The position numbers and the translations under genes are program-made. This document shows positions 1-64,000 of a stretch of DNA of 64,000 nt, in pieces. The DNA lies in assembly GCA_050084515.1 (NCBI GenBank), contig CM114271.1, positions 25,296,001 to 25,360,000 of the forward strand. Reading direction: 5' to 3'. Within the stretch, counting starts at the first letter, position 1; the number at the start of each line of letters is the position of its first letter. The notes beneath the pieces are model-generated. The model did no database searches and was not told where the DNA came from. It saw only the letters and a program-made list of their open reading frames with translations. Origin of the DNA: Blasia pusilla (lineage: Eukaryota).

Positions 1-846
1 GGCAGATCGGCATCTTCTGTCAAAAAGAGCGTTAAGTCGCAGTATAAATCAGGCAAAGGAGGCAGGAGAAGATAGAACCTCCTATGCTTAGAATTTGCCT
101 TTGGCTATTGCCTCACTACCGTGGAGCCAAGATACTCGAGGTCCTGACGGTTCTGTACGTCTCCTTACGATTTAACACAACTTCTCGTTCCCGCATTGTG
201 GAGGTGGACAACGAGAAACATCTGTCTCTGCATCGGTACTGGCGCATGTGATTTTTTTGGGATCATGGTAGAGTTTTCAAGTCTCGGGCGCATGTGCAGG
301 GACATAACTGAAATTTGTGAAAGCAGGCACGAAGTTCTACTGATTTGTCACCTAACTGATAAAGTCAGGAAAGACTTCTCGCGCAGGAGTGTTAATGAAG
401 AATGTTTCATTCCATACGCCCCAGTAGTCTACTTCATTTTCATGCTTGCTTTCTTTGCTCTCATCTCAAGAACATTCATTTTCGGGTGCGGCTTACATGG
501 AAACCCTATGCACGGGATCAGGTTAATAGGTCTGGATTCTGCATCTTTTGTATGTTAAATTTCCAATCTGTGTACTACCGTACTCTAGACATAATCTTCT
601 GGAGTTCAATTCGCCTCCCAGTCTTGTATATATGAGCATTTTGGTCGACTGAAGGATGATCAACATTCCTATTACTCTCTAACCTTCCATACAGGGAGAA
701 ACCCTCCAAAAGTCCCTGCACAGTTGTACGAATCGGGTGGGAAGCTATCGGTATTCTATCCCAGATTCTAAATCTTGGTAGAATGAGGCGTGAAATAGTG
801 TAATCACAATCTTCACATGATGTAGGAATGTGTTTCTACGCCGCCG

Positions 847-965
847 GGACCTTGACTCTGAGCGCATAAATAGTTTGTGTCTGGACGTTCGGATTATTTA
901 ATCCCAGGACCTTGACTCTGATCGTAGAAGTAGCTTGTGTCTGGACGTTCGGATTATTTAATCCC
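847..965. repeat. 60-bp direct tandem duplication (2 copies)
   Basis: ggaccttgactctga...tgtgtctggacgttcggattatttaatccc occurs at 847 and again at 907. Confidence 0.9.
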
Positions 966-1579
966 TATGACGAAACGGACATTGAATTTCTGTTCATAGG
1001 AGGCGAGATTACAATTCTTAAATTGAAGCCTAGAGGTCTCACAGGAATGGTAGCGCAATCCAATCTCTTATCACAGCCTAGTTCTCGAATGTAAGGCGCC
1101 CTTTGAAGATTCTCTTAGGCCATACTCTCCCTACGCAAACAGCCTCCAGCAGACCATATAATTTCTCTCTGTAGAATCGGACAGTTTGGGAATGTATGCA
1201 TGCCTCGGAATTCTCTTAGGCAAGGAGTTGAATACTCTAGCTGGTGAAATCCAGCTAGAGTATTCAATTCCGCTCCAATTCCGCTCGCCGTTGGCAGTAC
1301 TCGTGTTGGATGTCCTAATCCGAGTTGAGCCTCATATGACATGAGGGGTTCAGGTGTACTGAGTTGTATGTGACACGAGAGGTTCAAGTGGTGCACAAGG
1401 ATATTGTAATGAGGTTGTGCAAATCCAAATGGTGGCACAAGGGAGATTGCTACAAGGAGGAGATGGAGCAGTGGCGAAGAAGACCCATCTCTAACGTCAA
1501 TTTCATGAAGGATGCCAACTTGTCCTCGTTGCCACAGAGATGTGTGGGGCTATAGGGAAGAGGATTGACTAGTTCCTTA

Positions 1580-1925
1580 CGGATTGTGCCCATCATCTCC
1601 AGTACGGATTGTGCTCATCATCTCCAGTCGAGAAATGAGTTATCACTACCTCATGTTTTTATTGTAGGCAACGAGTCTCCATAGCTTTGCAGCGTGCCCA
1701 AGCTAATGGTCTTTTGCGGCGGGCTCAGGCTATGGGAGACCTTGACGCTAGAGAGGCCCACTTAGTGGTGGTCACGTCTCTCTAGGTGTTGTTGATATTG
1801 TCTCTGCCGTTGGTGAGTTTAGCCGATAGGGGGATGTTCCTTTTTCTTTTTCGTGGCCAGTTGTGGCCTTCACTTACTTGACTCTTTGAGTGCCTCCTTT
1901 TGTTTTATTGTGGGTGGGTTTTCCA
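1580..1925 (+). mobile_element. 3'-terminal fragment of a CRE-like (RLE) non-LTR retrotransposon
   Basis: Translates DCAHHLQSR...CRQRVSIALQRAQANGLLRRAQAMG, matching the C-terminus of the larger element at 16.6-16.9 kb (FRQCILAALQRAQALALIRRAEVVG). A T-rich 3' tail follows, and there is an internal 25-bp tandem duplication at ~1578-1627. Confidence 0.6.
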
Positions 1926-3899
1926 TTACCCACTTTTATTGAGACTTCTCACCCAGCCGGGATGCATAAATATGTCCACATATGACCACGGTGAAAGAAC
2001 AAAGATGACATCCCCTTCCAAGCAAAACTCAGTACTAGCACATATAGTATACGTTATGCTTAGAGAAACGTGATTACTATTAAAAAGGGCCTCTAATACT
2101 AATATTTCCTTTGGCATGTTGCAAAGTTATGGAGACTCATTGTCTACAATAATGAATTGTTGTAGTTAATGAAAATCCATTTCTCGAATGGGTGGTAGTG
2201 AACGATAATGCGTTTCTCGAATGGAGATGGTGTAATCCGTGAAGAATGAGTCAAAACCTCTCATCCACAACCCTCATATCTCTATGGCTAGAGGGATGAA
2301 TTGATGTTCTTAGTGAAGTCGACTATAAGGATGGGTTTTCTTCGTCATCGCTATTTGTAACAATCTCCCTTGTGCCACAACATGTGCTTGCATAGACTCC
2401 CTCGTTGAGCAAAATAGAAATATGGGTCATATACAAAACCATGAAAGTACAAGGAGAAAGAACTTGGGAACAACAAGGCGAAGCTCGGCCATGGACAAAG
2501 ATTTTTTTTTGAGAAATCTCTGAAAAGTTTTCCATCCAATAAAGTTAAGTAATAATCAAATTCGATGGGAAGATATTCCCCCAATAATTAACATGGGTGA
2601 TCAACTCAACATATAATCAAGGTGGTGGTGGGTTCTTGGAAAGGAGAAAATAAGATTGCAATTCTCCACGTTGGCATTGTGTGTTAGCCGTATGTTTTCA
2701 TAAGGGTTTCCAAGACTCTTGGAGTCCCCTCTTTGTACTTCACATAGCTTTGTTGGGATGTTGTTCTTCATTCCAAAACAAATAACCCTTGCCACCTACT
2801 CTGCTTCGAGAAAATTGTGTTACAAACACAACTAAGAGCTCTTGGAGAGGAGACATGTGCTTTTGGATTGATTGTAGAAATCAGATCCTTCTATAGTAAT
2901 TAAAAACTCTAATTACGTAGAATAGAATAGAAGAGGAAGCTCAAGTTATTGATGATGTTGTTGTGGATACCACTCTCAAGAGCTAGGATTCTAAGGTCAA
3001 GTTCCACTTCTTGAAACTCAACAATTCGAGTAATGCAGCCAACTTATGGACGTTGGATTCAACTAGCATGGCAGGATCGACTTGGTTCGTGAGAACATCC
3101 CAAGTGGGTAATGACATAAGCAAGCGTAAGAGGACTCTTATGGGGATTGTGAAAGAATTCAAGTGATTGGTTGCCAAATGGAAGGAGGATGTTGACTTAG
3201 GTGGAGGAGAGTCTTACCAAGGTCTATCGAATCAGGAAAATTAAGCCATATCTGTAACTACCTGCGATATTTAGCATGTTGTTAAGGTCGTTGATCTATG
3301 AAGGAAACTTAAGATTTAAAAGTTTATTCAGCTCAAGTTATAATTTACAGTAATGCATTGGATGTTGGGAACATAAGGAACAAATGATTAATGGTATGTT
3401 ACATTTGTCAATGTATGAGACACACATGGTGCCAATGGTGATAATTTAGTACTTGAAGTAGATGGGGCTCTTTTGGGAGAAGTTCAGATCGTGTAGCACT
3501 TTACTGTGGTTTATAATCTTTGGCTCTTGAATGTTGTTGTAAGAGTTCAATTTGATCAATGGGGGCAGGAATTTGGAGGTAGGTGTATTTACCAAACATC
3601 TTCTAACCAACATATGCTCAGTGCTATATACTCAACATTAGTACTCAAGAGAACTACAAACTTTTGTCTCTTAGAAGACCAGCTAGTTGCGCCTTGAGTG
3701 TAGATGAAACAATTGCATGAAGTGGATATATTGGACTCTAGGTTTCCTCCCCACTCAATACTTGAATGAAGAGGTGGGTGAAGAGAGTAGTTGAATTTGA
3801 GATAATGATGTGACTAGGACCTCGAATTATCTCGTAATCAACACACCTTAGGATGCACTAGTTAACACATTTATGAATTTTGGGAGTGACTTATTATGA

Positions 3900-4962
3900 G
3901 GTTTGGCATATATCCATGTTTCACATTGCTCTGTCACTCTATTTGTTAAGGATATTATTTGATTTTTCTCTACGCCTTTGAGGGGCAAACTTCTACCAAG
4001 AAAAAACTTCAATAATAAATCTTCACTACAAGAGTTCTTATTGTCACGTCTTATTTGCAACATAGTTAGAAAAAATTGGAAATGTTGAGAGTCACACCTT
4101 TACAAAGAAATTGCATGTAATGAGTAATTTGTGAGTCAAAGGGAATTTTTGGTTGCATATTGTTCATAAGGCACTCGCATATGAACCTTCACTTTGCGAG
4201 TGCTAAACACAAAATTGAAGATAGTACACTATAATGCACTTAAGATATTTCCAAAAAACTCACTAATTCCCTAAGGGAATATCCTTATTTACAACCACTT
4301 TCCAAGTAGAGTGTTACTCTAATACAAGTTCTAATCACAAAATAATTTCCGATTGCTCGCAAGTAATCTCTAGACTTTTGAATAATTTTCCCAATAAAAG
4401 GAACATGCAAAATTTTATTTTTATTTTATAGTAGGATCCATTGCAATCATTTATAGTAGACATGCAAGCACTCCGACCTTGTTTTGCCAAGGTATCCCTT
4501 CTAGGCTCCTACTTTTGGCCCTCAACCAAAATTTTCATCTTGACTATTTAAAATTTTGCTTTTGGATTTATCCACCCTTGTCCTACCTTCCACTCAGAGA
4601 AAAAAGTGCAAGCCTCACATCTTGCTATCCATATCAGTCCTAGGGATGGACTAGTCTATTTTTGTGCAACTATGATAATGAATCTTTTCTCTATTAACCT
4701 TTTTGTCAAAATTATAAGACAACAATTATAGAATAGGCATTAAATTAACACATTCATGATTTCATCTATTTTGTGCCCAAGATATTCATTGTCTTCATAG
4801 ATTCCCTACTAGCTCCCTAGTCTCGTGACTACCAAGTGTAAGTTCTTCCTTAGTGTTTCCACCAAGTTTCATTCTTCTGTCCCATACAATCATAATTAGT
4901 CTTCAAATTTTATACTAGGGTCCAATAATTGGCTATTTATGAAATATATCTATTGCCCCTAG
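3900..4962 (-). mobile_element. Degenerate LTR-like segment, related to 43201-44350
   Basis: Shares colinear blocks (ttggccctcaacc, cctactagctccctagtctc, caatcataatt) with 43.7-44.3 kb. A purine-rich PPT-like tract lies on the minus strand at ~4955-4962. Left boundary approximate. Confidence 0.4.
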
Positions 4963-5679
4963 TTCATTTGAGGCTACAAACTTCCCCATTTGAGGTTGCA
5001 ACCTTCCTCCCAAAGGTTCCACTTTTAAAAGAAAATATGGTTGACACTAGCCCATTCACTAGGCCACATATGGTACCATCCATAAAAAATACATCATCTT
5101 TACCAATATCATTCGGAAACAAGAAAGATGGTATATAGAAAAGCATGTCTTTCAACCATTATTTTGACATGTTTAGGGAATTTTAATAAACCAAAGTCAA
5201 AAATCTTTCTTCGCCATATTGCCTAGTGCACATACAATTTTTGCATGCCAATGTGTAACATATGGGGCACAAGAGCCCCACATTACCAAACTATTTGTGT
5301 GTACAATTTTTCTCCTTATTTCCAAAATTTTCACATCATCCATTAATGTATATAGACTTACCTTACTTTCAATCGTGTTGCATTCAATAGACGAGATGGA
5401 TGCTGAGGAAAAAAATTTCATTGCTATGGATATGGCACATGTCTTTGGGGATGAGACATCTTCAAGAAAACTTTGAGGTATGGCAAGAAGGAGGAGATCA
5501 AGGCTTAGGGTTGAAATCTCAAACTTAGATTCCAAATCTTGTAAGCCTCATAACCAAATGAGTGTTATACAAAACATTAGAACACGAGTAGAATTACATT
5601 ATGACAGAAAGGCATTGGAATCTTAAAAAGGAAGTGTGAGCCCAAATGGACATCTCATGCATCTCAAATTATGAATATT

Positions 5680-6052
<373 letters not shown>

Positions 6053-6257
6053 TAAATATTGTGATCTAGAAGAGCATGACCAGACATGGGGTAGAACTTG
6101 AGGAGTGGTTCCGTCCCACACGATTGAACTACAACCTACCTTGAAATTTGGCAGAGTGTTTGGTATTTCGCTAAGTTTGAGGTCATGATAGTGAGACCCA
6201 AGATTATTTGATTATGGTAACTTTGGGAAGCTTTCAATGAGCTTAGCTTTTAACGAG

Positions 6258-7137
6258 CATGGTTGCGTAAAAATGGACAAGTCCATCCAATAGATATGGA
6301 TGTTCAAGTCCAAATATGTCCACGGACATGGATTGTAAGAGGTGGGGCCCACACGTTTTACTCGTAATGGGAGGGAGGACAAGGGCGGGTGAGATAGCAA
6401 GGGGGGAGGTAGTGGAGGTGGGAGGAGGAAGCAACGGTTTCATACGGAAAAAGTATGTGTCCGTGGACTTATGTTTGTTCCTAAGATGGACATGTTTGTG
6501 TAGGCTCAGTTTCCCACAACCCGCACCTAGGTCCGCAAGAACCCAACTTGCATATAGATCCACGCTTGAGTCTTGACTAGTCCGCCACCTAGTCCAACAA
6601 CTCGTCGCTCATTCTTGCCACCCATTTTATAGCCCACATTGAGACCGCGCCTAACTCGTAGAGGCTTGCACCAATCCACATAGGGCCTACATCAAGCTTG
6701 TACAAGGCTCATACTAGGCTGGCTGTGGGTCTTGCGTGGGCCTAACACGGCCGGTGTGGGCTAGACAGGCTTGCAGCCTGTACACTTGTTTGATCTTTGT
6801 CTACCTCCTTTAATCCTCGCTCACACGTGTTCTTGGATCTCGAGCTTGCACTAGCGACTAGGATACCCAAAAAACCGAGGCAGGGCATGTCCGTCCCATG
6901 GACGGAAAAGTCCATTTCCATGCAACCTTGCGGACAAATGCAGAATATGAAGGTGAGTGTGGAGACGAGAAAGAGGAAGAGGTGGGCTTCATATGGACAA
7001 GTCTTTCTATAGAGGGACGTAAGTCCAAGGACATGGGCATATTCATTGTGTCCACAAGCAACCGTGGTCCATCCATAAGACAGATGTAAGTTCAAGAACA
7101 AGTTCACGGACATGAACTTTCTCCATATGTAACCTTG
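6258..7137. mobile_element. Composite/nested hAT-type MITE(s)
   Basis: Left TIR catggttgc at 6258; right-type TIRs tgcaaccttg at 6921-6930 and tgtaaccttg at ~7128-7137; ggacatg/gggcccac subterminal motifs shared with the family. No clear TSD. Confidence 0.6.
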
Positions 7138-9408
7138 TTTATAATTTACTTCTGATATTATCATTACCTTTAAATAAACATTTACCGTACGGATGTAACC
7201 ATAATTTATAAAATATGATGTGAGTCATGTGACGAAATAGGTTTCACAATTCATGTAAAATACGAAAGTTAAAGTACAATGACTATCAGATGAGTATGAA
7301 GATTTTTCATTTTAAGTACAAGTTATATTATTTGACTTAAAATAGAAAGTGAAAGGTGTATTTATTTTAATAATCTTTCAAGCCATTGATTCTTTCTAAC
7401 TATTGGATGGCTCTAAGACTTTGGACACTTCCAAATTAATGGTTTGCATTTTGTAAATTATTCAGATCTTTCAATAAATTTTTGAACATAATTAAGCAAA
7501 ATATTTTTGCATCTTATAATTATTTCTTTTGGACATCAAATTCTCTACCTTAAAAAATTAAGTAGCATACTTCCGTTCCATTGATATAGGCTCTTATCTT
7601 TTTCCAAAAGTTTAAATTGAGAATGATGAACTTCTTACTTAAATCATGACGTTCCAACTCACAATGATAATTTATGGTACAAATATATTAGTTTTCATGA
7701 GCTCTTATGTTATAATGTTTTTTCCTACAATTTTAAGACTTTCAAACTTTGCAGAATGCATAAAAAGACTTCTTTGGATTTCATGAAGGAAAATGATACA
7801 AATCTTTTAACCAATTCTCCAAAATATTATAAAAAACTAAATTTTAATGTCCAAAAGTGTCAAAATTTGAATACTCTACAATTTGAATAAACAAGTCTAC
7901 CTAGTCTTTGTCCATTTATGTAGGCCATAAGTTGTTAAAAACATGTAATCATAATTATCAATTTAAAAGTAAATTATATCCTTTAAAATAGTAAGATTAA
8001 ATTCCTACCCTTGATTTATTATTGTGTGGAATCTTTTAATAAAATTTGGCTTCAATTTTTTTGTTCAAATGACTGGATTGATCTGAAAATTTCAAAATTT
8101 TCGAAAAATATAAAGATTATGAAAATTTTAATAAGTCTCACAAATTCACCACTATTCTTACTTGTTTATATATAAGATTTTAGTTGTTGTGGATGTGGAA
8201 CTCTATTTTATAAAAAACTACTTCTTCTTTGGAATCCTTCCATGCAAGCCCTTATTATTGGTGAAGTGAATTTTAGACTGAAGAAATATCCTCCAAGAAC
8301 CATGCTTATATTTGAATTCCATTCAAAATTTCATGCAATAAAAATTTCTTTTAATAAAATTTGGAAAAATCCCTATATCCAACCACTGCGTATATTTTAA
8401 ATTTTATAAGACCCAAAAAATATCTGTTTGGATTATCCAAAGGGTTTAGACTTGTATTTCTCAAAATCTAAGTAACTTTTATTCTAGATGTGAATCCCAA
8501 TTTCATTAAAAAAAACCTACATACTCCTAATCCATCAATTTTTAAAGAATCTGAATATAAAATAGGGTTTAAGAAAGGAGAAATGCACAAGGATGTGTGA
8601 TATCTATGTATACACTTAATATATGAATAGTTAACGAAGAATAGGTTGTGGGTTATTGGTAAGAAGATTCATTTCCGAATCAATGATGCAGGTTTGGAGG
8701 ACGGATGGCAGATTGAATGAAGATAAATTGCAAGCATATAGATCTTTGAATGGAAAGATAGTAGTGGGATATGTTAGAAAACAAAGAAATGATGGATAAA
8801 AAGTTGACGATGAAAGGAAGGATTTACCATTTAGTGGATGTCATCTAAAGGATGTGGAAATCATGAAAATATGAATCATATTTTTCCTTCCATGTATGTC
8901 ATCAAACAATGCTAGTTATCTCAATCATTTAGAAAATGTAATTTGGCTTTTGTATTTCTATGACCAATCAATCATTTTACCTCATGAAATGTGATATATG
9001 ATATTAAGATTGTAAGTAGGTAGGGAAGATAGTATCAAGGCATAGATGGATCCTTAAAAATACTTATTTTAGAAGTTGATTGTGACTTGCTAGTTGTGAG
9101 ATGCACATATGCACCATTTCCTTAAGAGTTTGGTGATACTTAGAGGATCTTGTGAAGAGTTAGTTTATAGAAAATACAAAGTGTAATCCAAGTTGATAGT
9201 AAATTGTTGTTGTAGTGATAAACAATGCACACATGCTATCATGGATTGTACTGATTTCTAGAGAATTCCATATTGGACGTATCATGACGATTCATTATGG
9301 AGTATGTGAATGGAATGGAATTCAAATATCCAAATTAAAATTAAGGTTTGATATAATCATCAAGGTATCTGGAAATAACACATTGATTCAAGTAGTGTGT
9401 CCCCTTCA

Positions 9409-9715
9409 CAAGCTTGCACATGAATTAAGTCCATGTTTGTTGACTTGTTCATATGTAGAGACTTCTGTTTGTCCTATGGAAGGACTCGTTCATGTGAGCC
9501 ACATGTATATGCCCCCTATTTCTCCCTATCTACCCCACTTTCCTACCACTTCCTCCCTCCACTCCCATTCCCTCTTCCCTTGCTTCACTGTCTGTCCTCG
9601 CTCCACCTCCCATCACGAGCAATTAATGTAGGGCCCACCTCTTGCAATTCACGCTTAAGACCTTGTTTTCCCATGTCCTTTCTATAGATGGAGTTTTCTG
9701 TTTTATGCAACCATG
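9409..9715. mobile_element. hAT-type MITE (307 bp)
   Basis: TIRs caagcttgca...tgcaaccatg; 8-bp TSD ccccttca/cctcttca (7/8); reverse-orientation relative of the 5680/6258 copies. Confidence 0.8.
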
Positions 9716-10744
9716 CCTCTTCAACCTTGTAAGAGATTATTGTATGTCTGTTGCTCGTGGTTGATCCACTCTTTTCCATAGGATTTCCAACGAGTGTCAA
9801 ATCTCATCTCAAAAGTTTCCTCCAAATAACGATATTACATTTCTTAGATTTTGGATTTTTTGACACCTAAGACTTCCAATTGGTAACATCCTCAGTAGTT
9901 GCCAACATAAGCGCCCATAGAAGGACATAATTACAATGATCAAATTTGAAGCGATAGATCATCTATATTAAATCCCTAACATACTCCCTCCATTTCCAAA
10001 ATCCCTTTCTATCCTTGATCAATTCGTGGGATTATAGTTGGAGGTTGGATCAACCCATACATTGGATCCTCATCCATCTCTCGGATGTACATTCCTTGCC
10101 AATGGACATCTCACTATTGGGTAGATTGGATCAACATCGGATGAACGCCATTCATTGGGTGATTGAAGCTTGGCCATATCAAAACAATTGAGTAATATAC
10201 TTTTTGTGGCTTGGGAGACCCAAAATCTTGGCTGGTTTCAAGGAATGATGATGGTGTGGATCCTGCAATAATTGCAACATCATTTTATGATCTCTTTTTG
10301 GATTGGTCCTTAACCTTATGAGGATTACTTTATTTCAAATTTGATATATTCCAATTTCTTTTTACTATTTCTTAAAGGTGCATCGCACTGGCATTCTTAA
10401 TTTCTTACTAGTTTTTATGATATTCTAACGTTCTAAAATTTTAATTTAATTTCTTAACATTCTTATCTAAGATATTTTTGAACAAATTAATTCTGAAGTT
10501 TTTTTCGTTGGAAATCATACTATTAAATTATTGATTAAATCATGTTCCTTTTATTATGTCATAATATTCTTTATACTAAATTGAGATTGAAACATTTTTT
10601 CAGCCATCTATGTAAGCTTCTAAAGTGTCACTCATGTTTATTAATATATAAAATTTTCTCAATTCAAAATTTAAATTTCCTTTTTAAAAAGTTCATTCAA
10701 AAACATTCTTGCATAATTTTACTTTTCACGTTCAGTTTGAAGGT

Positions 10745-12660
10745 AAAGTAAATTCATCCTTTGGGAAAAGAAAGAGATTATCTATTTTTCATTTTATCCA
10801 AGTATGTCATCTTAATATGAAATTTATGATATAGCATTATCCAGACATAACTTAGTTTTGTAAACAATGAAAATGGAGTTGTGATCAAAATCCCAAAAAT
10901 AGATAGATGTTCTTGGACCTATCCGATTAAATCTTCTAGCGAAAAAGAGCATGTCAATTTTTTTTATCTTGCTCAAGTATGTGATCTTGACTAAAATTCA
11001 TGCTAGTATATAATCAAAGTGTACCTCACTTTTTTGCAAAATGTCAATGACAATGGAATTGTGACCAAAACCCCACAAATAGATAAGTCATTTTGGAGTG
11101 GCATGCATTACACCTTGTAGGGAAATAGGGTATGTTCATTTTTCATCTTGTTCAAGTATGTCATCTTCATATGAAATTTTGGATATTTCATTATCCAATT
11201 GTAGATAAACTTAATGCAAAATTTCAATGAAAATAGAGTTGATACCAAAAGTCGAAAAATAGGTTAGTGTTTTTGGACCTACGCAATTAAACTTCCTAAG
11301 GAAAGAGGATGTGTACAATTTTTCATCTTATTCAAGTACGTCATCTTCATCTGAAATTTGGAACACTTGATCATTCAAGTGTATCTGAGCTTCTTGAAAA
11401 ATTTCAATGAAAATGGAGCGGTGACCAAAATCCCAAAAATCGAATTTATTTGGATCTATGCGATTAAACCTTTTAAGGAAATAGGATATATACATTTTTC
11501 ATCTTGCTCAAATGTATGATCTTAACCTTAATTTTGGGCCACTTGATCATTCAATTATTTCTCAACTTCAAGAAAAATTTCAATGAGTATTAATTCTCAC
11601 TAACAACCCAAAAATATAAAAGTGTTTTTGGACCCATGGGATTAAATCTTCTAAGAAGAGTACGTCCATTTTTCATCTAGTTAAAGTGTGTGATCTTGAT
11701 CCAAAATTTGGGCCCCTTGATTATCCAAGCATATCTAGGCTTCATTGAAAATTTCAATGAAAATAAATATGTTGCCAAAATTAAAAAATAAAGAAGTTTT
11801 TTTTACTCGTGTTATTCAACCTTGTAAGTAAAGAGAGTGTATCAATTTTTCATCTCGTTTGGGTATGTAAACTTGATGTGAAATTTAGGCCACTTGATCC
11901 TCCAAGTGTGTCTAAGCTTACTACGAAATTTCAATAAAAACATAGTTGTGACAAAACCCCAAAAGAGATAAGTGTTTTTTGAACCGTACGATTAAACCTT
12001 GTAAGGAAAGAAGATCATCTTGTTCACGTATGTGAAATTGATCCAAAATTTGGACCACTTGATCGTATAAATGTATCGTAATGTCCTAAAATGAAAATGG
12101 AGTTGTGATTAAAACCTAAAAAATATAGAAGTCTTTTAAGATTTACATTATTAAACCTTCCAAGGAAAGACGACGTGTCCATTTTTCATTTTGTTCACGT
12201 ATGTGATCGTGATATGAAATTTGGGATACGTGATCATTCAAGTGTATCTAAGCTTTTTGCAAAATTTCAATGAAAATGGAGCTATGACCAAAAGTCAGAA
12301 AATAGATAAATAGTTTTGGACCCAATTTAATTGAACCTTATAACAAAGAGGATGTGTCCATTTTCAGCTTGTCCAAGTATGTGATCTTGATCTGAAAATT
12401 TGCCGTAATTCATTCCACAATTATATTTTAATTTCCTATAACATTTCTATGTAAATGAAGTTGTGATCAAAATCCCAAAACTAGAGAAGTATTTTTGGAC
12501 CTACGCAATTAATTTTTTTGAGGAAAGAGTATATGTCCATTTTTCATGTAGTTCAAGTATGTGATCTTCATCTGAAATTTTGGCTACTTCATCCTCCAAG
12601 TGTATCTAAGCTCCGTACAAATTTTCAACGAAAATAGAGTTGTAACCAAAATTCTGAAGA
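10745..12660. repeat. Diverged ~175-180-bp tandem satellite, ~11 units
   Basis: The motif tttttcatcttg(t/c)tcaagtatgtgatctt...aaatttcaatgaaaatggagttgtgaccaaaa...tttttggacc recurs at ~10785, 10958, 11138, 11318, 11494, 11668, 11844, 12013, 12181, 12360 and 12539. Confidence 0.92.
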
Positions 12661-13649
12661 GAAATAAAAAGATATAGGTGTCTTTTAAAACTACATTTTT
12701 TTTCGGAAAATAGAAGTGCAACCAGATCTTCTATCCTCAAAATAAGACTTTTCAATTCTAGCCTAAATGTAATATAATTCTTTATTATGGAGAATGTTAC
12801 AAAAAGTAATGTGTAAAAGTGACATTCTTATGCAACTCATTACAGAACAAGTTCACAAAATTTATTTAGTACTTTTTTTCACTAACATCACCAATCACTC
12901 TACTACTCTACGTCCATGGTTGGGTCCAATAGTTTAGTTGTAGGGGGTAATTTGGTGGCTCAAGAGTTCTAACTCAGGTGGATTGACAAAAAATCTTATT
13001 GGAATTATTTCATCCTCGGAACAGTGTGAAATATCTCTGCCATTGTTGATAGGTTGAGAGAGTGGAACAACAGGTATGAAAACCTTATTGTCATTAGCTA
13101 GGACTCATTCACTGATTCCACTATTTAAAAATTCAAACATTGTGTAGGAGACTTTCTTCATGGACTCAATGGAATAATTCTAAATTCCTATTGGTGCATC
13201 CATGCAATAATATCATGTTCGTAGGTAGTGTTAGAAGAAATTGTGGTTATATTTGGATTGAACAACAATGGAGGACTTGGATTGAAGTCCTCCACTAATA
13301 TTTTTTTCTCTTCCTTATGCTCTCAAATCCAATTTTCTATTACATATTTATTTTTGTTTCTTCCCTCAAGGCTTAGTCACTGATGAAACACAGACCTCTC
13401 TAAGTCAAAGTGTTTTGTATCGCCTATATGGGTGTCGTGTCTCCCTTCCGTACCATATATTCAACTTATCACATCCATATCCTATAGGTTCTCACCTTGC
13501 AAGTTGAGGTTAGCTGCATGATTACCATCATGGTTTCTTGCATGTAAGTTGGATTCACTACTACCTTCTACAACCCTTCTAGCTTGTCCATATCCATCCT
13601 TTTCAAAGAAGTAGTGTTTGTACAACATTGCTTGGCTTGATTTCTGTGA

Positions 13650-14993
13650 AACATCCTTGTCTTCAAACCTTGAGTTTGTGTAGATATACACCAAATCCTT
13701 GGCACACTTGTTGGCCTATTTATTCCTCTGCTTATTGTGGATATAACCATAACTATTCCAATTTCTCTCCATTAAAGAGGAAAAAATCACTTGTGCTATT
13801 AAGGACTTAACCAAAGAGCGCAATGTTGGTATACCATGATTATGCATGCTCCACAAATTAGAGAGGCTAAGTCAATCGATGGTTTGCCTACCAAACTCAT
13901 TCACAAATAGTTCTTGATGGTTCACAATGTTGCCCAACTCTCGTAAATAAGTAGCAAAATAAGAATTAGCCTTGGCAATATTAAGGTCGTGTACCCCTTT
14001 TGCACAAATTTTGAAATATTGTAATTTATTATATATGAGTGAAAAATGCCTAGAAATAATATCAACCATTTCCATAACTTAGGGCATTGTCACAAAAAAA
14101 GCCACAATGCCTTGTATCCACACCCAACCATGGAGTTATAGGAAAAAAATGAGTCTCTTCTATTATCAAATATGGTAATAAATACGTCGCGTTATTGGTT
14201 TATAACCATCATAGTCTCTCAAGAAAAGAATAGTTGGCAAAGCAGGAACAAACAATTCTTCACCTTCTATCCTATTCTCTAATATAACCACCCTAATCCA
14301 AGTATACTTTAACCTTCCCCTTTTCTCTCCACCAATGAATACCAATCACGTGGCCTCCGAAACAATTAGTACCCGAGAGCTTGTAATTGTCACTACCCAC
14401 ACACAACTCCCCTAGATGCCACGTGCCTTTGCCCCCAAGAGATATGCGCTAAAGCCCACACAAAGCCCTGGGAGCCCGCGGTTGGCCCACAGCCTTTCAA
14501 CCTTTCAGTCAAGCTCGAGCCTGAGCCTGTACCTTAGCTCCCACCCTACCCGCATGGATCGTGCCTAAGCTTGCACCATGAACGCATGGTTCGAGCCTAA
14601 GCGCACATCCAACCCGTATGGCCAACACCTTAGCATGATTAGTCCACGCCTAAGCCCGTACCTTGCCCTCCTAGCCCATAAATAGCCTGCATATCAGTCC
14701 GCACCAAGCCCGCGTCAACCAATATGGACCCCTGATTTCCCACGACATCGTATGGTCCATGCTTGATTTGTGGCAACCTGCATGGCGTGCGATAAGTCCA
14801 CTGGGCCCGCACTTGGCCCGCATCCCGCCTGCATGTGAGTCCATGGCCCAGCCCGCACCCTTAATCCGATCCCGCACATGTTCTTGTGTCCAAAGTTGCG
14901 GTGAGGAACCTGGGCACAAAATAAACCGGAATGGGGGACCTTTTTGGCATGTCTATGGATATGTTCGGACAAGCACATTTCTTTGCAATCTTG
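13650..14993 (-). mobile_element. Internally deleted hAT transposon (dimerization-domain remnant plus 5' end)
   Basis: Minus strand 13670-13865 reads WSMHNHGIPTLRSL...AQVIFSSLMERNWNSYGYIHNKQRNK*ANKCAKDLVYIYTNSR (hAT C-terminal dimerization motif). GC-rich gcccg/gggc subterminal region at 14450-14900; TIR tgcaatcttg ends at 14993. Confidence 0.8.
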
Positions 14994-15029
14994 TCCTGAA
15001 GCCGATGAATAGGTGACATCTATGTGGAT

Positions 15030-15250
15030 GAGATATCGTGAAGGATGGAGTCGTCATGAAGTATCTACGCACATGTAGCATAGTAGGTACGGTGGGCGGG
15101 ATCAAATCCTCCTATGAGGACTAGATGGGAGATGGCCATATTTTACAAGTTTAACGAGATTATGGAATGCCATTGGGTCTTCATCTTTAGCAAGAGCGTA
15201 TCCACGAGGAATTGGCCCATTTGGAAGTGAAATGAAGTTTATGGTATCTG
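15030..15250 (+). mobile_element. Degenerate Ty3/Gypsy pol fragment (pre-integrase/Zn-binding region)
   Basis: DGVVMKYLRT...GHILQV...IHEELAHLEV resembles NGVVLEYLRT...THILQV...THEELGHFGV of the Gypsy at 31.3-31.6 kb. Confidence 0.55.
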
Positions 15251-16489
15251 ACATAGTTTAATCCAAGTTTAACGTTGGTATCATGGCATGTAGGTATATG
15301 CCATATGTATGTATAGCATGATAGAACATGAATATCCTTCAATACTCCAACTCAACGATTGCACCAAATTGTCGTCATAATTTCAAACTATACATAAAAT
15401 TGTAGATTTTGTAAATAGACCCTACCTTTTGATAAATACCCAGTGACAACGACTTTAAAACCTAAAAATATTTTTCCCCCCCGCAAATCCAGTCAAGTAA
15501 TGATATTTCTCGCGTATACACTACCATTATTGAAGACCCAAACTTTCTTTTGCCATCTCCATTTCCCCCTCGTCGAAACGCACCCACAACCATTGGCCCC
15601 TTAAAGCATGCCCCGCAAGCAGATGCACTTATTGCAGCTCTTAAAACCGAACCGAAAATTGTTCCTTTTTCTGCGCTTATGGCATTCTGCCGTATACCAC
15701 ATCTCCCGAGTCCTGACGTGCGGAGAGGGGAACCGACCATGACCACATTCATTGTTCCCATCTGCACGTCCATCGTCCTGAGGCCAACGTTTTATTGCTT
15801 GGGCCACGAGGGAACGTCGGACAGGGCCACCTGCAAAAAAGAAGAAGAACTATTCTATATTTAGCAAGCGGCGCGATGGACGTACTATTTCGCTGGGATC
15901 CAACAAACATTAATATTGAGTAGTAATATGGACGCCCGGGGAATCCGTGGTTAGGGGCTGGACCTAACCAGTTGAATTTTCAAGTTTCTTTAGGACACTC
16001 AATCATTAGGCCTAAAAGCTATCGCGAATATATGGGTCTCCTTTGTATTTGTGTCGAAGTAGTCTTTTGGAATAAACATGTGTCACATGGAAACATTGGA
16101 GTGGAGTGATGGATTGACTAGAGCCTCATTAGTTGCACAATTAGCAAGTCATACCACCGATGGTGCAACGAGGTTACAGGTAGTGATAACTTTTAAACCA
16201 GATTTTTTTAATTGTCTGAAAATTTCTCTGCAAATTAGAATTTTTTAATATATGTTTATGTTATTGTGGGAGAATTTTTTTATATTTTCAAACACATCTA
16301 TTTTTCACACATGGCATTTTCAATCAATCCGGTTATGATCCGCATCCTCGTTACTTGGAGGTTTATTTAGTTATTAGGTGAGTCAATTATTGGATAGTGA
16401 AAGATAATTTAAATTATTCATCATTAACCATGGATCATAGACAAGTAACATATATAAATAGCCATTAAAAAAATATATCCACTTTATTA

Positions 16490-18775
16490 TAAAATAAACC
16501 TCAAAATAGGACAAAGAAAAGTAATAAAAACTTAAAAGAGGAGTCAAAAAATGCAAAAAAGAATGCAAAAAGAAAATGGCAACAAGCCAACGCAAATGCC
16601 GGCTCAACAAGCTACACCATTGATAGCCTGAAACAAATCTGACAAGAACACGAGTGGTTGGTCAGACGTGAATGGACGACAAGGCGAGCAACCCCCCACC
16701 ACCTCCGCACGACGTATCAATGCCAAGGCTTGTGCGCGTTGTAAGGCCGCTAAGATGCATTGCCGAAAATAAGTAGTAACTACCGAGAGAGAAGGACTAC
16801 GGGAAGGGGCAAGGTGATGATTCTCGAGGGAGTGTTGAGCACATGTTTTCACAAAAGTATCAAAAGACACATATAAATGACCGAATACTTCCACTGCAAA
16901 AGTAATAAATCATCAATCGCATATCTCACAACATAACTTAACTCCTTGATTCTTGCTGCAGCTTTGGCCGCCAAACCTTTGGTATGTGCGGCTCGACACA
17001 CCAAGTCAGAACGTGTTGGATCAGCAATCACCACATCACCTAGTGTCCGGAATCCACCTCGAGACATAACAAGATCCTTTCTCTGACGAGAGGTTGCTTG
17101 TGTGGTTGAAGGTAGGACATGGAGTTGCTCTTTCCCAACGGTGTATCTTGCAGTATGAGCCACCGATCCTACCGCCTCTCTCATGACATCATGTGTGGCC
17201 GTTTGGTCTCCACCATGTGCACATCGGAGAGGATAATATGGATACCCTTGGCATCAATGGGATCCCTGCATACATAATTTGGCACACCTAAGAGAGAAGG
17301 ATGGGGAAGTCTAAGACGTAACCGCAAAGCTGTCAAGAATATACTTCGAGAAAGACGAAATGGAAGAATAAGAGGATTTCGAGTAAGTCACGCCCCCGCT
17401 CCGGTACCCGCACATGAACGTAGACGAGCTCGATTAGCATCAGAGGATGCCTCGAAGAGAATGCTGGAAAAGTTGATTTGATGCAGATTCTCGGAGATAT
17501 GCTCTTGAAATCGATCAAGCCCTTCCGTAATGAGTTGACTATAAGGGGATAGAATTGGTTGTGTAGCAAGAGGAAGAAGAGCTCGTGCAGATCTCAATTG
17601 TTGTTGAAATAACAAGTCTCCCTCCTCTACACAAGCGATATGATCCATCAAGATAGGTGTATCTTCTTGGAAAAACCTTGAAGCCATAATCGGTGCTACC
17701 AACGCCCAACTCCCCAAAAAGGCTGCGGGAGCAGATGCGACTGTGGAGGACAGTCCCACCCCTCCAAAAGAAATAGGCAAGATAGCCTGTCGTGAAGCAA
17801 AGACAACATCCTCTCCCTCAATGGTATTCGGGCCAAGAATTTGACCAAAATTGCCAAGATAGAAGCATCAAAAGAGGCCAACCGATGTAAGAACCTTGAA
17901 GTGGGAGGACAAGTGTGAAGAAGGTAAGAAGGACGTCGTAGAAAACATTGGGAGAGAATCCCATAAGCCACTTGGGGATCCCCTAGATGAGGTAACAAAT
18001 GAAGCCATTCCACGTCTTTCAAAAGGGACTATAATGTGAGTGTCATCAGCAATGGAAGGGAAAAGACAAGATGGAAATACTTGCGCTGATGCTTGAAGGG
18101 CACAAAAATGGGCAATGGCAAAGAGTGGGCCACCCATGAGATCACCTTGACGTGTGCCACAAGCCGAATGTAGAATACTATATTCCCCATAAGTAGCATG
18201 ATGGGAATAGATAATGGGCGTATCATAGACATAGAAGGAGCGAAAAAATAGAATGAGGCTCTCGAGTTGTCCTCCTACACAACGTAACTCCTCAAAGATG
18301 GCCGCACGAGAAACTGAATTGAATGCGTTAGCCACATCGACTTGAATTGCTACCCAATGTGGATGAATATCAAGAGTGGAGCGAATCCCATGCACTACAG
18401 CCTCACAACCTCTAGGAGTTGCCACTCCAAATTGATGAGGAAATAAGTAGGCACTAAAATGAGGATGAAATTGCAAGCATAGGGATCGACTAACCAAGCG
18501 GTATAAAACCTCTCCAATAGCCAAAGGGCGCACACCTGAAAGAGGCTTATCCATAGCCAACAAACGACAAGCCCCTAAGAGCCTAGAGATAGAGAATGGG
18601 AGACGACCTACCGGCATATGTGCACACACCTTATATAGAGAGACAAAACCACTTGTTGAATCTGTTGGGATAAAAAAATCCCAGAGATGCTCTAAAACCA
18701 TCCGTGATAGCCCCCTTGCTAAAAAGCGAGGAGTATGCAGAAAAGCCCTTGTGAAAACCTCCAAGTTAGAAGAAA
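16490..18775 (-). mobile_element. 5'-truncated, frameshifted CRE-like non-LTR retrotransposon (RT, Zn knuckle, restriction-like endonuclease)
   Basis: RT motifs RPLAIGEVLYRL, QFGVA..GCEA, VDVANAFNSVSR, GTRQGD..G and IADD; then GGVGL; a Zn knuckle (C.DPIDAKGIH...LRCAHGG....HD); RLE-type motifs RKDLV...DVVIADP...KE..Y; and C-terminal ALQRAQA. Confidence 0.85.
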
Positions 18776-21700
18776 AGATTTCCCCGTAACTCCTTACACC
18801 TTATCCATATCAACAGACCTTATCTATTTGAAATTTTCTTTTAGAAGAAGTGACTTTAGAAAAAAAGGATATTTTTGAAAATAGTATATTCACACTTTTC
18901 AATATCAGAATAGTTCATATGAATTCATCAAAATTGGACCTTTTCTAACGTTCACTTATATTTCAACACATGTTTACAACGCTCTCATTTATTTTAATTT
19001 TTTAAATCTATGAAAACCCATTCGTATAATGATATTATGCGTAGTGTACATGTGGCACGGAAAACTCCTCAGGCCCTCTTTATATTACAGTATGAGAAAG
19101 ACGGATATCTTTTTCGATACTTTTATTCTCTAAAAATGCAAAAGCAAGATATGTTTTAAAAAAGAGGTGCGCACTTGTCGAGATGGGAGTGGTTTATTTG
19201 AACGTCTACATAAAGATTGGACCTTTCCTTAACATCCATGCAAGCTTCCTGCACAAGTCGACAACTCTTTGGTAAAATTGAAGATTCCAGTTAGCAGCCA
19301 ATTCTACTACACATAATAGAAGTTAGAACGAGTGAGTGCATGGCAGGGAAGTTCATTAATCGAGGTACGGAATAAACAGAGCGTAAGGCCGCAGGTGCAT
19401 CGCGCGAGCTCTAGTACCACTCTTAATTCTGCGCGAATGATCACTCATTTCGACGACGGGGGCCATGGTATGACGAGGTTATGATGACCGTTTCTCGGGG
19501 GTCGCTCAGCCATCGACAGTTTCGCTTTCTCTCGGGGATTTGATCCTTGGATTCTTGGAAGCGTCTTCACTCTTCAGGCGGAGAAGTCTCGTTTCGAATC
19601 GGACCGCTCCCGTCCAAGCGATTTGTCAACAACTGCCTCGTTCCCGTTTCGTCCCCATCCCCCATTTGTGAGCGCTCTTCTTTCATCGACTTTCAGAGGG
19701 TGAAATTGTCTCTCTTTATTCGTCGCCCCCTCCTATTTGACCTGAATTTACACGGCGAATGGATGGGAGGCTTCCATAGCTGTCATCGTACTGGTGGGGA
19801 CAATTTAAGGAGATTCGATCACTCCTTTATTTAGCCACGGCCTTCTGTCAGTAATAGCTATAGGACGGAAATTATTTTATGAAGTACATGTGCAAAACGT
19901 GGACGGTAATTTTTCCGTCATGTGGATATGGGCTACTGGTTTGCGTAGGGCTTTTTCATTTATTCGCGGTCTCATGCTTCAGTTACTTACTTACCTGGAC
20001 TCATCTCTAAAACCACCAACGGCAGCGAGTTACGAACGGCCCGCATGACCTCTGACTAGGGACTTTAGAATGGTGCCAGTGCCATATGCAATATACGGGT
20101 GATGTTTAAAACTACATAAAAAATAAAGATGCATTTCGATAAAAACGTGTGATGGAAAACCCATCGGAGGACTAAAAAAGTCAAAACACGAAGACCAGAA
20201 AAGGAAGAAGGGGGCATTCCTCCTCGAAATGCATCATTTTTAAACATCATTCTTCCTTGCCCCTAAAGACCCGTTACTTGAATGCCCCCCTCCCCCCTAG
20301 CCTTCCCCATTCTAAAGCCATGTTAGTTGAAAACCCCTCTCCCCCCTTACTCCCTCCCCTACCATGCCACATGCTCAATTCTCACGTGTGATCGTGTCGC
20401 CACCGAAAACCGCTCTTGTGTTAATAGTATAAATGTGTCAATATAAGAAGAATTCAGATGATGTCAATACCATAGGAAGGTTTTTTTTAATATTATCTTA
20501 TTTGAATTGTATAAATTATTAATACAAGTAGGTATTTTTCTTTTAAAAATAAAAATCTTACATCATCAAAAATCCATACATCCATGCAATTTTTTTTTGT
20601 ACAAATGGTTCCTCTCTTTATTTCCATGTATCCTTCTTTATTTTTTAAAAAATTTGGGTTTTATTTATTTCTTAAAGTGATGAAAGAAAAGTGGAAGGGA
20701 ATGAAATATTAGAATAAAAATATGAGAATACTACTACCATGAGGGAGGGAGTGAATGAATGAAATATCAAGCTCAGATGGGGTCTATTAGGTAAAGGGAA
20801 TACATCTCCATGCCAATGGGAAGGAAATCTAAATCAAGTCTTGGTGGCATTGTGGGAGCTTTGCATCTTTAATGGAGTTAGCATGGAAGAAAAAAAAAAA
20901 TGTGTTTATGTGCTGTTGATTGGGGCGCTAAAATGTTTGTAGGGTTTAGTGTAAAAATCAGTGTTGATATCGAATGTCAATAGGTCCGATACGATATTAC
21001 AAATAAAATCTTTATTTTAATATTAAAGTGAATCAAATATTTTCAAGCAGGAGTTTAATTTTTATTTGAGAATAGAAGGAAAAAAAATAGTACCCATATC
21101 AATGTCCGGGGAGAAGCGGAGTTACATGTTGAACTAATCGGAAGAATTTGAAAATTTCCGACTCAATTTCCCAATTATCGGCCAAAAACAACCTCATAGA
21201 CAGGTTCTCCTTTGTATGTGCATATGATTAGCCCCTCAGAATGAGTAAAAAAAACAAAATATACCGGTTCAAAAAGAACTACCAGGACACTCCTTCATAT
21301 TCGAGTATGATAGTCTAGATACCTACTCCATTATAATATAAACTAGTGAGAATGCCCGTGCGATGCACCGGCATCAAATTTTACACTGAAATAAAATTTT
21401 AATTTATTTTTAAGTAATAACATACGTCCGATTTCACACCCAACCTGCGTGCACTCAGATTCGAGCATGCGACTTCCAAATCCTCTGGCCTTCAACCCAC
21501 GAACGTTCCACACTGTCCACCATGGCCGGTAGACGATATAGTCTCTACTTATAAGATCCTATGTGATCCTCAGAAGAAAGTTTGTAAATTAATAGCGTGC
21601 ATGGGACTTTCTTGTGTTCAATCCAAAGGACTTCCAGGAATACACTCTCCAACCAATGAAGAATATGACCCTCTCCAACCAATTTTCCCACCTTGGCTCT

Positions 21701-22033
21701 TCGCCTGTCGCTCAGAGAGTTGGAACCATGCTATCGAACCTGCTACCGCGCAACCAAAACACATAGGGCCGTTGCTCGGAAGACCAATCAGTTGTGAGTA
21801 GACTTTCAGGTGCAGGAGTAATGAAATACATGTGTGCAAGAGGAGGTGAACGTAAGGTCCAAAATTGTAGTCTCACAATTTAGAGAGGGATAGTTGCTAG
21901 TGAGCAAGTTAGCTAAAGCAGTAGTTGGTAACGACGATGGTAAAGCATGCACTGGACCGGAGAAGAGATAATTGTTGGCTCATAATTACCACAAGATCCG
22001 ACTTGGCACCCACCAAGAAAATTTTGTTAGAAG

Positions 22034-22830
22034 CTAGGATAGGAAAAATGACAGCCCGATTGCATAGAAGCATTTTGTGCAATTGCGAATCCCATATTGG
22101 GTGACTGCAAAGTACATTTTACAAGAAATCACAATAAGGATCACCGTGGTATCACACACATGGAACTTTACGTGCTTGAGTTGGCTCAACTGCTTCTTGA
22201 GCGCAGACGTATTTCCTTGGTTGGCATTGCAATCGATATTTCTGGTGGGCACGAACTTGAATGTGGACTTGAAGTTGAAGAGAGCATCCATGATCATCTT
22301 GACAAAGAAGGGGGTCATCCACCAGAAGGTGGATTCATCCCGGTTCCGGCTCTGTACGCCTTGGGGCACCGTTAGCCACATGGACATCCATGCAAGGCGC
22401 CAAAGGATGAGGTTGTAAGCGAGGCCGGCGAAGAGTTGGTGACTTTCAAGGTCAGATTCGATTCGGAATCGACTTTGAAGATTAGAGCACTGAACATGGT
22501 TGAGATAAGTATGACGTTCACAATGGAGAGGAAGTAATATCGTGAGCGCCAGAAGTAGAGGACTTTGAGGTCAAAGTTGAGCTTGCTTTTCCTATCAAGC
22601 ATGACTTTCCATGTGGCTTGGGATTGCTGCATTAATTGCTCCTTGGCCCCATCTTGTGCGCTGCTTGATGTATCCTTCAAATGTCCACGACGTAAGTCCG
22701 ATTTGCAACTTCTCGCTTAGGTAGACTGATCTGAAGCCTTCCTTGACCACAGCATAAGCGGTGGTGGTGTCTTTCACTGATCGATTGAGGTTGGAATCCG
22801 CCTATTTGATTAAGATGCTCCCGCAGAGCA
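22034..22830 (-). pseudogene. Fragment of a processive GT2 glucan synthase, bacterial BcsA-like/cellulose-synthase-like (C-terminal catalytic part plus TM helices)
   Basis: LREHLNQIGGFQPQSISE/DTTTAYAVVKEGFRSVYLSEKLQIGLTSWTFEGYIKQRTRWGQGA shows the (T/S)ED and QxxRW motifs, followed by TM segments and FKFVPT (FxVT-like). At least 2-3 frameshifts; N-terminal half absent. Confidence 0.85.
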
Positions 22831-23813
22831 TGTGAGAAATGCACAGAGCTGAAAATTCATAGCTATAGACATCGTTCTCCGATCGTTCCATTGATATGAG
22901 CCCCAATGTCTGTCAAGCGTTCAGAAACCGTGAGGAGGGTTGTTTGCTGAACGCTTCATATTCTTGTTCACGCTAATTATGAGTTGATTGCGTGAATTAA
23001 ACCAATTCATCTCTTGGTTAGCCTTCCACTGACCGGATTGCATGTTACAAGTTGAACCCAAGAGCACCCTCGAAATCTTGCTCATTTTTCTAAGATCGGC
23101 TATGATGTGCAACTCAACATTCCAAAGAACCTTGCTTTCACAATTTTGCTCTTGAGAGATCAATTCATCTCACCGAGAGAGAGAGAGAGAGAGGACTACA
23201 TGTTCAAAAGTTGGGATTGCAAGTATTCGGAAGCTTTTCTTTGATAGAAACTATAGTTTTAACTGACAATGAACGGAATTCGAGCAATTTTGAAGAGTGG
23301 AGGGAGAACCTCAGATATTGTGATCTGCCTTGTTCTGAGAAAGCTCGTGGCTTTCCTTTTCTAGTTCAAGGTTGAGTAATTAGTGCTACATATGGAGGAG
23401 CAGGTGGGGACGTTGCCGCCTCCAAGCACTCCATTTGAGGCTTTGTCAAGAGGCGCGGCTGAACCGGATGGAACAACCACTCTAACTCGAAACAGGAGAG
23501 AGACGGTGACAAACGCTCACATGCGCCGCAAGAAATGGAGTGGAGAGGAAAAGGATACTGAACTTTAAAAGTATGATAAGAGCAGGCACACTTACTAAGA
23601 TGCGGGAGAAGAAATTTGGGCCAAGAGCTGTACATGTAAACGGGTTGCACCATTCTTGCGACTTGTCCGTCAAAATCAAAGATATGAGACACCGGCATGA
23701 AACAAAAGATTCAGCTGCTTCTAGATCCCATAGGAGTGCGAGAGCAGCAAGAGGAGTGCGATTGGGCGGAATCGTACACTCAAACTTTCCCTCCTCCTGA
23801 GCTCCAACGGATA

Positions 23814-24004
23814 CACCTCCGACTCCACGATTCCACCCACAGCGATTCACCTCCATCGATTCATTTCACCTCTACCTCCACGGTTCCACCCATAGTGATT
23901 CACCTCCACCTCCACGGTTCCACCCACAGTGATTCACCTCCACCTCCACGATTCCACCCACATCGATTCACCTCCACCTCTACCCACACCTCCACCTCTA
24001 CCCG
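23814..24004. repeat. 34-bp minisatellite (~4 copies plus degenerate tail)
   Basis: Unit cacctccacctccacg(g/a)ttccacccacagtgatt is repeated. Confidence 0.85.
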
Positions 24005-25362
24005 CAGATGAAAGTTCCTCGACACCAACTCTAGCTGTGAGGCTCTGAGTCTCTAACTATGGTAGTGCAGGCTCAACTTATACTTGAGTAACGATCATAA
24101 CTATCACACACTATTGTGTGCATACAATAGCCCCTGCCTCCTCACAATGACACATGTAACTAAAAAGAGCAGAAACTGAAACGACTCCACTTTTAGGTAG
24201 CAGATTTGATTGGGAGGGGAAGATTAGCGTTGGGTCCCTTATAATAGTACTCGATGGCTTCACTTCTTTTAGAAAGACTCTTTAAGGTTTTTCTTCTCCC
24301 TTCCTCCATTTAGTAACCCCCATGTTAAGAGTATAGATTATTTATGGAGGGCTTCACTTCTTTGGGAATTATTTTTTTCCAAAAGAGGTAACCCCTTCCT
24401 CGCATTATAGTATAGATGCCTAGCTTGACTCAAAACTGGAATTTAATTATGATGCGTTTCCTTTTATAAAAAAAAGGAATGACAAAAGAAGGCCTCACAT
24501 CAATCTAGAAAGTCGGGAAAAGTCTCGCAAAAGTGGCCAAGAACATGACCAGGTGGGAACCCCCCCTAAAAGTAAAAGTAAACTGGCCCATGAGTGGCGG
24601 CAGTAGCCCCCTCAAAAGGGAAAAGGGTGAGACCTCACAAAGGACCTCCGGATTACCCTCACCGTCCCACGATCTGGGAAATCGGTGGCCCACACAACCA
24701 CCAATGGGAGGCCGGCTGCTCTGGTGACAGATCCCGCCCTCCGCTAAAACCATGCAGTGATCCAACTGTAGCACCAGGCACTGTAGGGATCGGGCTCTAC
24801 AGTGTTCACATACGGTAGAAACCCTAATACAGTCCAACCAATGAATAAAACCGGGGTTTTGGAACACCAGGGACGGGGCAAGAAAAAAAAGAACCCCGTA
24901 AAGAAGCGCGTATCTAAACAAGTGTGCGGCCACGATATAGCGTGTGAAGGGAATAGTGGAAAATAAAGTTAGGGGGCTGTTTGTGAGAAATAATAAATTT
25001 GGAGGGATAAATAAGATGGTTAGCAACGGGAAGTAATGTTACTATCTGACGATGTTATGAGAAGAATGCTTTTGGCTTAGATGTGTCTCTAATGTTTGGA
25101 GGTTTTTTTTATGTGTGGGCAGATCCGAGTATTAAATAAATTGGAATTTTTTTATAATGATAAGTAGAGAAGAGGAAGTGTGTGGTTATTTAATGGGTAA
25201 AGTGATGGAGTTTGGTGTGAGATGATGGGTAAAGTGACGATATGGTGAACTATAGTGTAGATTAGTGAAGCATTCATGCTATGTGATGATTCAACTTGCG
25301 GTAAGGTGAGATATTCTTGGAGTGTAACTAAGTTTGAAACGTGAGGTTGGTAAGGCATCTCC

Positions 25363-25364
<2 letters not shown>

Positions 25365-25404
<40 letters not shown>
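25365..25404. repeat. (AG)~20 microsatellite
   Basis: Perfect dinucleotide run. Confidence 0.95.
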
Positions 25405-25409
<5 letters not shown>

Positions 25410-27949
25410 TCCATGATTTTTTGGCTTTTCCTAGAGGATTATGGGATTGAAGAACATGTTCCATGTGTGTTAGTGAAGTCCCATCTCAAAAAAATTTGGG
25501 GCAATTTGGGGTTTCTCATAATGAGATTAAATAATGGGGATAAGATCTAATGATTTCGTCAAATCTCACTGGAGTTGACTCCAAGTTGCATAGATGTGGT
25601 TTTCCAAGCATGACTATGCACCCGTGCCTCAAGCCCACTAGACACTTTTTTATTAGGGTTATCATCAACATTCATGAATATTGACCTCATGAAGGTTTGA
25701 AAGTAGCCCAAACTATAGGTTTAGCTTGAGGATTTCAACCACTCATCCAAACTTCAACATAGGTACAGGACGGAGAGGTGCTAGATGCATTAAGGTAGCT
25801 TTTGCTAGCTTGGTCATTGCATTCGAATTAAAACAACCAATTTAGGCATCAAGCAATTGACTTGCCAGATACCAAAAAACCCAAAACGACAAGTAACAAT
25901 ACATCATAATGTCGAGCTCCACCATTTAACTGCATTACCATCACCATTACCTCTTATCTCTCCTCGAGATGAAAGAGCAACGGTAAGTAAAAAAATGCAA
26001 CAAACATCTTCGGGTTTAGGGCTATTGAGCTAGCGAAGAAACGAAAGATCACTCCACAACTATTGCACCAGGAGGATCATTGACCACAAAGCACGAATTA
26101 CATGCACGGTAGCTCTTGCTGCACTTGCAGACCCACTAACCTGAAACAAATCACTCTATAGCTCCTGCACTCTAACAAGTATTGACCACAAACTGTTGTG
26201 ACATTCATGTAAGGGAGCTTGAATGTGTATTAACCACAAAAATGCACTAAAGCTCTTACAATCTATTGCGTACTAATCCAAAATAAATTGAATTCAACCT
26301 CTTGGTCTTGGATGTCTAGTAACAAAAAAAAATGGACTGACCCAATATAAGTTTGCACTCAAATGTGCACTTAAATAATTTAAGAATCATAGTAGAGTTG
26401 CATAACTTGAATTGGTACCCAGAGAAAAGTTGCACTAGAGCTACTCTCGCAATCTGATGAGTTGTGTAGATCTTCTCATGCTAGTGGTTGTGTTCTCAAT
26501 GGATAAGTAGAAAATTATACTGGAGCTCGTCTTGAACTAAAAAGAGCAAGAATCTCAAATTTTACCATAGTTACTTGTGCATTCTTCAAATTGTAATTCA
26601 ACTGCTAATGCAAGTCAAGCACATTCCAACTAATCCTCACTACTCCTCTCCTTCCACCTTCTCTTTTTAATTTCTCTTTGCATACACTTCGTGACTACTT
26701 CTACTCTGTCTCACCTCCAAGTACATGCTCAAGAGCATTACAAATAACATATGAAAATCAAAATAAAATATAAGTACAAGAGAGACATCTTTATAGTATA
26801 GATGTAAAGAAAATTCAACTCATACTTTTTTTAATGCAGACAGTCCAAGCAAATTACAAAGTAGCTTGCAATTGAGTGAAGCGATAATAGTAGAATCGTT
26901 GAAAGGAGTGTGAGAAGTTTTTCTCATACTGTCTTGTGTGCTCTTGATATTTATGTGTACTTACAAAATGTGAATCTATGATAGCAACCTGTAGCTCTAA
27001 CTTTGGATTACCTTACATTATACAAGTAGCTAGTCTCTCTAAAAATTCTTTCAAGTATGATGCAGCCTCTATAAGTTGTCTGTAGATTCATTATTTGATA
27101 CTCTATTACAGAGTTCCTTTGTATGAGAGACGATATCTTTGTTGTAAACTTGGAGACATGAGTTTTCAATGACTCATTCTGATCTTGTAATTCCTCCAAT
27201 TTAGATATAGAAAGCACGTTATTATACACATCATGTGTAATAGTTGAACATACTCTACCTTGGGATGTTGGAGGCAAAGTGAGAGAAGCACAAGTGCATC
27301 CTGAACAATTGGAGGATGATAGAATCCATATGCATATTTGTAGTTGAAGACACCACAATAATACTTAGATGGATGGTAATGAAGAGGTAGGCTTTAAAAT
27401 CAATTATAGTTTCATTGGAAAAGGTGTGTTGCGGTGGAAGTAAGCATTCATGACAGAATAACAAAAAACTCAAATGTAACTAATTTGGAACTGCCATGGT
27501 TAGTTGCTTAACAATATTGTATGATAACCGAGAAGATACAAATTAGTATAGTGAATTGTGAAAAGAATATAGGTGAAATGTAATTCCATATGATCATTAA
27601 AATAAGTAGAGTGAGCAGTGAGAGTAAATGTGTGAATGGCATAATAATAGATATTACCTCAAAAGGAAGCATGCATATTGAAAGTTATCATGAAAATGGT
27701 AGAGTGAAGAAACTGAAAAAATATAATCTTAGTACATCATTAGTATGCTCTAGCTACAAGCAAGAGCATAGACATATATGGTATGCAAAAGTTCTTTATG
27801 AACAAAAGTAGCTTGGATTTTTGTTGGAAGGATATACTTAGGTTCAAGAGTGAATGCAAACTTTAAGTGCAGATGTATCAATTTTTGGTGTGGACCTACA
27901 TAATAAATGGAAGATATTGATGTTTTAAATCAATGTGGTAAAGTAGTGG

Positions 27950-29040
27950 TAGATGCACTAAGCCAAGAGCAAATGTAGACTTTATAAATATTAAACACTT
28001 ACCTGACACTGTAAGCCCTAATCCTTGTGGCATGTCACTACATAGCCACGTATCAAAGGGAAAGCTTTCTTATAGAACTTCTTGTCATAGTTGTATCTAA
28101 GATGTACTAAGACATGAGTACTCATAGGAATAGGGTAACGGCCGAACCTAAGTGCCTAATAATTTTTGGAACACAGATTCGGAAAGCTTAAGAGAAGTAG
28201 TTTGGCGGTGGATTCGAGAGTACAAAAGGATGTTCTTGTCACATTTAATAACTTACCAAATGTTGTAATCTTGATTATTATAGATTCGACCGATTGGTCC
28301 TTGTAGTGTAAGTCACTAACTATTGCATGTGTTCCATTTGCAACAGGATTCTTAAGGCCTTTGTTAGATATGAGCATATCAAGATAGCCTATGGCAAGAA
28401 ATGAGAGCTAGTGGAAATCCTCATCCTCAATCCATGATTTGAATTATGTTGGTGCAGGTGCATTTGTAGTAACTTCAACTAGAATAATAGAAGCATCACC
28501 AAAAAATCTCCTTAAGCAAAGCATATTGAAGAGATTAACATCAAAACGATGCGTGCAAATGATAATTGTACCTTCAAGTATGAAATTGATAGCATCGTCT
28601 TCTATAACAAAGAAACTATGCAGGCAAGTCTTTACTTCATCAAGAGCTATAAATCTATGGCTAATGATGTTCAATAAAGTTAGGTAGTGGGGATCTTTTG
28701 AGCGCCTAATTGGTGTACAAAGTTTAAACTTAATAGCATTTTCCAAGAGTAGTGACGATAAAAGGTGACATGTTTTGCAGACTTCTTATGTGTTGTGTTT
28801 ACAAATTGGCGGTAGTTGGGCCATATCTCCACCAAGTACAAGCATCTTTTTGATCAATGGATTATGGAAATAAGATGTTGAAGTCTCGTTGAACCGCATG
28901 CATAACTGCAATACATGTAGTTGTTGTTAAAAGGAACCTAACCTAGTGAATGCCAATGCCTACACAGGAAATTAATGAAGTAGGTTTTACCAGATCCAAG
29001 AGAACCTTGTAGCATGAGTAGGCATGAGGTAAGGTCTCTA
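27950..29040 (-). mobile_element. Degenerate PIF1-like (SF1B) helicase, Helitron-type
   Basis: Walker A LQGSLGSGKTYF (~28980-29015), LGGDMAQLPPI, L..PIRRSKDP, IICTHRFDVNLFN, MLISNKG...VANGT and FPL..GYVVTCHK..GL; several stops, frameshifts and deletions. Confidence 0.85.
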
Positions 29041-29318
29041 ATCTTACAAAAAAGTTCCTATTGTAAAACTTCAAAAGGCTTATGTATGGTCTATCATATT
29101 TATGAATTGGTAGTGTTTTAGCAAGGGCTTAGCTACACTCTTCCTCGTGTAGTAGCTGAAGTCGATCATCTTGGATGCGTGGCTTTAGAGTTTCTTATGT
29201 TTAGGAGAGGATCTCTACACTATGTATTTTTCTCCATAAATGTTGCGCAATATGATAATTGATTAATTTTTCTACCCAATCCAGATTTGAGTTAATATTG
29301 GGTAGCATGTGGAGTCAT

Positions 29319-30040
29319 TGTCGTGCGCATACACATGGCTATACAACATACATCGTTGTAATCGAACATACACACAAACATACACAATCCCATGCTAATT
29401 CCTGGAATACACACAACGAGACGAGAAGTAACAAAATATCTCCAATAAAATCAATGAAATCTCACATCAACATCTCACACCAAGATCTCCATGGTGTGCA
29501 CGAGAAGCTTGGGGGTTACACACACAAGGCAAGGAAGATTGTAGCTCCACCGCCTCATGCCAAGAGGTTCAACAAAGAGAGAATTAGTTCCCAAGCTCGC
29601 TCTCTTGGAGGTATACCCCCTTCCCTCTCCTAAGCTCTATCCTTGATAACCTATGCTCACAGGTCACCTCCTTTGCTCTTGATCTGCCGTAGTGGATCAA
29701 GGGTCACTTTCTAAAGTGGAAAGTCAACTATATTCCAAATGGTAACTTACCCGAAATGGTAAGTTATTCAATATGGCTCCAAATGAGCCGAAACAAAGGG
29801 AAAACCTGCTCTTGCAGGTTATCCGTGGCCTCAACAAGTCATCCTCGACCTCTTGAGGCCATCCTTCAGTATCTCCGGAGGCGCTCTACTAGATCTCGTT
29901 GATCTATCCTAAAAGACATAATAAGTGTCGTGCACATATACATCGCTACATAACATACATCGTTATCATCAAACATACACGATCCCATGCTAATTCATGG
30001 AATACACACAATGAGACGAGAAGTACCAAAATATCTCCAA
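29319..30040 (-). mobile_element. 3' LTR of the Ty3/Gypsy element
   Basis: Follows a PPT-like aggggg (plus strand cccccta, ~30044-30050); minus strand begins TG and ends ...cacgaCA at 29319; ~120-bp direct repeats at both ends. Confidence 0.65.
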
Positions 30041-30220
30041 GCGCCCCCTAATTGGTGGTTAGGTCCCTCTAACTCTAGATAGTCATCTATCCCTACCTAC
30101 CATGACATACATCTCTCAGATGCTAAGAGCAAAAAGGTCAGGTGTTGATGTGGCCCCATCGTTAGTCGCCTTCTTGTCATCCATATTACAGACACAAGTT
30201 AGAATCTAGAACTATCTACT

Positions 30221-32917
30221 CTATGTACATCTGGGGCACATCCATCCTCCCCGAGAAACCCTAGTGAGAGCTAGTGTCAGACATGCCATATGCCACCCTC
30301 TCGAACACCCATCACAAAACAGCATAGTGGTTCTACCACGGGCGGAACCACACAACATACATCCCAAGCCAAAAGGAATTATTGCTAAGCTCGGATCAAC
30401 TGTACCATCAATGTTAGGAAGATGATATGGCGCAAAACAATGTACATGGTCCTTCTAAACCATACAATCACGTCCCTCCAATAAGAGAACATCATATGGC
30501 AGAATCTCACACACTCTCAAGATGGTGCGCCCCGCAGTCACATCCAACATTGTGGATGCCGTCTGCTCCAAGTAGACATAGTCTTCCTGATGGAAACTCC
30601 GGATAGTCAGTCGATAACCATCTCCCCGAATAGTCGCACACCTAAACGTATCCCGATGCTGCAAGATTTCCAAGTTCTCAAACGCCATGGACATCACTCT
30701 CCAAAACAACTAAGCTCTCTGAGAACATGCTCTCATCCATAGATCAGGGTCATCAAGGTTCAACATCTCACCAACATCTCGACCATAAAGCAGCAAGTAC
30801 GGTGAGAAAGACGCTAAGGATGCCTGCCTGCTGAATCTGTATCCCATCGCCAACCACGGTAATTGGAGGTCCCAATCTCCTAGGTGACCTCTCTACAAGC
30901 CATACTTGCGTAATCCTCTCTTCACCATGTGCGCAATCCTCTCCGCTAGTCCATCCGCCCTAAGATGATCTCACGAAGTGGTGAGGTGGTCGATCATTGC
31001 CTGATCACACTAGGCCTGAAACTCCCCACAAAACTCTATACCCTGGTCTATCAACACCTCAACTAGTATGTCGTAATGACTCAACAGTCAATCTAGGAAG
31101 GCATATGCTACTCCCTCACTCGTTTTTTCAGGCAACGCAACCAACTCTATCCACTTCGAGAAGTGCTCGACCATCACCAACACATAATGACTATGGCCCT
31201 TCGTCAAAGGTAAAGGTCCTCAAAAATCCAAACTCCATCTATAACCTAAACCCGTGAAAGGAAGTGGATGCAACTATGGAGTCGGAGCATTGAACGATGC
31301 TCAGATCCGATCACACACCATGCACCTAGCAACAAACTGTTGAACGTCTGTCTGCATGCCTCGCCACCAATACTGTATCTGGAGCAAGCTATACATCAAC
31401 GTCACTCCAAAATGACCCAACTCCTCGTGGGTATGATGCATCGGACGTGCTCTCTGTGAAGGATGAGGCACTACATGCACTCTACCATCCTCCCAAACTT
31501 GCAATATATGTGTCCCCTCCCACCGGAACCGTATGGCTCGTTGGAGGATCCGATCCTGCTCTCTAGCACCCACTAAGCTCGTGACGTTGCCAGTACGCAG
31601 GTACTCCAAGACTACTCCATTGTCATGAATATCTCAGCCACGTGTCATCTCCTCACTAGCCTCTAGATCTAAGGACTCTCCATCAGACCTCGCCATCAAA
31701 GTCTCAACAATCTGACTCTCCATAATCAGCAAGCCCAAATAGGATGACGAGTGCCATCCTGGCACCAACTCGTCATCACTCTCACCATGCCAACGAGCTC
31801 CAGTCGCATCTCGCTAACTCGAGTATGGGTTACGGCTCAAACCATCGGTATCCTGGTTGAGCATCTCGGGTCTATGCACCACGTGGAAGTCATACTTCTG
31901 CAACAAAAGAGCCTACCTTGCAAGCTTCCCTGTAAGCTTGTCGTACTCCATCAAGCACATAAGTGGCTGATGATCCATAATAATGGTAAAGGGATTGCCA
32001 AATAAATAACACCTGAAATGCGCGATAGCCCACACTGCAACCAAGCACTCACCCTCATACGAGCTATACTTCACCTCTGCAGTGTTGTTCGAGCGACTAG
32101 CGTAAGCCACTATGAATCCTATACCCTCATTGTCATGCTAGGTGAGCACGGCCCCAAGCCCCAACATGCTCCGATCGATATGCAATTGGAAAGGACGCCC
32201 CCTGATCGGTCTCCTCAATATGGACGCGGACGTCAACCTGTCCATGAGCAGCTGAAATGCTCTCACCTGCTCATCCTCCGAGAGCCACTCTTGATCCACC
32301 TTGGTCAGCAAGGTTAGCGGCTTTGCAATCGAATTGAAACCCTTGACGTACCATCGATAAAAGTTTGCCAATCCCATGAATGCAGGAACTTGACTCACAT
32401 TTGTAGGGCGTGGAATGCGTGAAATAGCCTCTACCTTTGTCTGATGTACACCAAGGCCCCCTAAGTATATGGTATGACCCTGGTACTCAATCTGGTCGTA
32501 GAAGAACTTGCACTTGTCTGGATGTAGCTTCAGCCCATGTAATTGCAATCAATGAAACACCTCGTCTAGATGTTGCTCATGCTCCTCAACCGTGGCGCTA
32601 AGGACTACGATGTCACCAATTTAATACCTAGCAAAATCCACACTTGCCAAGATTCTATCCATGACCCTCTGAAACTCAGTCGGGGTGTTCTTTAACCCAA
32701 ATGGTAAGAACCGCCACTGGTACAAGCAATCCTTTCTGTCAGGATCGATGCCCCAAAATACCATCTTCTGCATATCCTCCAATTTGATAGGCTGCTGATG
32801 GTATCTGGCAAGACGATCTAACGACCTGAAGACCTTTGCATGCCCAATCGCATGCAAGATCTCCTTATGGATGGGTATGGCATACTTATTTGACTTCGTC
32901 TGCTGTAGTGCCCACAT
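30221..32917 (-). mobile_element. Ty3/Gypsy pol remnant: RT, RNase H, integrase and C-terminal PHD finger
   Basis: RT (LPFGLKNTPTEFQRVMD; LKLHPDKC), RNase H (AYASRSNN.AE.KYSSYEGECL.AVW), IN Zn finger (HEELGHFG...C.VC) and core, then CMLC-x11-CDGC-x4-H-x2-C...WMCPRC*. Domain order RT-RH-IN defines Ty3/Gypsy. Many stops and frameshifts. Confidence 0.93.
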
Positions 32918-32919
32918 TT

Positions 32920-35320
32920 TTGAAATTTTGATAGAAAGATCATTTTTTGTACAGAGTTGTAGTGAAGTCTTCCTTGAATGAAGACTAAAGACTCAATATT
33001 GGAAGTAAAGATGTATACTTTATAGAAATTGTGTGAAAATATGGAATGACAGAACTGTAATGAAAGGACAAGAGATAGTAAGAGATTAAAGACTGTCTTG
33101 GAGGAGTGAGAATTGTGTAAAAGTAGGAAAATACTAGAAAAGAAGTTAGAGTAAGAAGCGCAGGTACTTCACAAGGAAGACCGCACTCGGAATATTGATG
33201 AAGACCGTCAACGAAGACTGTAAAAGACTTCCTCTTTACAGTAGAAGATGGAAGGGAGTCTTTGTGTGAAGACTAGGTACAAAGAACGAAGACCCAAGAG
33301 CAAAGACTAAGAGATCTAAGAAGGAAGGGGAAGAAGAAGAAGAGGAATCAAAGAGTCTTCATAGAGCGGGAAAGTGTATGAAGAATAGGAATATAAAGAA
33401 AAAGAATTTTTTGGAAGAAGGAAAGAAAGTCGAACCAGGATTCTTCATGGCGGCAGTAGGATAAGAGTCTTCGCAAAGATAAGATTGCGAAGATAGGACT
33501 GCAAAGATAGGACTGCAAAGAGAAGATTGCCAGGACTGCGAAGACTGCGAAGACTGTAAGTAATGAACCGTCGCGGCGGTTTCAGAAGCCGAGAATGGAG
33601 CGACGCAACGGTTCAAAAGGAAGCGGAAATGACTCGCCACGGCAACCAACCGACCTAGAGGAAGTGAAGGATTGGAGAATCTGAACCAAGGAGGGTAGGA
33701 TTATCAGTAAGACATATAGAGTAGAATAGGAAGATCAATCAAGAATTATAAGAGATTATTTAAAGAATAGAGAAGGAGAGCAAGGGGTCATTCCCTTGTA
33801 TCTTGAGTTTCCCAATAGTCTTGGTGGGTTGTGTAAGGAGTTCTTTAGAGATGATCCAACTCAAAGAGTCTTGTACCCTCGAAGCTTGTAATACTTTCTA
33901 GTTCTTTCCACTCTTTGATGTAGCTGAAGTGTCTTCTCTTATGCTTTTTGATATGCGGAGTTGAGTGTAAATGCTTATTGGGCTGCAATAAGGATGAGAG
34001 TTGAGTCTTTTGATAAGAGGATTCTAGAAGATAATCAGGAAGAGCGTAGGAAAGCTGTTAAATATTTAGTAACCTGTCGTGACAGATTCAATTCTGAAAG
34101 TAGGATGAGCCGTTCATTCTTGAGGTCTCTTTGACATCATCGTTAGAGCTTTGTTATTTAAGATTCAAAAGAGTCTTTGTCTACACTTGAGAAGAGTCTT
34201 TTACAAGAGGGAAGAAAACCATTTTTGTTCATTTGTACTAGTGAAGACTTAGTTATTTAAGTTAGTTCAGTACTTAGTGAAGAAGGATTTATTCTTGTTA
34301 TTTCTTATCAAACCTCTCTTTCCTCAGGAAACGGTGATCTCTTGGGAAGGAACTTAATACTTTGCGAATAAAAGAGTACCTTTTTCCTTGGGTTGTACAT
34401 TACATAAGGAAGTAGGTAAGGAAATTTTGGCATTGTTGCCGAGAATCACAAGATCTTCCGAGCAAGAAGAGGTAGCGAGAGAGTGGGGTATGGGAGTAGA
34501 ACAAGTTGCCGGACCCCCACTTGGTGTAAGACGGGTATTGCTTGCGGAGGATCATGGTGCACAGAGGGTATTGTGGAATTAAGCAGCTTATCCAAAGAGT
34601 CTTCATACCCATGGAGTGGAACTTTTCGTGCTGGGTGAGGCGCTTGGCAAAAAGATCCTTGGAAGTTTTGGATGGATCGGCAAAGAATTCTTAAGACGGG
34701 CAAGCAGAGAGCCGAGCAACAAAGAAGAGAAAGAGAAGAGCGACGTGCCTGGAGACCGCCAAGGACACCTGTGAAGAATCGTTCCGCTCTTCGTCCAAAG
34801 CCTCCTGGGCGAAGACGAGAAAGGAGGAAGTCACCTTCTCCTCCTGATTCACCGGCGAAGAGAGACCGAGAAGAGGATGGGGTCCGTCCAGCCCCAATAG
34901 CTCAGACAGAGAGAAGGATCAAAGTACCACAGGGGACTTGCCTTCCCCATCATGTGGCGGAAGTCCTCTCAGTAGCGAAGATAACGAAGTACCGATGGCG
35001 CACTAACACAAATCGCTGCTGAGATATCCCACCTTTTATGGAAGCAAGCAAGATGATGCGGATGACTTTATTATGGAGTTTACCCATGTAGCAAAGGCGA
35101 ATGGAGAAGGATCTTCTTAGAGTCTATCCTGGACTCTTAAAAAAGCGTACCAGTTAGTGGTATGAGGGAATAGAAGCGGAACACCTGCAAACTTGGGATG
35201 CCCTACTTAAGGCGTTCCTTCATGAGTTTCGGGGCCTGGAATTTGACGATTGCCTACTTACGAAGTTTCGTGATCTCAAGAGAAGGAAGAAAGAGTACAC
35301 TCAAAGATTTTGCAGCTCTG
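32920..35320 (+). mobile_element. 5' part of a second LTR retrotransposon (LTR/UTR-like region plus truncated gag)
   Basis: 35030-35310 reads PTFYGSKQDDADDFIMEF...WYEGIE...QTWDALLKAFLHEF...EYTQRF (retrotransposon gag motif). The upstream purine-rich region with aagactg repeats is LTR-like; no PBS identified. Confidence 0.7.
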
Positions 35321-38299
35321 AGGTGGAACTTTTGGAGAAAAAGGACCTAAAACGACCCCTAGATATAGAGGACGTAACGACGAATTGCCGGGGCTAAACC
35401 GTGCTTTCCAAATGCCCCCGGAACCGGTGAACGGACCAAAATCACGGACGTGGACTCATGGACGGTATCGGGCCCGGTTCAAATGGCTCGGAAACGGGGT
35501 CCCTGCTGGAAACGAATCGCGGACACGGACGCGTGAGTCACACGGAGTCATGGACCGTCTGTTGCGAGACAACCGGCGGTTGGAAGTCCGTGGTATCATC
35601 TTTCGAGCTCCGCGCTAACACACTGCTGGTGTGTTAGCGCGGACCTTGAACAATAGTACGACCGGCGTGATCGGCGCGATGTCAAATAGCCTTCCCAGGT
35701 GGGGCCACCGACGTGGCAGTAGGGTGAGGTGAAAACGCGTCACAATTCACCGCACCGGGAAATAAAAAAGTGGGTCGTGCTGGCGTTCTGTGCAAGTGAA
35801 GCCGGCCGCCATATTTTAAAACTTTCCGAATTCCTATCCGACATTGTAAGCGAATTCACGACGTCGAAAACATGTGTTTTGTCAAATTAAAAAATCGTGA
35901 ACACAGTCCGAAGATAGCCGTCAGGAAGAGCCCGGCGATAGGACGCAGATCCGATCGTCGTAGAAAGTTCGGTCATCCCTACCTTAGGATCCTGGACCTT
36001 CCGGGCCCCAAGGTAGGGAAATACTTGGGATGGATGAGTGGCCGAGCAACAGCGCAAGGAATACCTGCCGGCGCATCCGTCAGGCCTACAGCCTGCCGTG
36101 CCGGACTGGGGGAAACCAACAGTCAGTATGGGGCTTCTGTTACTTTTGTTTCTCCGAGAGCTCAAAAATACGGATCGGACGTTCAGCCGATCATGATCCC
36201 GCTAGTACGATAGGTGACGAGAGAGTAAAAGAGTTTCAGGGACACATTCATTCTTGCTTTTCGGGAGTAATTTGCAAATTTTCGCTCTTAGGATTCTCCC
36301 CTGTTATGGCGGGTCGTGTGCGGGGGCCGTGTGAACACCCTCTTTTGCTGGGACCGAAATCCTGAAATCCGGCCGCCGTGTCGAAAAGCTACTCAGAAAG
36401 ATACGTATGAACAGCAGCGGCGCGTAGTTTTTCCATGGAAGAAAAACATTTGTAAAGGTTTGAAAGTCAGATATGTCATTTAGATTTTTTCCCAATTTGT
36501 TGTGACTAGGGCCTTTTCCATGAAAGCAAGCACTGAACTGCGGAGCGATCGATGGATGAACCATGGTTTAAAAGGATCCTTCTAACCGATATAGCACAAT
36601 ATCTCTGCCGGCGAATAGTCAAATGCCGGTTGTGGGACTTATGCAATAGTGTTTTACTTATCACTTTTGTACTTAGTTTCTATATTAAACACGGTCAGGG
36701 GTTCTCTCCGAATCAGGCAAAGAGAACCTTTCTAACATCGGAGTGCTCTGAAGTCTGGCTGCTTTTGGAACTTTCATGAATACTGTAGAGCAGGCACTCG
36801 ATCTTGTCTTGTTGTCAGCCTTGTCCCAAAGGGCTCGAAAGTCGCCCAAATAATGTCTCTTCCAGTTGAAATTCGGTGCAGTGAACTGTGACGATGTTTT
36901 GATCCGTGGGTAGCAAGGATCCATGAGAGCAAGAAATGGTGGGGACGACGAGGGACTCTATTCGCAAATAAATGAAAGGGTGAGACGAGAATCGGCTTAG
37001 AAGTTGCCTGAGGAACCTGTGCCTTGATACAATCCTTGTGCTTATTGGGACGAATTTAGCAATGGTGGGACACGGAATAGGTTTTGGTTATGATTGTGTT
37101 TGTCAGAGTTGACGGCCCGCAGTGAACGAAAAGACGCATGTGCCTAGGTCACACGACACATGCTAAGGCCTTCTCGATTTCACCTCTCTGAATCGACGAA
37201 ACCAAATGGTTTTTTTGTGGGGATCAATGTCCACCGCCGTCTCCCATGAAAATTTCAGATTCATGGGAGACCAGTAATTGTGGTCTACACAAACATGCTT
37301 CGTTCGCGCTGCGCCTGATGATCGAATGCGTGGGGGTTGGGTTTGGTCGGCTGCGCTCGACGAGTGTTCTCTCGCCAGAAAGATCGGTGAAGAATGTTCA
37401 CCGAGAGCATCGCCATGATTGCCAACATGCTACCAGAGGTATTGAGGGTCACTCGGTGCATGACCACCGAGGGTTTGCGATCGACTGGTCAGGCGCTGCC
37501 CGATGTGCAACACCAGCGCGCAGCGACAACTGTTGAGACACGAGCACTTATTCGTTCGGTCCATCCCGCGTCTGGAACCGGACAGCTTTCCTCGAATCTG
37601 GAGCCCCTTCCCTCGTGACAACCATACGGAGCATCGGAGACGCTTTTCAAACACACCCGGACTTGGACTCAACCATTCCGTGTTCGCAACACCAGCACTC
37701 TTTGTAAACAAAATTCAGGAATATTAGATTGACACGTATTTGAAACTTTCGAAAGCTTTCATACCTCAATCAGGAGTTTCCTGTCACATCTTAAAATTAG
37801 TAAATTCCCGAGTCTTGTGCCTGCTCCCTCAAGCAAGACCGAGTTCTGTTCCCTTAAGACTGGGACGCAGCACTTCGCGTAGGACTGGGAATCTGGGATG
37901 GAGCGCGTCAGAAGCACTTCACATAGGACAGGGATGGAGAACTGGAACGTGATCTCTGCCGGGACTCCATTTTTACTGTTAGCTACGATGTTTCCAGTTC
38001 ACCGAGCGATTACTCCATGAAACAAACCTCTCAGCCTTCAAACCTTCATTTCCAACGATTTCCAAAAAACGTCACGCATGAAACACCTTTCGCACTTCGT
38101 GGACCACTATTTGAGTCCTCCTCTAGGACGGGTTTAGAGAATCCTTCCTCCCGCTTTTGACACTTGTCCTACGAGGGTTCTTATGGGGTTGACGCGTGTA
38201 AATTTAAAGTTGAAGTGAATGAGCAGGGAAGGGGAGGAGGGCTGGCGATGAATTATTATTATTTTTCAATTTCAAAATTGTTGTACGTGCATAGCGCGG

Positions 38300-41200
38300 G
38301 CAGTACTTTAGTCCGCAGTGATCCTTGCACGCACGCACATGAAATTCCGGAGCTCCCAGCCAACAACTCCACGGCGTCACACCCACACACATCATGCCTC
38401 AATGAACGCCTTTGGACGATCCGTGTTCACGACAAGCGTTTCACTGGGGACTTCGTCGCCCACCGACCGATGGCCACAGCGCGGATCGCATCTCAAGGAA
38501 TCGGACACGGCATCTAGCGAAGGCATCTAGTAGCAGCTCGCGAACGACGATTCGGGTGCCACAATCTCTATCTTACTAAGATAGATCTTACTAAGAGAAA
38601 ACAAACCATGGTTATAGGCATTGCTTTGTTGTGCCACAATCTTTTAGGCTCATTTTGACCCAGTTGAACTGTTGCTTTCACATGAAAGCGAATCTCGAGT
38701 GTGTTCCAGCAAGCATGCTATCCATGGCATGCCGGGCTTGGGAAGGGAAACAAGTGGATTGGGCCACATATGTCTATCGCAAGCTGATGCTTGACATCAA
38801 AGGGGTATAACGACCTAGAGCGAAGAAGGAAAAACAGAGAGAAAGCGGAGTGGGGGTGTTGTTGACCATCTTATTCAACCACGGGGATGAAACGCCTGAG
38901 GTGGTAACCGTTGCAGTTGCAAAGCTCATCGCCTTCCCTGATGGAACACGACCCGACAGCCGATTGGGGCAAGGTGATGGTAGTACTGCACAACAAAATC
39001 CGCATGAATTGCAACTGAAAGCTACAGGCCGGGCAGTTACTAGGGCTAAAGGAAAACGCGCATGCGATTCAGCTAGGGCTTCTAATGATCATGAAGAGAC
39101 GTCAGGACCTCTGTTCATAAAACTGAAAATTCCAGAGAGGAAAAGAAATGCGAATGTTGATGTCCATCATGAGAGAGTTCCAGATTCTGAGGATAATTCT
39201 GACTTTGTGTCTCCCCCGCACAAAGCAAGGAGGAAAAAAAAGGCGCATAAGGAAGATGGAATGAATGACACCCTGCGCCAAGAATCTAATTCCAGCAAAG
39301 TAAGTTTTTTCATTCTTTGGACCTTTCAGATAAGAGCTACTTCGTTCTTTTCGACAAATTTTCACAGCTTTGACTAATGTCAACTCTCCCTCCACAGCCT
39401 TCAAAACGTCAAAGCTCAAGTTTAGTGTGCAAGGGCATCCAGAGTGGGGTTGCATCAGAGGAGCAGGTGTTATTATCCACATCCTTCTTTCTACTGTATA
39501 ATTCTTTCATTGCGGCTATTTCTTCTCGGTTATTCACAGTTGCGGATGATTTTTTATTTATCATGGCTACTTTCACTTCATGGTGGCTATTTAGAGTTTC
39601 GTGAGTTTCAGTTTCCTTCGGTTACTTTCCTCTCCTGCTGGTTGTTTACAGTTGCGGATATTTACACTTGGTTGCGGTTATTCTCGGCTCAAGGCGGCAC
39701 TTTACATGTTCTTGCCGCTAAATTCAGATTTGATTTTGTGAATGGTTTGGTTAGGGGAAAGGGCCAAATGCAAGGCCTCGACGGCCTAAGTTGACAATAA
39801 GCAGGTTGGGTATCACCAACACGGTGCCGAAGGTGGAGTTCCCGCTTCTTGAAGGGGAGAAGGCATATGATAAGCACATTGCTAGAAAGGTGAAGGAGGA
39901 AATCACCCCTGTAGATGGTGGTGGTGCTCGTGATTCTAGACGAGTACTTCAAACCAATGTAGAGAATGTAGTACAAAGTCAAGATGCTATAGTTGAGGTG
40001 CTAGACGAGTTAAGGCAAGAATTGAAGGAGAAGAGAGCAAGCAGGGAAGAGAGAGATAGAGCAGCAGATGTCATAAATCTGGATGGCAGTGATTCAGATG
40101 AAGACCTTGGGAAGGCCCCGAGTTTGGCTATGTCCAGCCCTCATGTTCCAGCTTCACCTACTGGAGATGATGGAGTTCAACATACCAACCAGCAAGACCA
40201 TACTATTGACAATCTGGAGTGGCCATCACAGGCATTTGCAAGTATTGCAATGTCAGATTGGAATACGCAATGACTTGCAACATCAGGAACTTGGGATCTT
40301 CCTACAGAATCCCAATGGGGTCCGGGGGGATGACGCAGAAGCACCTATAGAGGGAGGCAAGAAAGAAATTTTTTTTAAACCTACAACAGGCACTCCAACG
40401 GACGCTACAACTGAGGCAAGGGGAGAGGACGGACTTCCACAGAGGAATGAAAGAGAGGGAGTTTCGAAGCCAACAAATGTGAAAACACTATTAGTGGACT
40501 GAGATAGCCAAACAGCAGAGACGATGCTTGTCGGTAGGGGTTCTCAAACGGCTGATCTGATCATGATTGAAAGGGATGTGCAAACGTTTCATGCTTTGCT
40601 CATCACGAGGGGTTCTCAAACAAATCAGGCACACCTCATCAATAGATTATGCCAAACTGAGATTGTTCTAACACTGGATCAGGGAGTGCAAACATGCGAA
40701 GCGAGTGGAGAACGGCTCATGGTCACCCGGGGCTCGCAGTATGAGGTTGTACAAGTGGTCACTCGTCTTTGCCAGACAAACACCATCTATTCTCATGATC
40801 AACAAGTGCAAACGGAATTACATCCCATCGTGCTAGATGGGTATACTCAAACCGAGGGTCGTTACTTCTCATATTATGATGATATTGGTGGTGTCAAACG
40901 AAGACCACCATTGCTAAGTGAAGAGTATTGGTACTCAGGTGAAGGGGTTGAGGAGAATGGTGGTTGTGAATGGCGGTTAATTAACCTGCGATCGAAGGCA
41001 AATCGTTCAATACCTGGAAATATCATGGACCCATCTTGTCCTGAAGGCGTGTATGTTCCATCTGAGAACTTACTTGGCAGGAGAGTTCGAGATACGTCCG
41101 CAGCAAATGATGGGAACGCACACTTTGAGAAAGTTAGTGGAGAAGATTCACATGAACCATCAACCACTGAGGTGAAGAAATTCATAAAACTCATCCCTGA

Positions 41201-42520
41201 CCTGAAACGATTTATAGTTGAATATCACTTGTGCTTACGGCTACTTTCCAAGGAGTCCAGATCTTGGCTACTTTGTGTGGTGGCGGCTATTTACAGATTT
41301 CTATGGTGGGGGCTATTTATTGATGTTACTTCTGGTTAGGACCTACTGCATTGTGGCTATATTAAGGAGTCCAGATCTTGGCTATTTTGCGGCTATTGAC
41401 ACAGAGCATGACCTTGTTTATGGTTTATGTAGAGTGCTAAGCTAGTCATTGGTTCTCATAGAAGATTGTTGTTAATGTACATGGACTCCTATTTCTATGG
41501 TGGCGGCTATTTACAGATTTCTGTGGTGGCGGCTATTTATCGATGTTACTTGTGGTTAGCTCCTACTGCATTGTGGCTACATTAAGGAGTCCATGTCTTG
41601 GCTACTTTGCGGCTATTGACACACAGCATGACCTTGTTCTTTTCTGGTAGATGTAGAGTGCTTAGCTGGTCGTTGGATACATAGTAGATGTACATGTACA
41701 TGGACTCCTGTTTCTGTGGTGGCGGCTATTTACAGATTTATGTGGTGTATTGATGTTACTTGTGGTTCGCACCTATTGCATTGTGGTTACACTGTGGTTG
41801 AGATAGAGCGTGTTTCGTCAATAAGACATCTTGTTCTTCTGGGTAGGTAGAGCTTTGTTAATGTTTTATAGGGGGCAGCGGAGCATATTTACAACACCAA
41901 GGTCTATTTGCATGTACATGCTGGATGTTGTAGAGGTAATCTGAGAGTGCTTATGAGGGCCCTTGCGGCTATATACAGTTACCATTGGATTGCCACAGTA
42001 CTTACGACAATGTGTACTCCTCATCTCGGTTGTGGGGTCTCTTGTGCAGGATACCAAGGAAGAAAATGATCTACCAACTTCATCAATACAACAAAATGAA
42101 GCAGAGGTTGTTGATGAGCGGATATTCCAACTCTGCATGGAATATGTAGGTGTGAAACCGGAACATTCCTTGCATCTACATTGCTGGGAGGAAAAAATTG
42201 ATCGAAAGGAAAGAAGCTTGGCTAGACTAGACAAGTATTTAGATGTTCTTGAAAATAGACACACAACTTTGATATGTGAGAGGGAGGAACTATACTCAAA
42301 CCTAGGACTATCAGGTTATGACTCGGCAGGATTATGGTTGGAGGCATTGGAAAGGGTATCCGGCATGAGAGAGTCTATTTCGAGGAGTTCAGCATTTCAC
42401 AGTGAACTCTTTAAGATGTTAGGAATCTCAACAGAAGAAGGAGACAAGGAATCCGCCCGAGCAAATGCTCTTAAGGAAATAGGGGGATTGAAGAGACTTG
42501 CTGAAAGTCCTGCAAGGTGA
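38300..42520 (+). pseudogene. Multi-exon TE-associated gene: plant-transposon-protein-like N-terminus, coiled coils and a QT-repeat array (lesioned)
   Basis: 38590-38880 reads NHGYRH...CVPASMLSMACRAWEGKQVDWATYVYRKLMLDIKG...VGVLLTILF, like accessory ORFs of plant TEs. Phase-0 splice junctions at 39299^39398 and 41171^42050 join open frames. In-frame stops (e.g. 40500) and frameshifts present; junctions near 39.5-39.8 kb unresolved. Confidence 0.55.
41270..41830. repeat. ~220-bp imperfect tandem triplication within a putative intron
   Basis: tggtggcggctatttacagattt...gatgttactt.tggtt...cctactgcattgtgg occurs at ~41278, ~41498 and ~41717. Confidence 0.85.
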
Positions 42521-43200
42521 TAGTACATCATTGTATACAATCTAATGTTTTAATACACGTTTTTGAGAAATTTTTGAGGATATATGTTTCTGTGTGCATA
42601 TTATCCCCAAGATTCATGGGTGCTACATTTAATGAGCAACATTTGACAAATCTATCCTATTTCTCTTTAGTCGCACTCTATTTCTCTGTAGCCGCAGATT
42701 CTCTATAGCAAATAGCTCACAATGACGGTTGTTCTAGCCACTCTGTATTTAGCCGCAGCTCTCGATTCAAGCTCTGTAACACCCTACATGCGTCGTCGCC
42801 CTAAAGTCTTTTCCACATGATCACCTCCGTCTCCTACATGACCCTCGAACAGACCCCTCCATTAGGAATGATAATACTCTCAAACTAAATTATATTTACG
42901 TATTTAGACGCAGGTTTCTCTTGCGGCTAAATAATTGTCTTTCCCGCCATTTTCTATTAGGTGTCATGCCTCCTACTACCTACTGCGACCACGCGCTATG
43001 AGAAAAACACCGATTCTGCCGGTGCCGACACAAATCCTTACCTGCTGGAGCTTGTAAAAGGGCCTCTTAAGTGAAAATAGTTGGGGTGGGGCTGCCCTAG
43101 GCACAAAAGATCGATTGGGGGCCGCTTAAGCGAATAGCTCGAAAATCGTAGATCTCAATAGGCGAGAGTTTAAAACCAGATACATACTTTCAAATAATGA

Positions 43201-44368
43201 TGTAGATATGATGAGCATTAGTTTAACTACTAGGAAATCTTGTCATGCATAAGGAGCTAATGATGCCTAATTTGAATTACCCATCATTATTCACCTCTAA
43301 ACTACCCCAAATAAACCCCGTCGTAGATGTCGTCCTCTACTTCAGCTTGCTTCACCCCAAAGCATTCATGACCTTGAGTTTTACAAGCGGAAGTCTTAGT
43401 CTCGTAGAGCAAGTCCCAAAGTCTTAACTGGTTGCAAGTTGCACGGGTAGTCGAGAAGCCACCAAGCGCTAATTAGGTCAAGTCTCTCCAAGTGTATACT
43501 ATCTCCCTAGGAAGCCTTTTCCCTGAGCCTTGACCAATTTCCCCAAGTCGCTCACTTAAACTAGAGCGCATTGGTTAATTCCTCAAGATACGTCCCTAAG
43601 CTCAAACTTGAAACACGACAAAAAAATTCATCTTAATTAGTTCTTGGTTCAAAGTCTTGAGTGGGTAGAGAGAGAGTGTGTGTGTGTATGTCCCCCTATA
43701 TAGATACTTCTAAAATTCTCCCACGAAATCCTAACTTCCCCATTATTTCCATGTGGACATTAATTTTGGCCCTCAACCCAAACGTAGTTTTTGACTTGCA
43801 AACCAGTGCTTAATTAGTGATCCATCAAGATGGCTTGGCGGAGGCTTCTTGCAACTCATGCAACTCTCGCCTCCCCGAATGCATCTTGGAGCTTGGACTC
43901 ACATTTTATGTGTTTTATGACTACTAGACTAGCACCCATCTTGACTCCCCGTTTGCCATCTCATGGTTATCGTGTTGTGCTTTGCATTTTTTGACTAGTC
44001 TCGTGGTATCTCATCCATCTTGACTACTTATGTATTCCTTGCTTCTCGCCCTTGATTTTGCGCTTGGCTCCAATGTCTCAAACGTGCTTGCCTTGCCTTT
44101 GTCCGCGCGAGTAGCTACACCCCTTTCTAATCTAAGGCTAGTCATAAGACACATGCGTGTCTCTCCTAGTGTTAGTCCCACGACTGTATTCCATTGCCCT
44201 TCCTACTAGTTCCTAGTCTCTTGGCTAGCTAGTCTCAGTGTCGACTTTGGTGAGTCACACCAATGTCTTTCCTCCTTGTACCCGCAATTATGATTTGCTT
44301 TGTAGGTCCTCGCTAGCTGGTAATTGGGCACCATAGACTTAGCTATTCAAGATACTCCCCACTTAGTT
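43201..44368 (-). mobile_element. LTR (~1.15 kb) with adjacent PPT
   Basis: Minus-strand PPT aactaagtggggag at ~44354-44367; minus strand ends ...tctaCA at 43201; similar to the 3.9-4.96 kb segment. Confidence 0.55.
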
Positions 44369-45129
44369 GAATCCGCATCTTTGTCGACTTGAATTAGGAT
44401 CCCCTAAAGATACCATAAGCAATCTCCTTCCCATGGAAAAAATCCCCTTGTTGGAAATAAGGGTTTGGAGCATGTGCATATGACTCTAGTGTATTTGATG
44501 CTCCTCCTTGTTTAGAAACATTTAAAACAAACACAGGCCGTGCATATAAAACGAGAAACTTGAAAGGGAAGAGATTTTGTAGAAGTATCTTCATACATAA
44601 TAATACTCAATAGGATATAATAAAACAAGTATCGTATACTCCTAATTGGAATCCATATATGGCCGTTGTGAAGGAATAAAACTCCTTGCCCGTTGTGGTT
44701 GTCATGCTAATGGATAAGGCCATGAACTAAAAAGTTATGGTGGAGGTGTAGGGACAAACCATCTTCATGGAGTAGGGTTCCATTGCATCATGCTTGGATC
44801 CTATCCCAACCCAAGATATGATGGTGGAGACACACTCCCTCTTCCTACACAACCATTATTTGTTACCAAAAGGTGGCATGTTCCAACATTTAACCACATA
44901 CTTAGGGGTTTCACAACCTGGATCCCTGAATCCCTCTGCTCTCTTCCCATCATCCCCTCTGGCCTATTTAAGTAGGGTAAACTTCTAAAAATGTGCATGA
45001 AATTGTATCAAACTTGAATACTATCAAGTTACCTACAATAAAGCTATCACATGACAATACATCAAAATTATTAACAAAGATATGTAGTGAATAAACACTT
45101 CAACAATATCGGTTCATTTGTTGGAGGAC

Positions 45130-46620
45130 TACGAGAAGGATCTTCATACTCTTGAAGCTCTAATATATATTGAGGGTCTTCACTAAAAGGCACAACATGA
45201 AGCAGATCGAGTAGACGAAGATTATGGTTATTTTATTCAATTTTTCTTTTTGAACTTGGAAACACCTAGATTTTATAATCAAAGACTCTGCCTTGGTTGT
45301 TTCTTGGATGCCTCCAAAATAAGATATGATATCTTTTTCCTCATGTGAGACTTCTCGCGTTTGTTGTGACTTCAGCAATCCAAGATCAGCAATTGCAATT
45401 AGGAGTAAATAAGACGTGCAATATCACTCATAATATTCCCCAAAATTCCAAGTATGAAGCATATCAGTTATCCCAAAAAAAGATTTATGATAAAAGGACA
45501 CTACCAGAGATAATAGCTTCAAGAGCCTTTCTCAACCTCTCATTTTCCTCATGCATAAGTTCATAAGGGTTCCCAAGAAGGTCCTCCTCAAGATTTGAAT
45601 GTGTGTCATCGAGCGACTCTAAAATACTCTAATCTGATGTACTTATCCAATCCCGCTTACATATTTCCTCTCTATCATTGATATATACAATTACTCTTTA
45701 GCTTAGAGAGTTTCGTCTTCTCATCCATTGGCCTTAAGAAAAAGGCAGATACAGGTCCCCCTTGATTGAACTTCAAGAATCTAGTAAACATGCCAAGCTA
45801 CTCATACCCCTCATTGGACTCTTCATTCAATGAGCCAATTTCTGAACATACATCTAGAACGGCTACACTGGCAAAGTCTCTACGTGCTATGGCCATTTGC
45901 TGACCACTTAGCTCTATGGCTCCAAGATTATTCAATATTGGAAATCTATCAGGCGAGTGCATAGGAGCCTCAAGACCACAATAGCTTTCATTATCCCCAT
46001 AGTTGAAATTAGACTCCTCTGCAAATACTTGGCATTCCCTAGCTTATGTTTGCAAGACCACTTTCCACCCACTTCCTTCACTAGCATCACGAAAAAAATA
46101 CTTTGCTCAACTTGAGTAGGTTTACAAGGAAAAATTTTAAACATTTGGAATGATGGTTTAAAAGTTAAAGGTTACAATGGAGTTGCGCTTCCGTATTCCT
46201 CGCCATCATCCCAAACCCATATCCTCAGACTTCTGAAAGCCTCAAATATCTTCATAAATTTTGTAACAAATCCCATGGCCTTATCCTCAACATAACCTGA
46301 TGCCATATATGAATCCCTTTGATTGACCTCTTATCTCACATCGTAATTGTTCTCATATATCTTTCCATCGGGTACATCCATCGACATGCCACTAGTCCAC
46401 AAGTATCAAGCTCTTATACAATATGGATGAGTAAATATGTCAAAACATCAAAGAACGTACGAGGGAATTGTATCTCTAATAGACACAAGGTCACAAGAGT
46501 ATCTTCGTAGATCCTCTCTAGTTGGGATGGATTACAGACTTTGACATATGAGCTTCTCATGACCTTACTTGATCTCATGATAGTCATTCACACCTCTTCT
46601 TTCATGAGTCCATATAAGGA
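45130..46620 (-). mobile_element. CACTA/En-Spm transposase remnant (DUF4218-like region)
   Basis: TLCLLEIQFPRTFFDVLTYLLIHIV*ELDTCGLVACRWMYPMERYM, plus downstream YFGGIQE; heavily degraded. Confidence 0.85.
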
Positions 46621-46647
46621 ATAAGATTCGATAGAAGGAATATATAC

Positions 46648-48960
46648 CGAGGTTGCACGGAAATGGATTAGTCTATCTATGGGACAGACATGTCAAAGTG
46701 AGCCCCGACATGGGTCTTTTTGATGCCCAAGTTGCCTACACGGGCTCCAAATGCGCAAATAGGTGTTGGCCAAAGAGTTACAGACATGCGGCAAGGTTGC
46801 ACAAAAACATTCAAGTTAGTCCATGGGATGGACATGCCAAATCGGTCCCCCGCCTGCACCTGAGCCCGCCCGTCGAGCCCGTCAAGCTCGTAACATAGAA
46901 TTGGTCTTGGCCAATCTACACCCATTTTAGCATGCATGAAGCCCACGCGCGGCGATCTTAGGCCCTCGGTCTGTGCAGGCCCTACGGGGGCTTGAGCCCG
47001 CCAAGTGGGCCTTGTGCGGCTCAGACGCGGGTCAGAACTCACCCAATGGGAGCCCAATCTTCCCTATAGGCATGTCATAAGCTACACATGGGCTTCATGT
47101 GGGCTACAAAATAGGTACGGGCTGGCCGAGCCTGGATGTACATTACAGGATCAACGTGCTCGAGAGCAGGCCATGGGTACCCGGACGCGCATGTACATGT
47201 TTGCCTTAGGGACGGACATTAGTCTGTGGACACAGACTTTATTCATGTGCAACCTTGGCATGCGGTTCGCGAGTCTTATGAGGACCAAATGTGGGTCAGG
47301 ACCGTGCAAGCTAAGTGTGGGGTGAGCGCAACGCAGGTTGGGCTAGAGCCCACGCATTTAGGGTTGAGTGCGGGCCTTCTGGGTCTAGAGCACGTTGGGT
47401 TACGGCCTAGATCAAGCCCGTGCAGGATGGAGCGGCCTAGGCTAGGACCCATATGGGCCAGGCGCATGCTGGTGCGGGCTGATGCGGGTCGCTGCAAGAA
47501 GAGTGCTGGCCCCACTGGTTGCAAGCCATCCGAGTGGATGCAAGCGTAGGCTCGGGCAAGGTTGGGAGGGTGGGGGCCCTAGGGTTGGGTTTGGGCCTAA
47601 ACGCGGGGCACATACAGGATCGTTTAGGGTCATTTGTAGGTAGGGACTCTAGTGGTAGGTTCCAGAGGCCATGTGATTTGTATTTGGAGGTGGAGAGGAA
47701 AGGCGAAGATTAGAGTGTAAGTGAATAGGGTGGTTATGTTAGTGGATAGGTTAGTTGCAAATGAAGTTGGTGAAGAAGTTAGGATGATTGAAAAAGGATT
47801 GGGATTAGCAAAATAATGCAAAATATGATTTGCTACATGATTACTAGTGGAGTTTATTCAGGAATTAATAGTAAGTGGAGGTAGATTAGAAAAATGAATT
47901 AAGGGTTCATTTGCTTCCTTCCATGCTCCCCTACATCAACTTGCTCATTTCTAGTATTATCTCACAATCTCATTCCTCTCCCCATGTCTCCCTCTCTCTA
48001 CTCTTTCTTCAAAGTTTATTTCTCCACAGATAGATGAACTTGATAAGTGAGTATATGTTTTGCCATTGGATAACCTTGATAATTTCAAGTATCTTGGTTA
48101 TCTAGATTAGCATATTGATGTTTCTTGTTCATAATGAGTGTTCCAAGGTTTCTATTGGAGGATTCACGGACAATATATAATGTAATTTTCATATCCTTCA
48201 CGGTCCAAGTAATAGTCTCAATGAATGCAAAGGGGTAGTTAGGTCGAGTCGGGCAACGAGTAGTATTGGAAAGAATCAAGCTGATCTAAGGAATTCTTTC
48301 AACTTCCAAGGAGTAGAAGTTGCAAATGACACGTGGGAAAAGTGTTTCTATGAATGAGGAATATCATCCAACATAGTACGACAAGATGCTTTCAAGAAAG
48401 AAGTGTTGGAAACAACAAAGGTGAAGGGCCACTCAAGTCCTAGTTACAATTCCTTGTGCACTACCATTCTACTTGAGAAACGTATGGGGAAGGTTAAGGA
48501 AATAATTGATTCTGTATTGGATAATTTGGGTTTGGGAGCCACCATCATCACAAATGCTTGAATCAATGTGAGGAGCGAATCTTTAGTGAACATCATGGTC
48601 TCGTGTCCACAAGGTGAGTTCATAATCGAATCTATAGACACAAAAGGAGAATCCCAAGCGGTTAAATGGTTGGTAGATCACTTAGAGAGGACTATCGTGA
48701 GTATAGGTCCAAAGAATGTGTTGCAACTTGTGACAGACAATGCTAGCAATGAGCGAGCAGTGGGGAAACTTATTGAAGCAAAGTTTCCTCACATACTTTG
48801 AGGTGGATGTGTATCACAATCTTTTGATCTCGTATGTGAAGAATGGGATAAGTGGCCTTGGGTGGATAGAATTTTTGTGCGAGCTCGTGAGATGGTGGTA
48901 TTTGTGAAGACAAGAACTTGGATAATGGCCAAATTCATCGTTGTCTTTTAACAATAATTT
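46648..48960 (+). mobile_element. hAT transposon 5' part with DUF659-type transposase remnant
   Basis: TIR cgaggttgca at 46648 and a GC-rich subterminal region. 48540-48920 reads NIMVSCPQG.FIIESID...IGPKNVLQLVTDNASN..AVGKLIEAKFPHI..GCVSQSFDL. Interrupted at 48961. Confidence 0.88.
46792..47257. mobile_element. hAT-type MITE (466 bp) nested in the hAT subterminal region
   Basis: TIRs caaggttgcac...gtgcaaccttg; TSD acatgcgg/gcatgcgg (7/8). Confidence 0.85.
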
Positions 48961-50028
48961 TGTGGATGTTCTCCATAGGGCATATGAAGGCCGAAATTGT
49001 CATGTGCCTACTCTCCTTGAATGTTAATCTTTGTTATTGAATCGTGCATTCAATAGGTCACGCTCTCAACGCTGATCTGCATCCAAACATGCACTCACAT
49101 TAGTCGAGTTTGGATCAATCAGAGGTTCTAACTTGCCGAGTCCTCGACTCGACCTCTCATCAAGTTCAACCTTCCTAGTTTCGTGGTTTACAACACATGA
49201 AAGTCTCGAAAGACATGGGACAGACTTTCTGGTCAGTTAAGGAACCTCAAATGGCGTTTTGCGCTTGGCGGTTCCAACTGTCCAACGGGCATCCAATGAG
49301 TCCATAATCAAGACTCACACAAAATGAATCACAAGTTGGAATCAAAGTGTGGCTTACAAAATCCACTCCCTTGGATCAGGTTTGGGTTTCGAGTTCCAAC
49401 GCCAAACTCCCGTTCCATCCTGTGCCCTTGGGATGCCGTTTGGCACTCAAAGTGGGGTTCATGTTCCACAACTCCTTGAAGAGACTCCCCCTTACTAGTA
49501 CTTTTGGGAATCAGTGGGGTCCCCCTAACTTTACAGAAAGATAGCCGGGCCCCTCAGATTTGGCCCTCAATCCGATTGCTCTCACCGTTGTTTTCGGCCA
49601 ATGTCTAAGCATGTACTTATGGGTTTGCTAAGATCTTTGGTGTGTTGGAAGCGTATAGGGATAAGATTTTCCAATGCGCCCTTAATTTTCCCCAACGCAT
49701 CTTGGGGCTAAACTTTATGGTCCAAAATATAGTAAAATTACCCAAACGCTAGTCGTGTTCCAAAGCTGGTTCACACCTCTTTGGCAACCAACCTTCCAAG
49801 ACTCAACTCATCTCAAGTCTTGGTTCGCGTTTGGCCTAGGTTTCTTGGTCGCGACCACTAATGCCTGAAATGCACAACTATGTTCCGCGTTTCGTCTCTT
49901 GGACTTTTCCAAGAGACCTTTCCTAAAGCCTCTCCAAAGCGCAATCATTGTAGCGTGAGTCCACTAGAGTTCTGATGTTCCGCTTGGCGCCTACTTGGTG
50001 TTCGTTTGGTAATGAGGGTCGTGACACA
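48961..50028. mobile_element. Probable solo LTR
   Basis: TGTG...CACA termini, flanking 5-mers aattt/aatct (4/5), non-coding, truncates the hAT transposase. Confidence 0.55.
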
Positions 50029-53000
50029 AATCTTATGCTATGGATCCAACTCACTACCATACATCGATATCACGAAATATATTTAGACAACATATGAAAA
50101 ATCTACCTTATATGGTTTTAAAACTTGAGTGAATTCATACTTAGTTTCCCGTGGTTATACATTCCCCGAATATTACAATACTTAAGAATAACCTCAATTG
50201 TCTCACCACCAATAGCATGCGCATATTCAACCAAGGCTTGTGCCTTCCTAGTTGTTGGATAATCCTTCCCAAGGACTATTTCCCATACATCATGATAAAT
50301 GTGAAGGATGAGTTTTCGGAGCACCCTACGCATTAGCCATGCTAATGGTGCTCCACTCTGCTTCCTCCATATCACAAAGTCTATAAATCGCACATATACA
50401 AAGTGATCTTCTAAATAGAACAACCTATTCCTAGCTGCCTTGGTCGCCTATTGAGGATCCAATAATGCTTAGAGTAAGCATGGAAGTAATAAAATTTCAC
50501 CCTTGCAGATTCAAGGAGGGAAAGGAGTCATGTTGTGACTTATCAAGGAAGTGGGAAATATTATTAGAATAACTCAAATGATTTACAAATATGTCTATTG
50601 TGCAATGAGCCAAACATGAAGGACAACTCAAAGATCAGTGCAATTGCAAGTGGAATTAGAGTTAGTGAAAAGAACTCAAAGATCTGTGAAGCAAGAGTAG
50701 GGGTGAATTCTACTGGATGAGAAATTGACTTAGATTGGAGTCATGATATGGTGGAGGCACAAAACATGAAGTTTTCAATGGCAGGGAGCATTTAGATAAA
50801 GAGAGTAGACATATAATGACGAGGTATATACACAAGCAAGGAAATGAAGCTAGAGATGGTTTTCATGGTGGAAAAGAAACTATGGTTATATCCAGTGGAA
50901 TGGTGAACTATTTTGAGTCCATTCTCTGATTCCTTAGGATATAAGTGAGACTCAATTTCTTCTCATATGGACAATCAGAAAAGAGGAGAAAAATCTGTAC
51001 CTAAAATTGAGAAGGAGCTAGATGAACGTTGTAGGTCATCACAGACTCTTGACATGCACTGTACAGAGCCAATATTTAGGGTACATTCAACTCTAAAGGT
51101 ATGGTCTACATATATGGTATAGTCTCACACATTTGACTTTGAGATCATCTAGATATTATTTCAATAGTTGTAGTAGGTGGGAGGAGTAAGGATCCATAAC
51201 TATATGATACACTTATGGCTTTCTTGATTTGGTCAAACTTGATGCAATGGGAAGATGAAGACGACATTTTGGAGCGTCCCTCAAGCTTTCCAAAACGATC
51301 TAGGAAAGGTTTTTTGCCTCATATTGGTGCTAACATGATCTCTTCAGTAGTTGGGCTCACTCAAGATCGCCCCTTGCTTGGAACTCGGCGATTTTTGAGG
51401 CTTGAACCTTTTGTGTTCCTTTTTGTTTGCCCCGCCTAACAATACCCTTGCCTTTGTAACATGGACCATCTTGTCTCGCTTCTCAAGACTCAAATCGCTT
51501 GCCACTAGTTGAGTAGTCATGTGAATGGCAGCCGTTAGCTTCCCAAAATTAGCTTTTGGCATAACACTTTTCTCCCTCAGTTTCCATTTCATAACATCTT
51601 GGATGGCATTGCTCCCACAAAGTTGAAGATTTGATTGATTTTTGACATATCGTCAATCTTTACCAATGTTTTTTGGAATTAAATAATGATAATTGCAATC
51701 GAGCCTCCCAATTGCATTTGTTGCAATCAAATTTTGGCTTGGATTTCTTGATCTTAAGGTACCAAACACCTCCTCATTTATATGATGAGCACCCCAAAAA
51801 CTAGCTCTATGTGTAAAATCTGGAATAATGATATTTGAAAATAGTAACTAAAGAATCTTTTGTTAGCTAATTTGAAATTTGAAAGCACATGACTAATTTT
51901 GGCATTTGAAATGGATAAATAGCATGCATGCAACGTTTTACATTTCTTAACCCTTCACACCAATTGGTAGGGAATCATGGTCGGGTTCAACTCATGCCAA
52001 AGATATATCTAAAGGGAAGAGGATTGTGAGTGAGGAGGGATTAGAAATTAGAATCGACTTGCTAAGGAGGAGGGGCAAATTATATATTTGAATCCATTAA
52101 CAAGAAATGGCTAGTAAGGTGCCTAAGCCATGCACATCACTCCTTTTATCCTAAACCCTATATATTCATGTCATTTTCTTACATATATGTGGCTCAAAGT
52201 TGCAAAATGTACATTTTGGAGAAACTTAAGAAAAATCAATCCTTCCGTCACTATATGTAAACCTTTCCTCCCATCAACTATAACCGGAAAATGATCACCC
52301 CACCACTTTGGCCTCCATAAGAAAACATTTCGGGCTATAAATCAAATTAGCTGAGTTATATTTAATTTTTTATTATCTTTTTTTAATTCAACTGCCTCCC
52401 TCAAAATGACACCAAATAAAATTTCCGCTTCTTCTTGCTCTATCCTCTTTAGATAGATTAAATAAAAAAATTAAAAAACATTTTAAAGTTGGACGGTTAA
52501 ATAGCCGTCATTATTAAAAGCATATTTTTCCCGCCGAATTGAAAATGGAATATGGCCGACTAGCCAGGTGGAGAAAATACCTGATAATATTAAGTAGTAA
52601 GTACGCCAGAAAACGGGAAGAAAGGGGGAAAAAGCCCAGAGCTTGCTTTGTCTTGGGTGAAATATGTACTTTTGTTATCGGCTCCACCTCCGGCACATGG
52701 ATGAAATTCGTACTATCGGAGTCCGTCCTCAAGTACTACGGAAAGAAAATAAAATATTTACGGAAGGATAAACTGAATAAAATAAAAGTATACGCGTGTG
52801 AGGGAATAGTTTGCTGGTTTTGGAATCCGGTATGCTGGACACCACGATTAGTCCACGTGTAGATGGGCCAAAAGGCCCACTCGGCTCTTGTAGGAGCGTA
52901 TCGGGAAAAAATATTTCTTTTTTTATTAGGGCATGAACCCTAAAATTCACGATTTGCTCGGAGTAGATGAAAATAATGGTGCATATTTAAAGATGTGAAA

Positions 53001-53337
53001 TGGTTGAAGAATAGTACATCGTTCTCGATTCACGCGAGGGACATTCCAAGTAGGGTCCAGGTAGTTTTTTTATTAAATAGGGCGGTAAATTTTAGAGTTT
53101 TCCTGATTTAGATTCAAATATAAAGGAAAGTTCATGTATCCCTGGGTGATTGAAAAATTAAATTAGTAATTTAAAAATTCTTCCGGCTAGCTCAAACGCA
53201 ACCCGGTTCTTCTTGGACATTGATTCCGAGTCCTCCCAGGATCACATGTTGGGAATTATTACATTCTACATTTTGTTTCTATTCATATTTCATCTTCTTT
53301 CGATCATTGTAAAATCGACATGCTTTTAAGAAGAAAA

Positions 53338-53736
53338 CTAGTAAGGTTCTCGTGCGATGCACGGGAAATAAAAAGATACTTGGAGAGTTAGTGAATAGTC
53401 CGTGAAGGGAAGAGATTAATGATGTTGCATTTAAATTCAAATTTTTTCTTGCTGCCAAATTGCCACATGTCAAACAGAGAGGTGTTTGCAAATCAAGAAG
53501 GAACTCTCCAATAAAAATATAAATAAGGTGCTTGCACAATGCAAGGGAAGTAAAAAAAGTATTTTAAAAGCTACCGTATAACCCGTGAAATGAAGAGATT
53601 AATTATGCTGCAAATAAATTCAAATTTTTTTCTTGTTGCCCGTAGCATGTGAAATATTTTCTTGCTGCCCAATTGCCACGTGTCAAACAGAGAGGTGTTT
53701 GCAAATCAAGAAGGCACTCTCCCATAATAAGATAGA
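53338..53736 (-). mobile_element. Mini non-autonomous Helitron (399 bp)
   Basis: Minus strand reads A|TCTATCTTATTATGG ... ttcccgtgcatcgcacgagaa-cctta-CTAG|T, inserted in an AT dinucleotide. The 5' ~130-150 bp is internally duplicated. Confidence 0.85.
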
Positions 53737-54805
53737 TGATGAGAGCACACCGGGTGGTCCCATCATGTGGGTTTTAGAATCAGAAGGTACCCGAGATGAG
53801 GGAGGGATGATTTTTCGATTGGAACCCGTACATAGCCAGTATTTCATAGTCAGGAAGGGAACGGTCAAACCGATTTTGAGACGCCATATACAAAGAAAAT
53901 CCCCTTAATATTTTCAGGTTTTTTGACTAAAATTTAAAGAACACATAAATTTTTCGTTTTAATCGGCTACGATTACTTGTAACCGCGTCTCTACCCGATC
54001 ATTGGAAGGAACTAGTAAGCACCCGGTGATGGTGCCGTGGAAGGAACTTTGTTTAATAATTCATGTTTAAGATGTTTTAATGTTGTTGCCCCAAAATTTA
54101 TTTTTGAGGGAGTAGTTAAAAAAATAGTGTCCTTCAATTGAATCAATTAGTATAAAAGGTCAATTGAAACCATATTCAAATAAGATAATGATTTTCCACA
54201 ACCATGTTAAACAATGTCTACTTGCAATAGTTTGCATTCATTTAGTCATTTCCTCTAAATTTAATGATTATACCTTCTTTCTCAATATGGTTACTTTTTA
54301 TTTTTTATTTTAACCAGACAACAATATGATCATATAGGGATAGTCGAGAGCATCCATGATTACCCAAGTTTCAACAAAATATTCGCTATGGCATGTATGG
54401 GATTTTTTAGAAATCTTTAGAAATCTTTAAGTTTAGTTTCCATGTTTTTTAGAAAATAAAGGTGCCATTATGCCATATTAATTATAGGATATCCGACGAA
54501 AAACTCACGATTGAATTTTTGGGAAGTTTTGAAAAAGTTACATTACCATAAGATATGCATTCAAGTTTTGACAAGTACTGGCAAGTTTGCTATCTAGCGA
54601 AGACCTATGTGCTCTTTTCTAATCATTTTTACCAAATTGAGATCCTTGGTGCATGTCAAAAATTTCATAATATTAAACAAGGGAAATTGTGTAATTTTTT
54701 TGAATAATAGTACTAACTTCTTATGAGAAAAATACCAACCTGTTTAGACCTTTCCCCCTATGTGATAGAGAAAAGTAGAAAGGGAGTGGGATCTCAAAAT
54801 TTAGC

Positions 54806-55233
54806 CAAGGTTGCATGGAAACGGACTTGTCCATCTATGCCCAACGGGTCCCTTGCCCAAGTTTCTTTGGTACTCTTGTTGCCCGTGCACGCTCAAGAGG
54901 AGGGAAAAGGTGCCGAAAGGATCGAATGGGTGTGTGCGCTACAAGCCCTCACCAAGCCCGCATGAAGGCTTGTAGCGCACACACAACAGGCTTCGCGGCA
55001 TGCACGACTTACCCTCTATAGGCCTACTACGAGCCATGCGGGCTTGATGCGGGCCTCCACGGACTTTTTCCGGGCTATAGAACGCGTGATGGGTCGTTGG
55101 ACTAGGTGCAGACTGGTTGAGTCGGGTCTAGGTTATAGGTGGGATGGGCCTACACGAAAAATATCGTCGGACGAGTCTTTCCCTATGACAGTCATAAGAC
55201 CACGGATAGATATTTTTTCCATGTGCAACCTTG
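54806..55233. mobile_element. hAT-type MITE (428 bp)
   Basis: TIRs caaggttgca...tgcaaccttg; flanks aatttagc/aattaagg (6/8). Confidence 0.78.
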
Positions 55234-56239
55234 AATTAAGGCTATTTAACAAGCTTCATATAGTGTGATTTTCAAAATCCAGTTGAGAGATAGAGATAAT
55301 GGAGAACCCCAAATCCATTTGGAATTCACATTAGAGGGGATAAATAAAATTTCTAAAAAGTCAAAATTGTTATTTGCACAACGTTGTTTTAAACCCACCT
55401 TTTTTTTTAGATTAGATTTGAATATATCCACATATGTTTGAAATATCTATGAAGAATTTATTTACGAATTTAGTTGAAAAGTAACTTCCAAAATTTCCCG
55501 TTATCCATATACTAATTGAGTCTAATGGATGGCCCATGTGATGTTGAGTAATTCGAGTTATCAATTATTATTTTGAAATTTGATCCAATAACTAAGTTGA
55601 GCCTCATAGTTGAACTTTTAGATGACCATAAGATATGCGGAACATTGATCAAAATTTATGAAAGATATGCATAGTTCCATAATCTATATACTAATTGGAG
55701 GATGCATTTTTTTGCTGCTCCTTTATTTAACACGCTATGTCCCATTTCTGTCAAAAATACTTTTGGTTGCCTTAAAATTTAACAGGGATCAAAGGAAGAA
55801 AAAATTGATATAGAGAATGAATAGTGATGTTTGCACAACATGCTGCCTCACAAGCCCTAACACATAATAATAAATATGGGAGGATTGAATGGTGTGGTAT
55901 TCAATGGTCAAGAGGTCCAAGAAATCAGAAATATCCATTTCGTTCAAAATTGGTAAAAAAAATTACTGTCCTCGCTATGAAATATTGGCAATGCATCGGT
56001 TGGTGTGGAAACACCACTAGGGTCTATGGACCCTATTGGTGTGTCATGTTTGGCCTTCGGGCGTCAGACAAAAGTACTTCTTCAGGTTGATGAATGATGA
56101 TCCATTTTAGTGTTAGAAAAAAATTGAGGAGTGAGAACCTTCGATAGAAGGGCACCATCCGAAACAAACCACAATTTTTTTATGATGTTTTTATTAAAAG
56201 GGGAACTCTTTTAAATCATATCTATTGGTCATGCACTAG

Positions 56240-57400
56240 TTGCAACAATCCATAGCTCTTGCCTTGTCAAGTCGAACATGTATCCTTAACAACAAACTTG
56301 AGCAACTAAGACATAGGAATCCCAACTTATCAGACAAAGATATTTACTCTCAACTGTCCAAATATAACTTTAGTGCCCAGATCCCAGGGAGCCCATCCTT
56401 GCACCGTCGCCACCTACGAGACTTGAAAGCTATGGTAGCTAAGTGGGAGATGCCCGATTTATTCTTGACGCTAACGTCAGACGAGGTATCAAACAGTAGG
56501 AGGCAAGAAGTCTATGATATTGAGCATCTAGGACATAAGCTCAACCTAAACTTTTCATGGAGAGATGCTCCAGTTGAGTGCATAGTTTTATTCCATACCA
56601 GATTGAAAATTTTCTTCAGCAAGTATATACTATCCAACCCACATATTCTTGGTTGAGTCAACAATTACTTAATTCGTTACGAGTTACAAGGTAGGGGTAG
56701 TCTTCATTCATACATAATCTTGTGGATTGATAAAGACGACGTGGAGTAGATGGCTTCTGAAATATGCTGCTATATTCCCGGAGATGCAGACTCCGCCTCA
56801 AGTATTGGTCCTAACAGTGATTCAGTTGATAAGCTTCGTCATTACGTCACAACCAAGCAATTGTACAAGCGAAAGCAGGGAGTTTGTACAATTAAGGCAA
56901 ATTCTACCCACCCACCTTACTGTTGAATGGGATTCCCTACACCCCCAAGTTTTCACCTCGATCCATATATAGATAGTAAAACTCTGAAATGGATTTATTA
57001 CCAACGTGGAGACCGTCATCGCAATGTCATACCCTACCACCCAGTTGTTCTCCTATTGCGGGGCGCACACATGAATTTACAATGAGTAACTAATGTTCAA
57101 TGGTCCCTGTACTCGCTTAAGTGCGAGCCGCAAGGTGCAGTGAACATTACAACATAGTGTGCTGGGTGTCGGGGTTTAGAAGGCTTCTTGATGAGGTCAC
57201 GCTTAAGCTAATATTTGGGCTTGTACTAAACATACTAGTGTTGTCCACAGAGGCACCACTCACCTCCATCAAGATTCCTATCATTTTTAGATCGCAATCT
57301 ATCAAGTACATTGACTCCAACCCTCCATCCAAGAGGACTCATCTATATAAAAACCCTACAATTCTCTGCATACACCCAACTATAATCTATGCTCATCGAC
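56240..57400 (+). mobile_element. Degenerate Helitron Rep (HUH endonuclease) domain
   Basis: IPGSPS...DLKAMV..W.MPDLFLTLT (motif 1), RYELQGRGSLHSYIILW (motif 2), RNVIPYHP.VLL..GAHMNLQ and Y.LK (motif 3 remnant); stops and frameshifts present. Confidence 0.88.
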
Positions 57401-57456
57401 TAGATTATCTATCTCCATCAATATTTTTCAATACAAGTCCTCATGTATTTATTCAG

Positions 57457-58304
57457 AATGGCAACCAATGACGGCTCAACAAGGGGTCGTGGAAGGAAGG
57501 CTGCATCATCCGCTGTACCAATCTAGCCTGTTGAGAAAATAAGTTCTCATGTGGGACATGTTCGCCACTCAACAATAATTCAAAGCAATAGTAGCTCACC
57601 AAATCACCATACGACAACCGTCCGCAAATAATCCCTCCAACTGATGCACAGTTGAGGTACGCCAATAGCCTAGGTCTAGATGAGTCTTACTATGGTGGAG
57701 ATATTTCCAGCCGGAAAATGAGCAGACTCATTGATGAAAGGAAGTCTTGGGCATGCTCATTCAGAGAACTACGAAAACACCCACCAACAAGAGGTACTTT
57801 CAGTGTAATACCCTCTTAAATCAATTCCACACCTCCAATGTTTTCTTCTTCAATCTTTCTTCTTTACTCATTGTTTACTATATGCAATCAGATATTCAAA
57901 AAGATGTTATGGTCCATAAAGGGGTTTTGTTCAATGAATTGGAGCTAACAAGGCAGCAAGCAGCTTCCCATTTCACCCGCCTCACTGCTGGCATTAAGCC
58001 TGACCAGGTTCAGGAATTACGAGTAATCATGAAACTACCTATCGAAATGCTTGTGGATCTCACCTCAACAAAGGCATCTCACCTCCTTGCCCGCCTCAAA
58101 AGTGTCCAGGAAGATGGGACTATATCAGACGTACCTGACATTGACCAGTATAGCACCGTAGACGCAATGTGTATCCCAGCAACGGGACTGATGTCTGCTC
58201 GAGTTTCTGGTAGTAGATCTGCTTCTGTGAACTTTCAGAAAAATAGTGCCTCCTACCATGGACCTACCTTCCTAGAGTCCCCGAACAAATGGGAATATGC
58301 TTAG
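57457..58304 (+). pseudogene. Spliced, lesioned ORF: Cys4 Zn-ribbon-like motif plus three helical 'Q...LT/IS..AS' repeats
   Basis: Frame from 57481 reads ...CTNLAC*ENKFSCGTC...PPTDAQLRYANSLGL...ISSRKMSRLIDE...HPPTR. A phase-1 GT-AG intron (57794-57891) joins it in frame to DIQKDVM..KG...ELTRQQAASHF...PDQVQELR...DLTSTKASHLLARL. Confidence 0.5.
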
Positions 58305-61135
58305 CTGATTCCAAGTAAGTGTACTTGTTGTGGCAACTTTCTCCCCTTATTTTACTCGTATAAATTTTTTTAGCTCAAACTGATTGTTGTTCATGTTTTC
58401 TTCCCTGTCACCAGATGTTTGCTGTTGAAAAATTGGAGCTCACTACAGCCAATTTCATGTTGGTTGTACTTTTGCCACAGTGGTTAAACACGTGACTCAA
58501 TTGTAGGCACTTAGTTGTATATCATGAAACATGATGTTAGACACTATAAAGTTATGTCGCGTCATTATTTTGCAACCTAGCATGTCGGCCAGAATACTTT
58601 TGTGTTCCACTTCCAGACCAACTATGAACTCACACCAGCATTTTGTGCTAAGTTTTGGTGTACCATTTTCTTTATATATTGTCTTATACATATATTCACA
58701 TGTGTGACGGTGTCCACTTTTCCATTGATGCGTTCATTCTTTGTTTCTGACACACACACTTCCTGCCACACTATTCAGTTGCACAACATCACTATATGCT
58801 CTCATATTGCCTCTGCTACCAACTTCTTGCATGATTTCTCTTTCTAAGCGCATTCTTTTATGTTGTTGACTATTCATGCTTACTCTTGCTTTACAACAAT
58901 GTATTCGGCCGTTGCCACTATAGTACATTGTGCTTGTTTGTACTGTGCAGAAACGGAAATGAGTTGCACATTCCACAAGTAGCGACTATGGTACATTTGT
59001 CAAACAACTAGCTGCATTTGGCCACAAGCAAGAGAAGAAGGGGAAATTCACTCTCCACCTGAATTATGATGTATTTTCCGGCCCACACCATGTATAGACC
59101 AGTCGCTTACCAATTGTGCCAGCCCATATATTTGATGATGATGTCCGTTCTCTTCACGCTAGTCATGCCCAACTTCGAGAAGCCAACTCCCACTACAATG
59201 CACTGCGTACTGTGCTAGCGCAAGTTCACGAGCCACACCGGAGCACCATTTCCGTGCTAGCAAAGTGGAAACAGTATGTTGATGCTAATTCTGATAAACT
59301 TCTGGCTTTGGTGAAGTAAATTGATAATCACTATCCCAAGGACACTACTGTATCTGAAGGAATATGCAATATTCAGTCCTTGATCCACCTGTACAACTCG
59401 GCTTAGTGTGTTGCTTGCAGAATTTCGTGAGTTGTCATTTTGAACTCCAACATAGATATAACAACAGTTTTCTATAGGTGTGAGATGGCACTTTTTCCAC
59501 TGGCCACTCTTTTGTGTTTTACACCTTACCATGACACACTCAATATAGGTTGCTCATTCCTATTTTGTACCACGTTTGCCAATATAGTTGTCCCTGTTTT
59601 ACAATAACAAGTCGGCATGTGGCTGTTTGTGTCCATAAATAATATATGTTGTGATTTGAGCTTATCCCCATCGCGAAGTTCTTTGCTTATTCTTTCATCT
59701 GTTGTTAATTCATCAATTGTTATTCATAATACTTGCTCAACAATTTTGCTGCCTTTCGCACCATTGCACTAATTACTATATGTCTCTGCACATGGCTTTG
59801 AAGGTACATGAATGCCTGCATACACCCACAAATCGTTATGCACACAACTTTTGTGGACTCGGCGTCCTCTGCTTCTAACAATTTCTACAAACCTTCCAAG
59901 AGTTTGCAGTATGCTTACCTTAATCCCACCCGTCCTTCTATTAGCTTAACCACAACCTCCTCGTCATATAATTCCTACATTCATTTTCAGCATGCGCTGC
60001 ATGTTGTATTTCATATTGATAAGGATTCCGCACCGTGGACATATTATGATGTTGCAAGCCACCTCTCAAGCATAAGGTCACCCAAAACATGTTCATTTGG
60101 TATGCACATAACAAATGCAAGTAAGCATTTTTAATTATTTGAGTACTACTTGGTTAATACTACAACACATTCATAGAACACTCACGGTTACAACAGTTTA
60201 CCGATCCTACTCCTTTTACCACGTGTTCAAATAGATTCACTATACGGCATCGGACATTTTTTTTACTACACCACAATATCACCAACCACCTTTATTGCAT
60301 CTCATTTCTTCACAAAGCAGCAGCATTTCTTCATATTGGTTGGAGAATGCTTTCTTATTTGCAAATTCGTGACCCTTTGTCACATATTAGAAGAATTTGT
60401 TTTTTATATGTGTGGTTTAGTCACTAATACCAACAAGAACTGAAATACGTTGTCTTGGGGCCGCCGGAGGATCCAGGCTCGGATTATTACCGCATTGTGA
60501 AAGAAGGGAAACCGGGACTTTTTCCCGGCAGTTCCAATTCCGGGAAATCGTTAATACAACCAGCCAAAGTTGGAGAGAGTAATTGGAATCAAAACCGCTA
60601 CTAACGTAGGGGTTTTTGAATCCATGGTTTAAGTTAGTAGGGGTTTTAATTTTGTGAGTAAAACGGAAGGGAAAAGACTAAATTTGAAAAGATGGCTATA
60701 TACACAGCAGAGAATTATTATCCGCCGGACAGAGGGACTCGGGAGGGATACGGCTGATCAAATGTTGACGGGTAAAACCTCGAGGGACTAGAAAAGGTTG
60801 CGGTGGATGGATCGAAGGAGGCTTATTCGATATTCCAAGCACACCACGGGAGTCTGAGCAATTTTATTTCCATCCGAGCGCCCACCCGGATCTGGCTCAA
60901 ATAGCGCCAATCGTTGTGTGCATTTACAGTACTCCGGTTTGGAGGCCGTCGGAGCCACTCTCTCACGCAGAGCTCCTCGTTCGTCTCTCCCTCCGAGGTT
61001 CGATTTTGACAGAGCGTCGGGGAATGTCCTGGGGCGGCAGCTTCGATAAGAAATCCCGAGTGGGAGGGAGACGATCTCACGCGGAGCCTTCGAGACGGTA
61101 AGCCGAAGTGGAAGATTGGGAGTGGGAGGGAAGCG

Positions 61136-63860
61136 ATGGCGGATCTGGAGCAGTCACTCCTGCAGAAACCGGTGAAATTGTACCCAAAGTGTCCAGGATG
61201 CAAAGTGTCACACCTAGTAGTGGACGGGGCACCTCCAGCTTATAAAGAACTAAGCTTCGTGGCAATCATGATGCTGGCAAATGGTGAGCTGGTTCTGAGG
61301 TCCGGTGCTATTATCGTAGTGTTGTGCATGCACGACGAGAGCAACAGGGAACATTCGGGCGCGCTCCTTTTAATTCGGTGAATAGAAGGTAGCACCGCGA
61401 TCGGGAGATTGCGCTAGTTAGGAGCTTTGGATGGACGTGTGTATCAGGACTCTGGAGTAGTTCTCATTGGCTTGTGATCGCTGTTTCTGACCAACTTGCA
61501 ATTGATCCCGTTCGTTTATGTGCTGCAGCTCTGCCGATTTCGTTTCTGTACCCTTTCCTCTACTTCATGGTACGCACCTCCGTGGGCACTCAGCTGTCAC
61601 AAATTTCCTCAGCTTAGATCATATCCATGGGTATCGTAATGTTCGAATACATCAATTGGGGCCCAATAAGTGAAGAACGGTTATTTAACTCACTGAAATC
61701 AACGAGTGGGCTGCGTACTTGCGACTTGCGGCCCACGGTCTCACGCTTGTTCTCGCTGAATCTGTCTCAAAGAAATGGTCATGACTGTCTCGAAGGTCTG
61801 GACACGGTCGACCATGAGCGATGATTAATATGTTTCTCTTGTCGCTGACCATCAGGTCAAAGATCTACACATCGCCAAACGTGACGAAGACATCGGATTC
61901 TACGCTGGGTATATCGGTAGGGATCTTCTCAGCAGTCGATGGCCTTGGAGTCTGATCCCGGTAGTGGGTTAAGATTCGAGTGCAAGATCTGGAATGTTCT
62001 CAAACTTAGCGAAAACATTAGCGGAATGTTAAGAAAATGAGATGGTTAATTAATTAAGTTGCTCGAAGTATTATTTTGTTGTAATTCATTGATTCGTGCG
62101 TGTGAAAACCTTCGCTGATGGGTGCGGGCTCCTTTCGAGCCTCGATTGTACTGCAGGATCCGCTTTCATGATCGGGAGGTTCCTCACATCTATGCATTGG
62201 GGAATTGTCGCCGATAAATATGGAAGAAAACCAGTAATGATAGCAGGCGTTCTTTCTGTGTAAGTAATTAGCCTCTACATTTTGAGCCTCTCAACACCTC
62301 TACTCAGACAGATGTTGAGCTGTACCGCGCAAGTGTTGGCGTAACATTCTTTCTACAGACGCTCGGACGGATCTCCCTTGTGCGAATGGAACTCGCCGAA
62401 GTGACTTTTCGGTGCTCTCATGGGTATTGGATCCAATTGAGTTAGCGGCGAGCTTCTAAAACCTTGCTCATTTGGAACCTGCAGAATTGTGTTCAATGTC
62501 ATCTTCGGATTCAGTCAAAACTTCTGGGCGGCGTTTCTTTCTCGGCTGCTTCTGGGAGGATTCAACGGTATTCTAGGGCCCGTGAAGGTAATTATGATTT
62601 CGACGAAGATGTCTTACTCATGCTAACGCACTGTCTTAAAGCATTTTCAAATGATTAGGTTGGGAACGCGATTCCTCCTGCACACAGATGTTCTCAACGT
62701 TGGTGCTTCGTTCGTATCACATGACGCGATCAACCTAGAGAGTGTGGTAGCACACGCGTCCGATTTCACCTAAAGACGAATAGCATACTGCCGAAAGTAG
62801 AATTCTTCAATTAAAAGCCTGGTGCTGTATGGATAGAATGTCGAGATCTTCCCTCCTTTCTTGCGTACAGGTATGCCATGGACGTGAGGTCTACGCATTG
62901 AGTCTGCGGTTTGAGCTGCGTCTTTCAGATATCTCATTTGCTCGTAACGTCTATTGAAAACTTGGCACGAACAGGCATACGCATCCGAAATCTGCAGCGA
63001 TGAACATCAACCTATTGGCGTGTCAGTTGTGAGTGCCGGACCAAACCGCTTACCAACTAATCGCTGTATGGATGAATTTCTTCACAGCTCGTATGTTCAT
63101 TCCCATGGATACAGTCGTCGTTGGTGCATGTTTTCTCCTAGTCGGTCCCTTCTAGCTGATTGAAGGACACGTATGACTACCTCTCAATATTCAGAATGGC
63201 TCTCTGATTATTAGAGCTGGTGGAAATGGCTTGCAGGTGGGCACAACTCTCGGTCTGGGAATGGTTATCGGTCCTTCTCTAGGTGGTTACCTTGCGCAGG
63301 TACCATATATACACACACTTCCTGCAGTCGAAGCTGAGCGGAGAGCTTGTTTAAGAAATTTAAATCGAAAACGTTGACATTCTATAACAAGTTGGACATT
63401 TTTTCTGAGCGCTGAGCGTGAGATCATCTTAGGAGATCTTCTTCAGATCCATGTGATTCCGCGAGACCCTAAGTTTGATCCGTTCTCGTGATTAGTTAAC
63501 TAATATAATATCTTATTTTGGAATTGCAGCCAGCACTGAAGTACCCGGAATGGTTTCCTCCGGGATCACTCTTCGACAAGTGAGTAGTAGGATCGTGTCA
63601 AAAGGATTTGATGCACAATTTCATAGAAAGAACGTCGTAGAGCGAGATGGTCAATTGTCACATGGCCATAACTTTACTTTCCACGATTAGAAGCTAAAAG
63701 TCGAGTCTCCCTTGTTAAACGAAGTGGATTCATATCCTTGGCCATCGATACCGTATGATTTTCTCTCGTTTGCCACTGCAGGTTTCCATACTTGATGCCG
63801 TGTCTTTTCGTCTCCGGACTGGCTGTGGTGGGGCTCTTCATTACGGTCCTCTATCTTCCG
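61136..63860 (+). CDS. ZIFL: ZINC INDUCED FACILITATOR(-LIKE) MFS transporter, first 9 coding exons (continues beyond window)
   Basis: GT-AG exons 61136-61283, 61529-61569, 61856-61916, 62157-62259, 62485-62587, 62975-63028, 63237-63299, 63530-63579 and 63782-63860 splice in frame to MADLEQSLL...CPGCK...ALPISFLYPFLYFMVKDLHIAKRDEDIGFYAGYIGSAFMIGRFLTSMHWGIVADKYGRKPV...RLLLGGFNGILGPVKAYASEIC...GMVIGPSLGGYLAQPALKYP..F..GSLFDKFPYLMPC. MFS motif A and the ZIF-family N-terminal CPGC are present. Confidence 0.96.
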
Positions 63861-64000
63861 GTACGCATCCGATTATTCTTTAGATGATTGGCACATTGAA
63901 CTCTCAAGAATCCACTACGAAGGTGATGCGGCAAATATTTGAGATCTCTTGTACGACATACGATCTTGATCAACATGTCCTGATGCGTACAGAACATCAA

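Follow-up and report, generated by a model that had tools for sequence, protein, structure and literature searches.

Results

Organization of the locus

The window, that is, the whole stretch of 64,000 nucleotides of Blasia pusilla DNA analyzed here, carries on its plus strand an array of ten short repeated units within an exon-like frame, with further exon-like frames upstream and downstream (Table 1). The locus is the central exon of a dead copy of a protein-coding family without detectable relatives, and in the present copy this family begins at approximately 38665, within the upstream exon-like frame. The 172-aa part of the array exon has a basic start and falls on the disordered side of the charge-hydropathy plot, as does the segment immediately 5′ of the array (ILVMF 18%; 6 Pro in 65 aa), and the segment following the array gave AF2 pLDDT values mostly below 50 in a single-sequence run. 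The tandem copies that separate the array exon from the following exon-like frame look like an intron, and the WGS depth over them is lower (4.7–8.9). A crude heptad count revealed coiled-coil-like stretches on both sides of the array, at approximately 39947–40030 upstream and at approximately 42188–42271 in the downstream exon-like frame, in agreement with the original prediction, which had placed the array between coiled coils.

Table 1. Features at and around the ten-unit array, with positions counted from the first nucleotide of the window.
Feature	Positions	Strand	Boundaries or evidence
Upstream exon-like frame, with in-frame TAA at 38808–38810	38661–39299	+	GT at 39300–39301
Upstream part of array exon, 172 aa, frame 2	39755–40270	+	AG at 39753–39754
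TGA closing the upstream frame-2 ORF	40271–40273	+	Sequence and reads
Gly/Pro/Thr/Glu-rich segment immediately 5′ of the array, frame 0	40290–40484	+	
Two-extra-base site	40323–40324	+	5/10 WGS reads
Array of ten 12-residue units	40485–40859	+	Frame 0 translation
In-frame TGA at the Arg position (−3) of unit 1	40500–40502	+	Sequence and reads
Post-array segment in the array frame, 114 aa	40860–41201	+	
Approximately 2.4 tandem copies of a unit of about 220 bases	41272–41791		84% identity over 314 bases
Downstream exon-like frame, 156 aa	42050–42517	+	AG at 42048–42049; GT at 42518–42519

Sequence and origin of the ten units

Each unit of the array is built from a hydrophobic triplet followed by a polar residue, Arg, Gly or another residue, a small residue, Gln, and Thr, and every one of the ten peptides quoted in the original prediction is present in frame 0 of the plus strand. 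The units start at 40485, 40521, 40557, 40593, 40629, 40665, 40713, 40749, 40785, and 40824, and their Gln codons start at 40509, 40545, 40581, 40617, 40653, 40689, 40737, 40773, 40809, and 40848, giving Gln-to-Gln intervals of 12, 12, 12, 12, 12, 16, 12, 12, and 13 residues. A spacing of mostly exactly 12 residues was therefore correctly described, being found in 7 of the 9 intervals, and the exceptions are inserts of 4 residues past unit 6 and of 1 residue past unit 9. Beyond the single TGA, the frame is open for 278 codons.

Numbered from the Gln, the unit consensus is phi(−7) phi(−6) phi(−5) polar(−4) R(−3) G/x(−2) S/V/C/T(−1) Q(0) T(+1). Gln at 0 is found in all ten units and Thr at +1 in nine, the remaining one (unit 7) having Q-Y. 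Position −5 is V, I, or L in 9/10 units; position −4 is polar or small in all ten and hydrophobic in none; Arg occupies −3 in 6/10 units, to which unit 1 adds a TGA at the same position; position −1 is S in four units, V in three, C in two, and T in one; and E is found at +2 in 4/10 units.

Compared in pairs, the ten units of 36 bases have a mean identity of 41%, or 30% when third codon positions alone are considered. The codons used for Arg are AGG (three times), AGA, CGG, and CGT, and those used for Ser are AGC and TCT/TCG, in each case from two unrelated codon families. TRF reported no tandem repeat in the array at a score of at least 30 which, with the low unit identity, bears out the earlier remark that the DNA is not an obvious tandem repeat. 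Given that only 41% of bases are shared between units and that both Arg and Ser are drawn from two codon families, selection appears to have acted on the protein, and the array is, as judged from its sequence, conserved at the protein level. The six QT at an exact period of 12 form the sole such run in the window, the maximum run in the other five frames being 2, and when all 400 dipeptides were considered at periods of 5–40, other runs of at least five were confined to an (AG)51 microsatellite at 5880–5981. A chance origin of the QT periodicity is excluded. The units are products of duplication and hence do not amount to ten independent motif matches. Units 4–6 and 7–9 repeat a higher-order triplet (RGSQ-/RLCQT/QxVQT), and DNA alignment of these two blocks gave z = 3.3 against codon shuffles, compared to 0.9 and 1.6 for the other pairs.

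A pseudogene in a multi-copy family

In the WGS reads of one run, the depth of the family was approximately 7-fold that of the flank, with a mean of approximately 12.5 over 38668–43000 versus approximately 1.7 (1.4–2.1) in 38000–38500, and a depth of 20 at 38668–38834. Among 458 WGS reads, 14 were at least 99% identical to the locus, 143 were 95–99%, 131 were 90–95%, and 170 were below 90% identical. The sequence is a multi-copy family with many diverged copies. Depth was 16–18 over the exon-like parts versus 5–9 over the intron-like parts, and no second copy was found in the window by blastn and tblastn.

The present copy is a 5′-truncated pseudogene with two TGA stops and a frameshift. Nine WGS reads continue upstream of 38671 into different sequence, with 0.96 agreement, which indicates the 5′ truncation. 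At 40500, C was seen in 15/18 WGS reads and in the single covering RNA read, and the other copies have a CpG there; an Arg codon has become a stop through a CpG-to-TpG change, just as had been proposed from the conserved Arg position (CGA to TGA). Position 40271 is C in 13/15 WGS reads, likewise in a CpG context in other copies. Copies with the two extra bases at 40323–40324 would presumably have a single reading frame from 39755 to approximately 41200, in which frame 2 passes into frame 0. Loose WGS read ends at 40203 suggest that the array segment is present in more than one upstream context. The few sense-strand RNA reads at the locus derive from another copy, and each of the three RNA runs has reads in 42175–42508; the raw RNA reads, too few for this purpose, showed no splice joints. 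At least one copy with an Arg codon in place of the stop is transcribed at a low level.

Searches for relatives

A word-indexed protein search with the 278-aa frame among proteins of near lengths retrieved no relative, and phmmer with the same frame against 1.84 billion representative proteins returned 0 matches at E ≤ 0.001. Comparison of the upstream 71-aa and downstream 156-aa frames with longer proteins likewise gave no relative. Metagenome contigs yielded 38 pattern matches and viral contigs 2, none of which was confirmed, and the ESM Atlas gave no usable match. Among PDB sequences, the best match (E 0.25) was a lipase, rejected as unrelated. Pfam searches of the frames and read-through translations of 35400–43200 found no family for the locus.

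Agreement of the units with LC8-binding motifs

The original prediction had proposed that the units are ligands of LC8. An LC8 site is a strand of eight residues in which Gln at 0 lies between mid-sized uncharged residues (−1 and +1); its flanks favor a large or basic residue at −3, non-hydrophobic residues at −4 and +2, no bulky aromatic residue at −2, and no internal Pro (PMC6607443). We coded these flank rules from the text of section 9 of that paper and not from the LC8Pred matrices. The core was found throughout the array (Q in 10/10 units; T at +1 in 9/10 and Y in 1/10), and 6/10 units passed all coded flank rules, the others failing because of the stop at −3 in unit 1, F at +2 in unit 3, Y at +1 in unit 7, and both G at −3 and Y at −2 in unit 10. 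For comparison, 12–18% of background 8-mers from the rest of the window in six frames passed (46/262 with [TSVIC]Q[TSVIC] and 5/43 with [TSVIC]QT). The absence of residues other than S, V, C, or T at −1 and of hydrophobic residues at −4, the invariant Gln, and the Arg codon restored at −3 of unit 1 in 15/18 reads of other copies speak for the docking of LC8.

The canonical anchor is poorly represented. [K/R]xTQT is one LC8 motif class quoted in PMC3078936, and in the array TQT occurs in unit 10 only, with G and not K/R at −3. That the sole TQT unit breaks two flank rules speaks against LC8 docking, as does the presence of S at −1 in four units and of C in two. SQT peptides are poor ligands (1/5 weak binder and 4/5 non-binders; PMC6607443 Tables 1 and 2), 3/3 VQT peptides bound LC8 (PMC6607443), and there are known LC8 sites in which S, I, V, or C replaces T (PMC3392930). 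According to PMC3078936, the phage-selected optimum for LC8 is V−5 S−4 R−3 G−2 T−1 Q0 T1 E2, Val at −5 brings a twentyfold gain in affinity, and residues −7 and −6 make no contact with LC8 in the crystal structure. The unit consensus equals this optimum at −5, −3, −2, 0, and +1.

The spacing also agrees with LC8 arrays. The 12-residue pitch corresponds to an 8-residue motif plus a 4-residue linker, and the linkers of the array are 4 residues long except for one of 8 and one of 5. Known LC8 linkers measure 1–41 residues and a 3-residue linker is functional (PMC10046861); those of Nup159 have 4–5 residues, and KANK1 accommodates 15 or more LC8 dimers on weak sites joined by short uniform linkers (PMC12803091). 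A survey of 24 eukaryote genomes, three of them from angiosperms, detected LC8 in every one, and LC8 is kept in Arabidopsis, Populus, and rice, where dynein is absent (PMC2239267), so that the retention of LC8-like proteins by land plants, on which the proposal relied, is borne out for higher plants. LC8 sites are described as located in disordered regions (PMC6607443, PMC3392930).

Together, these results uphold the LC8-ligand claim with regard to most flank rules, the phage optimum, and a pitch that leaves 4-residue linkers, and weaken it with regard to the single TQT in ten units, the poor binding of SQT peptides, and the composition of the array, which places it on the folded side of the charge-hydropathy plot. 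The LC8 reading is viable as a candidate, as far as predicted docking sites are concerned.

A self-folding domain and other readings of the array

The array could instead be a self-contained β-rich repeat domain that does not need LC8, such as an up-and-down meander or barrel, or a solenoid with three sides and 36 residues in each turn. Its strand core would be supplied by the hydrophobic triplets, and R-G-x-Q-T would make up the turns or a polar ladder. We consider this somewhat less probable than LC8 docking, and several observations point to it. The charge-hydropathy plot assigns the array to the folded side (H 0.478 versus a boundary of 0.436) and both flanks to the disordered side; I, L, V, M, and F make up 30% of the array, and it contains 1 Pro in 124 residues. 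This hydrophobic, Pro-poor composition is at the same time an observation against the docking of LC8, as are the conserved hydrophobic residues at −7 and −6, which lie outside the LC8 footprint and are left unexplained by LC8. Single-sequence AF2 runs gave a mean pLDDT of 38.5 (233 aa) and 44.2 (113 aa); both low-confidence models place strands on the hydrophobic triplets at every 11–12 residues and R-G-S-Q-T in turns, which again speaks against LC8. The triplet order of units 4–6 and 7–9 would suit a three-strand turn, but duplication history alone can produce it. Furthermore, all pLDDT values were below 60 and none reached 70 in either run, and this lack of a confident autonomous fold argues weakly for LC8. 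An invariant Q-T, a near-invariant Arg beside the core, and a polar −4 are atypical of structural repeats and match the LC8 pattern, and the domain has no PDB relative with E < 0.25 and no Pfam family. A left-handed β-helix (hexapeptide) reading was dropped, as no hexad pattern was apparent by eye. Beetle antifreeze protein consists of 12-residue β-solenoid coils with Thr at a fixed position, held by disulfides. It shares with the Blasia array the 12-residue period and the recurring Thr, but the array has neither a regular Cys pattern nor a confident predicted fold.

It is quite improbable that the units serve another ligand or a modification, for example as an SQ/TQ cluster, which is a phosphorylation target of ATM/ATR-type kinases, or as a nucleic-acid-binding Arg ladder. 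S-Q or T-Q is found in 5/10 units (1, 2, 4, 7, and 10), Arg recurs every 12 residues, and a basic stretch opens the exon; however, it is Q-T, not [S/T]-Q, that is invariant, V-Q or C-Q occurs in five units, and the array is net acidic (7 K+R versus 15 D+E). That the frame never coded for a functional protein and its periodicity is the relic of an old DNA repeat is highly improbable, since the lack of a homologue in any library searched, the stops and frameshift of the present copy, and the mere handful of RNA reads are set against near-random third positions combined with Q in 10/10 and T in 9/10 units and with Arg and Ser from unrelated codons, 278 codons open past a single TGA, and the depth contrast between exon-like and intron-like parts.

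Relation to transposable elements

Independently of the ligand of the array, the family could be a transposable element (TE) and the repeat protein its accessory protein, which we regard as possible but doubtful. The high copy depth and the scarcity of near-identical reads are consistent with a TE, as are the truncation and CpG-decay stops of the present copy, a neighborhood with Gypsy, LINE, CACTA-type (DUF4218), hAT (DUF659), and Helitron remnants, and the array segment apparently occurring in more than one upstream context. In contrast, no transposase, RT, integrase, or other TE family was detected in any plus-strand frame of 38665–43000, and a Pfam search of the plus-strand frames of 35400–43200 found none of the domains typical of TEs (transposase, RT, integrase, Rep/helicase); the closest TE domains are outside 35400–43200 or on the opposite strand. 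The block at 38661–38747 had been considered as a named TE domain and was rejected for lack of Pfam support. The window contains no LTR or TIR pair enclosing the locus, but the copy is 5′-truncated and its 3′ end lies past 43000, the limit of the read comparison. Moreover, exon-like frames bounded by GT..AG are equally compatible with a host gene family or a captured gene fragment. The description of the array product as a TE-borne accessory protein is therefore not supported: the family is multi-copy and sits among TE remnants, but no TE domain, LTR, or TIR was found within 38665–43000.

Discussion

Based on the motif pattern, we propose that the array in intact copies is a candidate LC8 ladder, a tentative reading that we rate somewhat below even chances. 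The exon of an intact copy would encode ten β-strand-forming modules at a 12-residue pitch, each of which may dock as a weakly to moderately binding strand in the LC8 (DYNLL-type) dimer groove. The flanking coiled-coil-like segments would bring two parallel chains together, and up to ten LC8 dimers would then zip the paired chains into a stiff ladder, with short uniform linkers and individually weak sites used as in Nup159 and KANK1. We infer all four elements of this scheme, namely, production of the protein, its disorder until bound, LC8 binding, and chain pairing. The location of the array flanks on the disordered side and the heptad-like stretches on both sides are observations in its favor.

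The proposed ladder resembles yeast Nup159, human KANK1 L2, and ASCIZ/ATMIN in having Q-centered 8-residue strands in a row beside coiled coils (PMC10046861; PMC12803091; PMC3078936). In those proteins, too, linkers are short (1–9 residues) and single sites can be weak yet cooperative (PMC10046861; PMC12803091). However, their arrays are polar and disordered, and most ASCIZ and Nup159 anchors are TQT, whereas the Blasia array, known here from sequence alone, has hydrophobic linkers, TQT in 1/10 units, a near-perfect pitch, and no homology to them. With the phage optimum V-S-R-G-T-Q-T-E, which is also found in EML3, the array shares V/I at −5, a polar −4, R at −3, G at −2, Q at 0, T at +1, and, in 4/10 units, E at +2; it differs at −1, where the optimum has T and 9/10 units have S, V, or C. 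Within the green lineage, the N-terminus of Chlamydomonas RSP3 also carries TQT-like sites in a row that bind LC8 dimers in tandem, with T replaceable by I at some sites (PMC3392930). RSP3 differs in having five sites, 17–31 residues apart in predicted random coil, and in being axonemal and not multi-copy (PMC3392930).

A precedent for a plant mobile-element protein using host LC8 is the Gag of Sirevirus (Ty1/copia), which is reported to interact with LC8-family proteins in plants. The Blasia locus has no copia domain, and the Gag case is apparently not a ten-unit array. The original prediction that no such array is known in a plant TE is qualified by this report. A literature search found no LC8-motif array in a plant TE among the matches listed.

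If the array folds by itself, it would be an orphan 12-residue β repeat with an invariant Gln-Thr, a small structural curiosity. The present copy is a pseudogene either way, and its value is as a pointer to intact copies. It is improbable, on our estimate, that the most regular LC8 ladder seen so far, with ten sites at a 12-residue pitch, is encoded by a plant gene family that is mobile or carried by a TE and that borrows host LC8 dimers for its own dimerization, stiffening, or trafficking. If true, the link between Sirevirus Gag and LC8 would be widened from one site to an entire scaffold. An array of ten mostly non-TQT sites joined by uniform linkers of 4 residues would also test the idea that weak sites and short, even linkers produce cooperative, homogeneous LC8 rods (PMC12803091). 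In flowering plants, LC8 has been retained after the loss of dynein and very little is known of its binding partners, and the array would, if the proposal is true, provide a natural high-valency ligand for plant LC8, whose clients are almost unknown.

Conservation of the ten Gln-Thr units

Frame 0 of the + strand is open from 40077 to 41339 except for one stop (TGA at 40500), and encodes an array of ten 12-residue Gln-Thr units with Gln-to-Gln intervals of 12, 12, 12, 12, 12, 16, 12, 12 and 13 residues. The ten peptides quoted in the original prediction were all identical to these units (10/10). Their anchors read SQT or SQY in four units, VQT in three and CQT in two, the canonical TQT being present in only one of the ten.

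Residues of the ten array units, by column relative to the Gln
Column	Units 1-10
-7	L M I L H L L Q Y I
-6	L L M L L T M V S V
-5	V V I I I L V V H L
-4	D G E T N D T T D D
-3	stop R R R R Q R R Q G
-2	D G D G L G G L Q Y
-1	S S V S C V S C V T
0	Q in 10/10
+1	T in 9/10, Y in 1/10
+2	A A F N E C E N E E

The periodicity of the array is neither chance nor a DNA repeat. Six QT at an exact period of 12 formed the sole such run in the window (longest run in the other five frames, 2), and when all dipeptides were considered at periods of 5-40, runs of at least 5 elsewhere in the window came only from the (AG)51 microsatellite. As originally predicted, the array is not a DNA tandem repeat, since TRF was silent there and base identity among the ten 36-base units was 41% (41%, 53% and 30% at codon positions 1, 2 and 3). 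Arg at -3 is encoded by AGG (three times), AGA, CGG and CGT, and Ser at -1 by AGC, TCT (twice) and TCG. Because residues are kept via codon families two changes apart while third positions are near random, the sequence points to long selection on the array protein, in line with the proposed conservation at the protein level. Units 4-6 and 7-9 share a triplet pattern (RGSQ-, RLCQT, QxVQT) that looks duplicated, and DNA alignment of the two triplets gave z = 3.3 against codon shuffles, with 0.9 and 1.6 for the other two pairs. The array is one motif copied ten times and not ten independent matches, because the units share ancestry.

A multi-copy family and a decayed copy

Public reads of the same organism were placed on 38000-43000 at ≥80% likeness. 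Summed WGS depth was 1.4-2.1 over 38000-38500 (three bins), and depth averaged ~12.5 over 38668-43000 (26 bins), reaching 16-18 over the array and still 10-14 at 43000, the downstream limit of the region covered by reads. This ~7-fold ratio of family to flank is rough, as the flank is perhaps not single-copy and the sequenced individual perhaps unlike the reference. The locus sequence is a member of a diverged multi-copy family, because just 14 of 458 WGS reads were ≥99% alike (143 at 95-99%, 131 at 90-95% and 170 at <90%). Upstream of 38671, nine WGS reads (mutual agreement 0.96) enter sequence absent from the window, and the copy in the window is therefore 5'-truncated. At 40203, 42223 and 42735, respectively 6, 9 and 15 WGS reads match downstream, and upstream each group enters other sequence on which its reads agree. 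Copies of the family look mosaic or strongly diverged at these positions.

The window copy is a pseudogene. At the first base of two TGA stops the window copy has T where most WGS reads carry C: 15/18 at 40500 and 13/15 at 40271, the stop of the upstream frame. Each is a CpG-to-TpG change, and the C of the other copies confirms that the TGA at 40500 is a decayed Arg codon at -3. An additional in-frame TAA lies at 38808. Two extra bases after 40323 were present in 5/10 WGS reads; by frame arithmetic these would make frame 2 (from 39755) continuous with the array frame, so that a single exon would span 39755 to about 41200 in the copies that have them. A 455-base gap runs from GT at 39300 to AG at 39753, its flanking frames join in phase, and a downstream 156-codon frame is bounded by AG at 42048 and GT at 42518. 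Because no splice joint was seen in the RNA reads, we only infer this exon-intron structure.

Each of three RNA runs gave 23-34 reads over 5 kb, mostly <90% alike, and most of them fall within a short block marking the family's 5' edge. There, no RNA read reaches 90% likeness and all are clipped at both ends, WGS depth is highest (about 20), and no Pfam family was found; the block looks like a short conserved piece common to other, more strongly expressed sequences. About two RNA reads, from one run, cover 40505-40671. With C at 40500 in one RNA read and G at 40626 in 2/2 RNA reads and 21/21 WGS reads, they derive from another copy. Their first mates map to the minus strand, as expected of + strand RNA under most stranded protocols, and the reads are thin evidence for transcription of some copy that has the Arg codon.

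A possible LC8 ladder or autonomous beta domain

Judged on its sequence, the array is a putative LC8 ladder, its units acting as docking strands for LC8 dimers that would zip two parallel chains; we hold this reading tentatively, as plausible though short of probable. The array consensus and the phage-selected LC8 optimum (V-5 S-4 R-3 G-2 T-1 Q0 T1 E2) agree at -5, -3, -2, 0 and +1; the same source describes a twentyfold affinity gain from Val at -5 and lists T1, T-1 and R-3 as groove-facing (PMC3078936). Position -4 is polar in 10/10 units and E occupies +2 in 4/10. Under flank rules encoded from the text of PMC6607443, 6/10 units pass all; units 1, 3, 7 and 10 fail on, respectively, the stop, F at +2, Y at +1, and G at -3 together with Y at -2. 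Among background 8-mers from the rest of the window in six frames, 46/262 with [TSVIC]Q[TSVIC] and 5/43 with [TSVIC]QT pass. The pitch leaves 4-residue linkers; known LC8-site linkers are given as 1 to 41 residues, a 3-residue linker supporting binding (PMC10046861), and those of Nup159 as 4-5 (PMC12803091). In KANK1, at least 15 LC8 dimers are described as assembling on sites that are non-canonical and weak when taken singly, the linkers between them being short and uniform (PMC12803091). Both flanks of the array score as disordered by charge-hydropathy, and the predicted flanking coiled coils correspond to heptad-like stretches on both sides, with hydrophobic a/d positions at 7/8 (about 39947-40030) and 6/8 (about 42188-42271) by a crude home-made count that is not a coiled-coil predictor. 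LC8 is reported to be retained in Arabidopsis, Populus and rice (PMC2239267), strand addition has been proposed as the way in which an Arabidopsis LC8-type protein binds a disordered partner (bioRxiv 10.1101/2023.11.03.564551), and Sirevirus Gag has been reported to bind LC8-family proteins.

The objections to LC8 favor the main rival, a self-folding, autonomous beta domain, which we consider possible but slightly less likely than the ladder. The printed peptide tables of PMC6607443 list VQT as binding in 3/3 cases, IQT in 0/3, and SQT as one weak binder and four non-binders of five. By charge-hydropathy the array itself scores as folded (0.478 vs a boundary of 0.436), with 30% I/L/V/M/F and one Pro in 124 residues, and its conserved hydrophobic -7 and -6 are outside the LC8 footprint as given in PMC3078936. 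Two single-sequence AF2 runs (233 and 113 aa) had mean pLDDT of 38.5 and 44.2 with no residue ≥70; in both low-confidence models the hydrophobic triplets form strands and R-G-S-Q-T forms the turns, and a three-strand turn would fit the super-repeat of triplets. The beta-fold reading explains composition and positions -7 and -6; the LC8 reading explains the invariant Q, T and R, the polar -4, the aliphatic -5 and the pitch. That the array serves another ligand or modification is improbable, and that its frame was never functional is very improbable.

Genomic neighborhood and relatives

The window is rich in TE remnants by Pfam-based scan, with remnants of three DNA-transposon classes (DUF4218, DUF659, Helitron_like_N) within 10 kb of each other.

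Features in the window
Feature	Position	Strand	Remark
(AG)51 microsatellite	5880-5981		perfect
Diverged satellite	10865-12651		AT-rich 180-base unit, about ten copies, 67% matches
LINE-type RT	17868-18800	-	310-codon open frame, RVT_1, E = 1e-9; probably LINE remnant
PHD finger	30224-30454	-	just downstream of Gypsy pol, same strand
Decayed Ty3/Gypsy pol	31304-32992	-	integrase (zinc domain), RNase H, RT
Short block	38668-38834		~90-base
Gln-Thr array	40485-40859	+	
Tandem copies	41272-41791		~2.4 copies of ~220-base unit, 84% alike, in intron-like gap after array exon
DUF4218 (CACTA-type)	about 46344-46545	-	
DUF659 (hAT)	about 48439-48892	+	
Helitron_like_N	56240-56653	+	

The locus itself gave no support to the original prediction of a TE-borne protein: none of its frames within 38665-43000 matched a Pfam family, and no flanking LTR or TIR pair was found in the window. 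The locus is compatible with a TE, with a TE-captured gene fragment and with a host gene family in decay, and a TE-borne repeat protein is possible but somewhat doubtful. No relatives were found by word-indexed protein search, by phmmer of the array frame against 1.84 billion representatives, among PDB sequences, in the ESM Atlas, or on metagenome or viral contigs; the family is either lineage-restricted or unannotated.

In layout, the LC8 ladders of Nup159 and KANK1 come nearest to the array, and the array has no sequence homology to any known LC8 client. None of the literature matches listed describes an array of LC8 motifs in a mobile element of plants. Because the canonical anchor is so rare among its units, we do not file the array as an LC8 client. 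If the LC8 reading is false, the array would be an orphan beta repeat.
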